This document shows positions 1 to 55,815 of a stretch of DNA of 55,815 bases, one piece after another. Both the position numbers and the translations under genes were made by a program. Origin of the DNA: a virus. Its lineage: Duplodnaviria; Caudoviricetes. The DNA is taken from the IMG/VR virus record IMGVR_UViG_3300033983_000012, positions 1 to 55,815 of that record; one strand, written 5' to 3'. The notes under the pieces are model-generated. The model was given only the letters and a program-made list of their open reading frames with translations, ran no database searches and was not told the DNA's origin. How positions within the stretch are numbered: position 1 is the stretch's first letter; the number at the start of each line of letters is the position of its first letter.

Positions 1-146
1 TCCCGATCATCGCGCCGCCAGCCGCACCCATCCCCACGCCACCCCAGGTCCCCCGGCTTGATCCGAGTAGCCCCTGCTGAGCGAGCATAGATCCGCCCGT
101 GAACAGCGCCGCCCCCGCGACTCCGTTAACGCCCGTGATCCTGCCC
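1..146. repeat. Terminal direct repeat, left copy (circular assembly overlap)
   Basis: 1-146 matches 55670-55815 except position 20 (A) vs 55689 (G), a synonymous third position in the tape-measure frame. Confidence 0.97.
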
Positions 147-2941
147 TGGCTCTCGATGTCGCTGCCGTTCGCGTCCGTCGAGTACACGTCCGGCCCGTGC
201 GTCAGGCCACCCCAGTTCATCCCTTTGAAGTTCTTGAGAATCCCCGCCATCCCGGTGGGCGCGCCGCCCGGCCGCCCCGCACTCATCAGCGCCGGCAGTA
301 TCCCGCCGCCCGCCGCGTTTCCCGCCGCTCCGCCGCCCAACAGTGCCGGCAATCCCATCGATGGCCCGCCACCGAGTCCGATCCCGCCCGCGCCGCCGAT
401 GATCGGACTGAAACCACCGCTCACCGAAGCCGCCTGCCCGCTCACCGCCGGCGCCGAGATCGCCGGTAGGGAGAGACCAGCAATCCCCGCTGGCATGGCA
501 ATCGCCGGAGCCGCCATCCCCATCGACCCCGCCAGAATCGCCGTGAGCGTCGCCAGCGCCGCCGAGTTCTGCACCGTGACGGCCGTGTTCATGTCCGTCG
601 AGAGTTTCATCGGGTCCGCATGGCCGCCGAACGCGCCATGGAACATTCCCGCGATCCCGCCCTTCCCATCGCTGCCATAGATAAGCGGCTGGACCGCGGT
701 CCCAATCATCCCGCCGATGCCTTCCGTAACCGGCTTTAGTGTGGCCTCACGGATCGTGTTCCCCAGTTGCTTGGGGAAGTCGCCGGGCTTGGTAAACAGC
801 GTGTGCAATAAGCCGGAGGAAACCTTCTGGATCTCATCCACTTGCCGCTGCAACTCTTCCGTGCGCTGCTGTTCCGCAGCCGCCCGCTTGGCGTCCAATT
901 CGTCCTGCGCCTGCGCCAGTTCGGTGTACAGATCCTTCTGCGCGTGCGCCGCCATCTCCATGCGCTTGGCCGCGCTGTCCTCCTTCTGGATGCGCGCCAC
1001 TTCGATCTCGGCCAGTTGGACCGCCAGATCGACGCGAATCCGGTAGCCCTCCTCCGGGGTTTCGGCCGCCTTCGCCTCGCGCGTGGCCCGGCGCCGCAGC
1101 ACCTCGCGTTGCGCCTCGCCCCCGATGTCCTCGATGCGCTCGCGCGCTCCGAATATGTCCCCCCACTCTTTGGTCTGTTCCTTGGAGGGAAGAAGCAGCC
1201 CCGTGATCTCCTTCGACCGTTCGGCGTTCCGCTTCTGGTCGTACTTCTCGAATTCCTCCCAGGATTTCTGCATGATCAGCGAAGCCTGCTCATCCGCCGA
1301 TTTCCGGATGGCGGCGATGTCGGCCTCAGTCGCCTTCACCTGGGCGGCCTGCTTCAACAACAGGTCGCGCTGGTAATAAATCTTCTCGATGGCCGACAGT
1401 TCCGCCTCATCGCCCTTCTTCTCGAATTCCGCCGCCTGGGTCCGGAATTGCTTCAATTGCTCCGCCGATTTCTTGGCGTCCTCAGCCGCCGCCTTCATGC
1501 CTTCGATGGCGGCCTTTTCTTGCTCTGCCCGCGCCGCCACTGGCCCGACTTTCTCCCACGGCGCCCCGAGTCCCTGAAGGTTCCTTAGTTCCGTCTGCGT
1601 TTTTTCGAGTTCCTTTTGAGCCGCGCGCATCGCGCCGGTTTGCGTATCCGAAGAAAGCGCGCCCTCAATCGCCGCCTGTTGCGCGCTTGTCAAGGCGGTC
1701 GGCCCCGGAGCTATCGGTCCAACAAACGGAGCCGGAGCGCCAGGGAACTCCCTTCCCAGTCCAAGGAACCCAGTAGGCTTTCCTACTTCCCCTGCCGCGT
1801 TCGCCCCGAGCATCCAATTCCGCGCGCGGCCAATCCAGGAGGTCGCCGGAGCTATCTTCTCCGGCCCGTTGTCGAAACTCGGGACAATCGCTTCCTTGAA
1901 GTGCAGTACCAGCAGCCCCCAGGAAGTCTCGATCTGTGCCACGGCCTTCTGATATTTCAGTAACCGTTCGACCTCTTCGTCCGAAATCCCGTAGTCCTTC
2001 TCTTTCGCGGTCCGGTAATTCGCGGCCAGTTCCACCATCACCGGAATAGCTTCGATGCCCGCGCGCTTGAATAGCGCCATCGCCGCCGCATCCCGCTCCA
2101 TCCCAGCCGGCAGCTTCCCCAGCGCCGCGCCGATTTCCTGTAGCGCCTGAGCAGTCGGCTTCACGCCGCCCGTGGTGGCGTCGTACAGCGTCACATGCAA
2201 CCGTTGGAGCATCGCGCGCGCCTTCTCGCCATCGGTGGAGTTTTCATCCATCGCCTGAGATAGCCCGCGCATCATGCGCTCGAAAATCCCGACATCCTGG
2301 CCCACCGCGCGCGCCGCATAGCTGAACTGTCCAACCTCTTTCGCGCTCATGCCGGTTCGCAGCTCCACGTCGCGGATCTGCACGCCGTATTCACCCAGGC
2401 TCTTGGCCGCACTGAAGCAGGCGAGAGCGTAGGCACCAAACGCCACGGCGCCGGCGGATACCATGGCGCCCATCGGCCCGAGCTTCTCCAGTAGCCCGCT
2501 GGCCGCGCTGCCGGCCGCCTGTAGCGGGTTCTGAATCGCGTTCTTGACCTGATCGCCGAATTCCTTCCACTTCGATCCACCGCCGCCCTGTTCCGCCGCG
2601 ATCATCTTGTCATAAGCTTTTGTGATTGCCTGGACCGCGCGCTCCTCTTCGCCCCACTTCCTAATGAGCAGATCGCGCTCGGCAATCAACCGGTCGGCGC
2701 CGGTCTTGCCCGCGAGGGCCGACTGCCGTTCCATCGAACGCAGTAGATTATCGAGGGAACTTCGGCTCTTGTCCGTCACCCGCACAAGAGTATCCCCGTG
2801 CGCCTGCATCAGCTTCCCCGCGCTGTCCAGCGTCGTCTTGACGGTCTTCTCGTAGCCCTCCATGGCTGCGTTCGCGCGCGCGGCGCCTTGAACCGCTGGC
2901 CGTTCGTCCACCTCAATCGTGATTTGTTCCGTATCGGCCAT
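1..2941 (-). CDS. Tail tape measure protein, N-terminal part (missing from the ORF track because it runs off the window edge)
   Basis: ATG at 2941 directly after the TAA of 2942..3391. Translates MADTEQITIEVDERPAVQGAARANAAMEGYEK..., a helical Ala/Glu/Lys-rich then Gly/Ala-rich protein. In frame with ORF 55044..55757 across the repeat, about 1188 aa in total. Lies between tail chaperones and distal tail genes. Confidence 0.93.
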   Translation of the reverse strand, partial: MADTEQITIEVDERPAVQGAARANAAMEGYEKTVKTTLDSAGKLMQAHGDTLVRVTDKSRSSLDNLLRSMERQSALAGKTGADRLIAERDLLIRKWGEEERAVQAITKAYDKMIAAEQGGGGSKWKEFGDQVKNAIQNPLQAAGSAASGLLEKLGPMGAMVSAGAVAFGAYALACFSAAKSLGEYGVQIRDVELRTGMSAKEVGQFSYAARAVGQDVGIFERMMRGLSQAMDENSTDGEKARAMLQRLHVTLYDATTGGVKPTAQALQEIGAALGKLPAGMERDAAAMALFKRAGIEAIPVMVELAANYRTAKEKDYGISDEEVERLLKYQKAVAQIETSWGLLVLHFKEAIVPSFDNGPEKIAPATSWIGRARNWMLGANAAGEVGKPTGFLGLGREFPGAPAPFVGPIAPGPTALTSAQQAAIEGALSSDTQTGAMRAAQKELEKTQTELRNLQGLGAPWEKVGPVAARAEQEKAAIEGMKAAAEDAKKSAEQLKQFRTQAAEFEKKGDEAELSAIEKIYYQRDLLLKQAAQVKATEADIAAIRKSADEQASLIMQKSWEEFEKYDQKRNAERSKEITGLLLPSKEQTKEWGDIFGARERIEDIGGEAQREVLRRRATREAKAAETPEEGYRIRVDLAVQLAEIEVARIQKEDSAAKRMEMAAHAQKDLYTELAQAQDELDAKRAAAEQQRTEELQRQVDEIQKVSSGLLHTLFTKPGDFPKQLGNTIREATLKPVTEGIGGMIGTAVQPLIYGSDGKGGIAGMFHGAFGGHADPMKLSTDMNTAVTVQNSAALATLTAILAGSMGMAAPAIAMPAGIAGLSLPAISAPAVSGQAASVSGGFSPIIGGAGGIGLGGGPSMGLPALLGGGAAGNAAGGGILPALMSAGRPGGAPTGMAGILKNFKGMNWGGLTHGPDVYSTDANGSDIESQGRITGVNGVAGAALFTGGSMLAQQGLLGSSRGTWGGVGMGAAGGAMIG

Positions 2942-3391
2942 TTACGCCACCCTCGCCGTCCGTACTACGCGCGCCTGTTTCGCCGTCGCGTGAACCACCG
3001 CCTTCAGTACCGCCTCGTCCTTCGGCGAGAGACCAAACTGCTTTTCGCGCAGATTATTGAAGTGCGCAATCCGGTCCGCCTCGGGGTCGATGAATCCAAT
3101 GATGACGCGGTTCTCATTGGCGGACTTCACCTTGAGAGATCGCATCGTCTTGCCACGCCAGAACCAATCACGGATGGCCTGCAAACCGCGCGCCAACTTA
3201 TAATCCGGGTAACCTCGCCGCCCGTTCCGCCCGGGCTTCAACGGCTTGGCTGGCTGGTCCTGCACGTTCTCTCCGCGGCGGATTCGCGCCACCACGCTAT
3301 CCGCCGTCACCTGGCCGATGGTCCGCATCTGCTCTGGAGAGAACGGCCCCACCACGAAACGTGCGCGCCGGATTTTGGTTTCGAAGGCCAT
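2942..3391 (-). CDS. Putative neck/tail-completion (virion morphogenesis-like) protein
   Basis: Basic protein with RIRRGENVQDQPAKPLKP, RDWFWRGKTMRSLKV, IAHFNN and QFGLSPKD motifs typical of virion morphogenesis proteins; coupled to the tape measure gene. Confidence 0.6.
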   Translation of the reverse strand: MAFETKIRRARFVVGPFSPEQMRTIGQVTADSVVARIRRGENVQDQPAKPLKPGRNGRRGYPDYKLARGLQAIRDWFWRGKTMRSLKVKSANENRVIIGFIDPEADRIAHFNNLREKQFGLSPKDEAVLKAVVHATAKQARVVRTARVA

Positions 3392-3401
3392 GCCGCCCAA
3401 C

Positions 3402-3428
3402 AAAAAGGGCAGGCCCCAAGGCCTGCCC
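3402..3428 (-). terminator. Rho-independent terminator
   Basis: Minus strand GGGCAGGCC-TTGG-GGCCTGCCC-TTTTT: perfect 9-bp stem plus U-run, just downstream of the 3454 stop. Confidence 0.75.
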
Positions 3429-3453
3429 GCCCGAACCGCGTATCCCGTTTACC

Positions 3454-3782
3454 CTAAGCAGCCCTACCCGCCACCTTTGCCAATCCGGCGGAGCCCAACG
3501 CAGCGGCAACACTGCCGAACTCCCGCTTGTAAGTGTTTACCGCCGGCAGGCATCCCCCGCCGAACTCATTCTGGCGCGGAAGACGTCCGTTCAGCACGTA
3601 GAAATCCAGCAACAACTCCCGGAGCACGGTCGCGCCATACTTCGGTCTGGAACCCCACCTGTTCGCCTTAAGGCCGGCAGCCGTGCAAGCGGAAGCAATA
3701 CCTCCAAGGTGCCTATTGACTCCGCCCAGTAGATCCTTCGGTAGGTCCCTTTGGGAAGGCGCCCTCCCGAGATCTACGGCCG
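3454..3782 (-). pseudogene. 3' remnant of a gene with homing-endonuclease-associated (HNH_repeat-like) helical repeats
   Basis: Two copies of the pattern LGRxPxxx...xFGSxxxAxxxAGL (DLGRAPSQRDL...LGGIASACTAAGL; LNGRLPRQNEF...YKREFGSVAAALGSAGL). The upstream part of the ORF is the antisense shadow of a plus-strand fragment. Confidence 0.55.
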
Positions 3783-3945
3783 GGACGACTTCGGCGAGCT
3801 GGCGCTGGGCACCGCTTTCAACTATGTGATCGAGAACGAACACAAAGACTTTATCCAGGTTCCGGGCCATCTGCAAAAGCAGGTTCACCGCTACATCGAA
3901 TGCCTGACGGCCGCGGACATGGAAGACAGGAAGGGCGCTGCGTAA
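3778..3945 (+). pseudogene. Plus-strand gene fragment (C-terminus of an unknown protein)
   Basis: GRDDFGELALGTAFNYVIENEHKDFIQVPGHLQKQVHRYIECLTAADMEDRKGAA* has protein-like composition but no credible start or RBS. Confidence 0.45.
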
Positions 3946-3994
3946 CCACCCTACTGGCCTGGCGTTCGACTGGAGCGGCGTGGATCTCATGGCG

Positions 3995-4489
3995 TTATCG
4001 TTTTCCGTACCTCTGCAACAACCGAAGTTGGCGCGCTTCCTCTACGGTGACCTTCTCCACGTCTTCCGACTGTTCGCGCCGGTACTTGTCCCGCTCTTCC
4101 TCGAGCAGTTGCAGGCCACGTTGTTCCTCGACCGTGACGTCGGTCCATGGGACGCTGAAATGCTTGGTGTCGAACTCCAGCTCGAGTAACCGCTCGAACA
4201 GCCGGCCTGCGTTGGAGTGCGCGCGCACATACTCCAGTTCGTTCACCGGGCAATGGTCGCATCGGTTCACCGTGCATTGGACACTCCCGCACTCGCAGGC
4301 TCCCGGCGCGGTGGTATCGTCCACCGTGCGCACCAGGCCGCATTTCCCGCAGGTGACGTCGTTGGCATCGGGGCATGCGGCCGGCCCGTCTTCGCCGCCA
4401 TCGCAGAGCTCGCTCGCCCGAATCGATCGGTAAATCAGCAACCGGAGAGGGACCGGACTCGGCCACTCATCCGGCGCTAAGAGTTTGGG
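3995..4489 (-). CDS. Tail assembly chaperone, -1 frameshift extension (gpT-like), Cys-rich
   Basis: The -1 frame opens at the slippery site: PKLLAPDEWPSPVPLRLLIY...; no own start codon; ends at 3995. Confidence 0.85.
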   Translation of the reverse strand, partial: PKLLAPDEWPSPVPLRLLIYRSIRASELCDGGEDGPAACPDANDVTCGKCGLVRTVDDTTAPGACECGSVQCTVNRCDHCPVNELEYVRAHSNAGRLFERLLELEFDTKHFSVPWTDVTVEEQRGLQLLEEERDKYRREQSEDVEKVTVEEARQLRLLQRYGKR

Positions 4490-5115
4490 TCCAGGCTCGG
4501 GTCCAGTTCGTCGACAGCCTGAATCAGTTCCACCACCACGGCAGACTTGTGATGCGGCGGCACTTCGGATTTCAGATCTGGCGCGTATCCTTCGGTCGCC
4601 GCCACCACCGAATCGTACAGCGCTATGGCCGGCTCGATCCGGTACCGCAGCTCCTCCTGGCCGTGGGGCAGGTCGGTTGCGGAAATCACGGTGCGGCGAT
4701 AGACGGTGATGTCCCGCTGGGTGGGGATCTTGACGGTGTGGACCGTATCGCCGAAAGGCGTGCGCAGCGTGATTCGGTATTCCTCGCCGGCCCGCTGGCA
4801 ATCTGTGACCTCGCAGAACGTCAGTTTCGAGATGGCGTTGCCAGCCTCGAACTCATCGAACTCGGGCCCCTTGTCCAGCCGGATCTTATTGAAAAGATCG
4901 AGATCGGCTTTGGGGTTCGGTACGAACTCGGTTTGGGACTTCCGGCGCCCGATGGTACGGCGGATGGACTTCTGCTGTCCGAGGCGCTCCAGCATTTCCT
5001 GGGTGGTGGGCAGCCGAAGAATCGCACTCTTCGGCGGGCTGGGCACGCGCACCGTGATGCCGGCGAGCGCTTGCCCATCCTCTGTTTTTGTCTGAGGTAG
5101 GCTTCCGTATTCCAT
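4477..5115 (-). CDS. Tail assembly chaperone (gpG-like)
   Basis: 212 aa, follows the tail tube gene, RBS GGAG, ends in a slippery heptamer. Confidence 0.85.
   Translation of the reverse strand: MEYGSLPQTKTEDGQALAGITVRVPSPPKSAILRLPTTQEMLERLGQQKSIRRTIGRRKSQTEFVPNPKADLDLFNKIRLDKGPEFDEFEAGNAISKLTFCEVTDCQRAGEEYRITLRTPFGDTVHTVKIPTQRDITVYRRTVISATDLPHGQEELRYRIEPAIALYDSVVAATEGYAPDLKSEVPPHHKSAVVVELIQAVDELDPSLDPNS
4483..4489 (-). promoter_or_regulatory. Programmed -1 ribosomal frameshift heptamer C CCA AAC
   Basis: X-XXY-YYZ pattern one sense codon before the chaperone stop (GAC CCA AAC TCT TAG); classic gpG/gpGT arrangement between tail tube and tape measure. Confidence 0.88.
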
Positions 5116-5135
5116 AATGTCTCCGTTGAAAGTTG

Positions 5136-5182
5136 ATCCTCCGGGGAAAACAGGCGGCGCGCCGTCGCTGGTCCCGGAGGAT
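5136..5182 (-). promoter_or_regulatory. Long hairpin after the tail tube gene (mRNA stabiliser/attenuator candidate)
   Basis: Perfect 10-bp outer stem ATCCTCCGGG/CCCGGAGGAT plus an inner stem; no U-run. Confidence 0.4.
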
Positions 5183-5219
5183 GGGCCTCGGGCGCGCCGC
5201 GGGCTTCATGGGCCTGTCG

Positions 5220-6230
5220 TTACCCCGCGATCCCGGTGATACCGCATTTGCAGACCGCCGAGAACACGCCGCCGGAGGTGGCGTATTCCGGGGTGCCGGT
5301 GACCGTGATGGCCACAATCCCGTCCGCCTCGGTGTTCTCCACCATCTGAAATGCGAGCTGCGGGAAGGTGAACGCAGCCGAGTGGTTCGCGTCGTACTGA
5401 ACGCTCAGCACCGCGCTGCCGGCGGTTTGCGCCAGCAACAGCGCGGCCTCGGTCGAGGTTGCCAGCAGGCGCGCGGTGAATTGGAAGCTCGGCACACGCG
5501 CGCCGATCTCCATCCGGCCCCGCAACTGCAAGCCGCTCTGCAGCCCGGAACCCGGATAGAACCCGGCGTTGAGAAGCAGGTTATTCTTCCAGCCGATGGA
5601 ACCGGAGAGAATCCGCTTGGTGGCCACCAGGTCGATGCCGTTCACCGTCAACGCCATCGACGCCGCCAGCATATTGCTCTCGGTTGTCAGCGCCGGCACG
5701 GTGACCCCGCTCGGAGTTGTCAGTTTCCCGGAGCCGACCCAGTTGACCGTCAGTTTCGAGGACGCGCGCCCCGGACCGTAGGTGAAGGCGTAGGTGAAGT
5801 CCTCGATGGCGCATCCGATATGCATGTTGTCGATGGCCGCGCCGCCGCCTTCCGGCACCTGCTCGACCACGGAGAAATATGGGAGTTCGAGCGATGTCCC
5901 CGGGTCGATGGGCGTAATCGTGTAGGTGTAGTTCGGGCTACTCCCGCTCTGCACCACATTGCCCAGCCCGAACGCCAGCGCCCACGCGACAAACTCCGCA
6001 CTCGCATACTTTTCGATGCGGTTTGCCACGTCATAGTGCGACGGGAACGTCGCCGTCGCAAACTCGTGACCCTTCCCGATTTCAGCCGCGTCGTTCTCGA
6101 AGACCGGCTTTGGCGTGGTCAGCGCCATATCGATTTTCTTGAAGCGCAGAAATGCCGCCGACGCCGTTGCGATGTTGGTCTGCTCGCCGAGTCCCAGACC
6201 AAGGACCAACTGTTGTACACGCGCTGCCAT
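5220..6230 (-). CDS. Major tail tube protein
   Basis: 336 aa, beta-rich, strong RBS AAGGAG; lies between tail terminator and chaperones; YTYTITP and FTFPQL motifs as in siphophage tube proteins. Confidence 0.85.
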   Translation of the reverse strand: MAARVQQLVLGLGLGEQTNIATASAAFLRFKKIDMALTTPKPVFENDAAEIGKGHEFATATFPSHYDVANRIEKYASAEFVAWALAFGLGNVVQSGSSPNYTYTITPIDPGTSLELPYFSVVEQVPEGGGAAIDNMHIGCAIEDFTYAFTYGPGRASSKLTVNWVGSGKLTTPSGVTVPALTTESNMLAASMALTVNGIDLVATKRILSGSIGWKNNLLLNAGFYPGSGLQSGLQLRGRMEIGARVPSFQFTARLLATSTEAALLLAQTAGSAVLSVQYDANHSAAFTFPQLAFQMVENTEADGIVAITVTGTPEYATSGGVFSAVCKCGITGIAG

Positions 6231-6234
6231 TCGA

Positions 6235-6441
6235 TTACACTCCTTTGGTGGCCGGGATCTCCGGCGGAATCTGTTGGTACCCCTGAACCATCAGGGGCAC
6301 GAGCTTGTCAGGGGTCGCATCGACCTCCTGAATATCTCCGGTGTGCGGATGCCGCAACCGAACCTTGGCGGCGGCCGATCCAGACGCGGGTTGCTCCGCC
6401 TTGGCCGCGTCGACGCCGTTAACTTCTTGTTTGAAATCCAT
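6235..6441 (-). CDS. Small hypothetical protein (tail module)
   Basis: 68 aa, tightly packed between neighbours, with RBS. Confidence 0.75.
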   Translation of the reverse strand: MDFKQEVNGVDAAKAEQPASGSAAAKVRLRHPHTGDIQEVDATPDKLVPLMVQGYQQIPPEIPATKGV

Positions 6442-6442
6442 G

Positions 6443-6934
6443 TCAGTTGTCTCCGATTTCAGGAATGATGAACGTCCCGACGAAACGGTCTACCAGGTCT
6501 TCGTCGACCGCGTGCGCGTCGCTCGGGGTGTCCATGATGTTCAGCCCGGGGAGTAAATTCATGTAGCGGATATTCACCGAAGACCCGGTAGGGATTCCAT
6601 TGCAGACCAGCGTCCACAACTCCTCATATCCCACCGGGTCGTTCGATCCCGCCATGTTCCCCATACGGAAATAGACATGGAAACGATGTTTCCACATCGT
6701 CTCGCCGTCGAAGTTTCCGCCCTGCGTGCCGTCCCAAACCACGAGCATCGACGGCGCCGGCATCTTGTAGACGACCATCGCCCGGGTATGCTCCTGGCCA
6801 AGCCGGTAATGAAAGCTGTTGATCCGACAAATCGCGTTGCCGTTGGCGTCCGTCACTGTCATGGCGGCAGCCAGGTCGGGAATCGCCGCGAGCGCCGCGG
6901 CGATGGCGTCCGCTATGGGCCCGGGGTTCAGCAT
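6443..6934 (-). CDS. Putative tail terminator/completion protein
   Basis: 163 aa; N-terminal IADAIAAALAAIPDL helix followed by PSMLVVW strand; position upstream of tube gene. Confidence 0.65.
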   Translation of the reverse strand: MLNPGPIADAIAAALAAIPDLAAAMTVTDANGNAICRINSFHYRLGQEHTRAMVVYKMPAPSMLVVWDGTQGGNFDGETMWKHRFHVYFRMGNMAGSNDPVGYEELWTLVCNGIPTGSSVNIRYMNLLPGLNIMDTPSDAHAVDEDLVDRFVGTFIIPEIGDN

Positions 6935-6941
6935 TTGAATC

Positions 6942-7262
6942 TCACTGGGTTCGGAGTTTCAGCACCGCTCCGCCCGTCGATACCGGCTCCGCTTCGGGCT
7001 TGGCAACCACATAAGTCACGCCGCCCACGGTGAAGAGATCGCCCTCTTGCGGCTGCGGAGAGATCGCCTGGAAGTCCACCCAGAGACGCAGCACGGCCGA
7101 CCCGGCGCCGCCCATGATCTCTTCAGCCAGGGCCGGCGGCATGACGATGGCCTGAAGCTGCTGGGCGCCCGATGCGTCTTGCGGTGTGAAGGTGACAGAG
7201 ATCCCGCCTTGCTCCAGAAAGACCTGGTTGTATTGCGAGAAGTTCAGCGCAGGGGTGGCCAT
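6942..7262 (-). CDS. Head-tail joining protein (gpFII-like)
   Basis: 106 aa; PQPQEGDLFTVGGVTYVV...GGAVLKLR motif; synteny. Confidence 0.75.
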   Translation of the reverse strand: MATPALNFSQYNQVFLEQGGISVTFTPQDASGAQQLQAIVMPPALAEEIMGGAGSAVLRLWVDFQAISPQPQEGDLFTVGGVTYVVAKPEAEPVSTGGAVLKLRTQ

Positions 7263-7328
7263 GGTGATTCAGGCAGGGGCCGGCGTGAAGAAGGAAGCGC
7301 CGGCCCTTGTTCTGCCTTCGCCCGACTT

Positions 7329-8072
7329 CTACGCGTTGCTGGCGAGTTGGTAAATCACCCAGACTTCGATTTGCCCGGCAGTGAGCGGGCCGGTCGCGAT
7401 GGTCACCGAGATCTGGCCAGCAGCCGACATCTTGAACGGCGTGGTGGTGCAGGTCGGCTTGACCACGGCATCGAGCGAGAGGCTCGCAATAGCCGTCGCC
7501 GTCAGAATCGAGTTGTTCGCCGATCCCGCCGTCGTGCCGATCGCCACCGTCGCGTTTCCGGCCGCCGTGGGGGCCACGGTCGAGTTGATGACGCCGCCAT
7601 GCACCACCGCCTTCGCCGGAATGGTGTCCGATTGGGCCGGCGTGCAACTTACCCCGCCGTCCACGGTGTAATCGTAGAGCGCGTGCGCCACGCGCAGCCC
7701 GTTGACCTGGCCGGAGAATCCCGGCACGCCGAACAGCCTGACGCGCACGGTCGCATCGCCGGAAGCTCCTCCGAGCGCGTCCGTCCCGCTGGCCTGGTCG
7801 AGGGTCGCCTGGCCGATCAGCAGGTTGCTGCCGACCGTGCTGGTGGCAGCCTTCGCCACGTTGTCCCAGTAGACCAGGTCGCCGGAGGCGAAGGTGCTGC
7901 TGTCTTTGGCGAGATCGAACACGCCTTCCAGGACGATCTCGCTTGAGTCGCCCTGAGCTTGATTGTTGACTGCGACACCGAAAATGTTTCCGACGCGGCA
8001 GCCGGCGCCACTGGTGAGTACGTAGGGCGCCAGAACGGTGAGGGTTGCCCCTCGTTGCACGAAGTTGATCAT
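7329..8072 (-). CDS. DUF2190-like capsid cement/decoration protein with extra C-terminal beta domain
   Basis: MINFVQRGATLTVLAP...GVFDLAK...GDLVYWD...VRVRL is the DUF2190 signature; about 125 further beta-rich residues follow. ATG 8072 has AAGGAG RBS; directly after the capsid gene. Confidence 0.85.
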   Translation of the reverse strand: MINFVQRGATLTVLAPYVLTSGAGCRVGNIFGVAVNNQAQGDSSEIVLEGVFDLAKDSSTFASGDLVYWDNVAKAATSTVGSNLLIGQATLDQASGTDALGGASGDATVRVRLFGVPGFSGQVNGLRVAHALYDYTVDGGVSCTPAQSDTIPAKAVVHGGVINSTVAPTAAGNATVAIGTTAGSANNSILTATAIASLSLDAVVKPTCTTTPFKMSAAGQISVTIATGPLTAGQIEVWVIYQLASNA

Positions 8073-8150
8073 GTGAGTTGGTTCTCCTTTTCTCTTTTTA
8101 CGGGGCGGCGATTTGTTCACCGCCCCGTGATTGTCCCGCCTAGCTGCGCA

Positions 8151-10823
8151 CTACGCAGCGCCGTTGCTCCGCTGAATGCCGCGGTAGTCGATTGCCGCGG
8201 CGCCGAAATCGTGACGCGCCTTGATCTCGATGCCATCGACATCGAAGCCCTGGCGAGTCTCCATGAACACGCCCTCCTGACCTTCCAGGAACGCGTATTC
8301 CAGCCCGGCCACGTCCGCGGGGTCGGCGAACAGATACCAAGCCGTCGCGCCATAGGTCGCTAAGGCGTCGAGGCGCGGCTCCACGACCGGAACCAGGGAG
8401 CGCACCCACACCGGGACGCCCGCAGTCAGCGCTGTGACCGCCAACTGCATCGGGTAAATGGTCTGCTCGACCGTGGTTTCGAGCGCGGTCCCCGTGACGA
8501 GGTAGCGCGGCGTGAGATTGAGGGGCGTGCCCTGCGGGCCAGTCTGCTGGCGGAAGAGCGTCCGCCCGGTGGCGAGGGACGCCACGGCGAAAGCCGAGGG
8601 AGCGCCTGTCTGGAAGTTCTTGTGGCCAGCGGCGAATAGCGCCACCGAGGTCTTGTCGCCCATATACACCGCAGAGGGGTTGGCCAGCACGATACCCCAG
8701 ACGACATCCGATTCCATTCTGGAGGCCGCCACACCGAGTTCCGCCGGCACGCGCGTGAATGCCTGGAGATCATCGTTGATGATCGTCTTGCGCGTGAGAG
8801 CCACCACCTCGCCATAGGTCGCGAGCGAATAGTTGACGTTTCCGTCCGTCAGAATGGCGCGGTGGTACTCGCCTTTCTCGTTCAGCCTCGGCAGCGCCGC
8901 CAAATCCGAGAGGAAGGCGCGGTTGATCGGCTTGAAATCGGGCGCCGTCACTTGGCGGGCCAGCGGCCGGAAAGTCTGCGGGTACGCCTGGTAAGCCGGG
9001 ACCAGGGTCTTGTTGGCGACGTTGGCCAGGATGTTGGGGAAATCCGAAGTGGATTCGGCGCCGCCGCCCTCGAACAACTCGAACGAGGCGCGCGGAACTT
9101 TGGGGACGAGCGCCTTTGCCGCGATCTCGTTCGGCCCCATGCCGCGGGTCCTGACGCCGCAGACTTCCAGGTACTCCCGCGCCATCTCGATGAGCCGCAA
9201 GCCGCGAAACTGCTTGCCCAGGTCGAGCTGCCGGCGCGTCTCCGCGGACACCTCCGCGCCGCGGGTCGGACCGAAGAAGTCCGCCCGGTGGCGCAGCAAC
9301 AGGGCGGCCGTCATCTGCTGGCCGAACGTTTCCTGCTGATCGCGCGTGATGGAGAGCTCGGTCCTGACATCGACCCGGTGGCCGCCCACCCCGCGGCTCC
9401 CCTGCTTCTCGATTTCCTGGAGAATGCTGGCCCTGGCCGCATCGAGCGTCGTACCGGTGTCGATCAGCCCGTCCAGAAACTCCGTGGTAATGCCGTGCTT
9501 CAGATGCGGAGTCCCGATGGTGCGGATTTCGCTGGCGGCGGTGAACTTGGCTTCCGCCTCCTTCACTGTTGCGCCCGATGCGATCAGCGTGGCCCCGAGT
9601 TTTTGGCATTTGAAGTTGGTTGCCAGCGTGGTGATTTCGGCCACCCGTTGGCGCTCCAACGTCGCTCCCTCGGTGCGCGCCGCATCGAGTACTGCCTGAT
9701 TGTTACGGGCTTCCGCGCCCGTCTGAGTCGTCTCTTCCATGACGGTTCTCTCCTGATTTGGGCTGGTTGCCCGTCGTCCGTCCGCTCCCAACGCGGACAG
9801 AAATTGAGTAGAAAAATCGGCAGGCACCGTGATCGCCGAGACCTCGAAAGGCTCCCAATCGGTAGCCTCGAAGACCGGCGCCTGCTTGCCGCTCGGATGA
9901 GGCGCCATCGTGCCGTTGCCGTTGGCGTCCTTGACCGGCTGCTTGCTGTAGATCCACGTTCCGAAACTGAGATTTCGGATACGCCCGGAGGCGATGCCGG
10001 ACCAGAGTTGGTCTGTGTCCTTGTTCTCGCCTTCGACTCCGAATTGCAGTGTTGCTTTCCCCGCCGCTCCATCGGCCCAGGCTTTGACCACGGAGCCGCG
10101 CTGCGCCTTCGCGCCGGCTTGGTTCGCCACGATGGATTTGAAATCCGTACCCGTCATGTGGCAATCGAAGACCGGGGCGCCGGCGTTCAGGCGCGCCATG
10201 CGGCAGCCCGCCATATTGAGCCGGAGCATGTAATCCGTGTCCGTTTCGGCATCGTAGCGGGGCACGGTCTGTCCGCCGTACCAGACCACATCGACCGTGC
10301 GATTCTTGTCGTCCGCGCTCTGCGGAGCAAAGCTGATCTCATCGTGGGACGCAGAGAAAAGCTCGCCCTGAAAGATCGTCTCTCCGCCGCCTTGCGCGCC
10401 GGCCTTGAGGTCCGGGGCATCCTTGCCCGCGTCCTTGTAGTGCGCCGCAAGGTGCGCATGGACACCTGCCTTGTCTGGGGCCGGAATGTCGAGGCCGCCC
10501 CCGTTCAGCCGCCCCATCGCGGCTGCGCAGCCCGCCATGTTCGCGGCGCCCACCTTGCCGTCCGCAGAGACGTCGTGATGGGGGAGTTTGTAGGCTCCCT
10601 TTGTGGCCGCGTCCTTTGATGGGTCCACCCAGGCGTGCATCGCGCGCAGCGCGTCTTTTGATGGACTGTCGCCCAGGCGCTTCAGGTTCGCCCCGGCATC
10701 CCAGGCGCCGTCTTTATCGACGGCCGTGTGATGGACGCCGATGGCCCCCAATTCCTCCAGCGTCATCCGCGAGACAATCCCGTTAATCTCTGCGCCGGTC
10801 ATGTTCGTGTGCAGTAGTGCCAT
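8151..10823 (-). CDS. Fused prohead protease / scaffold / major capsid protein (HK97 fold) with extra N-terminal domain
   Basis: 890 aa. Protease motifs RLNAGAPVFDCH, IRNLSFG, DWEPFEVSAITVPAD; coiled linker; capsid motifs STSDFPNILANVANK, LTRKTIINDDLQAF, GFDVDGIEIKARHDFGAAAIDYRG. Confidence 0.95.
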   Translation of the reverse strand: MALLHTNMTGAEINGIVSRMTLEELGAIGVHHTAVDKDGAWDAGANLKRLGDSPSKDALRAMHAWVDPSKDAATKGAYKLPHHDVSADGKVGAANMAGCAAAMGRLNGGGLDIPAPDKAGVHAHLAAHYKDAGKDAPDLKAGAQGGGETIFQGELFSASHDEISFAPQSADDKNRTVDVVWYGGQTVPRYDAETDTDYMLRLNMAGCRMARLNAGAPVFDCHMTGTDFKSIVANQAGAKAQRGSVVKAWADGAAGKATLQFGVEGENKDTDQLWSGIASGRIRNLSFGTWIYSKQPVKDANGNGTMAPHPSGKQAPVFEATDWEPFEVSAITVPADFSTQFLSALGADGRRATSPNQERTVMEETTQTGAEARNNQAVLDAARTEGATLERQRVAEITTLATNFKCQKLGATLIASGATVKEAEAKFTAASEIRTIGTPHLKHGITTEFLDGLIDTGTTLDAARASILQEIEKQGSRGVGGHRVDVRTELSITRDQQETFGQQMTAALLLRHRADFFGPTRGAEVSAETRRQLDLGKQFRGLRLIEMAREYLEVCGVRTRGMGPNEIAAKALVPKVPRASFELFEGGGAESTSDFPNILANVANKTLVPAYQAYPQTFRPLARQVTAPDFKPINRAFLSDLAALPRLNEKGEYHRAILTDGNVNYSLATYGEVVALTRKTIINDDLQAFTRVPAELGVAASRMESDVVWGIVLANPSAVYMGDKTSVALFAAGHKNFQTGAPSAFAVASLATGRTLFRQQTGPQGTPLNLTPRYLVTGTALETTVEQTIYPMQLAVTALTAGVPVWVRSLVPVVEPRLDALATYGATAWYLFADPADVAGLEYAFLEGQEGVFMETRQGFDVDGIEIKARHDFGAAAIDYRGIQRSNGAA

Positions 10824-10834
10824 GGCTGCTCCTT

Positions 10835-11314
10835 TCAGGCCTTCACGGCCTCATAGTCTTTCTCGCCGAACTCCGCGAGTTGCCAGTCCTGTTTCTGCAG
10901 CCAGGCGAGGTGGCCCTCGTTTCCGTTGCCGCCGCGGCGATGCCATTTGATGAGGTGCTGGTAGAGGTGAAAGACGTCAATCTCGCCAGCGTCGTAGGCC
11001 TCCTTGCAGAGCACCGAATACCGCGCCACCAGCGCCTGCTCCGCGGCCATCGCGTCTGTTTGGATGGAGGTAACAGTGGCATGCGTGGCTGCCGGTTTCG
11101 GCGCAAACGCGGGCGTGCCATCAAGGAACAACATGGCGCTGGCCAGGTCCTTCGCGTAGTCCTCGCACTGCTCATGCAAGGTCTTCAGGCCATCTGCGAT
11201 GCTCAGCCCGAAGCGCTTCACGTTGCGCTGATCGAGCAGGTATTGCAGCATCAGCGTCATTTCGAGATTGATGGCCTCCTGCAAACCGGCCAGGACCTTC
11301 GGATCACCTTTCAT
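10835..11314 (-). CDS. bfr: Bacterioferritin-like protein (degenerate ferroxidase centre)
   Basis: 159 aa from ATG 11314 (RBS AAGGAG). MKGDPKV...LE...QYLL...FGL...LFLDGTP...AAEQ...EGHLAWL...FGEKDY aligns along its length with bacterioferritin (MKGDTKV...QYFLH...LFLEGLP...EEGHIDWL). Confidence 0.88.
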   Translation of the reverse strand: MKGDPKVLAGLQEAINLEMTLMLQYLLDQRNVKRFGLSIADGLKTLHEQCEDYAKDLASAMLFLDGTPAFAPKPAATHATVTSIQTDAMAAEQALVARYSVLCKEAYDAGEIDVFHLYQHLIKWHRRGGNGNEGHLAWLQKQDWQLAEFGEKDYEAVKA

Positions 11315-11343
11315 TGGTTTAACTCCTTGTTCGGTTGTTACTC

Positions 11344-11457
11344 TCAGCGGCAAGCATGGAGCAACGTTGGATCGTTCCACACAAGCAAACCCGTCACCGC
11401 GCAGGCAAAAACAATCGCCATGATGATCGGCTTATAAGTGCTCCAGAAATCCATCAT
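11344..11457 (-). CDS. 37-aa single-pass membrane peptide
   Basis: MMDFWSTYKPIIMAIVFACAVTGLLVWNDPTLLHACR; starts 14 nt after the portal stop with a purine-rich RBS. Confidence 0.6.
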   Translation of the reverse strand: MMDFWSTYKPIIMAIVFACAVTGLLVWNDPTLLHACR

Positions 11458-11471
11458 CTTTGTCGTCCCTT

Positions 11472-13196
11472 CTACGTGAGATACGTCCTTGTGGCGCTCC
11501 CCCAATCGCGATCGGCGCGCGCCGATGAGCCCGCGACCAGAAGCTCCTTGACCATCGCCAGGTCCTCTTCCGAGAGGGCGGCCAACCCTTGGCTCTGTTT
11601 GCTGCCCGCGACCGCCTTGCTGCTGGGCGTGCGCTCCTCTGTGGCGGCCGGCTGCTCCTGGCCGCGCAGCGTGACGTTGCGCGGATCGCAATCGAGGATG
11701 ATTTCGAACCTGTCCACGAGCTTGTTGAAGAGCGCAATCTGGGCGAGTTGGGCGTTGGGATCGAAGCCATTTTCGAGGACGGCCTCGAACCACGTCTTCC
11801 GGCCCATGCGGACGTCCTTCAGCGCGGCCTCGGCGTCCTTCACCGGATCCACCGATTCGAACCGCGGGGCAGTCCACTGGGTGGCATACAGGTTGAGCTT
11901 CGGATCCTCCACCGCGCGCGCTGGAATCTTGCCCAGGAGGACCAGGAGGTCGATCACGCGGCGCCGCACTGGCATGCAGACCATGGGGATCAGCGTCAAC
12001 CAGCGGTAATTCTCGATGGTATTGCGGAAGCCCAGCATGCCACCGCGCCACGAGGAGAAGTTGACCTTCGACATGTCGCCGGTGCCGAGCTCGTAGGGAA
12101 CACCGAGGCCTGCCATGATCCCTTCAAGTTCGGTGGTCTTGTAATCGCGGTAGCCGCCTGCCGCTTGCGGGGTGTTGAACTTCACATCCTCACCAGGCTT
12201 GAGGTAGGACACCATGCCGGGCTGGAAGCTCTCCACTGGATGACTCGTAAGCGGATCGGTTCCCTTGTATCCCATCCACGATCCCTCGATGCCCTCCGCC
12301 TGCGTAATCATCGCCACCATGCAGGCTTCGATCTTCTTGCGAACCCGTTCCGCATCGCAGTAATCGTCCAGGTCGCGGAGCGCCAGCATGACCGGCGCCA
12401 GCCAGGGCACGCCACGCACCTGGCCTGGCCGGAGCACGCGATAGGCGTGCAGGATTTGGCTGGCCGGCACCGGCTGGCTCACAATGCCGCCGCGCGGATT
12501 GAGAATCAGGACGCCGCCGGGATGATACGTGTAGATCCAGTACGCCACCCGGCGCCCCAATAGATCGAACTGCACGCCCTGCATGACGTGACCGTTGACC
12601 GTTCCCATCGTGCGGAATTGATCGAGGAAATCCGCCTCGAGCAACTGGAGTTGCAGCGGCACGCGCAAATTGTCTTCCGTGAGCCGCGGCCGGAACCGCA
12701 GGACAGCCTCGCCACTCTCAGCCATGGTCCGCATGACCAATGCCTGCATCCCGTAGAAGTCGAGACGTTGCGGCGTGTCGCACTGCTCGACGAAGTAAGC
12801 CCATTCGGTATCGATGGTCTTGTCAATTCCGGCGTCGCCCGTCTTTGCCTGCGGGACGATCCCGGTCCCGACCGCGTTTCCCGCCAACTCCTCGACCGCT
12901 TTAACCGCGTAGGGATTATTGCGGGTCAGTTCGCGGCTCCGGTTGCGAAGCCACACCAGCGATCCCATCAACTCGACGTTGGCGTCCGAGGATGGGGCGT
13001 ACCAGCCATGAGTGCGGCGGCCGGCCGATGCTCCGTCATAGCTGAACCGTTGAGCGTGGCGGTCCATGTACTCCGAGACCAATTGCGCCCTCATGCGCTG
13101 TACGGTCATCGGTTGCGGCACGGACCAGTCGCGGCGCAGGACTGGCAGACGGGAGGCCGCGGGCAATACTTCGGGCGTGAGGGTGTCAGAAGTCAT
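11472..13196 (-). CDS. Portal protein, lambda family
   Basis: LRNRSRELTRNNPYA, LQLQLLEADFLD, RPGQVRGVPWLAPV, NFSSWRGG, VDPVKD motifs. Confidence 0.96.
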   Translation of the reverse strand: MTSDTLTPEVLPAASRLPVLRRDWSVPQPMTVQRMRAQLVSEYMDRHAQRFSYDGASAGRRTHGWYAPSSDANVELMGSLVWLRNRSRELTRNNPYAVKAVEELAGNAVGTGIVPQAKTGDAGIDKTIDTEWAYFVEQCDTPQRLDFYGMQALVMRTMAESGEAVLRFRPRLTEDNLRVPLQLQLLEADFLDQFRTMGTVNGHVMQGVQFDLLGRRVAYWIYTYHPGGVLILNPRGGIVSQPVPASQILHAYRVLRPGQVRGVPWLAPVMLALRDLDDYCDAERVRKKIEACMVAMITQAEGIEGSWMGYKGTDPLTSHPVESFQPGMVSYLKPGEDVKFNTPQAAGGYRDYKTTELEGIMAGLGVPYELGTGDMSKVNFSSWRGGMLGFRNTIENYRWLTLIPMVCMPVRRRVIDLLVLLGKIPARAVEDPKLNLYATQWTAPRFESVDPVKDAEAALKDVRMGRKTWFEAVLENGFDPNAQLAQIALFNKLVDRFEIILDCDPRNVTLRGQEQPAATEERTPSSKAVAGSKQSQGLAALSEEDLAMVKELLVAGSSARADRDWGSATRTYLT

Positions 13197-13431
13197 CGAA
13201 TCGCTTCAATTTGAGGCCGGGTTCGACCACGAAGAAATCCAGGCTGTACTTGGCTCGGATGGGGTTAAGGGCTTCATCCAGGGCGCGGCGTTGATCCTCA
13301 CCGAAATTGAAGTCCACCTCAATCACGTAGAGCTTCGAGGTTGAAGCCGGCCGTGGTTGCCGGATCAGCGCAAAGAGACTCTTGGGACTTTCGCCGAAGA
13401 GGCTTGCCAGTTTGCGGAAAAGATTCCTCAT
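13186..13431 (-). CDS. Hypothetical protein
   Basis: 81 aa, ATGA-coupled to the upstream gene, overlaps the portal start. Confidence 0.65.
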   Translation of the reverse strand: MRNLFRKLASLFGESPKSLFALIRQPRPASTSKLYVIEVDFNFGEDQRRALDEALNPIRAKYSLDFFVVEPGLKLKRFDDF

Positions 13432-13637
13432 ATTTTGTGGCCGTAACGTTCGTCAATAGCTGGCTTCCAATCGGCTCCCTTTACGCGCTCAATGGTTGGC
13501 CGAAGCGACTTCGGGAGGAAGACCTTACCGTAGTTCTTGCATTTCGGGTTGCGACAAGTGAACTCGGCGGTAGCCCTATCTATCACCCAAACACTGTCCC
13601 CGCAATCGCAACGAATGAAACTGGGATCAACGGTCAT
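13428..13637 (-). CDS. Small Zn-ribbon protein
   Basis: CDCG...CRNPKC in 69 aa; starts right after the gpW stop. Confidence 0.65.
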   Translation of the reverse strand: MTVDPSFIRCDCGDSVWVIDRATAEFTCRNPKCKNYGKVFLPKSLRPTIERVKGADWKPAIDERYGHKI

Positions 13638-13898
13638 CTACCAATGCCCCCATCCCGGAAACCCCGGGCCACAGGGGCCATCCCCCCGCCTGGTTTGCCC
13701 CAAAGTGGACTTGCTCGCGTTGCTCCCGCCGTAGGTGCGAATCCCGTCCTCGATATCAGCCTTGGCGAGGCGAAGCTCTTGCATAGTCCTATACGTCACC
13801 TGGCGGCCATCGGGGAACCGCACGCTCAACACTGCGCTGCCGATTGCCGTGTTGATCGCGTCTAGGTTGGCCTGAAGTTGTGCGAGCGAAAGTGCCAT
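13638..13898 (-). CDS. Head-to-tail joining protein, gpW-like
   Basis: LDAINTAIGSAVLSVRFPDGRQVTYRTMQELRLA; between TerL and portal. Confidence 0.88.
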   Translation of the reverse strand: MALSLAQLQANLDAINTAIGSAVLSVRFPDGRQVTYRTMQELRLAKADIEDGIRTYGGSNASKSTLGQTRRGDGPCGPGFPGWGHW

Positions 13899-13901
13899 GG
13901 G

Positions 13902-15932
13902 TTATCCCAGCCAGTTGGTCACGTCGAAGCGGCCGATATACCGCGGCTGCCGCTGTTGCTGCTGCTGTGCTTCCACCGGCTGTGGGGCGGTTTCGGCCGG
14001 CGGCGATGGCGCTGTCGCCTGTTGCTCCTGTGTCCGCAGGGCGGCGTAATCGGGGCCTTTCTTCTGTTGCGTTGACGCTGCCGCCGGCAACGTCTTCACA
14101 TTCAGCAGACTCTCCAGATGCGCCCATTGCGCTTCCCCGAAGCGGTCAATTCCCAACACGAAGGCGCCGGCGCGCGCGTAGTTCGCACAATCGAGCGCTT
14201 CGTGTCTACGGTTCTCGATCGGCTCCCAGTGGTACTTCCGGACGCCGCCCTTTCGGACGCTCAGCCTGAATTCCTCGGAGGTCAACTGCCGGTAGAACTC
14301 TTCGGGGGCATCGATCGGGAAATGGACCCACCCCGCCGGGTACGGATCGCCGGGCGCCGGCCGCTCGCGGTTGAGTTGCGCATACAGCTCCTGCTTCGCC
14401 ATCGAGACGTTGACCGGCCAGAGTTTGCAGCCGTGGGTGATCTTTCGGCCTCGGACTGTGAGATCCACCAGCCTGGGTGGGTCCACCAGCGCCCGGCCAG
14501 TGGGGCGGCCATCCACAGCCAGCACGCGCGAGGAGCCGTGCCGCTTGGAGAAGGCATAGACCTCGTTGCCGGCAAAACCGGAGTCGATGCACATGCGGAC
14601 GATGCTCAACTCGGCACCGGAGGGATGGCGGTAAGTCTGCTGAAGCTTTGCCTCGAGTTGCTCCCACGCGCCCGGCTCAAAGGGCGATTGGTCGATGCGC
14701 CACCAATCCACGAGCCAGCGCTGGCGATTCCTGCCCCATCCCCAAACGTAGCCTTCGAGCCATGTCTTCTGGACATCCGCACCCGCCGTCAGGAATAACA
14801 CGCCGTCGGGAACCTCACCGAGCGAGTAATCTTCTTTGCGGCCCATCAGCTTCTCGTAGTCCGGCGGAGCCTCCCCGGGCTCGCGCCAGGTCTCAGCCAG
14901 GGTGTTGTTGACGAAGACTCGCAACTTTTCTGGGTGACCCTGCGCTGGAATCCAGCCCTCATCGGCGTCAGTCACCACCTTGCCCCAGGCCCAGTCCGGG
15001 GAATAGAGCCGGGAGATTCGGAAGCCGGGATACTTGCCATCCGGGTTCGTCGCGCGCCACTCGCCAGCCCGCAGCATTTCCAGTTTGCGGTGATGGGGGA
15101 TAAGCCCATGGCATCCTGCGCATTGGTATATAGCCGCTTCCGGCTCGATGTACTGGCCGTCGACGTCGCCCCATCGAACGCCAGAATCGGGAGACGGCCT
15201 CCACTCCAATGCCTGCATCTCTCCGCACAGCGGGCAGGGCACGAAGTAGAGCCGCTGGTCGGAGAGTTCGAACGCTGCGGCGATCCGGCTCCGGCCTTCG
15301 GAGGTCGGGGTTGAGCATTTGACGATTTTGCGATTCCAGAACTTCGAAGTGCGCGCGGCGGCCAGTGAAACCGGATCGCCATCGCGGGTGTCTTCGTAGC
15401 CATCGATCTCATCCAACAGCAGGTAGCGCACTGAGCGGCGGCGCAGACCGCGGGAGGATACCGTGCCGGTGAGCGCGATAGACCCGCCGTTGAAGCGCTT
15501 CTGCAGGATGGTGTTGCCCGCATCACGAGATTTCGCCTCGTGGACCTTGCCTCGCAGACACGGCAGGTCGCGCAGCATGGGTGCCACGCGCTCCGCAGAG
15601 AAAGCCTTGGCGTCGGCCTCGTTGGGCTGGACGATCAGGACCGGCCCCGGCTCGGCGTCGATCACGTAGCCGAGCAGGATCATCATGAGGAGCGTCTTCA
15701 TCATCTGGGCGCCACACATCAAACACATAGTTTCCGCCGGGTTCGAAGGACCGAGGACGTCAAGCGGCTCGATCTGGTACGGGTACGGCACAAAATCCCC
15801 GGTCGTACCCGCGTAGTCCGAACTGAGCACGAACTTCTTTCGCGCCCATTCCGAAAGCAGCAGGATCGGCGGCGGAAGTAAGGCATCGGCAAGCGCATCA
15901 CGCAGCCCTTGAAGCGGAGCGGATTCCATCAC
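13902..15932 (-). CDS. terL: Terminase large subunit, lambda GpA family
   Basis: PYQIEP, AQMMKT (Walker A variant), LLLDEID, STPT, FVPCPLCG, LTAGADVQ, MCIDSG, HEALDCANYA. Confidence 0.97.
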   Translation of the reverse strand: MMESAPLQGLRDALADALLPPPILLLSEWARKKFVLSSDYAGTTGDFVPYPYQIEPLDVLGPSNPAETMCLMCGAQMMKTLLMMILLGYVIDAEPGPVLIVQPNEADAKAFSAERVAPMLRDLPCLRGKVHEAKSRDAGNTILQKRFNGGSIALTGTVSSRGLRRRSVRYLLLDEIDGYEDTRDGDPVSLAAARTSKFWNRKIVKCSTPTSEGRSRIAAAFELSDQRLYFVPCPLCGEMQALEWRPSPDSGVRWGDVDGQYIEPEAAIYQCAGCHGLIPHHRKLEMLRAGEWRATNPDGKYPGFRISRLYSPDWAWGKVVTDADEGWIPAQGHPEKLRVFVNNTLAETWREPGEAPPDYEKLMGRKEDYSLGEVPDGVLFLTAGADVQKTWLEGYVWGWGRNRQRWLVDWWRIDQSPFEPGAWEQLEAKLQQTYRHPSGAELSIVRMCIDSGFAGNEVYAFSKRHGSSRVLAVDGRPTGRALVDPPRLVDLTVRGRKITHGCKLWPVNVSMAKQELYAQLNRERPAPGDPYPAGWVHFPIDAPEEFYRQLTSEEFRLSVRKGGVRKYHWEPIENRRHEALDCANYARAGAFVLGIDRFGEAQWAHLESLLNVKTLPAAASTQQKKGPDYAALRTQEQQATAPSPPAETAPQPVEAQQQQQRQPRYIGRFDVTNWLG

Positions 15933-16494
15933 TCAGCACGGTTAGCATCGACCGCGCCTCCTCTTCGATCACGGGCAGCAGTTGCGATCTCCATTCGCTG
16001 GGTAAACGATTGATCACACGGGACGGCAACGCCATTACTCTGTCCCGAATCTCTGAGCCTATTGCGGTCCACTCGGCCTCCACTGCTTCGCGGTCAACCA
16101 AGCTACCTTCCAGCCGCCGCGCTTCGAGCGCCGCTTTCTTCGCCTTCGCGGTCTCATGTACCAGTTGCGCGTGGGCCAACGTACCTACGGCCGGGCCGGT
16201 GTCTGGAATCATGTCCGTCCCCATTCCACCCGATTTCACCCCACCAGGATCACCAGTGAATACCCCGTTTCGCGGCGGGTCGGTTGGTCGCCTGCCGACT
16301 GTCTGCGGCGGCGCTTCGCCACGCGCGGGGGACATTTGGCGGATGTCCAGATTCCGGCCCAGCGCCGCGCGCACCTTGTCCACGTCCCAGCGGCCGTCAG
16401 GCTCCCGGGTGATCTTGCCCTTGCGGCCAAGCTCGTTCACGCGCTGGCGGGAGATGCCGAAGGCGGCTGCGAGTTCGGGGGTGGAGACCGTCAT
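15898..16494 (-). CDS. terS: Terminase small subunit (Nu1-like)
   Basis: N-terminal winged HTH (ELAAAFGISRQRVNELGRKG) and AKAKKAALEARRLEGSLVDREAV; overlaps TerL. Confidence 0.9.
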   Translation of the reverse strand: MTVSTPELAAAFGISRQRVNELGRKGKITREPDGRWDVDKVRAALGRNLDIRQMSPARGEAPPQTVGRRPTDPPRNGVFTGDPGGVKSGGMGTDMIPDTGPAVGTLAHAQLVHETAKAKKAALEARRLEGSLVDREAVEAEWTAIGSEIRDRVMALPSRVINRLPSEWRSQLLPVIEEEARSMLTVLSDGIRSASRAA

Positions 16495-16519
16495 GCGGCA
16501 ACTTGCTTTCAACCCAGGT

Positions 16520-16640
16520 GCGCCATGGGGACTTTCCAGCCATGGTCGTTATGCCATGGAAACCCCTTTTTCAGGGTCCTAACTAGCCCTCCTTCGCAAC
16601 AAATTCACCCGCGCCGGCGCCGGGCCCAGACAGGACCCGC
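16520..16640 (-). promoter_or_regulatory. Putative cos packaging site
   Basis: Non-coding, upstream of TerS. GGGTCCT (lambda cosQ sequence) at 16638-16632, an inverted copy at 16574-16580, and three GCCATGG repeats at 16522, 16539 and 16553. Confidence 0.6.
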
Positions 16641-16663
16641 GAATTCATGCGCCCTCCCTTGCC

Positions 16664-18046
16664 TTACCTTCCACGCTGCGCGACCCACCGAGCCAGTCGC
16701 TTCAAGGAGAAACGGGATTCGGACGCAGGGGCAACGGAGGCGTCTGCTGCGTCGGCCTCCGCCACCACCTCCGGAACGCGCGCCGCCGCCACTTCCTCAA
16801 ACGTGCGCCCATCGCCGTCGAGCGTGGCCCGCTTCCCCGTAAGCTTCTGCCAGCGCTCAATGATCACGTCCACGAACGCGGGCGAGATCTCCATGGCGCA
16901 GCACGTCCGCCCCAACTGTTCCGCGGCAACGACTGCTGTGCCGCTGCCGGCGAAGGGTTCGTAGATGAGATCGCCCGGCACGGTGTGATACTGGATCGGC
17001 CGCGCGAAGATCTCGATCGGCTTCTGCGTCGGATGGACGCCCGTCACACCATCCTCGATCTTGCTTTCGATCTGCCACACAGACCGGGCATCCGCCGGCG
17101 GCCGGCGCGCGGGCTGCTTGCCTTTGATCCAGCCATAGAAGCATGGCTCGTGCTGCCACATGAAGTGCGAATAGGTCAGGACGGCGCGGCTCTTGAACCA
17201 GATGATCTGCTGATGGACCTGAAAGCCGCACGCCCGCATGGCGGACTCCAGATCCGACTGGCGCGCAGAAGCATGCCAGATGTACCAGGCGGCGTTCGGG
17301 AGGGCGGCTTGATTGATCGCTGTCTGGATGAACAGCTTGAAGAACTGAGGCGCGTTCTCGATTACGTCCCAGTATTGATCCGACCAGTTCTTGTCGCGCT
17401 CGTTCTTGGTGGCCTTGGGACCAGGGTGCTCGCCGCCCTTGTAGCTCACAGCGTAAGGCGGATCGGTGGCCACCAGCACTGCGCGCCTCGAGCCGCACAA
17501 GCGCTTGACGTCCACCACTGATGTCGAATCGCCGCACAAGAGGCGATGACGCCCGAGCAGCCACAGGTCTCCAGCGACGCTCACCGGGTTCTTGGGCGGT
17601 TCCGGCGCGGCGACATCGATCACTTCCTCGCGTTGCGTCGCCGCCGCGATTGCCGTGTCGATCTCTCGAACGTCGAATCCAGTCAGGCTCAAATCCAACT
17701 CCATACCCTTCAGATCGAGCAGCTCCGGTCCGAGGAGCGCTTCATCCCACGTCGTCTCATCGTGGCTCCGGTTGTCGAGCAGTCGGTATGCCCGGGCCTG
17801 CGCCGGCGTCAGATTCTCGGCGACGTGGACCGGCACCACATCGAGCCCGAGCTTTCTCGCCGCCAGGAGCCGCGTGTGCCCGACGATGATCACACCTTCG
17901 CGGTCCACTACGATGGGCTGGCGAAATCCGAACTCCTTGATGGAGGCAGCAACTTTGTCGACGGCCGCGGCAGAGATTTTGCGAGGATTTCGCGCGTAGG
18001 GAATCGGCCGGTCTATCGGCCAGAGCTCGACCTGGATTTTGTCCAC
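16664..18046 (-). CDS. ParB-like domain / N6-N4 DNA methyltransferase fusion
   Basis: PYARNPR...EFGFRQPIVVD...GHTRLLAA; HRLLCGDST; TDPPY; HPTQKP; EPFAGSGT. Confidence 0.95.
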   Translation of the reverse strand: MDKIQVELWPIDRPIPYARNPRKISAAAVDKVAASIKEFGFRQPIVVDREGVIIVGHTRLLAARKLGLDVVPVHVAENLTPAQARAYRLLDNRSHDETTWDEALLGPELLDLKGMELDLSLTGFDVREIDTAIAAATQREEVIDVAAPEPPKNPVSVAGDLWLLGRHRLLCGDSTSVVDVKRLCGSRRAVLVATDPPYAVSYKGGEHPGPKATKNERDKNWSDQYWDVIENAPQFFKLFIQTAINQAALPNAAWYIWHASARQSDLESAMRACGFQVHQQIIWFKSRAVLTYSHFMWQHEPCFYGWIKGKQPARRPPADARSVWQIESKIEDGVTGVHPTQKPIEIFARPIQYHTVPGDLIYEPFAGSGTAVVAAEQLGRTCCAMEISPAFVDVIIERWQKLTGKRATLDGDGRTFEEVAAARVPEVVAEADAADASVAPASESRFSLKRLARWVAQRGR

Positions 18047-18139
18047 TCCTGGGCAGCCGCAGGCCAGTCTGCTGGCGTCGCCCCAAAACGTTCGGTTGGC
18101 GTTCGCAAATCATTGATGCAATGGTGCTAATATTCCCGT

Positions 18140-18229
18140 GCCCCCTGGGGGCCGGGATGATGCCAGGTCAGTCTGGCGTTGTCCCTCGGCGGCCGGCCAG
18201 CTCGCAACTGGCCGGTCGCCGGTTTTTTT
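18140..18229 (+). ncRNA. Candidate ~90-nt small RNA antisense to the late operon
   Basis: Extended -10 TGcTAATAT (18125-18133), a 13-bp hairpin with three G-U pairs (18154-18185), and a 14-bp terminator stem plus T7 (18187-18229), all intergenic and plus-strand. Confidence 0.55.
18187..18229 (+). terminator. Rho-independent terminator
   Basis: CGGCGGCCGGCCAG-CTCGCAA-CTGGCCGGTCGCCG-G-TTTTTTT. Confidence 0.8.
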
Positions 18230-18244
18230 CGTGGCCGTCCCAGC

Positions 18245-18652
18245 CTACTTTCCGAAGATCCGCAGAATCATGTCCACCACCGCGACAATACATCCGGCCA
18301 GGGCGATAAAAAACGTCACGTTCAAATTGCTCTGGCTCGCTTTACCCTGCATTTCCGCGCGAGATTCCCGCAGTCCACGCAAGTCTGTTTCCACGCTTTT
18401 TGAATAGGCTTCGTGCTCCAACCGCGGAAACATTCGATCCCGTTCGGCGCGTTCATCCCTCAGGGCTCCCCGCATCTCATTTAGCCACGCCAAGTGCTTG
18501 TCCAGCGCCGCTTTGTCGCTTGCACGGACAACCTCCATCAGCTCGTGCTCGCGTTCGTGAGCCTTGAAGTTGGTGAGGACGAGCTTTTCGAGGTCGACCA
18601 ACCTCGACTCCATGTGGTCCCGCAACGGGACTTCATCGGCTCCATCGCTCAT
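18245..18652 (-). CDS. Coiled-coil protein with C-terminal transmembrane helix
   Basis: 135 aa, charged helical body, ends VTFFIALAGCIVAVVDMILRIFGK. Confidence 0.8.
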   Translation of the reverse strand: MSDGADEVPLRDHMESRLVDLEKLVLTNFKAHEREHELMEVVRASDKAALDKHLAWLNEMRGALRDERAERDRMFPRLEHEAYSKSVETDLRGLRESRAEMQGKASQSNLNVTFFIALAGCIVAVVDMILRIFGK

Positions 18653-18661
18653 CGTTCGCTC

Positions 18662-18868
18662 TCAGAATCCGAGAAGCCGGTCCGCGGGCCGGTTGTTGGC
18701 GTAGCTCTCGATCTCACGTCGGAGCGCCTCCCGCCCCGGCCCGTTGAGGCGGATAGAACCAGCGGCTTCGGCAGGCGCCGACACGATGGCCGCCCTGGGT
18801 CGCTCCGTTCCTTCGTGGGCGCCGCGCTCGCGGGCCAGCCAGCGCGCACCACTGGTCGAAGCCTTCAC
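18662..18868 (-). CDS. Hypothetical protein
   Basis: 68 aa, GTGA-coupled to the upstream gene. Confidence 0.5.
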   Translation of the reverse strand: MKASTSGARWLARERGAHEGTERPRAAIVSAPAEAAGSIRLNGPGREALRREIESYANNRPADRLLGF

Positions 18869-19278
18869 GCCGCGCGCCTGGGGGAAAGGATCGGCGCTGG
18901 AATCCGATCAGGGTTGAATCGATCCTTGGGAAAACGCTCGTTGTCAGGCCAGCGCTCGAACCTGCCACCAGCCCCCTCGCGCTTCAGTATTGTGGGATGG
19001 TTTTCCATCGCCTCCTGGTAGGTGTACTTCAGGCTTTCCCGGCTATACCGAGACTCGCGATAGATCCGTTCCACCTGCTGAGAGATGGCCTTGTTGACCC
19101 GGAGCCGCTTGATGCGGTTCCGCGATCCGATTCCGATCACGCCCTCCTTCGCAATGAGCGCGAGCAGTTGAATCCGATCCATCCGAAGCATTATCCGGTC
19201 GCCCTTCTCGGCTAAAATCTCGACCGGAAAGACCATCGTCGGAAAATAGGCTGTGAGCCGTTTGGCTGAGATTATCAC
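18865..19278 (-). CDS. Hypothetical protein
   Basis: 137 aa, protein-like composition, coupled to the downstream gene. Confidence 0.7.
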   Translation of the reverse strand: MIISAKRLTAYFPTMVFPVEILAEKGDRIMLRMDRIQLLALIAKEGVIGIGSRNRIKRLRVNKAISQQVERIYRESRYSRESLKYTYQEAMENHPTILKREGAGGRFERWPDNERFPKDRFNPDRIPAPILSPRRAA

Positions 19279-19963
19279 GGTAGTCTATCGTCTTTGCGCC
19301 TTTGCGCGAGTTGCACGGACGGCAGAGCGGCTGAATGTTCGAGATGAAGTTCGATCCGCCATGAAGTAGTGGAACCACATGGTCTTTGGTTAGTGTGCCT
19401 TCGATTGCCGTGGCATCCACGCCGCAACACACACAACGAAATCCGAACCGCTTCAGGCAATCCAACCACTCCTTGAGCGTGTGTGACCCCTCGGCGTGAA
19501 GTTCCCGCAGGCGCCGAAGATCCTTGTTTCGCGCGGACTCAATCGCGGCTTCCTTGTGCCGGCAGTATACGCAGCGGTGGTCAACGCCGTCCGCAAAGGT
19601 TGCTCGTTTCGCAAATTGGCTCCGGCTCAACTCGCGGCGGCAGCCGTCGCAGAATTTCTTTTTGTAGTCGCGCAACAGCGCGGAAGCGACTCGCAGGTCG
19701 AACCCCGCCAAGGCGCTTGATTGTGCGATGAAATCGGCGCCCCGGAGTATTCGCACCGCGCGCAGCTTCCCATTCTGAACGATCCCAGAAAACAGCCCCT
19801 CTCCGGAGAGCCTAGACAAAAATCCGATTGGGCTGTGACCGCACGCCTGGCCATTCACGTTCTTAAGGCGCACGCGACCGCCGCGAAGCTGGAAAGGTGT
19901 GAGGTAGAGAGCGATATCGGATTCTGGGACTTCCAGAGATGGCTGTGGCGTCGATGGGCTCAT
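19043..19963 (-). CDS. HNH endonuclease (Zn-finger type), first late gene
   Basis: CDGC...CVYC; HTLKEW...CVCCG...TKDHVVPLLHGGSNFISNIQPLCRPCNSRKG. The last ~78 codons overlap the next gene. Confidence 0.88.
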   Translation of the reverse strand: MSPSTPQPSLEVPESDIALYLTPFQLRGGRVRLKNVNGQACGHSPIGFLSRLSGEGLFSGIVQNGKLRAVRILRGADFIAQSSALAGFDLRVASALLRDYKKKFCDGCRRELSRSQFAKRATFADGVDHRCVYCRHKEAAIESARNKDLRRLRELHAEGSHTLKEWLDCLKRFGFRCVCCGVDATAIEGTLTKDHVVPLLHGGSNFISNIQPLCRPCNSRKGAKTIDYRDNLSQTAHSLFSDDGLSGRDFSREGRPDNASDGSDSTARAHCEGGRDRNRIAEPHQAAPGQQGHLSAGGTDLSRVSV

Positions 19964-20064
19964 ATCTTGCCAGCGTTCCCGTTGAGTGGCGGGGCTATTT
20001 GGTCCGCGTCCTGCCGGCGGACCCGCTGGTTTAAATCTTCAAATCGCGCAGTTCAAAACTGCAC

Positions 20065-20106
20065 AGTTTACGCCAATAGTTTGAAACAAATCGATCTGAT
20101 TGTCAA
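20065..20106 (-). promoter_or_regulatory. Sigma70-type promoter, probable late promoter
   Basis: TTGACA (20106-20101), 17 bp, CAAACT (20083-20078) in an AT-rich gap; a second -10-like TAAACT at 20070-20065. Confidence 0.7.
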
Positions 20107-20134
20107 ACACGGAACAACAGCGAGCTTTGTGACC

Positions 20135-20407
20135 TCAGCCACGCGCCCTCCTGGTCCTCGGGTACCAGCGCATGGTCCAGCGGGGTGCCGTCACTTCGTT
20201 CGCCGACACGCGATGGCATTGGAGCGTGAACCGCTCGCAGGATGACGGCCGCCGTCGCTGGATCTTGCGCACGCCCAGCACCAGGTATCCGCTGCCGGGC
20301 CCATGCTTGCCGACCGTCAGGACGTAATCGCCGCGCTTCGGCGCGCCGGCGCCGGGGGCGAGGTCGATGAAGATGCGGCACTCCAGCGCTCGCGCTCGCT
20401 CAGACAT
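20135..20407 (-). CDS. Hypothetical protein
   Basis: 90 aa, overlaps the upstream stop; last gene of the early/middle block. Confidence 0.6.
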   Translation of the reverse strand: MSERARALECRIFIDLAPGAGAPKRGDYVLTVGKHGPGSGYLVLGVRKIQRRRPSSCERFTLQCHRVSANEVTAPRWTMRWYPRTRRARG

Positions 20408-20738
20408 GGACTACCTTGAGCGCCGCCACCATCTGGTCGATGGCGTCGCGCAGTGAATGCGCCTCGTAGTCGCGGTCAAGCCCCGAGACGCGCCACACTC
20501 CGCCGCATGTCAACTCGATATCGGCGCACTGGCTCTCGACGGCATCGAGGCGCGCGGTGTCTGGCCCTGGCTCGCCCCCGACTGCCGCCTTGCACAACGA
20601 GACGATTCGCTCGTCGGTGGCGAGCCGCCCGATGACCCTGAGGAAACTCAGGGCACTGTCGCGCTCCTTGCGGAGGCGGGTCGCGTCGGCCTGGGCCTCC
20701 TCGAAGAGGTGCTGGTACTTGCGCTCACTGATGGGCAT
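20400..20738 (-). CDS. Hypothetical protein
   Basis: 112 aa; DTARLDAVE...SLRDAIDQM motif common in small phage proteins. Confidence 0.7.
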   Translation of the reverse strand: MPISERKYQHLFEEAQADATRLRKERDSALSFLRVIGRLATDERIVSLCKAAVGGEPGPDTARLDAVESQCADIELTCGGVWRVSGLDRDYEAHSLRDAIDQMVAALKVVHV

Positions 20739-21135
20739 GGGGAGCCTCCGGCCATTTCCAATGGATGACGTGCCCCCGGAACGGAAGCCGGCCGGCCCAG
20801 AAGTCCATCATTTCCGCGAAGGCCTGGTCTCGGCCGCGGTTGCGAAAACCGTCCCGCCAGGCGAGCGCGTTGCACTCGTCCATGTCGAGCCGAACGCCAT
20901 CGATGGTCACCTCGACCTCGGTCCAGTGGTATTCCTGGGGTGCGTCGATTTCAATCTCCTCGACCTTGACGCACGGCCAACGGCCAAGCAGCCGCATGAT
21001 CTTCTGTCGCGGGTCCACGTAGCAGTGGCACATTTGGCCGACGCGCGGCGGGATCTTTCGGATCGCCCGGATCGTGTGGGTCTTCGAACCATCCTCGACG
21101 TAGGGGGCGAAGCGGCGCTTGAAGCCGAGGAGCAT
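20725..21135 (-). CDS. ASCH-domain-like protein
   Basis: GFKRRFAPYVEDGSKTHTIR...LAWRDGF...EMMDFW. Confidence 0.75.
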   Translation of the reverse strand: MLLGFKRRFAPYVEDGSKTHTIRAIRKIPPRVGQMCHCYVDPRQKIMRLLGRWPCVKVEEIEIDAPQEYHWTEVEVTIDGVRLDMDECNALAWRDGFRNRGRDQAFAEMMDFWAGRLPFRGHVIHWKWPEAPHAHQ

Positions 21136-21136
21136 C

Positions 21137-21514
21137 CTACAGAACCTCCTCGAGACCCAGCCGGCCGAACGCAGCGACCTTCTCGGGATAGCCGGATCCG
21201 ACCGGGTTGTAGCGCTTCAGAAACTCGACCACGGTGCGCCCCTGGCCGCGCACGATCTGCCGGCGCAGCGCGCGCTCGCCGTCCACCAGCCGCCAGAAGA
21301 CCGCGTAGCCACCCGGACCGCGGCGAGCTCCGAGCTGGCCAGCGAACTTCAGGCAACCAGGGTTGCGCAGCGCCGCACAGTTCTCGACGCGAGCCAGGGC
21401 GTCGAAGAGCCGCTCCTGAACGGATGGGCAGCGCGGCGCCAGTCTCTGCGCAAAAGGGGCATGCAGGCAGGTAGCCGACAGCGCGAGGAGTAGAACACGG
21501 GAATGCTGCTTCAC
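21137..21514 (-). CDS. Signal-anchored lysozyme-fold-like protein
   Basis: GTG at 21514 overlaps the upstream stop. Hydrophobic N-terminus, then ALARVE...NPGCL...YAVF...GERALRRQI...TVVEFLKRYNP...YPEKV. Confidence 0.55.
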   Translation of the reverse strand: MKQHSRVLLLALSATCLHAPFAQRLAPRCPSVQERLFDALARVENCAALRNPGCLKFAGQLGARRGPGGYAVFWRLVDGERALRRQIVRGQGRTVVEFLKRYNPVGSGYPEKVAAFGRLGLEEVL

Positions 21515-22191
21515 TGGATCGTCTCCTTCCCACCCTTCGGAGGCTTCGTCAGGAATACCATCTCGGCGGCCTTTCCTTTCTCGGGTGCGAGATCTCGAAT
21601 CCAGATGGCTCCAGTGTCCTTGAATCCGCAGGCCTGGCAGTCGGTCATATAGCCGCCCCGAAATTCGCCCACTTCGCGCGTCGGCCCCGCCGCGGCACCG
21701 CACTTCGGGCAATACTGCTGCTTCCCTATTTCCGCAAAGTGATCGAGTGGTGCCGGGGCGGGCCAATAGGATGCCGGCGGCAGTCCGGATTCGCGCGCTC
21801 TGGCCCGCGGAGATTCGCCCATGCGGTACGGGTTCATACCGCTCTTCTGGATCTTGACCGGCAGCTTCCAATGGCGCACCACTTCCGTCCACTCGACCTC
21901 ATCAATGTTCAGGTCGCTGTGCACCAGGAGTCCGCAGCGGATAAAGGCCTCGCGTATCGCCGGGTTCAGGAGCAGCTCCGGACCTGAGTCGTCGATCTGC
22001 ATGTTGATCGGGTATGTGTTGTACAAAAACTGCGTCATCACGCAGTTGGCGCAGACTCCCTTCGCCTCTTTAGCAAGGCGGAAAGGATGGGCGTCTTCAT
22101 GACGGCTGGACTCAGGTGCGAGCGTGATGAGCTTTCCACAGCGCTCGCACTTCGCCATCGGTTTCGTGAAGTCAATCATTCCGCTGGGCAT
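21511..22191 (-). CDS. Cys-rich (Zn-finger) hypothetical protein
   Basis: CERCG, CANC, CPKCG, CQACG pairs; RBS AGGAG before ATG 22191. Confidence 0.7.
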   Translation of the reverse strand: MPSGMIDFTKPMAKCERCGKLITLAPESSRHEDAHPFRLAKEAKGVCANCVMTQFLYNTYPINMQIDDSGPELLLNPAIREAFIRCGLLVHSDLNIDEVEWTEVVRHWKLPVKIQKSGMNPYRMGESPRARARESGLPPASYWPAPAPLDHFAEIGKQQYCPKCGAAAGPTREVGEFRGGYMTDCQACGFKDTGAIWIRDLAPEKGKAAEMVFLTKPPKGGKETIQ

Positions 22192-22544
22192 GCGGCTCCT
22201 TTCTCCGGTCCCAGTAAAAGCGGGGAGTGCCCCGCGTTTCGGATCTCCCTGGTGTCGGAGAGGTCTACGGTCACCCCACGCCATTTCTTCGGCGCACACT
22301 TGGAGCAGAGTCGCAGGGTTTCGAGAATCGGTCCACTTATCGGAATCACCTGGCTGCTTGGGCAATGGTTGTCCGTGCGCGGGTTCAGGTACGTGCAGTC
22401 GCGATCCAGGTGCGCCAAGCCGATATGGATTCCATTGCCGTGCCCCCTGTACATGGCAATGGGAGTCACCCTTACGTAGCAGACACCCTGCCTCGCTGCG
22501 GAAACGGAGTTTTCTCGGGTACGCTTCACCAGGTCATTTGCCAC
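22176..22544 (-). CDS. Hypothetical protein
   Basis: 122 aa, fills the gap between coupled genes. Confidence 0.55.
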   Translation of the reverse strand: MANDLVKRTRENSVSAARQGVCYVRVTPIAMYRGHGNGIHIGLAHLDRDCTYLNPRTDNHCPSSQVIPISGPILETLRLCSKCAPKKWRGVTVDLSDTREIRNAGHSPLLLGPEKGAACPAE

Positions 22545-23394
22545 GGAGCACCTCCGGCAATTCGCGCATGCGCAGCAAGGGCGGCAGGCTCTTCAGCATC
22601 GATCCCTTTCGGTCGCTCTTGAGGAACATGGCTCCGCGCATCTTTCCGAGGGAATCCACGGGGTTGGCGCCGAACTGTTTCATCCAGAACTTGATGCCGT
22701 GTTGCTGGCACCAATCGAGAGACACGTACGCCCAGTTGTCCACGAATGGCCGAGCGTTTGCGCCCGACTCGCCGCCGACGACGAGTAGCTTGATGAACTC
22801 CCATCCCTGCCAGTTCACCGGGCCGATGGCTGGCTCATGCCAGACGTGGGTACTCCAACCCGTTGCGGCAAGCTCTGCCATCGCGTTCCGCTGGCGGTCT
22901 GCCTCGGATTGGTTCATCACAGAGCAACCGATGGTGATCCCGTCCGGAGGATGCCAGTGTCCATCCCCATAGATCCGGTTCATGGCAAACGTGAACTGCT
23001 GGCGCAACTCGACTGGCATTTTGGTGAGGAACATAATCCGGTGTCCGTTCCTGAGCGCAGAACAGGCCACACGAAGAATCTTCTCCATATCGTCGGTCCC
23101 TAACCGCCCAATGTCCCCATGAAAGCCAGTGGCGATCAGGGCCGACTTGCGCCACTTCAGGGGATCGGAGAGGTGCGCTTCGTCCAGGACCGTTTCGCCA
23201 GACCAACGCTTTCCATCTGGAGTCAGCGCGATCTTAAAAAACTCTGACCGCCCTGGGGAAGTGGAGCGCTGGCACTCCACGATGCGCGCCACCGTCTTGC
23301 GTGCCCAGCAGCGCGGGGCGCATGGCATGCGCGGATCGCACCCCACCACCACCTGCCAAGCCTTGTCGGCGAGTCCGTAGATCGCCTTACCCAC
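22534..23394 (-). CDS. DUF5131 (gp37/gp68) family protein
   Basis: WQVVVGCD...CAPRCWA; PLKWRK; FLTK; EPAIGPV; VVGGESGANARP; FWMKQFG. Confidence 0.88.
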   Translation of the reverse strand: MGKAIYGLADKAWQVVVGCDPRMPCAPRCWARKTVARIVECQRSTSPGRSEFFKIALTPDGKRWSGETVLDEAHLSDPLKWRKSALIATGFHGDIGRLGTDDMEKILRVACSALRNGHRIMFLTKMPVELRQQFTFAMNRIYGDGHWHPPDGITIGCSVMNQSEADRQRNAMAELAATGWSTHVWHEPAIGPVNWQGWEFIKLLVVGGESGANARPFVDNWAYVSLDWCQQHGIKFWMKQFGANPVDSLGKMRGAMFLKSDRKGSMLKSLPPLLRMRELPEVLRGK

Positions 23395-23995
23395 GCTTCA
23401 CCTCCGGCTCCACGTCGTATTCGAAGGGCTGGTGCTTGCGCGCTGGCTTCAGGAGCGCCTCAGCTTGGCAGTGCGCGCAACCGGCGCCGTCGCAGTGGCA
23501 ACCTGGCCCAGCGGCCAGCAGGGCTTTGACGGCATCGGCGAGCCGGCCGATGGTGCCGAGCAGCCCACGGATGCGCTCCTGATATTCTGCGGGCGTGGGC
23601 GCAGCCGACGCCCGCTCCCAGGTCTCGCGCATGTTGTCGCGCTCGCGCTCTGCCCGCCGGCGGCGCTCCAGCTCGAGGTTGTTGGCATCCAAGAGCGCGC
23701 TCTCGCGGGCGCGAAGCCGGTCCACTTCAGCGGTGAGCTTCTGAATCCTGGCCATGTAGTCGCAGGCTTCCTGCGCTTGCTGCTGGTTCCACGCGGTGAG
23801 GCGGCCGATCTCCGCCTCCAGATTCGTCTGAGCGTCGGAAATTATTCGTGTGACTACGGGCGCTACCCCGTCGTGGAAATCGCGCACCGCGCATGGATCG
23901 TTGAGTATTGCCACGCGGCATGTGCCCAACTGCCTGACGATGCGGGTGCGGATCTCTTCTACCCGATCGGCGACTTGGGAGTGGTCAAGCAGCAT
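23387..23995 (-). CDS. Coiled-coil hypothetical protein
   Basis: 202 aa, heptad-rich, C-terminal CHC...CAHC. Confidence 0.7.
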   Translation of the reverse strand: MLLDHSQVADRVEEIRTRIVRQLGTCRVAILNDPCAVRDFHDGVAPVVTRIISDAQTNLEAEIGRLTAWNQQQAQEACDYMARIQKLTAEVDRLRARESALLDANNLELERRRRAERERDNMRETWERASAAPTPAEYQERIRGLLGTIGRLADAVKALLAAGPGCHCDGAGCAHCQAEALLKPARKHQPFEYDVEPEVKRG

Positions 23996-24422
23996 GGCTC
24001 CTCGCTTTCAGCTTGTTCTTCGCCCGGTGGGCGTCGCGGCAGATTCGGCAATATCTCAGGCCGCGATAGACGTAGGTGTTCTCGGCGTCATAGGGATGGC
24101 CCTGTGGACAGCGGATAGCGGCGGCGTGGCGCGCCGTGATCGTGTCACCGCGGAGTAGATTGACTCGGCGCGTCACGGGCTCCTGATGATCCGGATTGAC
24201 ACACGCCCGAAGCCGACAGGTATGGTCAAGATCGAGTTTTGCATCGACTGGCCCGTGGATCTGCTCGTAGAGCCAACGGTGGGCCTGAAACTGTTGTTTT
24301 CCAACACGGAACCGACCGTACCGGTTCTTCTTGTGAATCTTACCCGTCCACAGCCAGCAACCGCCGGGCACTTTCACAACTCGGGACATGAAACGCGCCA
24401 TGTGATCTGCGAGGGTTTTCAT
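23985..24422 (-). CDS. HNH endonuclease
   Basis: CWLWTG...YG...AHR...LDHTCRLRACVNPDH..N; CPQGH...CRIC. Confidence 0.92.
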   Translation of the reverse strand: MKTLADHMARFMSRVVKVPGGCWLWTGKIHKKNRYGRFRVGKQQFQAHRWLYEQIHGPVDAKLDLDHTCRLRACVNPDHQEPVTRRVNLLRGDTITARHAAAIRCPQGHPYDAENTYVYRGLRYCRICRDAHRAKNKLKARSHAA

Positions 24423-25420
24423 TCGAATAGCACCTCACTGGCGCGCACTTCTCCGCGCCCGACGCTCTTTACGAGTTGGCGCGCCTTGAGGCGCTGAATG
24501 TAAGTGTCCCGGCTGGACCGCTTGTATTCGGTGTGCTGGTCAATCGATTCACGGTCCACCGCACGCGGGAATGCGGAGACCAGGACCTCCAGGATGGCGC
24601 GCTCCCCTTCGGGCAGGCGCTGGAGCCAGTAGCGCGGCGCCGCGGCGCGCTGGCCGGCCTTGGGATGCGTCGTCTCCACCGGCCCGACCTTTACAAGCGT
24701 GACAACGTCCGATACCGCCGGCCCAAAGGCGAAGAACTCGCCAGGCCTCAGAGTCCGCAACGAGTTCTGTTGCTCCCGCGTGGAGAAGCCGAGCTCGTCG
24801 GAGGCGCGCTTCATGTCGACGTCGAGCGCGGACCGGCCGATCAGCTTGTTGTTCGCTTCGGCCGCGGCGTCCTTGTGCAGCTTCGAAATGCGCTGGGTGG
24901 CCAGTATCCCGCAGAATCCCCGTTTGCGCCCGCGCGTCATCAGATCGATTACAGACGCCGCGCTCTCAGCCTCGCCAACCTGTGGCGCGAATACGTGCGC
25001 TTCATCCACTACCACCAGGACCGGATGCCAGAGGTCGCGGGGCGCGTTTATGAGCGACTCGAGGAACAGTCGGACGAACCGGATCCGGTCATGAGCCTGA
25101 AGCTCGTAGATCCCCATGATCGTCGAGGCGCCCAATTCCAGGAGCCGCCGCGCCAGCAGCGGCGCGCTGCGCACGTCCGCAGGGCAGTCGCCTCCGTGGC
25201 GGCCGGCCAGCACGTAGTCGTACTTCTCGCGCAGGGTGTGAAACTCGTCTTCAACGTCGATCACGAGTTGCTGGATCTTGCCATGGGTCTGCTCCAGGAT
25301 TCGGCGCAACGCCCAGCTCTTGCCGGCGCCGCTGTTTGCTTGCACAAGCATGCGGCTCTCCACGAGCCGGTCCAGTTGAATACGAACGTCGCGGCCGGAG
25401 TTATCGGTTCCGATGATCAT
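24419..25420 (-). CDS. HerA/DUF87-like ATPase with C-terminal winged helix
   Basis: Walker A ANSGAGKS, Walker B VVVDEAH, RGRKRG, ATQR; ATG 25420 in ATGA overlap. Confidence 0.9.
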   Translation of the reverse strand: MIIGTDNSGRDVRIQLDRLVESRMLVQANSGAGKSWALRRILEQTHGKIQQLVIDVEDEFHTLREKYDYVLAGRHGGDCPADVRSAPLLARRLLELGASTIMGIYELQAHDRIRFVRLFLESLINAPRDLWHPVLVVVDEAHVFAPQVGEAESAASVIDLMTRGRKRGFCGILATQRISKLHKDAAAEANNKLIGRSALDVDMKRASDELGFSTREQQNSLRTLRPGEFFAFGPAVSDVVTLVKVGPVETTHPKAGQRAAAPRYWLQRLPEGERAILEVLVSAFPRAVDRESIDQHTEYKRSSRDTYIQRLKARQLVKSVGRGEVRASEVLFE

Positions 25421-25740
25421 CCGCGTTGCCTCATCAACGCCAGCTCCACTTGCGGCTCTCGATGCCGGCAGGCGCCGTCTTCTCCGCAAATCAGACATGG
25501 GCGCGCATAGGCCAATTCCAAGAGTCGCGCCGTGGCTCCCGGCTCCTGGCGCATCGTGCGAGGTCCCGGTTCCTGCACACTCGCTGTCGATGAAATCTGC
25601 TTGTTACGCATCGCCCCGGCATATCGGTCCAGCGCCTTGCGCTTGGCCACGTTGCCGTTATCGGCCTCGAGCGCGGCATTCAACTCCACTATCCGTTGGC
25701 AATCAATCGGCGGGATCGGGAGCATCCGGACTGGCATCAA
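25417..25740 (-). CDS. Hypothetical protein
   Basis: 107 aa; CLICGEDGACRH; coupled at both ends. Confidence 0.65.
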   Translation of the reverse strand: MMPVRMLPIPPIDCQRIVELNAALEADNGNVAKRKALDRYAGAMRNKQISSTASVQEPGPRTMRQEPGATARLLELAYARPCLICGEDGACRHREPQVELALMRQRG

Positions 25741-26558
25741 TCTTCCTTCCTCAGTACCGATGTGAACCAGCCGTACGATTTTTTGGGGCTCGCCCTACGT
25801 GATTTCCAGAGTTGTCCGAGTTTGGCTGTAAAGAAATCCAGATCGCCCTCTATCGCTTTCAGAATTTCGGCACAAATCTTTTCATCAGCAGGTTGCCATC
25901 CGAGGTGGCACAGTTCGTTCACGTAGTAGGTCAGTTCGCGCGAGATGAAACAGAGTTTGTCGATCTCTGGTATTTCTTCTGGTTCTATCGCGGCGGGCGG
26001 CGGCGAATCGAGCGGCGGCGGCGAGCTTACGGAGGCCGCGGACTGTTCGGGTTCTTCCGATGAACGAGACTGCTGCGCCGGCGGCGGCGACTCTTTCGCT
26101 TCGTCCGCTCGCTTTATATTCGTCCGCTTAGTACGCTTCGCTTCGTCCGATAGGCTTACCCCATTGGTTTCTATGCCATTGAAACCGTGTCCGTTAACCG
26201 GTCCTTTATTGCGACCGCCACGCATTCCATTGGTATGTTGTGTCGAAAGATAACGAAAAAAACTGGTACGCCATGCTCTCGCGGGCGCAAAAAACAGGAT
26301 TTTTTTGTCCTTCTTGTCGGTCTGAAAGTGATGCTCGATGAGAGGCCAAACTCGCCGCATCTGCTCGTCGGTGCACTCCACTTTTCGGGCCATCAACTCC
26401 AGGTCCTTTGGGATGCCGCCAGCGACGTAACATTGGTCGAGGAGCTCGCGGAAAATATATCGTCCTTCCGGCGAAAGAACGGATCGCGTGGTAGAGGTAA
26501 GCCACCGGATCACGCTCCACTCGTAGTAATTTATGTCAACCGTTCGCGGTCGTCTCAT
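25737..26558 (-). CDS. DUF1376/YdaU-like replication organiser
   Basis: YYEWSVIRWLTST...LSPEGRYIFRELLDQCY...GGIPKDLELMAR; GxRGG; low-complexity linker; C-terminal helical domain; RBS GAGGAGG. Confidence 0.75.
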   Translation of the reverse strand: MRRPRTVDINYYEWSVIRWLTSTTRSVLSPEGRYIFRELLDQCYVAGGIPKDLELMARKVECTDEQMRRVWPLIEHHFQTDKKDKKILFFAPARAWRTSFFRYLSTQHTNGMRGGRNKGPVNGHGFNGIETNGVSLSDEAKRTKRTNIKRADEAKESPPPAQQSRSSEEPEQSAASVSSPPPLDSPPPAAIEPEEIPEIDKLCFISRELTYYVNELCHLGWQPADEKICAEILKAIEGDLDFFTAKLGQLWKSRRASPKKSYGWFTSVLRKED

Positions 26559-26995
26559 CGACCTCCTCGTAGCCCAGCCAGCAGATCCAACTGGCCGACA
26601 GCCGTCTCGCCGGTGTGCAGCCAAGAGAAATGCCGGTCATATAATTGCTCAAACCATTCGAAGCTATCAACCACCCAAACGATGCCTCCGCGCAGGCGCT
26701 CTCGTGCGTGCCATTCCGGCTGTCCATCGCGGAGTTTGCCGCCTGGCCGCTTGAACTCAATCCAAAGTGCCAGGCACGCGCAAGCCGGCTGGCAATCAAG
26801 GTAGTGGAGGAACACGTAATCCGGCATGCCAGCTTCGCCAGTCTGGAACGATCCCGGCAACACCATCCGCTGCATCCGCACCGGGCGCCAGCCACGGAAC
26901 GCGAGGAAGTCCCGGACCTGTTGGGTAACCTGCCTCTCTAGCAACTCGCCGGCGGAGAGCTTCCTACCCGACTTGGTGACCGCGGAGATACGCAT
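26555..26995 (-). CDS. VRR-NUC domain nuclease
   Basis: ERQVT...GEAGMPD...WIEFKRPGGKLRDGQ. Confidence 0.9.
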   Translation of the reverse strand: MRISAVTKSGRKLSAGELLERQVTQQVRDFLAFRGWRPVRMQRMVLPGSFQTGEAGMPDYVFLHYLDCQPACACLALWIEFKRPGGKLRDGQPEWHARERLRGGIVWVVDSFEWFEQLYDRHFSWLHTGETAVGQLDLLAGLRGGR

Positions 26996-27205
26996 TCAGT
27001 CGTCCCTTAGCAGCCACGCCTTCGCTGCCGCGTACGCCTCTTCGAAGCCTTCGCCCAGCCGGCGCCACAATGCCTTCTGCATCGCCGTAGGAAGCGCCAT
27101 GTAGCAATCCGTGCAGAGGGCTTGCTTCACCTTCTTCCGGTGGTGGCATAGGCACCGGTCGGACTTCAGGACCTCCAAGGCCGCGCCCATGGTGATCGAG
27201 GCCAT
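26996..27205 (-). CDS. Small Zn-binding hypothetical protein
   Basis: CLC...LCTDCYMALP; ATG 27205 overlaps the upstream stop. Confidence 0.7.
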   Translation of the reverse strand: MASITMGAALEVLKSDRCLCHHRKKVKQALCTDCYMALPTAMQKALWRRLGEGFEEAYAAAKAWLLRDD

Positions 27206-27678
27206 CAGGCCACCGCCCCCAGCACGGTCCAGTGGCGAGCACAACGCGTGGCGCCTGGCCCGCGCTCGCACCGGTGCAGTTCGCAGGACAAGGCACCGCA
27301 ATTGGTGTCCCTGAGAACCTGGACTGGCGAGCGCGCGAAGACCTCGCGGGTGATCTCCTTCCCGTTGGCCTTACGGAGAGTGACCGTCATGCGGGCGCGG
27401 ATGTAGTGGTAAGCCGCCCTGAAAGACCCATCTATAGGGAGTGGAAGCGGGCTCCGGCCACAATAAGGCTTGCCACCGTTGACATCCCGGTCAACAATCC
27501 AATCCATATACCAAGCCTCCAGGCTCACCACCGTGGCCGCCGGGTGCCCGGTCTTGTCCGCAATCCGCTTCACCTTGTCGCCCACCACCAGCCGGTAGTA
27601 CGTCGAGCGCACAAAGTCCCGGACGACCCAATCGCAGGCCATCAGATCTTCGGTGGCAGGGCAGAAGGCGCAGGTCAT
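27205..27678 (-). CDS. Hypothetical Cys/His-rich protein
   Basis: CAFC...CDW...CGALSCELH...CARH. Confidence 0.7.
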   Translation of the reverse strand: MTCAFCPATEDLMACDWVVRDFVRSTYYRLVVGDKVKRIADKTGHPAATVVSLEAWYMDWIVDRDVNGGKPYCGRSPLPLPIDGSFRAAYHYIRARMTVTLRKANGKEITREVFARSPVQVLRDTNCGALSCELHRCERGPGATRCARHWTVLGAVA

Positions 27679-27917
27679 TTGGCGAGCGCCTCCCTGATCT
27701 CAACGTGGGTGTGGTGAGTCCTCGGCGTCTCGAAGGTGGCGGCCGCTTTTCCTAACCGAATAGGAAATCCGGGTTGTCTATTGTAATAGAAAGCCGGAAG
27801 CTCCCTCCCGAGGCTGGCGTCGAGCTGCTGCCGGCGCTTCGCCGCGCGCTCGGCTTGGCGTTCAGTGAAGCCGAGCAAGTGCGCTTGAACGGCTTCGGAG
27901 ATCTGGCGGCGGCCCAT
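27675..27917 (-). CDS. Hypothetical protein
   Basis: About 80 aa from ATG 27917, coupled to neighbours. Confidence 0.6.
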   Translation of the reverse strand: MGRRQISEAVQAHLLGFTERQAERAAKRRQQLDASLGRELPAFYYNRQPGFPIRLGKAAATFETPRTHHTHVEIREALAK

Positions 27918-27919
27918 GC

Positions 27920-28795
27920 CTATTCCTCTTCGAACTCCCCACGTTCGTTCAGCCGGTACCAAACGCCGGCCTTCAGTTTGCCGTCTGTCCCGTCTCCACA
28001 CCCAACCTCACGGCAACGCATCTCTGCACGTTGCGCGGCATCGTTCCACCAAGCGAGAGCAACGCAGCCCCACTCACCAGCTTTGGCCCGCGATCTGAGC
28101 CCGGCACAGACAGCGGGGCTGCAAGCCCCGGAAGAAGCGGCGCTCGACCTGTCGCCGGAAGAAGCGGCGCTCGAACTGTAGCCGGAAGAAGCGGCGCTCG
28201 ACCTGTCGCCGGAAGAAGCGGCGCTCGAACTGTAGCCGGAAGAAGCGGCGCTCGAACTGTAGCCGGAAGAAGCGGCGCTCGACCTGTCGCCGGAAGAAGC
28301 GGCGCTCGACCTGTAGCCGGAAGAAGCGGCGCTCGAACTGTCGCCGGAAGAAGCGGCGCTCGACCTGTCGCCGGAAGAAGCGGCGCTCCCTTCGGCGTTG
28401 TGAACGATCCACGCCATCTGGCCGGCGAGAATGAAGTTGGTAGCCTTTTGCCAATCGCCTGGCTTAGTCACGCATCGGATCGTGGCTTTGCGGGTCTTTT
28501 CTTTATCGCCGTCGATGGTGACGTGTACGACGTCCTTCGGGGCGCAGCCAAGCACCAGCCAGATGCCTTCCCAAATGGGAGCTTTTCCGCCTCCGATGCC
28601 GATCCCCCATGCCCACCCGTGCAAGCCCCCGCCGCAACGGCTGGCCGGATCCCAATCGGGTGCAGTAACTTCGGCCCCTATCTCAAGCGGGTACTTGAAG
28701 CCACCGTAAGAGGTGCCATCGGCGTTGACGCACTTGAGGAGTAACACCTCTGCGCCAGTGTGTGTCCACTGCCATGATGGAATCTTCTTGGGCAT
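27920..28795 (-). CDS. Phage protein with SSAASSGxx nonapeptide repeats
   Basis: N-terminal GFKYP...PDWDP..RCGGGLHGW domain, repeat tract, C-terminal LKAGVWYRLNERGEFEE; a common phage architecture. Confidence 0.88.
   Translation of the reverse strand: MPKKIPSWQWTHTGAEVLLLKCVNADGTSYGGFKYPLEIGAEVTAPDWDPASRCGGGLHGWAWGIGIGGGKAPIWEGIWLVLGCAPKDVVHVTIDGDKEKTRKATIRCVTKPGDWQKATNFILAGQMAWIVHNAEGSAASSGDRSSAASSGDSSSAASSGYRSSAASSGDRSSAASSGYSSSAASSGYSSSAASSGDRSSAASSGYSSSAASSGDRSSAASSGACSPAVCAGLRSRAKAGEWGCVALAWWNDAAQRAEMRCREVGCGDGTDGKLKAGVWYRLNERGEFEEE
28128..28388. repeat. 27-bp tandem repeat, 9 full units plus 18 bp
   Basis: Unit CCGGAAGAAGCGGCGCTCGA(A/C)CTGT(A/C)G; coding, with only two variable positions. 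Confidence 0.97.
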
Positions 28796-28812
28796 GTTTG
28801 TTCACCTTCCGC

Positions 28813-29469
28813 CTATTGCACCGGCTCCGGCCCGGTCGCCTTCCGCCGCTGATGCGTGCCACCATCCGCTTCTCGCGCGCTGGCCAGCGGCGGTTCCTTG
28901 GCTTTCGCCGGTGCCTTCTTGGTGCACGGCTGGCCGCTCGCGTGGACCGTGTCGTCGCCCTTCATGAATGGCACGCTATTGGCGCAATCCACGCAGTTCT
29001 TCTCGCCGTCCCTGTCGTCCAGCGGCAGATTCTGCTGGTCGGTGTAGGTGATCTTCAGAGCGCCGGCAGATTTGGTGGACGTCCCCACCAAGCGCATGTA
29101 GTTCTCGATGCGCGCGATTGCGCCCGGCTCAAGGACGCGCGCGATGAACCGGAGCTCGGTTCTTGTGGACTCGCCATCCTCGCCCTGGATGCGGAACAAC
29201 TGGAAGTCGGAGATGTCCGAGCACTCCATCTGGATTTCGTGTTGGCGCAGTTCCTTCTGGTTCGGCGTCAGGATCAGGCTGCGCGCGGTCAGTTCCCCGG
29301 TCAGCTTCGTGCTCTCAAAGCAATCCGGAATGGGCTCCCACTCCATGGCCTCGAGGACCGGCTTGCTCATCTCGCTCGTGAAGTGGATGCGCGCAAAACA
29401 GCCAGCTTCTTCCTTCTGTCTCAAATCGGCGTAGCGAATGAACGCGCACCGAAACGTGATGGTACTCAT
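28813..29469 (-). CDS. Hypothetical protein
   Basis: 218 aa, RBS GAGGGAG, ATGA coupling. Confidence 0.8.
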   Translation of the reverse strand: MSTITFRCAFIRYADLRQKEEAGCFARIHFTSEMSKPVLEAMEWEPIPDCFESTKLTGELTARSLILTPNQKELRQHEIQMECSDISDFQLFRIQGEDGESTRTELRFIARVLEPGAIARIENYMRLVGTSTKSAGALKITYTDQQNLPLDDRDGEKNCVDCANSVPFMKGDDTVHASGQPCTKKAPAKAKEPPLASAREADGGTHQRRKATGPEPVQ

Positions 29470-29840
29470 GCGTTTGTGTCTCCCTCTGAAATTCGTAGTT
29501 GGCCGGCGATCTCGGCGAGGTCGTGTCGATTCAACAGCACCGATATCCGGACAAGTTCATTTACTGCTTGGCGGCGGAACGGCCGCGCGGCGGCAACGCG
29601 GTCTTCGACAGATTCAGCCAGCCAGAAACCCGCATTCTTTCCCCGGCTGGACCCGATAGGATTCCTGTGGACTAAGATCAGGCGGTTGATGCTGTCAAGC
29701 ACGGCGCGCCGCCGGAGTCCCGTGCGCACGCAGATGATGGACAGCGCCACTGGCCTCGCGCGGCGGTGGGCCTGGATAACACCGAGCACGCGGGCATCGG
29801 CGTCCGTCAAACGAGAGTCGAAGAGAGGAAGCGCGTTCAC
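29466..29840 (-). CDS. Winged-helix DNA-binding protein
   Basis: TGLRRRAVLDSINRL...PIGSSRG..GFWLAES motif. Confidence 0.7.
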   Translation of the reverse strand: MNALPLFDSRLTDADARVLGVIQAHRRARPVALSIICVRTGLRRRAVLDSINRLILVHRNPIGSSRGKNAGFWLAESVEDRVAAARPFRRQAVNELVRISVLLNRHDLAEIAGQLRISEGDTNA

Positions 29841-30562
29841 CGGCAGATCCTCCCATCGGTCACCTCGCGGTTCATTAGCCTATGGGTGTGACTCAGTGAA
29901 ACGCCAAAGGCTTTCCCTGTCTGGCTTAGAGAGTGGCATTGCGCGCGGAATTCTTTCATTGCGGAGATAGTATCGCCGGAAATCACTGGCTTTCCGCGCC
30001 AAAACGATGGTCTCCATAGCCGTATCTTGGCGATGTGTTCCGCTGTGAGCGTTTGCCCCTTTTTGCGCCTACTGATCGCCAGGCAGTGTTGAGGAGAAAA
30101 GATTCGCCCTTTTAGTTTTGCGCTCTTCTTCGCACGGGCTTCCGGCGTGTTCATATGGGCTGTACCGCGCCGTTTGGCTATCATGCTCATCTTTTTCCTG
30201 GTTACCGCCGTTCTTGGGTATCTGAGCTTTTCTCGCGCCTCGCCTACAGGAACCCCGCCCAGGCCTCCTTTCGTGCTGTTGTAGCCGTTGCGTGAATCTG
30301 TTGAATCAAGAAGGATGATCCATATTCGTTCGAGGTTGTCCAGTTCAGTCTCAGGAATATCCGCGGCAAGCAGAGCGACTTCAAAAGCCTCAACGCCATA
30401 TTTCCGTATCGCCCTCGACAGAATGTGGCAACGTCGCCGCGTGACTGCATCGCAAACATGCTGTTTCCAGCGAAGGTCCACAGGTCCGACCGTCCGGCCA
30501 ACGTATACCTTGTCATTGGTCGTATTGCGAATCAGGTAGACCGCTCCTGGCTTCATCTGCAT
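29837..30562 (-). CDS. Free-standing GIY-YIG homing endonuclease with NUMOD3-like repeats
   Basis: AVYLIRNTTNDKVYVGRT...RWKQH...AIRKYG..F...LE..WI...GYNSTKGG; basic repeats; C-terminal HTH; visibly lower GC than flanks. Confidence 0.93.
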   Translation of the reverse strand: MQMKPGAVYLIRNTTNDKVYVGRTVGPVDLRWKQHVCDAVTRRRCHILSRAIRKYGVEAFEVALLAADIPETELDNLERIWIILLDSTDSRNGYNSTKGGLGGVPVGEAREKLRYPRTAVTRKKMSMIAKRRGTAHMNTPEARAKKSAKLKGRIFSPQHCLAISRRKKGQTLTAEHIAKIRLWRPSFWRGKPVISGDTISAMKEFRAQCHSLSQTGKAFGVSLSHTHRLMNREVTDGRICR

Positions 30563-31278
30563 ATGCGACCCTCTGTGATGATGTCGAGGAACCAAAACTT
30601 CTCGACCTTCTTCAGATCGATTTCGTCAGGGCACCGAAAGATGAAATCGCGGACGTCGTCACGCCGAATCCACCAGGCGTTTCCGCCCTGCTGTGGTGTT
30701 CGGTCCTGCTCTCGGCGCTCCGCTTTGAGGGCGCCAGATGCGATCCAGCGGGTGACCTTGTGGTCGTCGATGCCGAAGGCCTCAGCCAGTTGGCGGCCGG
30801 AGTATCCATCGAGCGTCTGCTTGATCCGCTCGCGCTTCATCTTGAGATGCACGGCCGTAGGAGTTCTGTGGAACCCGGCATTCCGCAGTGCGACCACCAT
30901 GTACCTGTCGCTGTGGTGCGCATTGGAGTGCAGAATCCGTTCCTCATCAGAGGTCCATGGTTCGTTCTCAGATGCGCGCGAAAGCCCCAGCTTCTGGGCC
31001 CGCTTCTTGACTGCCCAATGCGGCCAACCGATCCGCGCGGCGCAGGTCTTGATCGCCCGCCGGCTGTTGAACTCCCAGAAGCGCTCGTAGGCTTGGCGGA
31101 TTAGTTCGTCCGTTGCCAGCGTGGGCACATACTTGGCTGGCTTGCCGCGATGCCGTGGCCGGCAGACATCGCACCAACGCGCCCACGGCCGCACGAGCGG
31201 AGTGCCGCAATCGCCACAGAAATGGAGAGCTGCCATGGGCGGAGCCGCCGTGCTCAAGCTCTGCGCTAGGCTACTCAC
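30553..31278 (-). CDS. Zn-finger + HTH putative transcription factor
   Basis: CGDCG...CDVC; VKKRAQKLGL...PWTSDEERIL; LAEAFGIDDHKVTRWIASGALKA; GTG 31278 with GGAGG RBS. Confidence 0.8.
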   Translation of the reverse strand: MSSLAQSLSTAAPPMAALHFCGDCGTPLVRPWARWCDVCRPRHRGKPAKYVPTLATDELIRQAYERFWEFNSRRAIKTCAARIGWPHWAVKKRAQKLGLSRASENEPWTSDEERILHSNAHHSDRYMVVALRNAGFHRTPTAVHLKMKRERIKQTLDGYSGRQLAEAFGIDDHKVTRWIASGALKAERREQDRTPQQGGNAWWIRRDDVRDFIFRCPDEIDLKKVEKFWFLDIITEGRICR

Positions 31279-32469
31279 TGGCAGCCTCCGCGAAGCTCGG
31301 CGTCGGACGTGCGGTGGAAAAGGTTCCCCTGCGGCTTCAGGCAGTATGGACTGAACCAGATCACCTCGCGCCGCGGCGCCTTGTTGCTGTATCCCCAGGG
31401 AGCGCGCCAGTGGTCTTCCGTCCATGCCGCCGGCATCTGATGCTCATCCTCCAAGCCACAGAGCGCAATACGAAGTCGGGGATTGTTTCCGTTCTTAATT
31501 GCCCATGCCCGGACTTCCGCCGCCACGTCATCCTCGATTGAATAGAGCCGGTTGTCGCGGATCGCGTGGGAGTAGGGATGGTCCAGGAGCACTCCAGTGA
31601 GTTGGCCGCCGCCGAGCTTCCATGTGCAACTCGGGGTGACGATGCGGGACCAGTCGCCGCAGCAGACGCGCACGCGCCTGAGGCGCGACGCGAGAGCCTC
31701 CATCCATTCTGTGATGGCGGAATTCTGGGCGCCGCGCTGGTTGCTGCGGGTCATGATCGGAAGCTTTCGATGAACGCCGGTCGACCCGTTGCCACTCAGG
31801 TTCGGGCGCTTCGCATGGATTCCATTGCCCGCATCTCTGATGTGCGGACGGTGCTGCCAGTCGGGATTCTCGGATGCTCGCCGGCGCCGCGGCGCTTTTA
31901 CGTTGCAGACGCCTCGAGCGCCGCGATTCAGCACGGGGCGCTTGTTCTTGCCGTCGAGGTTCCCGGCCCAGGCCGACGCGGAATGGACTCCCATTTCGCC
32001 GTTGAGGTGAATGCTGGCGTTCAGCCCGCGGGGCGCCCGGCCGCCTTGGCCCCTCCCGACCCACTCGGGCCGAGAGCACCAGCCGGCACCGATCCATTGT
32101 GAGATGCCCCACACCCACCAGCCCGCGATCTTGGCGTCGTAGAACTCCGCATCCGCCAGCATCTTCTCGCGGAAGTTCGGCTGTTCGCAGAGCCAATGAT
32201 GTCTCGCCTGCAGGTCCGCCTCATTCACTGGCCAATCTGCGTATTCAGCCACCTGGTCCGGCGCGGCCGTCACCGACCGCCAGAAATTGCTCAAGTAGAC
32301 GTCCCTGTCATTGACCGTTTCAATCCGCGGCTCGTGTGGCCGCGCCAGCAGCACAGCCAGGCTGCCGGCGAAGGGTTCAATGTAATTGCCCACATCGCCC
32401 AGGCGGCTCCAGACCAGCTCCGCCGCGCGTGATTTACCGCCGAAACCAAGGAAAGGGTGCTTTCAACAC
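31275..32469 (-). pseudogene. Dam-like N6-adenine methyltransferase with a +1 frameshift near the start
   Basis: LKAPFPWF / GGKSRAA...YIEPFAGSLAVLL...ETVND. An extra base at TTT-C (32445-32442) breaks the frame; catalytic motif reads DHPY instead of DPPY. Confidence 0.8.
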
Positions 32470-32948
32470 GCTTCCACCTCCCTCGCCGAGCTGCGGCGGT
32501 ATCGCTCGTTGTCCCTGATTCGGCAACACTCTCTGCAGAAACGTTCCCTCTTATGTCCGCGCTTTCGCACGTAAGTGTTCTCAGGGGTAAATGCATGCCC
32601 TCGAAGACAATGTGTTTGCCGCGCGTGTTTGGCGGATTGTGACTCTCCACGCCTGATGTTTTCCAGCGTAGTAACTGGCTCAGCGTGATCCGGATTTACG
32701 CACCAGCGGTTTCGGCAAAGGTGGTCTGGCTCAAGCCCTTCCGGGATTGGGCCCACAAGAATCGTGCGAACGACCCTATGCGCTCGCTGCAGCCTTCCCT
32801 GGTACTGGACAATTCCGTAGCCGTTCGTTTTTGCCGCCGTCCAAGGCCAGCATGGAGTTCTGTATCCCGCCATGATAGGAGCGCCGATTTTAGACGCCAC
32901 TTTTGGAGGCAACAAGCCAAACCAGGGAAAGGGAGCCTTGAGTGTCAT
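32463..32948 (-). CDS. HNH endonuclease fused to the first 11 residues of the Dam-like methylase
   Basis: MTLKAPFPWFG then CWPWT...GYG...AHR...DHLCRNRWCVNPDH..EN; HCLRGH...CREC. Confidence 0.92.
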   Translation of the reverse strand: MTLKAPFPWFGLLPPKVASKIGAPIMAGYRTPCWPWTAAKTNGYGIVQYQGRLQRAHRVVRTILVGPIPEGLEPDHLCRNRWCVNPDHAEPVTTLENIRRGESQSAKHARQTHCLRGHAFTPENTYVRKRGHKRERFCRECCRIRDNERYRRSSAREVEAC

Positions 32949-34870
32949 GCCGGTAGCCTCACACTCAGGGCCACGGCAACGGGCCGCACCCAGATCGCCT
33001 TGTCGGACAGCAGGAACGATTCGCCAGACCAGGAGAGGAGTAAAGTCTCGCCCATCAGATCCGCGATGGCCTGAGCGGCCCGCGACGGCACCGCGTTCCC
33101 AATGCGCTCGCGTTTGGCACTGTCGGAAGTCCCATCGAGATCGAATACCTCATCGGGATCAATCAGACTCTGCAGCGCCGCCAATTCGAGCGTGGTGAAC
33201 GGACGGTGCCAGGTCCCGTCCAGGGCGCGGATAAGGGCCACGAGCTTGTCGCTCTGCGCTGGTATGGAATCGATTCGCGGGTCCGCTACGTTCCAGCGGC
33301 CGTTGTCATGGCCAGCAGCGGCCGAGACGGCGCCACAGTGCGCGTCCCAGGGAACCACGCCGTAGTGACCGGCGGTCAGGTAGTCGTCGCCCTTCTCGCG
33401 TTGCAGGTTGAGCCTGGGGTCGGCTACAGCAAAGCAGCCGTGGCCCGTGGTGCTCTGGGCGATGACGGTGTTGGCCGGCGCGTTGAACGGGGTCACGCGA
33501 TACTTACCTGTTCCGCCGAAGGCACCGGGTGCACGAGGATCGGAGACTGCATACGCGCCTGAGTCGTCGCCGCCGATGACCGTACCCGCTCTCTCATCCC
33601 ACCTGGTCACCGCATACTTGCCGAATGTCGGACCGCTTGGGGGCCGTGGATCTGCGACCGATAAGGCAGCTCCAGCGACGTGACTCGCCCCCGTGACCGA
33701 TCCTGATGCGGAATCCCACCGGATAATTCGGTAGATGCCGTTCTGGCGGAGCGGACTTTCCGGCATGCGAGGATCAGCCACCGAAAACGAGCCGGCGCCG
33801 GGAGCAGCTTTTCCAGTTACGGTCTCCGCAGGTTGCTCCCACTTGCGTACGCCGTAAGTGTGGTAGTCGTTACCAGCAAAGCGCGGGTCCGCGACGGCGA
33901 ACGCCCCCGTGGTCGGATCAGCTCTTCCTGTGACTGTGCAACATGGCCGTTCCCAGGGCGTTACTCCAAGGACTCCGGCGTACCAGTTCGCAGGAACGAT
34001 CAAATAATCGGCGAGCTTTCCGTCGACCACGCGCAGCTTGTTGAGCGACCGCCAGTCTGAGCCGGCCTCCACAAACGCCAGGCGCACCCACGTCTTCCAT
34101 TGAAGGTTTGGAAGTAAGTGCATCGGACCGCCAACGGGATCTCCGGGCAGCGGCATCCGCCCGAGGATTTCTCCTACGGCGCGCAGCGCACGCCTCGGTG
34201 GCTGGTATAGGAAGGCTGGCACCTTCGTCGCGTGCCGCGCCACCAGCAGGAATCGCTTGCGCGACTGCGCCAGTCCGCCGATCTCCCCGCAGTCGTGAGT
34301 CGTCTCTGCAACGGCGTAGCCGTAAGCGCGGAGCAGCTCGCCGATGCGGTCCAGGAGCGCCCGGCCCCGCGTGGCTATCCGCGGCACGTTCTCGAAGATG
34401 ATGAGTTCCGGTGGATCATCGGACCAGGCCTCGAGCGTCAACCAAATGCCGCGTAACGCGAGCCTGTTGAGCGCCTGGTACCTTTGGCCGCGGCTCTTCG
34501 TCTCCGACAGCAGCCCAGAGAATCCCTTGCAGGGCGCCGACATGAAAACGATGTGAGGACGCTCGTTGCGGGCGGCGCGCCGGATGTCGTCAGGCGTCGC
34601 TTCCCGCCAGGTCGCTGGCGGCTCCATGCCATGGAAGTCGCAGTACTGCTCGCGATCAAATAGGTCCAGCCTCGTTCCAGCTACGCCGGCGAGGCGGCCG
34701 AAATCGCGGACCGCCGCGGCGTCGACGTCCACGCCCCCGATGCAGCGGAATTGCGCACGCAACGAGCCGACTTCGGCGCGCCCGCGATTGAATCCGCGCG
34801 CGCCACCACCAAGGCCGCAGAACAAATGAAAGTGGCGAATCTCGATGCGGGAATGGGGGACGCGGAGCAT
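32945..34870 (-). CDS. dcm: C5-cytosine DNA methyltransferase with internal AVADPR repeats
   Basis: FCGLGGG, SAPCKGFS, FENVP, QSRKR, ERIGNAVP. Confidence 0.95.
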   Translation of the reverse strand: MLRVPHSRIEIRHFHLFCGLGGGARGFNRGRAEVGSLRAQFRCIGGVDVDAAAVRDFGRLAGVAGTRLDLFDREQYCDFHGMEPPATWREATPDDIRRAARNERPHIVFMSAPCKGFSGLLSETKSRGQRYQALNRLALRGIWLTLEAWSDDPPELIIFENVPRIATRGRALLDRIGELLRAYGYAVAETTHDCGEIGGLAQSRKRFLLVARHATKVPAFLYQPPRRALRAVGEILGRMPLPGDPVGGPMHLLPNLQWKTWVRLAFVEAGSDWRSLNKLRVVDGKLADYLIVPANWYAGVLGVTPWERPCCTVTGRADPTTGAFAVADPRFAGNDYHTYGVRKWEQPAETVTGKAAPGAGSFSVADPRMPESPLRQNGIYRIIRWDSASGSVTGASHVAGAALSVADPRPPSGPTFGKYAVTRWDERAGTVIGGDDSGAYAVSDPRAPGAFGGTGKYRVTPFNAPANTVIAQSTTGHGCFAVADPRLNLQREKGDDYLTAGHYGVVPWDAHCGAVSAAAGHDNGRWNVADPRIDSIPAQSDKLVALIRALDGTWHRPFTTLELAALQSLIDPDEVFDLDGTSDSAKRERIGNAVPSRAAQAIADLMGETLLLSWSGESFLLSDKAIWVRPVAVALSVRLPA

Positions 34871-35215
34871 CTATCGCCACATCTTCAAAACCGCCGCCAG
34901 GACGAGCGCGAATCCCAACGCCGCTGCCACCCAGCGCCAGAAATTCCGCTTGCGGCGCATGTCGAAAAGTCGGAGCGATAGCAGCCCGAGATCCTCTGCC
35001 GCAGCATCGGCGCATTTCTCCAGCCGCGCGTTGTCGGCGGCCAGCGCAAGATTCGCCTTGGCGACCGCCATCCAGATGGAATAGGGCATGACCGCCATGA
35101 GGTGGGGACAATCGACGCTCGGTTGATCGGTTGCCGGCGGCTCGTCGCCAACGCGAATCTCACGCATTTCCTTTTCCCTGCGGAGGTATTCTTCCTTCCA
35201 ATTCAGTTCAGCCAT
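34871..35215 (-). CDS. Hypothetical protein with C-terminal TM helix
   Basis: Ends WRWVAAALGFALVLAAVLKMWR. Confidence 0.7.
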   Translation of the reverse strand: MAELNWKEEYLRREKEMREIRVGDEPPATDQPSVDCPHLMAVMPYSIWMAVAKANLALAADNARLEKCADAAAEDLGLLSLRLFDMRRKRNFWRWVAAALGFALVLAAVLKMWR

Positions 35216-35244
35216 GATCAAACCTTTCCGCTCACTTCCTTGAG

Positions 35245-35335
35245 AGCCCCTGGAGCCAGTCCAGCCGCCTCCCCCGAGTCAGCCGAACCCGGCTCCAGGA
35301 GCTTTCGAGGGGCCCTCTTTGCGAGGGCCGCTCGA
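35245..35335 (-). promoter_or_regulatory. Two tandem RNA hairpins in an early-operon gap
   Basis: Stem 1 at 35335-35305 and a long G-U-rich stem 2 at 35303-35245, one base apart; no U-run. Confidence 0.5.
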
Positions 35336-35340
35336 TTCGT

Positions 35341-35598
35341 TTAACTGCCAGGCGGCGCCGGAGCCCGGCTGACCTTCGCGGCCGTCGCGGCCGTGATCAG
35401 CGAGTCCAGCGACGCGTTGTATGACGTCACCGCATCGGTGTCGGCGCCATCGGCCTGGGTCTTCCCCGCGAGCGCGGAGTCGTACTTCGCCTGGGCCTGC
35501 TGCTGGGCGTTGTCGGCGTTGCCGAGGTTCGTCTGAGCCGTCTCCACTGCGGCGATGGCATCGCCGAGACTTGGAACGGTGAGCGTCTGAGTCCCCAT
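35341..35598 (-). CDS. Ala-rich helical hypothetical protein
   Basis: About 85 aa, very strong RBS AGGGAGGT. Confidence 0.8.
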   Translation of the reverse strand: MGTQTLTVPSLGDAIAAVETAQTNLGNADNAQQQAQAKYDSALAGKTQADGADTDAVTSYNASLDSLITAATAAKVSRAPAPPGS

Positions 35599-35617
35599 GA
35601 AAATCACCTCCCTTCTG

Positions 35618-37054
35618 CTATGCCGCCGTCTCGATGCACAGCGGCGAGTCTGTGACGACAGCCTCGATCAACTGCCACCCGTCGTCGATGATGGCTTTCT
35701 CGATTGCCGCCCGCGTCTCGGTATCGAGATGCTCGCAATCATCGAGCACCATAAAGCCGAGCTTGCCGGCGCACATGGCGCAGAGTTGCATCACGACGTC
35801 CACGCGTCGCGCCAGGTTGACGTTGGGCCACTCGATCCCGTCCACGGTCACCGGATCCGCCACCTCGAGTCCCGGAACTGGCGAGGACTCCAATTTGTCG
35901 CGGACCAGCTTCTCCATCGCCGCAATCACGTTCGAAAGCTGGTCGTACTGCCAGGCAGCGGCGCGACTCTTGGAGATGAAGATGTCGATCTGCGGCTTCA
36001 GGCCTGCGGCGCGCTCCTGGGTGGCGGCTTTCTCACGGAGTTCGGCCACGCGCCCGGCCAGCCGGTCCAGCTCGGGACGCACACGCTGCTCTAACGATGT
36101 CGTCTCGCTTGAGGCGATCTCGATTTCCCGCCCGGCCTTCGTCTGCCGGTCCTGTAACGCCGTCGCGTGCCGCTCGCGGCGCTCCAATTCGAGCGCGGCG
36201 ATTTTGCCATCGATTTCGGCGTCGATTTCGGCGCGCGCCGTTTTCAGCGCCCCTTCGATGCGCGCCAGAGCCTCGCGCTTGGCGGCCTCGACTTCCGCTT
36301 TGCCATCCGCGATCTGTTTGAGCAACTCCGTCTGGAGGTTCTCCGCCTCGATCAGAGCCGCCTTGTGGTCGCGGCCGTCGTCCTGGCCCAGCGCGCGAGT
36401 CATCTGCGTTACCGCGGCCTCGGTCTCATCGCGCGTGGCGCCGACGCGGCGGCGCAGCTCACGCACCTGTTCTTGCGCCTGCTTCATGCCGGTCAGATCG
36501 AATGGCTTCTCGGGTGTGATCGCGCAGGCCGTCAGGGCCTCATCCTCGCGGTTCTTGCGATAGGAGCAGGCCTGCGAGATCTCTACCGGCGTGAAGGTTA
36601 GCGGATTGATCCGCAGCAGGAGGTCAAGCAGGGCCTTCCGGCCGGCAGCCGTGGTCGCGTCAATGCGGAGAATCGCGCCCGGGTCTACGGCTAGAGCCTC
36701 CGACCATTGATTGATGAGCGTCTGCGGCGCCGGCTGCGGGACGCCCTCGGGGTCCAGGACCTCGGTGTCGAAGCGGTAGCCCTCGCCGCGCTTCTTTTTT
36801 GCGGAGGTCTTCGTGATGGTGTAACCAGAGGCGAGTTTGATCGTTACGATGCTGGCCAGGGACCCCTTCCGGATAATGCTCGCGTCCGTCCCGCCCTCGA
36901 ACACCTTCAGCACGCCACGGACGATGCTGGTCTTCCCGCTGCCGTTGCGGCCCTTGATGCGGGTGACGGACTTTGGTTTGAAGCTGATCTCGCGGATGCC
37001 GAACGTGTCCACGATGGTGACTTCTGAAATGTAGTCGCGAGGTGCCATCGTCAC
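35618..37054 (-). CDS. SMC/Rad50-like ABC ATPase
   Basis: Walker A GRNGSGKTS, long coiled coil, Walker B MVLDDCEHLD. Confidence 0.9.
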   Translation of the reverse strand: MTMAPRDYISEVTIVDTFGIREISFKPKSVTRIKGRNGSGKTSIVRGVLKVFEGGTDASIIRKGSLASIVTIKLASGYTITKTSAKKKRGEGYRFDTEVLDPEGVPQPAPQTLINQWSEALAVDPGAILRIDATTAAGRKALLDLLLRINPLTFTPVEISQACSYRKNREDEALTACAITPEKPFDLTGMKQAQEQVRELRRRVGATRDETEAAVTQMTRALGQDDGRDHKAALIEAENLQTELLKQIADGKAEVEAAKREALARIEGALKTARAEIDAEIDGKIAALELERRERHATALQDRQTKAGREIEIASSETTSLEQRVRPELDRLAGRVAELREKAATQERAAGLKPQIDIFISKSRAAAWQYDQLSNVIAAMEKLVRDKLESSPVPGLEVADPVTVDGIEWPNVNLARRVDVVMQLCAMCAGKLGFMVLDDCEHLDTETRAAIEKAIIDDGWQLIEAVVTDSPLCIETAA

Positions 37055-37527
37055 AAGGCACCTCCTGCCGACTGGTCTGTATCCTCGAACTCGTTAGGGC
37101 ATCCCGGCTCGTGGCCATCTTCGGGGTTCCCGGCGCAGCATTTGAAATTGCGCGATTGAGGCTCGGGAAGAGCTTTATCCGGTGGCACCGAAACCAGTTT
37201 CAATTCGGCCCGCACTGCCGATTCGATGGCTTTGAGCGCCGCTTCCTCCGTACATGGCACGATGCGGTAGATCGAGCCGGCGCCAACCAGCACGGAGACC
37301 CCATCGGAAGCAGCGCGTCTTACTTTCGCCCCTTCCGGAGTCCAACGGCCATCCACATAAGCGGGTTCCTCCAGTACGAATTCGCGCTCTGGAAGCTCCG
37401 GCGTATCGATGCGGAAAAGCACCGCTTGCCCATATGCTTCCGTGCGCACGAATCCGATATGGGATTGGTGGCCCATGACCTCGACGCGCGCCCATCCATT
37501 GAATTGCGCCTGCTTGTCTTCGCTCAT
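37051..37527 (-). CDS. Conserved phage hypothetical protein
   Basis: WARVEVMGH...LFRIDTP...GAGSIYRIVPCTEE; ATG 37527 overlaps the upstream stop. Confidence 0.8.
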   Translation of the reverse strand: MSEDKQAQFNGWARVEVMGHQSHIGFVRTEAYGQAVLFRIDTPELPEREFVLEEPAYVDGRWTPEGAKVRRAASDGVSVLVGAGSIYRIVPCTEEAALKAIESAVRAELKLVSVPPDKALPEPQSRNFKCCAGNPEDGHEPGCPNEFEDTDQSAGGAL

Positions 37528-38843
37528 CAGCCGCGCCTCCCAAACTTCGGCCGCGCGGCCGTGGATGCCGCCGGCTCGAGGCCCGGCTTCTCTTCGCGCG
37601 CTGCCTGCGCGTGGGCGTTGACCTCCTCGACCGTTACCCACTTCGGGGCCTCGCCCGGCTCTTCGACGACGCGCAGGTGCTTCAACCGATCGCCATCCTG
37701 ATACAGGCATTCGGTGTCGACCTTCACGCTGGAGGGATGGGGCAGGGTTTCGGCCGTGTAAGGCTTGCCTTCGTCCTGGATGTATGGTGGCGCAGGTTCC
37801 TTCGCCGGCTCGGCGGGCGGCGTTGCCGAAGCCGCTCTCTTGGCTGCGTCGGCCTGCATGGCCGCGATCTTCTCTTCGCCCACGCGCTGCGCCTCGGCCG
37901 CGCTGCCGGCGGCCGCCTGGCCCTCGGCATCCTGGGACGCATATTTCACTTTCAGCGCCCGCTGAAAATCCGTCTCGCCATCGTTGATCGCGGTCCACAG
38001 GCCGCGCAGTTCGTCCACCTGGGCCGGCGACATCCGGTCGAGCGCGCAGCCGACGTACACCACCAGGTCGTCCGGGAGGACGCCGATCCGCGCGAAGCCG
38101 TCGATGACTTTCTTGCGCGCCGCGGTGGGGTCCACTTTCTTCGGGTCCAGGAGGACCGCAATCACAAGCGCCTCGCAATCGTCGCGGATGTCCTTCGGTA
38201 TCAGCCGGAGCGATTCGTCGCGTTGTGCCTTCGATATTTCCGAGTTCTGCCGGGAGCGGATCTCATCATCCGTGGCTTTCACCAGCCACACCGGTTCGCC
38301 GTAGGAGTTCAGCCGGGGATTGCCGATGATCTCGCGACCTTCGGGAGGCTGCCAGTCCTTCCCGACCTGCTTGCCTTTCTTCTCCACCGCCTTGGCGATG
38401 GTGATCTCCCGGCTGTCGTTGTTGTTTCGCTCGAGGTCGATGACGGACGCGCGCACGATGCGGATCAGATCGTCCTCATAGATCACCGCCGACTCGGTGG
38501 AGAGGTTCCCCGCCTCCTGCCTGGCGATCTCCGCGAACCGCGCGGACAGGCCCTCGGCGTAGGTTTCCTGCCACTGGCCGTTGACCTTCTTGCGGCCGGC
38601 GGGCTTCTTGTACCTGGCGATCTCCGCGAATCCGGGGCGGTCGCAGTGGCCCAATAGGCGCACGCGCACCGTGTCCCAATTGCGGGGATGCCGCTCGGCC
38701 ATCAAGTACATGGCCTCGACCTTGGCGCGCTCCCTGGCGGACACGGCGGCTATCGCCGTTTCAGCCTGGGTCTGGATCTGAGAGCCGCCGAACTCCTGGC
38801 GCGCTACGGTCCCTCTGTCAATTACTGTTGGCACTGATGACAC
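37527..38843 (-). CDS. Putative DNA annealing/recombination protein
   Basis: 438 aa; MAERHPRN...ARY.KP.G...EGLSARFAE...GNL...DLERN, followed by an acidic Pro/Ala tail; next to the SMC-like ATPase. Function is inferred from context. Confidence 0.55.
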   Translation of the reverse strand: MSSVPTVIDRGTVARQEFGGSQIQTQAETAIAAVSARERAKVEAMYLMAERHPRNWDTVRVRLLGHCDRPGFAEIARYKKPAGRKKVNGQWQETYAEGLSARFAEIARQEAGNLSTESAVIYEDDLIRIVRASVIDLERNNNDSREITIAKAVEKKGKQVGKDWQPPEGREIIGNPRLNSYGEPVWLVKATDDEIRSRQNSEISKAQRDESLRLIPKDIRDDCEALVIAVLLDPKKVDPTAARKKVIDGFARIGVLPDDLVVYVGCALDRMSPAQVDELRGLWTAINDGETDFQRALKVKYASQDAEGQAAAGSAAEAQRVGEEKIAAMQADAAKRAASATPPAEPAKEPAPPYIQDEGKPYTAETLPHPSSVKVDTECLYQDGDRLKHLRVVEEPGEAPKWVTVEEVNAHAQAAREEKPGLEPAASTAARPKFGRRG

Positions 38844-38858
38844 TTCGTTTCCTCCGTT

Positions 38859-39272
38859 TCAAACCTTCGAATCGATCTGTCCTTCCGGGTTCCGGGGCCC
38901 GCCGAGCTCTACGTCTGCCGGCGCAGCCGGATTATCGAGGCTCAGCGATGCATCAAGAAGCCGCGCCACCGGCAGCACGTTCTCGATTGCGGCGTCGATG
39001 GCTTTGAGCGCGGTCGCCAACCCCGCGATGCGTTCAGCGTCGCTGGTGGCACCCGGACCGGTCAGGATCTCCGTTACAAACTCAACCAGAGCTTGCCCGG
39101 GCTCGGCCTCACATCGGCGTAGCCATTCCGCGATGTCCCGTTGCAGCGGCGTCACGTCGCGCTCGTCGCAGGCGATCAGCGAGGCCTGGAATGGTCGCTT
39201 AATCAGATCGCCGCTGGCCAGCGTGTCGTGAGCACGCAGAAGCAATTCATGCGCGCGAAATTCAGCGGCCAT
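38859..39272 (-). CDS. Hypothetical protein
   Basis: Start after GGAGG RBS, overlapping the upstream gene. Confidence 0.6.
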   Translation of the reverse strand: MAAEFRAHELLLRAHDTLASGDLIKRPFQASLIACDERDVTPLQRDIAEWLRRCEAEPGQALVEFVTEILTGPGATSDAERIAGLATALKAIDAAIENVLPVARLLDASLSLDNPAAPADVELGGPRNPEGQIDSKV

Positions 39273-39528
39273 CACGCGCCTCCGCAAGTTCGTACCGCTC
39301 CTGTTCCCGTTCCAGCCGCGCCAGCTCGGAGTCGATGCACGAGCGGCCAACTTCGCGGCGGTCAATCTCTGTCTGTGTCAGCGGCCTGTCCGGTTCGCAC
39401 GTCTGCCGGATCTCCCACCAGCGGTCGATGCTGTTCAGGACCGAAACCATAGAGCGGAGGCGCTTGGCGGTGGGAGAAAGCGGGGCGGGTCGCCCGACAG
39501 TGCCCGCCCCAGAAGAAGGAACGCTCAT
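39262..39528 (-). CDS. Hypothetical protein
   Basis: ATGA-coupled, helical C-terminus. Confidence 0.55.
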   Translation of the reverse strand: MSVPSSGAGTVGRPAPLSPTAKRLRSMVSVLNSIDRWWEIRQTCEPDRPLTQTEIDRREVGRSCIDSELARLEREQERYELAEARDGR

Positions 39529-39800
39529 CTTGCTGACTCCTGAACCAACGCATCCTTGATCTGCTCGAATACTTCGGACACCACCGGCAGCATGGCGCGC
39601 ATCGCACGCGCAGCTCCGGCCATGACGACGTGGCGCGTATTCATGCCACTCGCCCGCTTGCGCCACACCAAGTAGGCTGGCTCGCCGCCTTCTACCGCAA
39701 AATGCACTTGGTCCCCGGCGATGGCCGCCACGGCCGCCGCGCGGATCCGCTCCAAGTGGACGCGGTCGAGCAGGCAGCGGTCTGACTTTGTGGGCGTCAT
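39525..39800 (-). CDS. Hypothetical protein
   Basis: ATGA-coupled at both ends. Confidence 0.55.
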   Translation of the reverse strand: MTPTKSDRCLLDRVHLERIRAAAVAAIAGDQVHFAVEGGEPAYLVWRKRASGMNTRHVVMAGAARAMRAMLPVVSEVFEQIKDALVQESAR

Positions 39801-40057
39801 CTCGACCCCCAGGCATACAGCAGCGCAGCGAAGATCAGGGACGCGGCGACCACCACCGCCGTGCACCGTACAATGAAGCACCGCTCGTCGCGCCCGAGCG
39901 CCGCCTCCGGGCAGAATCTTGCGCGCGCGGCCAGCCACTTGATGAGCCGATCCCAAGAGGTCCGGCTGGATGGGGCGGCCTGGCATTCGCGCTCCTCGAC
40001 CTCGCGCAACAGCGCCTCGTGGTTCTCGCGGTGTTCTTCCCACGATTGCAGACTCAT
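39797..40057 (-). CDS. Small protein with C-terminal TM helix
   Basis: MSLQSWEEH...AVVVAASLIFAALLYAWGSR; ATGA-coupled. Confidence 0.6.
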   Translation of the reverse strand: MSLQSWEEHRENHEALLREVEERECQAAPSSRTSWDRLIKWLAARARFCPEAALGRDERCFIVRCTAVVVAASLIFAALLYAWGSR

Positions 40058-40347
40058 GCAGCTATCCTTGTGCGCTCCGTGCAGACGCAAGGCCGGTAGG
40101 CGGCTCCCGTCAGGCAGGCGCAAACTCGCACGCCGACGCCGCCGCAAATGGGGCAGCCGGCTTCGCGGGTCACGCGGTAGATCACCGAGAGGGCGCGCTC
40201 GGACACACCCCGTAGCCAGTCGCGGGTGATTCGCTCGCACAATTCGGGGATGAACTCTGGAGTGGTACCAAAAACTCTCGCTCGCTCAATTGGTTTGCGG
40301 CGCACGGTATCGACAGCGAGCACCGCTGGTGGCAAAGTTGATGTCAT
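40054..40347 (-). CDS. Small HTH-like + Zn-finger protein
   Basis: WLRGVSERALSVIYRV; CPICGGVG...CVC. Confidence 0.6.
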   Translation of the reverse strand: MTSTLPPAVLAVDTVRRKPIERARVFGTTPEFIPELCERITRDWLRGVSERALSVIYRVTREAGCPICGGVGVRVCACLTGAAYRPCVCTERTRIAA

Positions 40348-40550
40348 GAGATTGCGGCCTCGAAATATCCGATTAATGGCCGCTGCGAGACCGCTGGTTG
40401 CGCCGCCGCGCGGGGTGCGCTCAGTACCCCCGCGGGGCACGGCGACGCCAGCGGGGAGACCTTCCGCGCTTGCCGGCGGGTGCCTGGGCGTCGCCGTGAG
40501 TTTGTGTGCAATTGCGGGCGGGGCTGAAAGGAGGTATGGGGGAGGCGCAT
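40344..40550 (-). CDS. Possible small leader protein
   Basis: AGGAG RBS and ATGA coupling to the next gene, but low-complexity product. Confidence 0.35.
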   Translation of the reverse strand: MRLPHTSFQPRPQLHTNSRRRPGTRRQARKVSPLASPCPAGVLSAPRAAAQPAVSQRPLIGYFEAAIS

Positions 40551-40556
40551 GGTCTC

Positions 40557-40748
40557 CTACGCGGCGTCTTCCGACATCGCTTGCTGGCGCAGGTATTCGC
40601 GCGCCGCCGCAACCCACAAATCACTGGCGCTCTTGTCGCGTTCGTCTATGGCCCGGCGCTTCATTGCGCGCCAAAGGCTCTCGGGAGCCACGACGGTGAC
40701 ATTCACAGTCGGCTCGTTTTCTGGTACATTGATGCTTGGATCAGGCAT
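40557..40748 (-). CDS. Ribbon-helix-helix regulator (Arc/Cro-equivalent), first early gene
   Basis: TVNVTVVAPESLWRAMKRRAIDERDKSASDLWVAAAREYL: beta strand, helix, S, helix. Confidence 0.78.
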   Translation of the reverse strand: MPDPSINVPENEPTVNVTVVAPESLWRAMKRRAIDERDKSASDLWVAAAREYLRQQAMSEDAA

Positions 40749-40826
40749 TACGTAAATAAGTATGCGCGCAAGTAATTGGACAAGTCAATACTTGCTGAAT
40801 GAATTTTTAATTAAAACTTGTTAACC
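40749..40826. promoter_or_regulatory. Divergent AT-rich control region with early promoter
   Basis: Minus strand TTGACT (40788-40783), 18 bp, CATACT (40764-40759). Imperfect inverted repeat GCAAGTAATTG...CAATACTTGC over the -35; palindrome TTTTAATTAAAA. Confidence 0.75.
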
Positions 40827-41198
40827 ATGCCACACACAGTTACGATCCGAGTTCCTGATGAGGAATTTGAGAGAATGGAGCGGAAGCGGTTTGACGAGCG
40901 CACGTCCTTCCAGGAAATCGGTGGCCTTGGTAGTGTGCGCGATTTACGGGCTCAACAGGTTGTGACGGTGGGTGGCCACAGCATCATTCTCGGCGTCTCG
41001 GAGCACATCGACGAGGAGTCGCTGGAGCGTTACGCGCTGGGCCGGTCCCTGGCGTCCGAGAGCGAGTGGATCGAAGAGCACCTGCTGGTGTGCGGGCCGT
41101 GCCGCGAGGCACTGGTGGCCCTCGACCGGTTCATTCCCGCGATACGGGACGCCCTCGGGAAGATCGGCGCCGGCGCTGCTTACGCCGCCCGAAAGTAG
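40827..41198 (+). CDS. RHH-like N-terminus fused to a zf-HC2 (anti-sigma-type Zn finger) domain
   Basis: HTVTIRVPDEEFERMERKRFDERTSFQEIG, then HIDEESLERYALG...IEEHLLVCGPCRE (HxxxCxxC). The only apparently intact plus-strand CDS. Confidence 0.75.
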   Translation: MPHTVTIRVPDEEFERMERKRFDERTSFQEIGGLGSVRDLRAQQVVTVGGHSIILGVSEHIDEESLERYALGRSLASESEWIEEHLLVCGPCREALVALDRFIPAIRDALGKIGAGAAYAARK

Positions 41199-41695
41199 AG
41201 GGGCGGCCACACGCTGTACGGCTTCAGATTCATGCAGGCCCGGCCGACTTTCACTTCAACGCGATAGACCGCGTGGAAGAAGTTCCCTCTGTCCATTTTC
41301 TGTCCAGTCTCCCGCGCGATCAGCGGCAGGCACGCCCGCCACTCGACGCGATGCAGATGGTGATACCAGAACACTGCCTGCTCGACGGGACACCGCGCCA
41401 GCGCCATCAACCCCGTTCGCTCGAAATCCACCATGAACTCGGCCGGCTCCAGCCCCGCGCTGAGGCCGCCCCTCGTCATGTGTGTGTTCGGCCGGCGCGC
41501 GAAGTCCCCCTCTCGCATCCGCGTCTCGTCGTTCCGCGCGTTGCAATCCCGGAACACGCGCCTGTACACGCATGCGCACGTTCCCCCGCGCTTGCCCGTG
41601 CCGCCGCAGAATCGGCAGTCTCTGAGCGCCAGGCTGATCCGCGGGACCATTTGAGACACCATCGCTCGGCAGTCCATCTCGAGATCGGTCACCAA
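41180..41695 (-). CDS. Zn-finger + C-terminal HTH putative transcription regulator
   Basis: CRFCGGTG...CACVYRRVFRDC; EFMVDF; MDRGNFFHAVYRVEVKVGR...PY. Confidence 0.75.
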   Translation of the reverse strand: MVTDLEMDCRAMVSQMVPRISLALRDCRFCGGTGKRGGTCACVYRRVFRDCNARNDETRMREGDFARRPNTHMTRGGLSAGLEPAEFMVDFERTGLMALARCPVEQAVFWYHHLHRVEWRACLPLIARETGQKMDRGNFFHAVYRVEVKVGRACMNLKPYSVWPPLYFRAA

Positions 41696-41740
41696 TTCGC
41701 GCCCCCAGCACCAACTATCGGATCGACCGGATCGAAACCT

Positions 41741-42445
41741 TTAAGATTTGTGGTAAGCCAGTCTGCACTGGCTTCTCCAACAGGTCCAGAAAATCGGAAA
41801 ACGAAACGCTATTTCCCCATGCCGCTCGCGGTCCTCTCGACGTCGCTGCTGCTGCCGATCGGCTGCGAGCTCATCCCAGTAGGAATGCGCCGTGGAGGAG
41901 AGACGGTTTCTCCATTGGAAGGACTTTTGCTGCGCCCGGCGCGTGCCCGGATTGCGTTGACCATCGCGTCTCCGAGGATTGATGGCCGCCATCACCGAAT
42001 AGCTGCCCGACCGCACCACCGTCACAGCCTGGCCACTGCTGTACGCCGCCGCCGTACCGATGCTGCCGCGGCTCACCATGACGTTATTCCCAACCACTGA
42101 AGTGACCAGAGCGATCTCTCCCGTCGAGAGCGACAATCCGGTGCTCATCGTGATCGCGCAAGTCAGCGCCGAGGAAGAGATGCAAATCCCATTCCCCACG
42201 ACGATTCCCGTCACGCTTGCCAGCGGGAAATCGGTCGCGCCCGCCGAGACTTCCGAGGTCAAAGTCGTAGGCGACGCCCCCGCTTGGCCGGCGAACAGGT
42301 AGTTCGCTCCGGCCGTGGCGGCATCCTGCGTGACGTTGATATTCACCGCCGTGTCCGCGGGCGACGCTTTCACGGTCCATGTATACACCACATTCGTCTG
42401 TGCCGCAGCGCTCAAGGCCAACAGTAAAAAGATTGCGATTTTCAT
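41741..42445 (-). CDS. Signal-peptide-bearing beta-rich protein, C-terminus probably disrupted
   Basis: MKIAIFLLLALSAAA-Q signal; TTLTSEVSAGATDFPLAS...GEIALVTSV...VSRGSIGTAAAY tail-type domain; composition switches abruptly to Arg-rich near 41980. Confidence 0.7.
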   Translation of the reverse strand: MKIAIFLLLALSAAAQTNVVYTWTVKASPADTAVNINVTQDAATAGANYLFAGQAGASPTTLTSEVSAGATDFPLASVTGIVVGNGICISSSALTCAITMSTGLSLSTGEIALVTSVVGNNVMVSRGSIGTAAAYSSGQAVTVVRSGSYSVMAAINPRRRDGQRNPGTRRAQQKSFQWRNRLSSTAHSYWDELAADRQQQRRREDRERHGEIAFRFPIFWTCWRSQCRLAYHKS

Positions 42446-42454
42446 ATCTCTCCC

Positions 42455-42558
42455 CTAGTGACCGAAATAAATCCTTACTTCTCCGCGTTGACGTGCAGTG
42501 GACTGCACTTCAAAGAGGCGGTCTCCTAATGACCGAAATAGATCCTTACTTCTCCGCG
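42455..42558. repeat. 33-bp direct repeat flanking a 26-bp palindrome
   Basis: 42455-42487 and 42526-42558 both encode RGEVRIYFGH* (2 synonymous differences); TTGACGTGCAGT-GG-ACTGCACTTCAA at 42488-42513. Confidence 0.95.
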
Positions 42559-44847
42559 CGCTCCGTTGCACCCGGTCGCGTTGCTCAATCCCGCGGTCTG
42601 CGCGCCCGCCGATCCGCCGCCGCCGCCAGGGGCCACTCCGGCGCTGCAAGCTACTTGGCCACCGCCGGACGTCCAACCTCCGCCCTTTCCCCCATTGCCC
42701 CCGTTGGTGTAGATCGTGTTGCCGAGTCCGGACACACCCCCGGTACCGCCCGTGGCGTTGTTGTATCCGCCGCTCCCTCCGCCGCCCCCGCCATTGGGAG
42801 CGTTCCCTCCGGGAGCGCCCGTACTCCCCGAGGACGTCTGTATGAAGCCGCCACAGCCGCCCACGTCGAAGCGTACGCCGTTTCCTCCCGTCCCCGAGCC
42901 GGCTCCCGTATTGCTGCCGCAATTAGCGTTTCCCGCCCCGACGAACCCCGAGTAAGCAAACCAGGCTACCTTGTCCGCCGTGCTCAGCCGGCCGCCGAAC
43001 GGCCCGTTGACGTTCGCTCCGCCATCCCCGCCGGTTACGGTCGCGCAGGTGCCAAAGCTGGAGCTGCCTCCAAATCCAGCTCCCGAGTTATATGTGGATG
43101 CCAGTCCCCCAACTCCCACAGCCACGGTCACCCCAGATCCCGGTGTGACGGGGCACGGGCCTTGCCAGTACCCTCCACCGCCGCCCGCCGATCCGCTGGC
43201 GGTACCCGCCGTGCTGCCACTCCCGCCTCCTCCGGCGCCCCACTCCTGCACCGTTACCCAGTTCACACCGGCTGGCGGTGTCCAGGTAGCCGTGCACTGG
43301 GCCCCGGAGCCGCTGCCGCAGGTCCAGGAAATCGTAGAGCCATCGGCTAGCGAAGTCGTCGACCCATCGAAAATGTCGGGGCCGACGTTGCTCAGGGCCG
43401 TTCGCACCGCCTCTTCGCTAGGCACATTGGAATTCGTGCCCGGCGATCCCACAGACGTTACCAACGCCTGCGCCGCTACCGTCCCGATCTGTCCGCTGTT
43501 GATCAGCGTCCCCCCGGGGATCGTGGTGCTTTGGTTGTCCCCCGCGGGCGTGATCGTCCAGGCAGTCGTAGGGGCCGTAAATGTAGTTTTGTTGACGCTC
43601 AGCAGGGTCGCCGCGCCCGCTGCCGTAACCGACCACCCCGATCCGCCCGCTGTCCCGGTGAACGTGCAGCCGGTGAGTAGGCAGAGCCCGGTCGTGGTCG
43701 GCGGAAACGTGCTCGGGTAGCCCGTCAGCCCCGAGATCGTCGAGTAGTTTGTCAGCGCCGGCTGGAAATAGCCCGGCGAGTAGGTCTGCCAGGTCCCAGC
43801 CCAGTTTCCCGAATTCGTGGGCGGAAACGTGCTCGGGTAGCCCGTCAGCCCGCTGATCACCGAATAGTTCGTTAGCGCCGCCTGCTTGCCGTTGAACATA
43901 GACCAATCTCCGGACGCCAGGTACCCATTCTGCCCGCTGGTGGCTACCGGCAGGCTGATCGTGTTTGTGCTCCGCGACAAGGGCAAGCTGAACGTCAAGG
44001 GATTCTCGTACAATCCGCTCATCGCGCTCAGCGCGCGCGCGTTGGTGAAATACAGGTTTCCGCTCTCGGTCACCTGCGCCGTGGTGTAGTCGCCATTCGT
44101 CGCCACCACCGCGCCAGTGCGGCCAAAGACACTCGCCACCGGCACGCTCGGTATCGCGCTCCTTACCGCCTTCTCGCTCGGCACATTCGCGTCGGAGCCG
44201 GGCGATCCTACCGCTGTCACCAGTTGAGAGGACTTCAGTTGGGCATCGTTCGTGACGTTCCCGAGGCCCACCTGGCTGGCCGTGTAATCTCCGCTGGCGG
44301 CCGTCACTGCCCCGGTGCGTCCAAACACGCTCGCCACTGGCACGCATACCCCCGCCGCCCAGCCGGATACGGTCAGACACATGTTGTTCCCGACCGTGCC
44401 CCCTTCCGTACTGATCTGGGACGGGTTGATCTGCACGGCGGGTAGTGGCACCGGCCCGGTCTTCACCGCATCGATACTGACAGGCGTGGCACTCACGGGC
44501 ACTAGCCAAGTCTCGGGTGGCTGATTCTGGCCGCCAGCGAACGCCCACGAAACGGTGTAACTCGTACCCGCGCACGCCCCTGTGCCGCCGAAACTGCCGT
44601 CCGTCCCCACATTTGGCACCAGCGCGACCGAGAATGTGGTTACGGCCGGCGAACCGCTCGGAGCGAATTTGACCGTGATTGTTCGCTCACCGACATAAGA
44701 TCCGCCATACGAACAGGGCGCCGTGATCCGAATGTAGGCTACGCCAGTTCCCGGCTGTCCGTCCGGACCTATCACCGTTTGGCTCACCGTCGTCGTCGCC
44801 GCGGCCAGCGGTACGGCCGCCGCAAGAATCAATATCAGCCTTCTCAT
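42526..44847 (-). CDS. Tail-fibre-like protein with N-terminal signal peptide and C-terminal glycine-rich domain
   Basis: MRRLILILAAAVPLAAA signal; VASVFGRTGAV, VGLGNVTNDAQ and VPSEKAV fibre motifs; WTPPAGV...WGAGGGG...GARGEVRIYF glycine-rich domain. Confidence 0.8.
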   Translation of the reverse strand: MRRLILILAAAVPLAAATTTVSQTVIGPDGQPGTGVAYIRITAPCSYGGSYVGERTITVKFAPSGSPAVTTFSVALVPNVGTDGSFGGTGACAGTSYTVSWAFAGGQNQPPETWLVPVSATPVSIDAVKTGPVPLPAVQINPSQISTEGGTVGNNMCLTVSGWAAGVCVPVASVFGRTGAVTAASGDYTASQVGLGNVTNDAQLKSSQLVTAVGSPGSDANVPSEKAVRSAIPSVPVASVFGRTGAVVATNGDYTTAQVTESGNLYFTNARALSAMSGLYENPLTFSLPLSRSTNTISLPVATSGQNGYLASGDWSMFNGKQAALTNYSVISGLTGYPSTFPPTNSGNWAGTWQTYSPGYFQPALTNYSTISGLTGYPSTFPPTTTGLCLLTGCTFTGTAGGSGWSVTAAGAATLLSVNKTTFTAPTTAWTITPAGDNQSTTIPGGTLINSGQIGTVAAQALVTSVGSPGTNSNVPSEEAVRTALSNVGPDIFDGSTTSLADGSTISWTCGSGSGAQCTATWTPPAGVNWVTVQEWGAGGGGSGSTAGTASGSAGGGGGYWQGPCPVTPGSGVTVAVGVGGLASTYNSGAGFGGSSSFGTCATVTGGDGGANVNGPFGGRLSTADKVAWFAYSGFVGAGNANCGSNTGAGSGTGGNGVRFDVGGCGGFIQTSSGSTGAPGGNAPNGGGGGGSGGYNNATGGTGGVSGLGNTIYTNGGNGGKGGGWTSGGGQVACSAGVAPGGGGGSAGAQTAGLSNATGCNGARGEVRIYFGH

Positions 44848-45359
44848 GTTGATGCCTCCTCAAGAATCACGGCCGCGTCGAGCAGCTCGGTCGGGTCCAC
44901 CAGGTCAGCGCGCCGCATGAATGGCGGCCGGGAGACGTCCGTCAACGGGCCGACCGACGTGCCCGTGTAGGCTTCAAAATGGAGCATGGCGTTCACCATG
45001 CCCGCGACCTGGCCGACATAGGCGATGACCTGGCCGGCCGTCACCTTCGAGCCCACCCGGAGACCTTCGGCGATGCGATCAACCTCGCCATAGCGGATTT
45101 TGTGGCTATCGCCCAATTCCGGATGCCACACCGTCACGGCGCCGACGTACGCCGCTTCCGGATTCGGCCGGTAATACTCCGCCTCCCAGTCCACAATCGT
45201 TCCGTCCGCACACGCGAGAATCTCGGTCCCCTTGGCGGCATACAGGTCGCAGCCGGCGTGAGACCGGAGGCCTCCGGCAGATGCGATGCGCGGCGCCCCG
45301 AAGGACCGCGGCCGCTCGTGGTAGGATTCGGCAGGACGCTGGCGAAGAGGGAACGTCAC
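44844..45359 (-). CDS. Endolysin, peptidase M23 family
   Basis: HAGCD (HxxxD), VGSKVTAGQVIAYVG, MLHFE; GTG 45359 overlaps the holin stop. Confidence 0.88.
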   Translation of the reverse strand: MTFPLRQRPAESYHERPRSFGAPRIASAGGLRSHAGCDLYAAKGTEILACADGTIVDWEAEYYRPNPEAAYVGAVTVWHPELGDSHKIRYGEVDRIAEGLRVGSKVTAGQVIAYVGQVAGMVNAMLHFEAYTGTSVGPLTDVSRPPFMRRADLVDPTELLDAAVILEEAST

Positions 45360-45604
45360 GGCTGAGGCGCCTCCGTCGTGTGGGTCTCCTGGACCTCGGT
45401 CCTCACTCCTGGCGTCGAAGCGGCGGTGTTCGCTTTCGCACCGTCGCCCCGCATCGCCGCAAACAGCACGCCTGTGGCGCCCACGATCAGGTCGTCGCCT
45501 TTGGGCATCCCGATCTTCCACAGACCGGCGCCGACGAAGATCAGGATGATGCAGACGACGATGTGACCGCCGGGCGTGTCGATCATTTGGATGAAGTTGC
45601 GCAT
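45356..45604 (-). CDS. Putative holin (2 TM)
   Basis: 82 aa, two hydrophobic helices and a polar tail, directly upstream of the endolysin, RBS AAGGGAG. Confidence 0.75.
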   Translation of the reverse strand: MRNFIQMIDTPGGHIVVCIILIFVGAGLWKIGMPKGDDLIVGATGVLFAAMRGDGAKANTAASTPGVRTEVQETHTTEAPQP

Positions 45605-45655
45605 TTTAATCTCCCTTGCTCCTTGGGGCGAAAACCAGAATCAGAGGGCGCATGG

Positions 45656-46240
45656 CTAGGGCGTTTTCGCTTTTGGCAGCGTCCCGAGGTTGATCGTGAA
45701 GCCGGCCTCAACCACCGGGTTCCAACCGGCGCCGCTCACATAGAGCATGCGCACCGGCACAATCAGGCTGAAGGTCGGATTCAGTTGGTACATCACGGTG
45801 GCAACGAACGACGTGGACAGGTTGATGTTGATGCCTGTCGGCTGGGCCTGCGAGAAGCCGGGCCCAACGTCTCCACCGAGCAAGAAGGACAGCCGCCCCG
45901 TGTCCAGGATGTCCTTGTGGACGCCCTGGCGAAGCGATGCCGAGATTGCATAGAAGTTTCGCTTCGTCGTGGGATCGACGGCCTTCACGGGGAAAACATC
46001 CGCCGTCGTGGTGCCATAGACTCCAGCCGACCCGACCACAGGGTAGATGGCCGAGAAACCCGCGGTGAACCTGGGCGAGCCGAGTTGATTGAAGGCGCCG
46101 AAGGCAGCAATCGCTGTCGGCAGGGGAACGGTGGGGAATATGGAAGTTGTCGTGGCCGGCGTTGGCGCCGGGGTTTGCGCCCAGCCGCCAACGGCCAGGA
46201 GCGTGAGCAAGACGGTGATTACAGCGATTCGATACGTCAT
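45656..46240 (-). CDS. Putative small outer-membrane beta-barrel protein
   Basis: Signal peptide ending GWA-Q, Pro/Thr linker, about 8 alternating amphipathic strands, last strand WNPVVEAGFTINL. Confidence 0.6.
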   Translation of the reverse strand: MTYRIAVITVLLTLLAVGGWAQTPAPTPATTTSIFPTVPLPTAIAAFGAFNQLGSPRFTAGFSAIYPVVGSAGVYGTTTADVFPVKAVDPTTKRNFYAISASLRQGVHKDILDTGRLSFLLGGDVGPGFSQAQPTGININLSTSFVATVMYQLNPTFSLIVPVRMLYVSGAGWNPVVEAGFTINLGTLPKAKTP

Positions 46241-46280
46241 TTTGATTGGTCCTTTCTGAGTGCCCGGTTCACCGGGCCGG

Positions 46281-47135
46281 TTATTGTCTCGTTGCTTTCC
46301 ACTGCTGAAACGACGAGATGATGTTCGTTACCGGGTTGAGGTCCCGGTAGATCTGGATTCCGGTATAACCGTACCCGAGCGCGCGGTCATACCACTTCGG
46401 TGTGGTCAGCTTTCGAACGTTGGCCGCCGTTCCATCCACCTGAATGCCAATGTCCTGCCAGGTGGCCAGCGCCTTCGGCAGAGCGCCCCGGAAATCGGTG
46501 GTCATCTGGCCGAAGTTCAGCGCTGCGCGCTCGATGCCCTTCGAAGCCCCGACGTAGCGGTTGAAGATGCAATCCGGGTTGTACTCGCAGTTCAGGAACA
46601 TGGGCGCCGTGTCATCCACTTGCTTCGCCAGGTTGCCAGCGTGATCGAGCACCGGTTTGAGATCGCTGCGCAACTCCTCGATTTTCCCGAGCGCCGTATC
46701 CGCGCGCGCCAGCGTATCGCCGAATCGCTTGTTGGAATCGCTGTGGATCGCCCGGACCTCCGCCATCACGTCCATGCGCAGCGCCGTCATCTGCCCTGTC
46801 TTCGGATCGAGCAGTTCCTTGCGCGCGGCCTGAATCTCTCCGATCAGCGCGCCCCGTAGCGGCGTCCGGTCCATCGGGTTCTTAGCCCCAGGGTCTCCGT
46901 CCAGCACGCGCGAAAGCTGCCCGGTGAGTTCCTCTCGCACAAACAGGATTTGCCAGTTGAGATCCTCCCTGGTCTGCCGAACCTCGCCAATCAGTGCCGT
47001 GCGCGTGGCCGCCACCTCCCCGGGCACGGCCGCCACCACCACCGTGGCCGCCCGGACAAACAGGATTCCATACACGACGGCTACAACCAGCACCGCCAGC
47101 AGAACACACACCAACACATCCCGAACCAGCTTCAT
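46281..47135 (-). CDS. Membrane-anchored coiled-coil protein (i-spanin-like topology)
   Basis: N-terminal TM helix, long helical periplasmic region with an internal repeat (RTALIGEV/RGALIGEI) and a CEYNPDC pair; heads the lysis cassette. Confidence 0.6.
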   Translation of the reverse strand: MKLVRDVLVCVLLAVLVVAVVYGILFVRAATVVVAAVPGEVAATRTALIGEVRQTREDLNWQILFVREELTGQLSRVLDGDPGAKNPMDRTPLRGALIGEIQAARKELLDPKTGQMTALRMDVMAEVRAIHSDSNKRFGDTLARADTALGKIEELRSDLKPVLDHAGNLAKQVDDTAPMFLNCEYNPDCIFNRYVGASKGIERAALNFGQMTTDFRGALPKALATWQDIGIQVDGTAANVRKLTTPKWYDRALGYGYTGIQIYRDLNPVTNIISSFQQWKATRQ

Positions 47136-47160
47136 TTTGGTTTTCCTTTGTTGCGCGCCT

Positions 47161-50100
47161 TCAGAACACCCGCGCGCGCCGCTTGTTAACCGGCAAGGGT
47201 AGGCGCCAACTCAATAAGCACAGGTGGTCGAAGGCCCAAAAGCACACCAGTGGAACCCCCGCATTCACCGCCGCCAGGTATTGTTTCGTCCACGCGCAAG
47301 CACCGTTGAACCACGGAATCAGGTACGCCGTCGCCGATTTCGAGTAACTCAGCACCCCGGTCCCATACGCCATCGCCGCCTTTGCCAGGTCCAGATTCAG
47401 GTACGATGCGCCCCAGGACAGCGCTTCCAGTTTCAACCGATCGATATCCCCGTTCGGCGCCATGTACTGCGATGGGATGTTGACGTAGTTGTTCAGCCGG
47501 CCGCCCTGTGGATACGGATACCCCGCGTTCCAATAGACCGCCGGATTGTTCACGTCCATTGGTAGGAGCCACTCGAATTTCGCCCCGGAGTAGGCAGCCT
47601 TCACCGCCGCGGCAATCGCGTGCATGTGGGCATAAACAAGCCCCCGTAGGAAGTTCGCGTCCGCGTGAGTATTCACCGCCGGATCGTCATCCTGCGTCCA
47701 AAAGCTCGCCAGTGCGCGCCCCAGGGCCGCCAGGGCCGCCGCCGCGGTGTAGGCGTCATAGTAGGCCATCCCGCCGCCGCTCACCGTTCCCGTGCCGGCG
47801 ACATAGCTTCCATTCCCGCTCGTTCCGTTTTCCGTGAAGTGAGTGCTGTCGGTGACCGTGATTGTCTGGTCGCCATTCGCCGCCGTGTCCCCCTGCACGC
47901 CTGCGGTGATGACACGATTCCCAGTCGCCAGCGTATGCGGCTGATTCGTGCCCACGGAGATCGGCGCCGTCCAGCTCGCGTATCCGACCGCCAGATTCTG
48001 AACGCGAGAATAGAACCACCAGCCCACCTCGCCGAATTGCAGCCATGGCACCAACCCGGCCGCCGCCAGAATCCCCGCCGCCTGCTTATAGCACGCCGTC
48101 AAGTACGCCGTTACCGTCGCCGGATTAAACGTGCATTGGGTGGTCTGAAGGTCTATAAACGTAGCAGCGCCGGTCGCCACTGTGAATGCCGTACCCGATA
48201 CCAGCCCGGTCAACTGGTAATGGTCCGCATCCGTCACCGTCACAGCCCACACCGCGGCGCTGGCCCCTTGCGCCACATGTACCGTGTTCCCGGTGATGTA
48301 CCCGTGCCCGGTCTGCTGGACGGTCTGCGGACCCGATCCGCTCACCGCCTCGACCACGCCCGCGCCCCACATCCCGAAGCCCGTAGCCGTGAGCACCTGA
48401 GAGCCGTTAGCGAATCTCTGCGACCATGCCCCACCTGAAGTATTCGCATCGGGCGCCCCGAGCAACTCCTGTGAGAATGCCACCGTCATGGTCTGTCCGG
48501 CCGCCTTCACCAGCGCCGCCAGGTCCGTCAGGTAGTCCTTGAATGCCCGATTCAAGGGCGATGTCTGCGAAGCGTCAACGCTCCAGGTCCCCTCGTTCCC
48601 CGCGCCAATGTCGCCCGTCGCCGTGATTGTCCCGGTAGCTCCAGAGCTGGTCGATACGGTCAACGTGAATCCGTTGATCGGCGATAGCGTCGTAATCGTG
48701 AACTGTCCCGCCGTGGCCGTTGGTGCCGCGCACACCCCTACAAATGTCGCGTTGATCGCATCCACTAGCCTCTGTGCCAGCGTCGCCAGCGTGTCCGCCG
48801 GAAACACCGCGGCCCCGAGCGACGTTCCGCCGATGTTAAAGAACACCGCGTCACCATCGCCGAACCCCGTTCCGGTTCCGAAGGTCCCCGCTATTGTCAC
48901 CGTCGCGTGGTGAAAGTTCCCCCCGTTCCGCACGCGCTTGAGCGCGAAAAATACGCCGGCGTAGAAGTCGAGATCTCCGGCGAACCCCGCCTGACCGAGT
49001 ATCCACATCAATCTCGCCGGCGCGATTTGGTACGTCGCCCCCGTGTCGTAGTCGCACGCGCAACTCACTCCCGAGTACGTCACCGCCGGCGCCACCGGAT
49101 CGCTGAGCACGGCCGCCTGTAGAAAGTCAAACAGACAGGTCCCGGCCGCCACGGTCAGTACGACGGTATGCGCGCCCGCCGCCACGCCCGCCGCAATCAA
49201 CCGTCTCCCCGCTATCGGAGTCGCCGCCGATTGCAACGAATACGCGCTCACCGCGATGGCCGCCCCGCCATCCACCGCCGCGTTAAACGTTCCCCCCGCC
49301 GTCGATACTGCCGTCCCCAGGTAAAGATTATGCACGCCCTGGCAATGATACTTGACCGTCACCGTGTCGCCAGCGTGCGCGCTCTGCCAAGCGAACCCGC
49401 CCGCATACCATCCGGACACTTGCGCCCATGCGCTACCCGCCCGGGTAGCCCACGTATCGCCCGATATGACCGTGACCGATCCCGGACCCGCGACTTTCAG
49501 CGGAGTCACCCCGCCTGAATCGCCCACCGTCCAATTCGTCACTACCGCGGTCCACTCGGAAGCCGCGTAAGCCACCAGCGCCGCATTCACCGCGCCCTGG
49601 TCGTAGTTCAGCGCCGGAGCGAACGTAAGCCACAGTTGCCGAACACTCGCCAGCCCCAGTGCTGAAAAGTCCAGATGGACGTGAATCGATGTCGGGTCCG
49701 TCCCGCCCGTCAGTTTCGATGCGCCCGCCGGCGTCAGATAGCACGTCCCGGTCTTGTGCATTTCCAGCAGTTCGATCCCGTTGCCGTCCGCCCCCGCGGG
49801 CGCCGTCACCGTGAACGAAGATCCATTCTGCGTAGCCGTCAGCGAACCCTGTGCGTTGATCTGCGCAACAAACTGCCCAGCCACCCATGCCGTCGCTCCG
49901 GCGGCCGTCATAAACTCAAGCAGCGTTCCCGGACCGTTGCCGTCCGATGCTGAACAACTAACCGTGCTCCCATCGTTGCGAAGCGGCGTCAGAATAACCG
50001 TATTACCACTCGCTACAGCCCAGGCGTCCGTAAGAGCCGGCTGAATCAGGTTCGCAAGCGCGATAGCTATGTCGCCGGACCCGTCCCCCGCAAGTTGAAC

Positions 50101-50691
50101 GTGGGTATACGTGTTTGAGCCAATCGTGATGTAATGGCTGTACCCGGTCCCCAGGTAATTCCAAAACGAGAACGTCACGGATGCCGAGCCGCTCGGTATC
50201 AACACGTCGAACATGACGTTTCCCAGGTGGCAAAGTTGCGCCCGGTCATATGCCACCGGAGTCCCGTTGACCGTGTAGGTCTGGCTGGCCGCCACCGCCC
50301 CCGTCCTACTAGTGACGTTTAGCGGCACGGCGCTTTGAACTTCAGTCACCACCCCCGAGGCCACCGTCCGCGTGATGTAGCTCAGCTTGCCCCAGGGCAC
50401 CGATTGATACTTCGCACTGATCGGATTTTGGCACCCCGTCAACGCCAGGTCGAAATCGAGCGTAACCCCCGCCAGCCCGAAATCCGGCAAATACCGCGAC
50501 GTGTAGAGGTGCCCAAACTGATCGTCCGCGTCGAACAGAACGCACACCGCGAAGTCCGCCTGATCGCTCCAACACCCGCTCGCGGTGAACCCGCCAGCGG
50601 ACGCCCCGTGCATGGCCGCCGCCGCCCCGCGCCGGTCGAACCCGCGCAAGTACATCGACCGATGGGGTTCGAGTTTAGAAATGGCCGCCAT
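47161..50691 (-). CDS. Large tail protein with C-terminal TIM-barrel-like domain and inserted beta domains
   Basis: 1176 aa, coupled to the central tail gene; LQFGEVGWW, MAYYDAYT and VCFWAFD motifs resemble proteins annotated as non-contractile tail sheath; HGYITGNTV/HTLATGNRV inserts. Confidence 0.7.
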   Translation of the reverse strand: MAAISKLEPHRSMYLRGFDRRGAAAAMHGASAGGFTASGCWSDQADFAVCVLFDADDQFGHLYTSRYLPDFGLAGVTLDFDLALTGCQNPISAKYQSVPWGKLSYITRTVASGVVTEVQSAVPLNVTSRTGAVAASQTYTVNGTPVAYDRAQLCHLGNVMFDVLIPSGSASVTFSFWNYLGTGYSHYITIGSNTYTHVQLAGDGSGDIAIALANLIQPALTDAWAVASGNTVILTPLRNDGSTVSCSASDGNGPGTLLEFMTAAGATAWVAGQFVAQINAQGSLTATQNGSSFTVTAPAGADGNGIELLEMHKTGTCYLTPAGASKLTGGTDPTSIHVHLDFSALGLASVRQLWLTFAPALNYDQGAVNAALVAYAASEWTAVVTNWTVGDSGGVTPLKVAGPGSVTVISGDTWATRAGSAWAQVSGWYAGGFAWQSAHAGDTVTVKYHCQGVHNLYLGTAVSTAGGTFNAAVDGGAAIAVSAYSLQSAATPIAGRRLIAAGVAAGAHTVVLTVAAGTCLFDFLQAAVLSDPVAPAVTYSGVSCACDYDTGATYQIAPARLMWILGQAGFAGDLDFYAGVFFALKRVRNGGNFHHATVTIAGTFGTGTGFGDGDAVFFNIGGTSLGAAVFPADTLATLAQRLVDAINATFVGVCAAPTATAGQFTITTLSPINGFTLTVSTSSGATGTITATGDIGAGNEGTWSVDASQTSPLNRAFKDYLTDLAALVKAAGQTMTVAFSQELLGAPDANTSGGAWSQRFANGSQVLTATGFGMWGAGVVEAVSGSGPQTVQQTGHGYITGNTVHVAQGASAAVWAVTVTDADHYQLTGLVSGTAFTVATGAATFIDLQTTQCTFNPATVTAYLTACYKQAAGILAAAGLVPWLQFGEVGWWFYSRVQNLAVGYASWTAPISVGTNQPHTLATGNRVITAGVQGDTAANGDQTITVTDSTHFTENGTSGNGSYVAGTGTVSGGGMAYYDAYTAAAALAALGRALASFWTQDDDPAVNTHADANFLRGLVYAHMHAIAAAVKAAYSGAKFEWLLPMDVNNPAVYWNAGYPYPQGGRLNNYVNIPSQYMAPNGDIDRLKLEALSWGASYLNLDLAKAAMAYGTGVLSYSKSATAYLIPWFNGACAWTKQYLAAVNAGVPLVCFWAFDHLCLLSWRLPLPVNKRRARVF

Positions 50692-50692
50692 T

Positions 50693-53600
50693 TTAGAAGG
50701 AGATGAAAACGGATAGGTCCGCTCCTGGAACGGTCGTTCCTACGGCCGCGATGTCGAGCGTGATACTTGCCCCGGCTAAGATTGGCCCCGCCACTACCGT
50801 CGAATCAGTACCCGCGGTCGTTACCGAGGTGCTGCCAGCCGGCACCGTAAGCGTCAACCATAACGCCCCGTCCACGTTGATATTGAACGTCAGACCCGCC
50901 CCGGTTGGAGCCGTCTTGACGTATGCCGTAACGCTCGAAGCCCAGCCCGCGCCGGACACAGCCGGAGCCTGATTCCCACCAATCGCCAACGTCCCGTCTA
51001 CCTGGAGGGTAACCGACGAACCGGGGTTGCTCACCAACAATCCGAACCCGGTGACCCCCGTGAAATTGGCGGTAAACGTTGGCGACTGTCCGTAGATGTT
51101 CAGCACATATCCGTCTACCGCGAGCACCCGCTTACCCGGCAGCGAAACATCAAACACCCAATCCACCAGCAGCGGGTTCACTTCAGCCGTCCCGATCCCG
51201 TAGAAGAACCCGGGCGGGAAAACTTCGTTTTGAGTGGTGGTGGCCACTTCCCGCAACGTCGCTCCACTGGCGTGGGCAATCGGCGCTCCAGCGCTTCCGT
51301 CGGCTTTGCACCCGCGAGTTACTGCCGCGCTCAACGAAGTGATCGTGCCAAGAAGCAGGATCTCACCGTCGATCTCTACCATGTCGCCGGTGGTCAAAGC
51401 CCCCCACGCATCCACGGAAATTGAGGTATCTCCCGTCCCGATGGCGGCCGTCAGGTGCGCCGCCGCCGGCAGGGAGTCATCGACATAGTAGGCTGCAAAC
51501 GTGGCCGAGTAGACCGTGCTGAGGTTCGTTACGTCTGCGAACGACAGCCCGTTCAGCTCCAAAAATCCAGCCGGCATGGAACTCGATGGCCCTGCTCCGA
51601 ATGACGGAATGGCCGGCAAATCGCTATCATGCACCGGCTCGGTCGGCACCGGCGCCGGCTGCACGTCCGCGGGCTTCGGCCCCACCGTCTCGTCATACAT
51701 GCTCGCTGTGACGGTCTTTCCGATCAGGTCAACCGACCAGTCCCTGTTGATGCGCATGGACTGAACCCGGAAGTTCATCACGCCGCCCGGTATGTCTCCA
51801 TCCGTGATGCTCGCCACCGAGCCAGCGTCCGTGTCCAGCGCCAGGATCGTGCTGCGCCAGGTGGCAATGCGCGCGGCGTCTTGCTCGGCCTGGACCGCCC
51901 CGCCCATCTCTTCGCGCGCCCGGCCGATAGCAATGCGCGCGGCCTGCGATTTCGTCGGGCAAGCGGTGACCGGAAACTGCTGCGCCAGGGGATTCTGGAT
52001 GCGGTTGTTCCGCGCGGCCAGGTCCTGGTCAACGTAGTCCACCGCGTTGGACTGAAACTGGTACTCCTGATCCGAAAACTGAATCGTGAGCTTCTCGAAC
52101 TTTGGCCTTACCGGCGTGAGTTGCAGCGACTGAAACAGGATGTTCCCAGAGGTGAACGCGCTCACGGCCGAGGCGTTTGAGCGGCATCCAAGCTTCAGGC
52201 TTCCGAAGCTCCAGGTGTAATATCCGAGCGCAGTGTTCAGAATGCTCTGAATCCAATCTCGCGTGGGCTTCCGGTCGTCGATGACGCCCTTGAAGCGGAA
52301 CTGGGTCTCGGTACCGGTCCCAATGATCACCGGTACGGTCGCATCGGCAATGGCAGCGGCGGCTACCGCCGAGTTCACGTCGAAATAGCCCGTCTGAGTG
52401 CTTGCCGAGGCCCCGAGCATCCCGATTGCCCGCAAGTAGGTATTGATCGCCACCCAGAAGGGATTGGCGCAGCCTGGGATCTGGAACCGCAGGCCGCCGG
52501 AGACCGGCGTAATGGTCAGCGTGCCTCCAGTCCCATAGACCGCGCTGGAGGGCGTTGAGACCTGAAGCTCTATGAGATTGGTGCCTCCGGTTTGGAAGGC
52601 CGCCACAACCAGGGCGTTCGTGACGTTCATGTCCGACGAGGAATTCCCGGTGATCGTCGCCAGGTCTCCTGGACTCACGTTCGAGACATCGCCTGTGGTG
52701 AAGGCGTTGATGCGTTGAAAGTTTCCACCCGGCTCGAGGTCTTCTGGGTCGGCTTCCGTCAGAGTGAACGGGCCAGCGGCGCCACCGCCGCCCGAGCTGC
52801 TCCAGGCGTATCCGGTCAGCCCCAGGGAGACCAGTGCGATCAACGTGTGCTGGCCGGGCGAGCTTACGCCCTCCGTGCTGGCCTTGGTGCGCCGGATCTC
52901 GCATAGCGCCGTGCCGGCTGAGTAGACCAGGTTGTAGCTGGAGGTGGTATCCGCGCTATGGCCATCCCAAGCCGGGTCCTCGACCTCATCCATTGGAGAG
53001 CCATCGGCGGCCTGCGTAAACCATCCAGCCGGCCGCGAGCCCGAGCCGGTCACCCTGCCGAGGCTGAAGTAATCGTGCGTGCCGGCGGGGTCCGTCCCCA
53101 ACGCCTGTCGAAGTCCATACGTTGGTATCGCTCCGGATTTCAGGTGTCCCGTCGAATCGACCTGGAAGCCGTGATTCGGCTGGCCGTCCAACGTCGATCC
53201 CATGAACGTGTCTGGCTGAGTGGCGCCGTATGACGTCCACATCTGGGGCGAGGTGAACGCGCCCAGCGGCCCGCGCCCGACAATTCCCAGGGCGATGTAG
53301 AACTGGTCCTCGTCGCGGCCAGCGGCGATCTTGCAGGCCACCGGAAGCCCGTATTGCGCTTGGCCATCATCGTTGTGCCAGATCTCCGGCAAGGTTCCGC
53401 CGAAGATATTATCCGCGACGATAGAAGCCATGGGATACCAGTTGGAAACGGTATCCAGCAGTGCGCCGAACGCCCCACCAACTACCCCGAAAACCAGGCC
53501 CACCCCGACTCCCGCAGTGAATCCCAGGCTACCCGACCGTAGAAGTACCGTCTGCGGAGAGCAGTACGTGGCCCCGTAGGACTGGTTCGCCTGGTGCGCC

Positions 53601-54631
53601 ATGCAACCGTTGGGCGTGTTATACCCCTGGTCGCAAGAGGTTGGCGACGCGCTCGGGAAGTGCGTGGTATCGCACGTCCCTGTTGCCGGGCAGCCATCCA
53701 GCTTGTACCGCCGCCAACAGGTCCGAGAGATCGAGCCGATGGGAGAGGAAAGAGTCAGCGCCGAGAGAATGTCGCTGGCTTTCAGTACGAACTCCGGCCC
53801 AGCGTCCGACTTCCAGTCGATCACGTAGCCGGCCCAGAGTTGCAGGATCGTCCCGGTCAGCCCAACCGGATCATCGACGTGAAAGAGCGAAAGCTCGACG
53901 CGCGCCCACCGGAGTTGCGTATCGTTCGCTACCTGGACCATCACGCGATCGGCATTGCCGAGCGTGAGTGTCACATCGTCGGTGGACCCGTCAATGCTCT
54001 GAGTGAGAATCGCATCGCCGCCAGGCTCATTCATCCGGAGCAGCCGCGGCAAATACAGTTGGCTCCCAATGGTCACCCGCCGATCCGAGAGAAAGATATC
54101 CGGCACGGTGGCGTCCAGCACGCGAATCCGCACAAGCGGAATGATCTCCTGTGCCTGTGCCTGCAACGCGGTCCCGAGCGTCGTACCCGGAAACCGAGTC
54201 ACTGTCGCGTTGACGGTGTATGTCGGCCCCGTCGTCGGCACCTCGACGAACGTTAACCCCGCCGAGCACGTCGCATTCGTCAGGTCTTCCAGCGTCAGTG
54301 GCGCGTTGTCGAAGCAAACCGTCTTCGTCGTGGTGGTCTGATCTTCGTTCGGAGCCGAATAATAGAACGGCACATTCGGCCCCTGTACCTCGTCGAAGAA
54401 ATCCCGCAGTTGCTTCCGTTCCGCCAGGCTCAGGAACTGCCTGTGAAACTGATATCGTGTCGCTGGATCTCCATAGTAGTACCGCTGCTCGATCTTGGCG
54501 TTTGCCGCGCCGAAGGTGTGCGTGATGACCTGGCGTTTCCGCGCCTTCCCATGGGCGTAATCTGTCACCAGCGGGAAGGTCGCCGAGGGCGAAACCGAAG
54601 GCACCGTGATGCGGCCGATTACATCGCTCAT
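50693..54631 (-). CDS. Central tail/baseplate hub (host specificity) protein
   Basis: 1312 aa; N-terminal distal-tail-like domain, CWRRY...C...CD...C cluster, RFKGVID...WIQSIL hub region, C-terminal beta domains. Confidence 0.85.
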   Translation of the reverse strand: MSDVIGRITVPSVSPSATFPLVTDYAHGKARKRQVITHTFGAANAKIEQRYYYGDPATRYQFHRQFLSLAERKQLRDFFDEVQGPNVPFYYSAPNEDQTTTTKTVCFDNAPLTLEDLTNATCSAGLTFVEVPTTGPTYTVNATVTRFPGTTLGTALQAQAQEIIPLVRIRVLDATVPDIFLSDRRVTIGSQLYLPRLLRMNEPGGDAILTQSIDGSTDDVTLTLGNADRVMVQVANDTQLRWARVELSLFHVDDPVGLTGTILQLWAGYVIDWKSDAGPEFVLKASDILSALTLSSPIGSISRTCWRRYKLDGCPATGTCDTTHFPSASPTSCDQGYNTPNGCMAHQANQSYGATYCSPQTVLLRSGSLGFTAGVGVGLVFGVVGGAFGALLDTVSNWYPMASIVADNIFGGTLPEIWHNDDGQAQYGLPVACKIAAGRDEDQFYIALGIVGRGPLGAFTSPQMWTSYGATQPDTFMGSTLDGQPNHGFQVDSTGHLKSGAIPTYGLRQALGTDPAGTHDYFSLGRVTGSGSRPAGWFTQAADGSPMDEVEDPAWDGHSADTTSSYNLVYSAGTALCEIRRTKASTEGVSSPGQHTLIALVSLGLTGYAWSSSGGGGAAGPFTLTEADPEDLEPGGNFQRINAFTTGDVSNVSPGDLATITGNSSSDMNVTNALVVAAFQTGGTNLIELQVSTPSSAVYGTGGTLTITPVSGGLRFQIPGCANPFWVAINTYLRAIGMLGASASTQTGYFDVNSAVAAAAIADATVPVIIGTGTETQFRFKGVIDDRKPTRDWIQSILNTALGYYTWSFGSLKLGCRSNASAVSAFTSGNILFQSLQLTPVRPKFEKLTIQFSDQEYQFQSNAVDYVDQDLAARNNRIQNPLAQQFPVTACPTKSQAARIAIGRAREEMGGAVQAEQDAARIATWRSTILALDTDAGSVASITDGDIPGGVMNFRVQSMRINRDWSVDLIGKTVTASMYDETVGPKPADVQPAPVPTEPVHDSDLPAIPSFGAGPSSSMPAGFLELNGLSFADVTNLSTVYSATFAAYYVDDSLPAAAHLTAAIGTGDTSISVDAWGALTTGDMVEIDGEILLLGTITSLSAAVTRGCKADGSAGAPIAHASGATLREVATTTQNEVFPPGFFYGIGTAEVNPLLVDWVFDVSLPGKRVLAVDGYVLNIYGQSPTFTANFTGVTGFGLLVSNPGSSVTLQVDGTLAIGGNQAPAVSGAGWASSVTAYVKTAPTGAGLTFNINVDGALWLTLTVPAGSTSVTTAGTDSTVVAGPILAGASITLDIAAVGTTVPGADLSVFISF

Positions 54632-54635
54632 CGGG

Positions 54636-55043
54636 CTACGCCACCTCGATCAGATCGAGCGTGCAATCCGCGCGCGGAATATAAATCGATTCGTTCCAGT
54701 CGCCGTTGAACCGCACCGTATACCTGCCCTGCGTCGACACTCCCGTCGCGTCGTAGTTCGAGCCGACCGGCTGCCCCGTGGCCGGCTCAAATGGATCGTA
54801 GAAATAAAACGCGGTGTTCTGGTTCCCCGTCCAAAACGTCCACAGCGCCGCAATCACGCTGGCCACCAGCCGGCGCCGCAGTGACCATGCCCGCCGGCTC
54901 GTGCTCACCATCGCCATGGATTGCCGAGACCCATCGTGGTACTCATTGACGCGCGACTGCCAGTTCCTCTTCTCGCTGAACGCCGTACACAGCGATGCCG
55001 GAAGCACCCCGGCGGGCACCGCGTTCTGGACTGACCCAGGCAT
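54636..55043 (-). CDS. Distal tail protein
   Basis: 135 aa right after the tape measure gene; RRAWSL...FYFYDP...YTVRF...LIEV. Confidence 0.8.
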   Translation of the reverse strand: MPGSVQNAVPAGVLPASLCTAFSEKRNWQSRVNEYHDGSRQSMAMVSTSRRAWSLRRRLVASVIAALWTFWTGNQNTAFYFYDPFEPATGQPVGSNYDATGVSTQGRYTVRFNGDWNESIYIPRADCTLDLIEVA

Positions 55044-55669
55044 TTAGAATGCTACCGTATCCGGCGAAAGCATCGTGTTCGCTCCGTTGATCCGCGCGGA
55101 GCCGGCCATCTGTCCGTTCACTGCCGAATCGGCGACAGCTCGCGGCCCTCCAGCGATGGCCGCCGCGGTGCCGGTGGACCAGAGGTTCGCGGTCTGCTCT
55201 GCGGACACCTGCACGATCACAGGGCCGCTCCCGGCGTAAGGATTGCCGGTCGGAATGATCCCGCCCCCGGCTGGCCCGAGAACTGGCAGATTCGAGGCGT
55301 AGGTGTACGCCGTGCCGTTGTTATACACGGCAGACTGGTTGAGCACGCCTCCGGCCTGGGTGAGATTGACACCATGCGGATCGCTCAGGAAAAGGCCGCT
55401 CTTTTGGCCCGTCGATTCGGCGTACAACTGCAGAATCTGGCGCACCTCAGGGCTTCGCACCGCCATGCTTACCGAGTTTCCGTATTTCTGCTTAGCCAGC
55501 TCCGCAATCTGCCGCGCCGTCTGGTCGTTGATGGTCAGGCTGTAGATCTGCTTGATGAGCCGTTTCGCCTCGTTTTCGGGCGTCTCGACCCCCGCGAGCT
55601 TCTCGCCGATCCCCGCCAGCGCCCCGGCGCCTGCGCCAATTGCCGCCCCCAGCGGCCCGCCCATCTGCA
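55044..55669 (-). CDS. Tail tape measure protein, C-terminal part
   Basis: GGAMIGMQMGGPLGAAIGAGAG repeats; same frame as 1..2941 after circularisation; stop at 55044. Confidence 0.92.
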
Positions 55670-55815
55670 TCCCGATCATCGCGCCGCCGGCCGCACCCAT
55701 CCCCACGCCACCCCAGGTCCCCCGGCTTGATCCGAGTAGCCCCTGCTGAGCGAGCATAGATCCGCCCGTGAACAGCGCCGCCCCCGCGACTCCGTTAACG
55801 CCCGTGATCCTGCCC
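55670..55815. repeat. Terminal direct repeat, right copy
   Basis: Matches 1-146 with one mismatch; indicates a closed 55,669-bp circle. Confidence 0.97.

Follow-up and report, generated by a model that had tools for sequence, protein, structure and literature searches.

A bacterioferritin-like protein with a remodelled site encoded between the portal and head-protease genes of uncultured phages

The window analysed here is the entire IMG/VR virus record IMGVR_UViG_3300033983_000012 (55,815 bases, rated complete). Between the genes for the portal and for a protease-capsid fusion it carries a gene for a 159-residue protein, P0001, which is a bacterioferritin (Bfr) by fold and not by the curated family definition. 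The relatives of this protein form a phage-specific family that combines a rebuilt active site with a fixed address in unrelated head modules and yet is optional for the phages that carry it. We consider it about an even bet that the protein is an accessory one of the cage type, made late in infection, with a remodelled metal site and probably a role in the handling of metals or oxidants. The observations below rule out that the gene is a standard Bfr, a pseudogene in decay or an indispensable building block of the head. The usual interpretation of ferritin-superfamily genes in phages has been that they encode ordinary, borrowed enzymes, and full-text searches of the literature, covering main texts, turned up no portal/Bfr-like/protease family.

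The head-packaging operon and the portal–protease junction

All genes examined in the window are located on the minus strand. The operon starts with the small and large terminase genes, followed by a gpW-like adaptor, two small ORFs, the portal gene, a 37-aa ORF, the Bfr-like gene, the protease-capsid fusion and the cement protein; the terminase and head-tail adaptor genes at 13638..15932 identify it as a head-packaging operon (Table 1). The family phrog_4523, annotated as 'major head and protease protein', matches residues 159–888 of the 890-aa fusion with E 6e-163. The N-terminal domain of the fusion, about 150 residues long, is variable, and most relatives lack these residues.

The preliminary description of this locus, made from the letters of the window, reported a 159-aa Bfr-like ORF with a ribosome-binding site between the portal and protease-capsid genes, preceded by a gene for a 37-aa hydrophobic peptide. 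Both genes are there: the AAGGAG motif, the coordinates and the distance of 11 nt from the Bfr-like stop codon to the protease-capsid ATG are all confirmed, as is the peptide ORF (11457..11344). No sigma-70-like promoter was found within positions 10300–11900 in a scan that is blind to promoters of other types, and the single terminator-like hairpin on the coding strand of this interval is weak and situated inside the 37-aa ORF. Given the position at the portal–protease junction and the result of the promoter scan, the protein would be made late, together with the head proteins.

Table 1. Features of the window around the Bfr-like gene
Feature	Coordinates	Strand	Basis
Bfr-like gene P0001, 159 aa	10835..11314	-	ORF and translation; phage-specific family derived from bacterioferritin
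Shine-Dalgarno sequence AAGGAG, 8 nt 5' of the ATG	11323..11328	-	Sequence reading
Gly-rich insertion, codons 126-134, between His125 and His135	10913..10939	-	Alignments; secondary structure of the model (beta-hairpin)
Gene for 37-aa hydrophobic peptide, a separate accessory gene at the portal/protease junction	11344..11457	-	Translation; copies in other loci
Portal protein, lambda family	11472..13196	-	PF05136, E 1.9e-102
Head protease/scaffold/major capsid fusion, 890 aa, ATG at 10823	8151..10823	-	PF25209, E 1.4e-51; phrog_4523
Head cement/decoration protein	7329..8120	-	PF09956, E 9.7e-19; phrog_122
Large terminase, gpA type	13902..15932	-	Head-packaging genes 13638..15932 matched by PF05876, PF20454, phrog_15, phrog_2545
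Head-tail adaptor, gpW-like	13638..13898	-	Same Pfam/PHROG set as the large terminase stretch
Exchanged cassette, from Bfr-like codon ~17 to protease-capsid codon ~28	10739..11265	.	Sliding identity

To see how far this arrangement extends, loci seeded by the Bfr-like protein alone were considered, namely 7 + 41 contigs from IMG/VR and 8 + 3 contigs from MAGs. These 59 loci encode 42 distinct protein sequences, so the locus counts include near-duplicates. The upstream ORF, where present, encodes the portal in 52 of 55 loci (22 of the PF05136 family, 27 of the PF04860 family and three assigned by PHROG), the exceptions being L015, L042 and L044. The downstream gene encodes a head protease or a protease-capsid fusion in 48 of 52 loci: there are 20 fusions, ten proteases of the ClpP type, five S49, three S78, seven S78+ClpP and three assigned by PHROG, and the exceptions are the same three loci and L052. 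In 14 loci the stop codon of the portal gene and the start codon of the Bfr-like gene overlap. The gene order noticed initially in a single phage recurs well past it, spanning two portal families and four protease types.

One explanation of this position is that the protein is packaged, either as cargo or as an internal head protein. During assembly, a cage or dimers would end up inside the procapsid, or attached to the portal or the protease, and would be carried in the virion, where the protein could shield DNA from iron-driven oxidation; this would resemble the ferritin-like cargo of HK97-fold encapsulins. We see this as possible but unlikely. It agrees with the placement between portal and head protease across both portal families and all four protease types, with the overlaps with the portal stop codon and, in the window, with the mere 11 nt that separate the gene from one ending in an HK97-type capsid domain. 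Encapsulin operons likewise consist of a cargo gene followed by the shell gene, and the encapsulin cargo proteins (Flp/EncB, IMEF) resemble our case in that the gene for a ferritin-superfamily protein immediately precedes one with an HK97-fold shell domain. However, what stands as the shell gene in the window is a genuine phage fusion of protease and capsid, embedded in a full packaging operon; in other phage clades the next gene encodes a protease only. Moreover, the phage protein starts like Bfr and ends about five residues past helix E; an N- or C-terminal extension beyond the Bfr core, usable as a targeting peptide, is seen in none of the 81 distinct family sequences, and the encapsulin-cargo models TIGR04535, TIGR04536 and NF058679 do not match P0001 at E ≤ 0.01.

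Fusions between ferritin-like and head proteins would be a further argument for packaging. Weak fold matches in BFVD to proteins of uncultured phages, known by the name 'prohead protease' only (E 0.02–0.09, TM 0.57–0.64), suggest that ferritin-like/protease fusions may exist; other weak matches of this kind are, again by name only, 'Dps'. On the other hand, the database 'fusions' of the Bfr-like domain with a portal or a protease (P0186, P0187, P0034 and the 795-aa ORF of L016) are read-throughs with out-of-frame linkers, that is, frameshifts or assembly errors. P0186, comprising a portal and a Bfr-like part, and P0187 were the sole yield of a search for longer proteins.

The specific case of a Bfr-derived cage or dimer enclosed together with DNA, as a natural cargo in the HK97-fold heads of Acidobacteriota phages, is quite improbable. 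Were the protein packaged, this would bear directly on the origin of encapsulins from phage capsids; the phages would then offer a living example of how capsids could have turned into iron-storing encapsulins, and theirs would be the first protein of the ferritin type with a demonstrated protective effect on a packaged viral genome.

Fold, family assignment and the remodelled site

The Pfam family PF00210 (Ferritin) matches P0001 with E 5.5e-10, and all PDB sequence matches with E ≤ 0.1 are bacterioferritin or ferroxidase chains (the best E being 2e-5). The AF2 model of P0001 has a pLDDT of 93.8 and consists of helices 5–34, 39–63, 81–108, 112–126/135–149 and 151–154, forming a four-helix bundle with a short fifth helix. 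The PDB matches at ranks 1–50 of the Foldseek search are all Bfr or bacterial ferritin (TM 0.84–0.90), and the top ones have TM 0.88–0.90 at an identity of about 17–25%. The score of P0001 with the NCBIfam Bfr model TIGR00754 is 31.6 bits against the cut-off of 125.55, so that the equivalog threshold is missed; four other family members score 36–77 bits, compared to 186 bits for P0080, a canonical database Bfr that served as the reference and control. The failure to reach this cut-off supports the initial opinion that this is not an ordinary iron-storage Bfr.

No NCBIfam Dps model matches P0001, the fold matches at ranks 1–50 are Bfr or Ftn, and only two Dps chains, with E 0.39 and 0.91, occur among the PDB sequence matches. 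The PHROG and PADLOC family libraries contain no match for the protein, the BFVD structures yield none at E ≤ 1e-3 (best 1.0e-3), and a search of the ESM Atlas retrieved generic ferritin clusters only.

The columns of the site were read from an alignment of the 81 distinct phage sequences with P0080 as the ruler; the residue numbers E18, Y25, E51, M52, H54, E94, E127 and H130 are those of E. coli Bfr. Comparison with P0080 confirms most of what was said about this site in the preliminary description. P0001 retains E18, Y25, E94 (as E92) and H130 (as H135); E51 is replaced by Cys50, Met52 by Glu51 and H54 by Tyr53; and a short Gly-rich loop is indeed inserted ahead of the last ligand, between His125 and His135. 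The claim that E127 becomes Asn proved to be an alignment slip, as the residue in this column is His125. Out of the six di-iron ligands, P0001 has three (E18, E92, H135), and C50, Y53 and H125 fill the other positions.

The same tendencies are seen throughout the family. The E18 column contains Glu in 75 of 81 sequences, and E94 is kept as well. Position 51 is Cys in 47 sequences, Ala in 23, Ser in seven and Thr in four, and is never Glu. Position 52 is Glu in 44 and His in 26; Met is found in 0 of 81, and hence Met–Met haem ligation is impossible. Position 54 is His in 38 sequences, Phe in 17, Tyr in 11 and Trp in ten, while His occupies position 127 in 80 and position 130 in 75. To these the family adds, in the window numbering, His120 (81/81), Lys123 (79/81) and Trp124 (74/81). 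Conservation of the exact residues C51/E52/Y54/N127, which the preliminary description proposed to check, is not observed; what is conserved is a small residue at 51, the absence of Met52, an aromatic residue or His at 54, and His127.

The Gly-rich insertion of about seven residues (126–134) is modelled as a beta-hairpin interrupting helix D. Relatives that do not have it carry H-E/Q-x-H in place of E-E-x-H of Bfr. In a quick tree, the insertion marks a clade of 49 sequences (support 100) found solely in contexts with the lambda-type portal and the fusion, and the phage sequences form one group as opposed to four canonical Bfrs (SH-aLRT 99). One lambda/fusion group is nested among the PF04860 contexts, which indicates that the gene has moved between module types.

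Because half of the six canonical ligands are missing along with the haem ligand, and one prophage copy contains an internal TAG, the gene might be taken for a decaying, functionless copy of a captured host bfr. The probability of this is negligible. For 14 of 15 gene pairs dN/dS is close to 0.1 (0.06–0.12; 0.22 in the least diverged pair), the new invariant residues are common to 81 distinct sequences, and 114 of 122 loci have an intact ORF, the remainder being mostly broken by contig ends. These data refute the simple decay that the preliminary description named as counting against its idea; the substitutions are conserved, and purifying selection acts on the gene. As judged from the alignment, the site is rewired in a fixed manner rather than eroded.

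Compared with Bfr (TIGR00754; PDB 1bcf, 8sqr, 4am2), the phage protein has a similar length, the four-helix bundle and the short helix E, the N-terminal MKG..V, LFL-E/D-G-x-P loop and C-terminal G-E-x-x-Y motifs, the equivalents of E18, Y25, E94, H130 and W133, and a two-fold dimer predicted to form via helices A and B. The differences are Cys/Ala/Ser for E51, His for E127, often an aromatic residue for H54, no Met52, the invariant His120, Lys123 and Trp124, the hairpin of helix D in the insertion clade, and the location of the gene in a phage head operon. We infer that the family descends from Bfr and has retained the bundle, the short fifth helix and the two-fold dimer surface, while the function of a haem-containing di-iron ferroxidase would have been lost with the replacement of the two bridging carboxylates, E51 by a small residue and E127 by His, and with the disappearance of Met52. 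Glu18, Glu92, His125 and His135, together with His120, Lys123 and Trp124, may be read as a remodelled site, probably a His-rich one for a single metal, its proposed geometry being derived from the alignment and helix periodicity. It is equally conceivable that the conserved residues serve to stabilise the bundle, through a buried Lys–Glu pair for instance, and bind no metal. To protein chemists the family offers a Bfr metal centre that nature has redesigned under strong selection.

Modelled as a homodimer, P0001 scores 0.50 versus 0.00 for the best control; of 30 proteins solved as pairs, 20 attain the score mark applied, compared with one of 23 solved as single chains. Three runs have at least 97% of contacts in common, with a partner pLDDT of at least 87. 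The predicted interface is formed by helix A (19–34), helix B (51–63) and the loop 66–77, that is, by the two-fold surface of Bfr, and residue 51, at the Bfr haem position, falls inside it. Since Bfr dimers have already been solved, the score may reflect likeness to them and is not proof of binding. With the bundle, the short fifth helix and the two-fold surface retained, a Bfr-like dimer is most likely. The loop motif of Bfr and the C-terminal helix E motif are conserved, which would fit a cage, and the dimers would probably assemble into a cage of 24 subunits.

The two-fold surface also invites the idea that the protein is a poison or modifier subunit that would co-assemble with host Bfr and alter iron storage or release late in infection. 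We consider this very unlikely. Entry into host cages is formally possible, as four of five prophage-carrying MAGs encode a canonical Bfr, scoring above the TIGR00754 cut-off and having all ligands and Met52; the two-fold interface is predicted to be kept; and the best PDB sequence matches of P0001 are the hetero-oligomeric Bfr subunits 9iig_M and 9h1u_M. However, the identity to solved Bfr chains is only about 17–25%, and the model supports a homodimer by itself. A mixed dimer would be expected to lose one haem ligand, judging by Glu or His in place of Met. The alleles diverge down to 50% with the family signature intact, a pattern that gives no hint of adaptation to a single host partner.

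The hetero-oligomeric Bfr subunits (PDB 9iig, 9h1u, 9bts), with E 2e-5 and 8e-5 for the best sequence matches, are a precedent for giving up one of two cofactor sites. Each of them retains either the di-iron site or the haem Met, whereas the phage family keeps neither cofactor site intact; further, these subunits are chromosomal and encoded with a mate, and the phage gene stands alone. Another parallel, of unrelated origin, is the L chain of animal ferritin, a cage subunit in which the di-iron site is replaced and assembly is kept. Unlike the phage family, it is not known to have a conserved His cluster where that site used to be.

Presence, absence and exchange of the gene

In the reverse test, loci were collected by the portal instead of the Bfr-like protein. 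Eighty contigs have a portal of 71% or higher identity to that of the window. The portal gene is followed by the Bfr-like gene in 63 of them; in another 13, the match to the protease-capsid gene begins within 83 nt of the portal; three have a gap of about 300 nt without the Bfr-like gene; and one contig is too short for judgement. Thus the gene is missing from 16 of 79 evaluable contigs.

Where present, the gene may be represented by a different allele. In L061–L063 the portal and protease-capsid proteins are, respectively, 99.5% and 96% identical to those of the window, and the Bfr-like protein is only 53% identical. At the nucleotide level, the identity between the window and L062 is 99.1% for the portal gene, 61.7% for the Bfr-like gene and 93.8% for the protease-capsid gene. 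The sliding identity to L062 is 98–100% in the flanks and drops to 55–62% within approximately 11265–10739. Contigs from an independent peat run (X7) agree with the window on either side and depart from it between 10750 and 11262, showing both break points again.

The PF04860/ClpP lineage also contains phages with and without the gene. It is present in eight of ten loci with portals at least 97% identical; in the other two, a deletion of about 435 nt has fused its first 17 codons in frame to the ClpP gene. Among 36 evaluable loci of this lineage with portals at most 76% identical, no Bfr-like gene was found.

The Bfr-like gene is not the only occupant of this place. The 37-aa peptide gene recurs in four other loci, L061–L063 (97% identical) and L089 (70%), and in L089 no Bfr-like gene follows it. 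L086 and L102 have extra inserts of 0.8–1.3 kb at the portal/protease junction. The junction is a site for accessory genes, the Bfr-like gene being its commonest tenant, and in view of the other passengers it may be simply permissive. Still, the use of the same junction in head modules with unrelated portals and proteases would be unexpected for a plain metabolic gene and hints at a link to head assembly, of which the reading preferred here makes no use.

Being dispensable and exchangeable among near-identical heads, the Bfr-like protein is not an obligatory head building block, and the suggestion that it might be a component of the virion or procapsid finds no support here. The same facts weigh against packaging in general: phages with portals 98–99% identical may lack the gene or have it swapped, and an allele of 53% identity serves the same head. 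Rather, the gene appears to be an optional passenger of the head operon. As to the traits of a moron, dispensability, patchiness among close relatives and exchange as a cassette are seen, and an own promoter was not found in the scan described above.

The gene comes and goes, and its alleles are swapped, within sharp limits and at one fixed accessory position of a structural operon; this could also point to a role unrelated to metals: the ferritin fold might have been adopted for counter-defence, as a sponge for a small molecule, or as a chaperone or regulator of the head protease. Some anti-defence loci of other phages behave in this way, and both bridging carboxylates of the di-iron site have been lost. 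We nevertheless hold such a role to be distinctly unlikely. PADLOC and PHROGs provide no match, two Glu and two or three His are found at the metal-ligand columns in nearly all members, which would be difficult to account for if no metal were bound, and we know of no sponge or anti-defence protein with a ferritin-like fold.

Whatever the function, the natural plus, minus and swapped variants of otherwise identical phages allow one to probe what a ferritin-like cage is used for, probably in iron-rich soils.

Probable role, hosts and habitat

The reading that we prefer, that of a late accessory protein handling metals or oxidants, assigns to the family the task of binding iron or another metal, or of quenching oxidants, late in infection, while DNA is being packaged. 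We judge it most likely since it is the only role that would use the conserved set of Glu and His, and it matches the reasoning published for phage Dps-like genes (PMC8008677). Phage genes of the ferritin superfamily have been proposed to limit iron and oxygen damage during infection (PMC8008677, PMC10904782): gut phages encode Dps-like proteins and Mn-catalase (PMC8008677), and a virus of Bathyarchaeia carries a bfr gene (PMC10904782). Another bfr is reported from a Nitrosospira phage (bioRxiv 10.64898/2026.05.02.722434). In a CsCl phage preparation, peptides of the host Bfr have been detected (PMC9206674). The Dps-like, Mn-catalase and viral bfr genes are described as ordinary enzymes, in passages that give no genomic position for them; in the present family the site is remodelled and the gene keeps to one place, after the portal and before the head protease. 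This family and its location are described in none of these passages.

Relatives of the protein are rare in databases and come from uncultured sources. A word-indexed search of a collection of 5.8 billion clusters produced 36 relatives, all metagenomic, and tblastn found no relative in 50,697 records of cultured phages. Out of 1.84 billion representatives searched with a profile, only 420 matched at E ≤ 1e-3; among the best 150 of these 420 there are 128 full-length proteins, of which 36 are of the phage type, 64 are canonical and 28 are other.

Prophage copies are found in Acidobacteriota-labelled MAGs in ten cases out of 11. The labels of the carrier MAGs are Bryobacteraceae, Bryobacterales, Solibacteraceae, Terriglobia, Acidoferrum, Acidobacteria and, in one case, Gemmataceae; the Gemmataceae copy is identical to a Solibacteraceae copy. 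When 400 further genomes, drawn from the phylum to which one carrier MAG belongs, were searched with the clade profile, no additional prophage copy came up.

The sequencing runs that contain the stretch are labelled as peat, pond, wetland and viral metagenome. Peat, pond and wetland habitats are probably rich in iron, which would make the handling of metals or oxidants a fitting task for Acidobacteriota phages living there. One viral-metagenome run contains contigs identical to portions of the Bfr-like gene. Finally, short contigs of the region are present in one metatranscriptome run (X20), where their share is small and may come from DNA carry-over; in one of these contigs, the sequence of an alternative allele is found beside the conserved start of the gene.

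Genes flanking the Bfr-like gene

The portal/Bfr-like junction accommodates inserts of two kinds. The first is a gene for a 37-aa peptide, which is kept at 70–97% identity in the window, in L061–L063 (loci with near-identical head genes and a 53%-identical Bfr-like allele) and in locus L089. It is seen both with and without an accompanying Bfr-like gene, and is preceded by its own AAGGGA. The second kind is represented by longer inserts, in loci L086 and L102, that contain no convincing ORF on the operon strand; these may be an opposite-strand gene or a non-coding element.

On the other side of the Bfr-like gene, residues 1–150 of the protease-capsid fusion match no family in Pfam or PHROG. 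This N-terminal region is found in L004 and L061–L064; most relatives lack it, their alignment beginning at about residue 152–154. At seven other loci (L040, L041, L043, L048, L049, L054, L055), the Bfr-like gene is followed by an ORF of 519–566 aa combining ClpP-type (PF00574) and HK97-type S78 (PF04586) protease domains, in either order. Two head-protease domains in one protein are unusual.

Features by position
Feature	Location	Remark
37-aa peptide	window 11344-11457	single hydrophobic span
37-aa peptide	L061-L063	single hydrophobic span
37-aa peptide	L089:5698-5811	single hydrophobic span
Additional portal to Bfr-like interval	L086:5687-6952; L102:5675-6446	0.8-1.3 kb
N-terminal ~150 aa of protease-capsid fusion	window 10376-10823	residues 1-150 of 890
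Prophage Bfr-like gene (L199)	G001:C7:1029879-1030355	internal TAG
Bfr-like gene fragment (L200)	G001:C20:18250-18456	
HNH/GIY-YIG endonucleases and DNA methyltransferases	window 16667-18046, 19046-19963, 23988-24422, 29840-30595, 32466-34870	

Prophage copies and Bfr paralogues in MAGs

In the Terriglobia MAG (G001), the prophage copy of the Bfr-like gene contains an internal TAG, and a separate contig carries a second fragment of it. Loci L013 and L014 have the same portal, Bfr-like and protease-capsid proteins, and their MAGs, Solibacteraceae and Gemmataceae respectively, belong to two phyla; a binning error is more likely here than a common host.

Carrier MAGs also encode canonical Bfr, scoring 183–200 bits with TIGR00754 (loci among L141–L144, L147, L148). 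In at least two of these MAGs, G004 (L147) and G002 (L148), it is accompanied by a Bfr/Ftn-like paralogue that scores about 70 bits and shows the usual ExxH motifs. G001 and G003 have further candidate matches at 57–68 bits.

Other genes of the phage

No integrase is present among the PHROG matches of the window at E ≤ 1e-6. The gene set of the phage includes several homing-type endonucleases (HNH/GIY-YIG) and three or more DNA methyltransferases, of which one is fused to a ParB-like domain.

Follow-up and report, generated by a model that had tools for sequence, protein, structure and literature searches.

Free-standing homing nucleases of phages are usually described as lying between genes or as splitting genes in two. 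The T4 cases comprise nucleases placed between genes and nucleases that divide a gene into two polypeptides, such as mobE in nrdA of Aeh1 and mobA in gene 60 (PMC2988022, in part). In actinophages, an out-of-frame HNH insertion in a methylase gene has been described as the 'ShiLan domain' (PMC11855218, in part). C-terminal replacement by 'mobile ORFs' (mORFs) is reported from fungal mitochondria, with cases in atp6 of Allomyces macrogynus, in atp6, atp9, cox2 and nad3 of Glomus sp., in atp9 of Rhizopus oryzae and in cox2 of Mortierella verticillata (PMC3630166, in part).

The locus analyzed here belongs to a phage from peat soil, and its complete 55.8-kb virus record (55,815 nucleotides) is referred to below as the window. 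Relatives of the locus sit on Bryobacteraceae/Bryobacterales MAG contigs, and the host of the phage is probably acidobacterial. An ORF for a GIY-YIG homing endonuclease follows an HTH gene and precedes a winged-helix-like gene, and our results indicate that a free-standing GIY-YIG HEG has probably inserted into the conserved 3' end of the HTH gene and replaced that end, a form of intron-less homing. The features of the locus are listed here, where X3, X4 and X6 denote metagenomes and L002, L003 and L004 related loci.

32393-31275, minus strand: methylase-like ORF.
31236-30553, minus strand: HTH gene, 227 aa, with N-terminal CxxC pairs, an HTH_17-like domain and a conserved C-terminus, VEKFWFLDIITEGRICR followed by the stop.
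30594-30553, minus strand: replacement 3' end of the HTH gene (WFLDIITEGRICR and stop), which travels with the nuclease gene; L002, L003 and L004 are identical from 30594 downwards.
30582-29865, minus strand: 718 nt missing from empty alleles, which carry two other letters instead; joint 29864/30583 in contigs of X3, X4 and X6.
30576-30553, minus strand: copy 1 of the duplicated 24 nt (TEGRICR and stop).
30562-29837, minus strand: GIY-YIG homing endonuclease ORF, 241 aa from ATG 30562, with the GIY-YIG domain at about 30547-30302 and the end NREVTDGRICR and stop.
29864-29837, minus strand: original HTH 3' end behind the insertion, made up of copy 2 and 4 further nt and forming the last eight codons and the stop of the nuclease ORF.
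29840-29466, minus strand: winged-helix-like gene, 124 aa, with a GTG start within GTGA (PHROG 2113, E 6.8e-9).
29469-28813, minus strand: 218-aa gene.

The HTH protein is weakly typed, with an HTH_17 score of 23.2 bits (below the cut-off of 27) and a match to PHROG 323 (E 2.6e-6). The nuclease ORF matched Pfam PF01541 with 37.1 bits (cut-off 22.6; E 4e-9) and with 38.9 bits in a second scan, PHROG 314 'homing endonuclease' (E 2e-30) and the catalytic domain of I-TevI, 1mk0 (E 2.6e-7). The catalytic residues of GIY-YIG nucleases, following the I-TevI numbering, are the Tyr of GIY and that of YIG, an Arg, a Glu and an Asn. Alignment to 1mk0 and 1ln0 showed that VYL and VYVG are present in the nuclease, that NGYN is conserved, and that its R and E align with the positions differing between the I-TevI mutant structures 1ln0 and 1mk0, which we take to be R27 and E75. 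Judging from these motifs, the enzyme looks intact. With regard to a separate C-terminal DNA-binding module of the GIY-YIG homing type, residues 210-232 gave a weak match to Sigma70_r4 (E 0.092), and a stretch of 43 aa resembles the C-terminal HTH of an HNH nuclease at a related locus, L017 (pairwise E 2e-4, tail included). The GC content of the nuclease body (29861-30552) is 53.9%, versus 62.8% for the window and 61-62% for the neighbouring genes, which speaks for a foreign origin. A promoter/terminator scan of 29300-31400 revealed nothing exceeding shuffles. A group I intron or an intein was also considered and rejected: Rfam families gave no match in 29300-31400 at E up to 1, the HTH ORF stops before the nuclease body, and the Pfam scan contained no intein family.

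The HTH ORF ends with FWFLDIITEGRICR and a stop at 30555-30553, and the nuclease ORF ends with HRLMNREVTDGRICR and a stop at 29839-29837. An earlier note, based on the letters of the window, had described these two gene ends as duplicated, and the description holds. The segments 30576-30553 (TEGRICR and stop) and 29860-29837 (TDGRICR and stop) differ at 8 of 24 bases, seven of the differences being synonymous and one exchanging E for D. In agreement with the note, the upstream copy contains GAGGG (30573-30569) six bases ahead of ATG 30562, a second candidate start of the nuclease (ATG 30556) overlaps the HTH stop as ATGA, and the downstream copy terminates in GTGA, the GTG of which (29840) is the start of the next gene. 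The native remnant (29864-29837) contains the GGGAGG of that next gene as well.

The duplicated ending is not a product of chance, because translation of the 55.8-kb window in six frames yields 'GRICR' just twice and the tail is the conserved C-terminus of the HTH family. The family consensus is EKFWFLDLxTxGxICx in alignment A1, which holds the window protein and 37 of 38 homologues (the fragment P0028 was left out), and the most conserved peptide chosen automatically in alignment A2, KVEK[FW]WF, directly precedes the tail. Neither chance similarity nor homology of whole C-terminal domains was retained as an explanation, since the likeness between the HTH protein and the nuclease is limited to the last 7-8 residues. 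Moreover, the tail is not a feature of the nuclease families: among 100 GIY-YIG homologues a tail of this kind was found in a single one (P0039, the same element), and among 52 homologues of the L017 HNH in one, which represents the query's own cluster. No duplicated tail is seen at the window's further two HNH_3 genes (32948-32463 and 24422-23985).

The relatives of the locus are metagenome contigs, some of them duplicated across collections (L004 is the same as L022, and L002 the same as L100). They were found with the closer alignment A2, the wide alignment A1 being too diverse as a search query. Phage GenBank records searched by blastn in distant mode gave one unrelated 91-nt methylase match only, scans of IMG/VR with the single HTH and winged-helix proteins gave no relatives, and the window tail together with the next gene, used as a pattern, had no match in IMG/VR.

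Contigs of four public metagenome runs were then compared with positions 29400-31300 of the window. In X3, X4 and X6, each from a different study of a peat or pond metagenome, contigs join 30583 to 29864 with two letters between and omit 718 nt of the window (29865-30582). These empty-allele contigs measure 8,971 nt (X4) and 1,556 nt (X6), and that of X3 is a short piece at depth 2. Their HTH gene ends with FLD-LV-TDGRICR and stop and leads straight into a winged-helix gene of the window type. Thus, the empty alleles that had been predicted, with an HTH gene carrying the 29860-29837 type of end and running directly into the same winged-helix gene, exist in all three metagenomes. Because of the joint 30583/29864, the insertion point lies eight codons before the HTH stop, in agreement with the previous estimate of about eight codons, and the native piece kept behind the nuclease, although real, comprises 28 nt (V-TDGRICR and stop) instead of the 24 nt proposed. 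The earlier note had also named an outcome that would speak against it, namely empty alleles ending in the 30576-30553 version, and this outcome was not observed. Among 39 compared loci (HTH genes with this tail type, chosen by eye from 95 loci), the exact 24-nt copy 1 occurs in only six, each of which contains GIY-YIG gene sequence.

Between the X4 empty allele and the window, six differences were found over 29400-29864, none of them listed in 29837-29864, and 82 differences over the 707 nt upstream of the joint (30583-31289). Since the identity upstream of the joint is only about 88%, the X4 allele, by its sequence, is not the exact recipient. Two further HEG-free relatives were found among the loci. 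In L021, the HTH protein is 63% identical and its gene overlaps, as ATGA, with a 62% homologue of the winged-helix gene of the window. In L012, the closest HEG-free genome, located on a Bryobacteraceae MAG contig, the HTH protein is 93% identical and the gene has a GTGA overlap with a different winged-helix-like gene. The gene end of L012 is a hybrid, the first 8 nt matching copy 1 and the last 13 nt copy 2, which could mean either that the allele is ancestral or that recombination between the copies has removed the nuclease. For the L002 background, searching an exact pattern of the empty allele yielded occupied contigs only.

Further comparison with occupied relatives revealed that the upstream copy moves together with the nuclease. 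Positions 30594-30097 (about 500 nt) are the same in the window and in L002, L003 and L004 except for one base, and this tract spans the last 13 HTH codons with the stop and the first 155 nuclease codons. Upstream of 30595, the DNA identity between the window and these three loci drops to about 65-70%; in the L002-type background this left end of the tract is defined by comparison with the window alone, the best HEG-free HTH relative being 61% identical. Correspondingly, the HTH proteins of L002, L003 and L004 are 61-64% identical to that of the window in one comparison, and those of L002, L003, L004/L022 and L020 64-69% in another, versus 99% for the nuclease protein between backgrounds. One contig piece of X3 stops exactly at 30594, and pieces of X3 cover 29837-30594 without an insertion sequence. 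Other alleles are at least 3 mismatches away from copy 1, the nearest being L018 (3) and L012 (5). These data indicate that the element has been transferred between diverged backgrounds, and the near-identical tract argues for a recent and efficient transfer. Both presence/absence polymorphism at one site and a near-identical gene in diverged backgrounds, which are traits of the GIY-YIG homing family, are present at this locus.

The proposal that the nuclease supplies a replacement end is therefore supported, as copy 1 moves with the nuclease across HTH genes only about 61-64% identical in protein, but the end that travels is about 42 nt long (13 codons plus stop) and exceeds the duplicated 24-28 nt. 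The idea of a recoded replacement needs a similar correction: a substitute end is present, but it encodes DII-TEGRICR for DLV-TDGRICR and is not purely synonymous. After the GAC codon, 12 of 30 bases differ from the native target (our own count), and seven of ten residues are kept, the three changes being conservative (LV to II, D to E). The replacement end thus resembles an allele of foreign origin more than a recoding by synonymous changes alone.

Decayed copies of the nuclease are found in several relatives. A TnpB insertion sequence interrupts the nuclease in L002, L004/L022, L003 and L020, nuclease residues 156-216 are missing from L002-type contigs, and in L019 the nuclease is reduced to about 36 nt, so that part of the population carries dead copies. 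It could be supposed on these grounds that the nuclease is a dead relic spread by ordinary homologous recombination between mosaic phages and that the arrangement is a neutral scar, all the more as mosaic breakpoints abound in the region, for example around the winged-helix gene of L012, which is unrelated to that of the window although both flanks are 86-90% identical. However, the copy of the window and P0039 are full length with the catalytic residues in place, a single difference in about 500 nt separates copies from backgrounds about 65-70% identical, and the tract ends are sharp and fall at the same codons in three elements. We consider a neutral scar unlikely; the sharp ends at shared codons would fit break-initiated repair.

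The downstream copy behaves differently from the upstream one. The nuclease tail of L002 and L004 continues beyond the insertion sequence and ends with NREVTDGKICR and stop. Its last 24 nt show six differences between the window and L002 (TDGRICR versus TDGKICR), in contrast to the preceding 54 nt, which are identical, and P0039, an intact 241-aa nuclease that is 99% identical, has the TDGKICR tail too. L087 and the second L017 tail each have 2 mismatches to copy 2, and L012, L007 and L037 have 3 each. Second tails occur only in the window, L002, L004/L022 and L017 among the window and the 95 loci. The tail is the same as in the window's own empty allele and differs by background, as expected from the earlier claim that the nuclease captured the native C-terminus of the HTH gene. 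By this comparison, the tail of the nuclease is host DNA.

Nucleases of another family occupy the same site. In L017, where the HTH protein is 89% identical, the start of a 170-aa HNH_3 gene (E 6.8e-12) overlaps the HTH stop as TAATG. The gene ends with RRVTR-DLVTDGRICR and stop, behind which part of the winged-helix gene start is left; relatives of this HNH typically end with IVRRKTWKHV. The two 33-nt copies of L017 differ at 9 of 33 bases, all synonymous, and the upstream copy has an A/T-ending codon at every difference. L018 carries another HNH_3 gene (E 1.2e-6), distinct from that of L017, whose start is the ATG within the end of the HTH gene and which lacks a duplicated tail, so a nuclease at this site need not read into the native end. 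L017 and L018 share the same HTH sequence over about 715 nt, and their differences are confined to roughly the last 45 nt and to the nuclease behind them, which indicates that every nuclease comes with a gene end of its own. In all three elements, the tract starts at almost the same position, to within a few bases, at the window equivalent of 30594-30598. Among 67 downstream ORFs of more distant loci, no GIY-YIG or HNH was detected at E up to 1e-4 (the ORFs came from 82 references, of which 10 already characterised and 5 that looked like duplicates were left out).

The L017 case bears on whether the tail is an insertion by-product or a functional peptide, such as a docking motif, that the nucleases need. 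A functional role would account for a tail that the GIY-YIG and, independently, the L017 HNH read in frame, and that is the most conserved end of the HTH family. However, the DNA of the tail is the resident allele of each host and does not travel with the nuclease, the L018 HNH occupies the same site without it, and an in-frame junction arises by chance in one of three events, which makes two events weak evidence. A required peptide is thus hardly credible.

The finding of two or three different nucleases in the same interval could also be taken to mean that the duplication came first, by local tandem duplication or slippage of the gene end, and that nucleases landed later between the copies, neither bringing copy 1 nor capturing copy 2. 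The replacement ends of the GIY-YIG element and the L018 HNH differ at 4 of 42 nt, which could likewise reflect cassette exchange between pre-existing flanks. Yet two copies without a nuclease between them were seen at no locus among the 95 and the window, copy 1 does not vary between backgrounds of about 65-70% identity whereas copy 2 does, and the right junctions of the GIY-YIG element and the L017 HNH lie at least 5 nt apart (after GAC-CT versus before GAC). A duplication preceding the nucleases is very improbable on these data.

We therefore return to the insertion of a HEG that brings its own gene end, for which the following course of events is proposed. The insertion would have taken place eight codons before the HTH stop, and the mobile unit comprises about 730 nt (30594-29865). 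It opens with its own last 13 HTH codons and stop, by which the host protein stays full length (DIITEGRICR for the native DLVTDGRICR), and the same stretch also supplies the ribosome-binding site and the start of the nuclease. The nuclease ORF, having no stop of its own, extends in frame through eight native codons to the native stop, which still overlaps the start of the next gene, with the GGGAGG of that gene retained. By analogy with intron-less homing, the enzyme would cut HEG-less alleles at or near the conserved HTH end during mixed infection, and repair would then copy the unit, with the occupied genome as template. Differing from the native target at 12 of 30 bases, the substitute end would shield the occupied allele from cutting. 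The sequences themselves show the architecture, the existence of empty and occupied alleles, the transfer between diverged backgrounds and the descent of the tail from the host, whereas we infer the cleavage site, the immunity through the substitute end and the translational coupling. A gene placed between two overlapping genes must duplicate the overlap, which provides a simple structural reason for the duplication; in-frame read-through perhaps has a selective reason as well.

The three elements can also be read jointly, although only tentatively. In such a reading, roughly the final 45 nt of the HTH gene, along with the start of the next gene that overlaps it, might serve as a common homing site of three or more nucleases from two families, each with a recoded 'immunity' end, and in-frame read-through might have been selected for handing ribosomes to the downstream start. 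If this possibility were true, it would represent a general route by which selfish nucleases enter overlapping, translationally coupled gene pairs of compact phage genomes without polar damage.

Next to insertion between genes and splitting of genes, the locus would represent a third solution, in which a nuclease enters the conserved end of a gene, supplies a substitute, and recycles the old end and the start signals of the next gene as its own C-terminus. The natural alleles (empty, occupied, decayed and with other nucleases) show how sharp mosaic boundaries and chimeric gene ends originate. Annotation pipelines would assign the 8-residue tail to the nuclease and overlook the foreign end of the HTH gene. 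Its small size and clean layout make the system suitable for asking whether recoded ends confer self-immunity.

Compared with known phage systems, the locus shares several features with the seg and mob genes of T4-like phages, in which GIY-YIG or HNH ORFs lie between or beside conserved genes, an overlap of their 5' end with the preceding ORF is frequent (UAAUGA in nrdA/mobE, for example), suggesting translational coupling, and spread is accompanied by co-conversion of flanks (PMC2988022, in part). An I-TevI-like catalytic domain is common to both. In contrast to the T4-like cases, the HTH gene is neither split nor intact here: its end is replaced, and its old end has become the C-terminus of the nuclease. 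The word stem 'duplicat' has no occurrence in the T4 review (PMC2988022). The 'ShiLan domain' is similar in that a homing nuclease lies in a phage coding gene without an intron or intein and with an unorthodox overlap of frames (PMC11855218, in part). There, however, the insertion is read in frame as host protein and the nuclease in another frame (PMC11855218, in part), whereas the host gene here terminates before the nuclease and the insertion is not read through. A full-text search for a phage case of C-terminal duplication by homing nucleases gave fungal mitochondrial matches only, a search of titles and abstracts gave none, and the available parts of a Sclerotinia mitogenome paper and an ICP1 nuclease paper describe no comparable arrangement. 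We rate the arrangement as one described so far for fungal mitochondria and its phage form as new, though not proven absent from print.

The closest likeness is to these fungal mORFs, in which an endonuclease ORF (LAGLIDADG or GIY-YIG) lies inside the 3' part of the host gene and is accompanied in its movement by a foreign C-terminal piece that is in phase with the gene core, and the native C-terminal piece stays downstream and is nearer to the alleles of relatives than the inserted piece is (PMC3630166, in part). Correspondingly, copy 2 has no listed difference from the X4 empty allele, and copy 1 is at least 3 mismatches away from alleles lacking GIY-YIG sequence. The two systems differ in several respects. 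The host here is a dsDNA phage and not an organelle, which places it outside the mitochondrial set, and 13 codons are supplied and eight kept, versus about 50-240 nt inserted in Glomus (PMC3630166, in part). The HTH stop overlaps the nuclease start, so that the nuclease and not the host gene reads the native remnant, and the remnant keeps the start signals of an overlapping downstream gene. Moreover, two nuclease families are found at the same site. The layout is nevertheless the phage counterpart of mORF C-terminal replacement in fungal mitochondria, and it ties phage biology to the mitochondrial 'mobile ORF' phenomenon.

In a locus designated L002, the GIY-YIG homing endonuclease gene is itself interrupted by a TnpB/IS605-OrfB insertion sequence (L002:3433-4595), and the same insertion sequence lies inside the GIY-YIG gene in L004 (= L022), L003 and L020. 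Its 375-aa ORF matches Pfam OrfB_IS605 (E 1.3e-20) and Cas12f1-like TNB (E 1.4e-21), and in alleles of the L002 type it replaces the part of the gene coding for GIY-YIG residues 156-216. In the public metagenome runs X4 and X6, the ends of the TnpB insertion sequence are also seen, as loose ends at window positions 30097 and 29914. A further locus, L019 (453-2436), has the replacement end, the substitute HTH-gene 3' end travelling with the nuclease gene, followed by ~36 nt of the GIY-YIG gene and then a switch to an unrelated C5 DNA methylase gene (638 aa, Pfam E 5.8e-40). This switch reflects either rearrangement of the allele or a chimeric assembly.

The winged-helix-like gene directly downstream of the GIY-YIG gene (window 29477-29840) and that of L012 (3681-4096), a Bryobacteraceae MAG contig without the nuclease, are unrelated in sequence and share only their first ~25 nt (MNALPLFD versus MSTLPMFE), whereas the genes on both sides are 86-90% identical between the window and L012. 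These data indicate a module swap bounded by the conserved junction that is also used by the nucleases at this locus.

Further nuclease and methylase genes of the window are as follows.
32948-32463, minus strand: HNH_3 nuclease gene between a C5-methyltransferase gene and the methylase-like ORF listed next, with ATGA-type overlaps with its neighbours
32393-31275, minus strand: methylase-like ORF, 372 aa
24422-23985, minus strand: HNH_3 nuclease gene, with ATGA-type overlaps with its neighbours

A duplicated host tail, such as the native HTH end kept as the GIY-YIG C-terminus, is absent from both HNH_3 genes. The 372-aa ORF matches D12 N6-adenine methyltransferase only within its first ~50 residues, with a Pfam match that falls short of the cut-off (E 0.0018) and a PHROG 56 match at E 5.2e-10, and its remainder is untyped.

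Elsewhere, a 291-aa ORF (28795-27920) contains a tandem repeat of a 27-nt unit in 9.7 copies (28128-28388), which codes for a Ser/Ala-rich repeat. The repeat number is far lower in the L012 homologue, with several 45-nt blast matches falling on one L012 site.

The MAG contigs that carry relatives of the HTH gene (L012-L016) bear the labels Bryobacteraceae, Bryobacterales and Solibacteraceae, and the runs containing the stretch (X1-X20) are for the most part peat metagenomes. Therefore, the phage host is probably an acidobacterium of peat soils.
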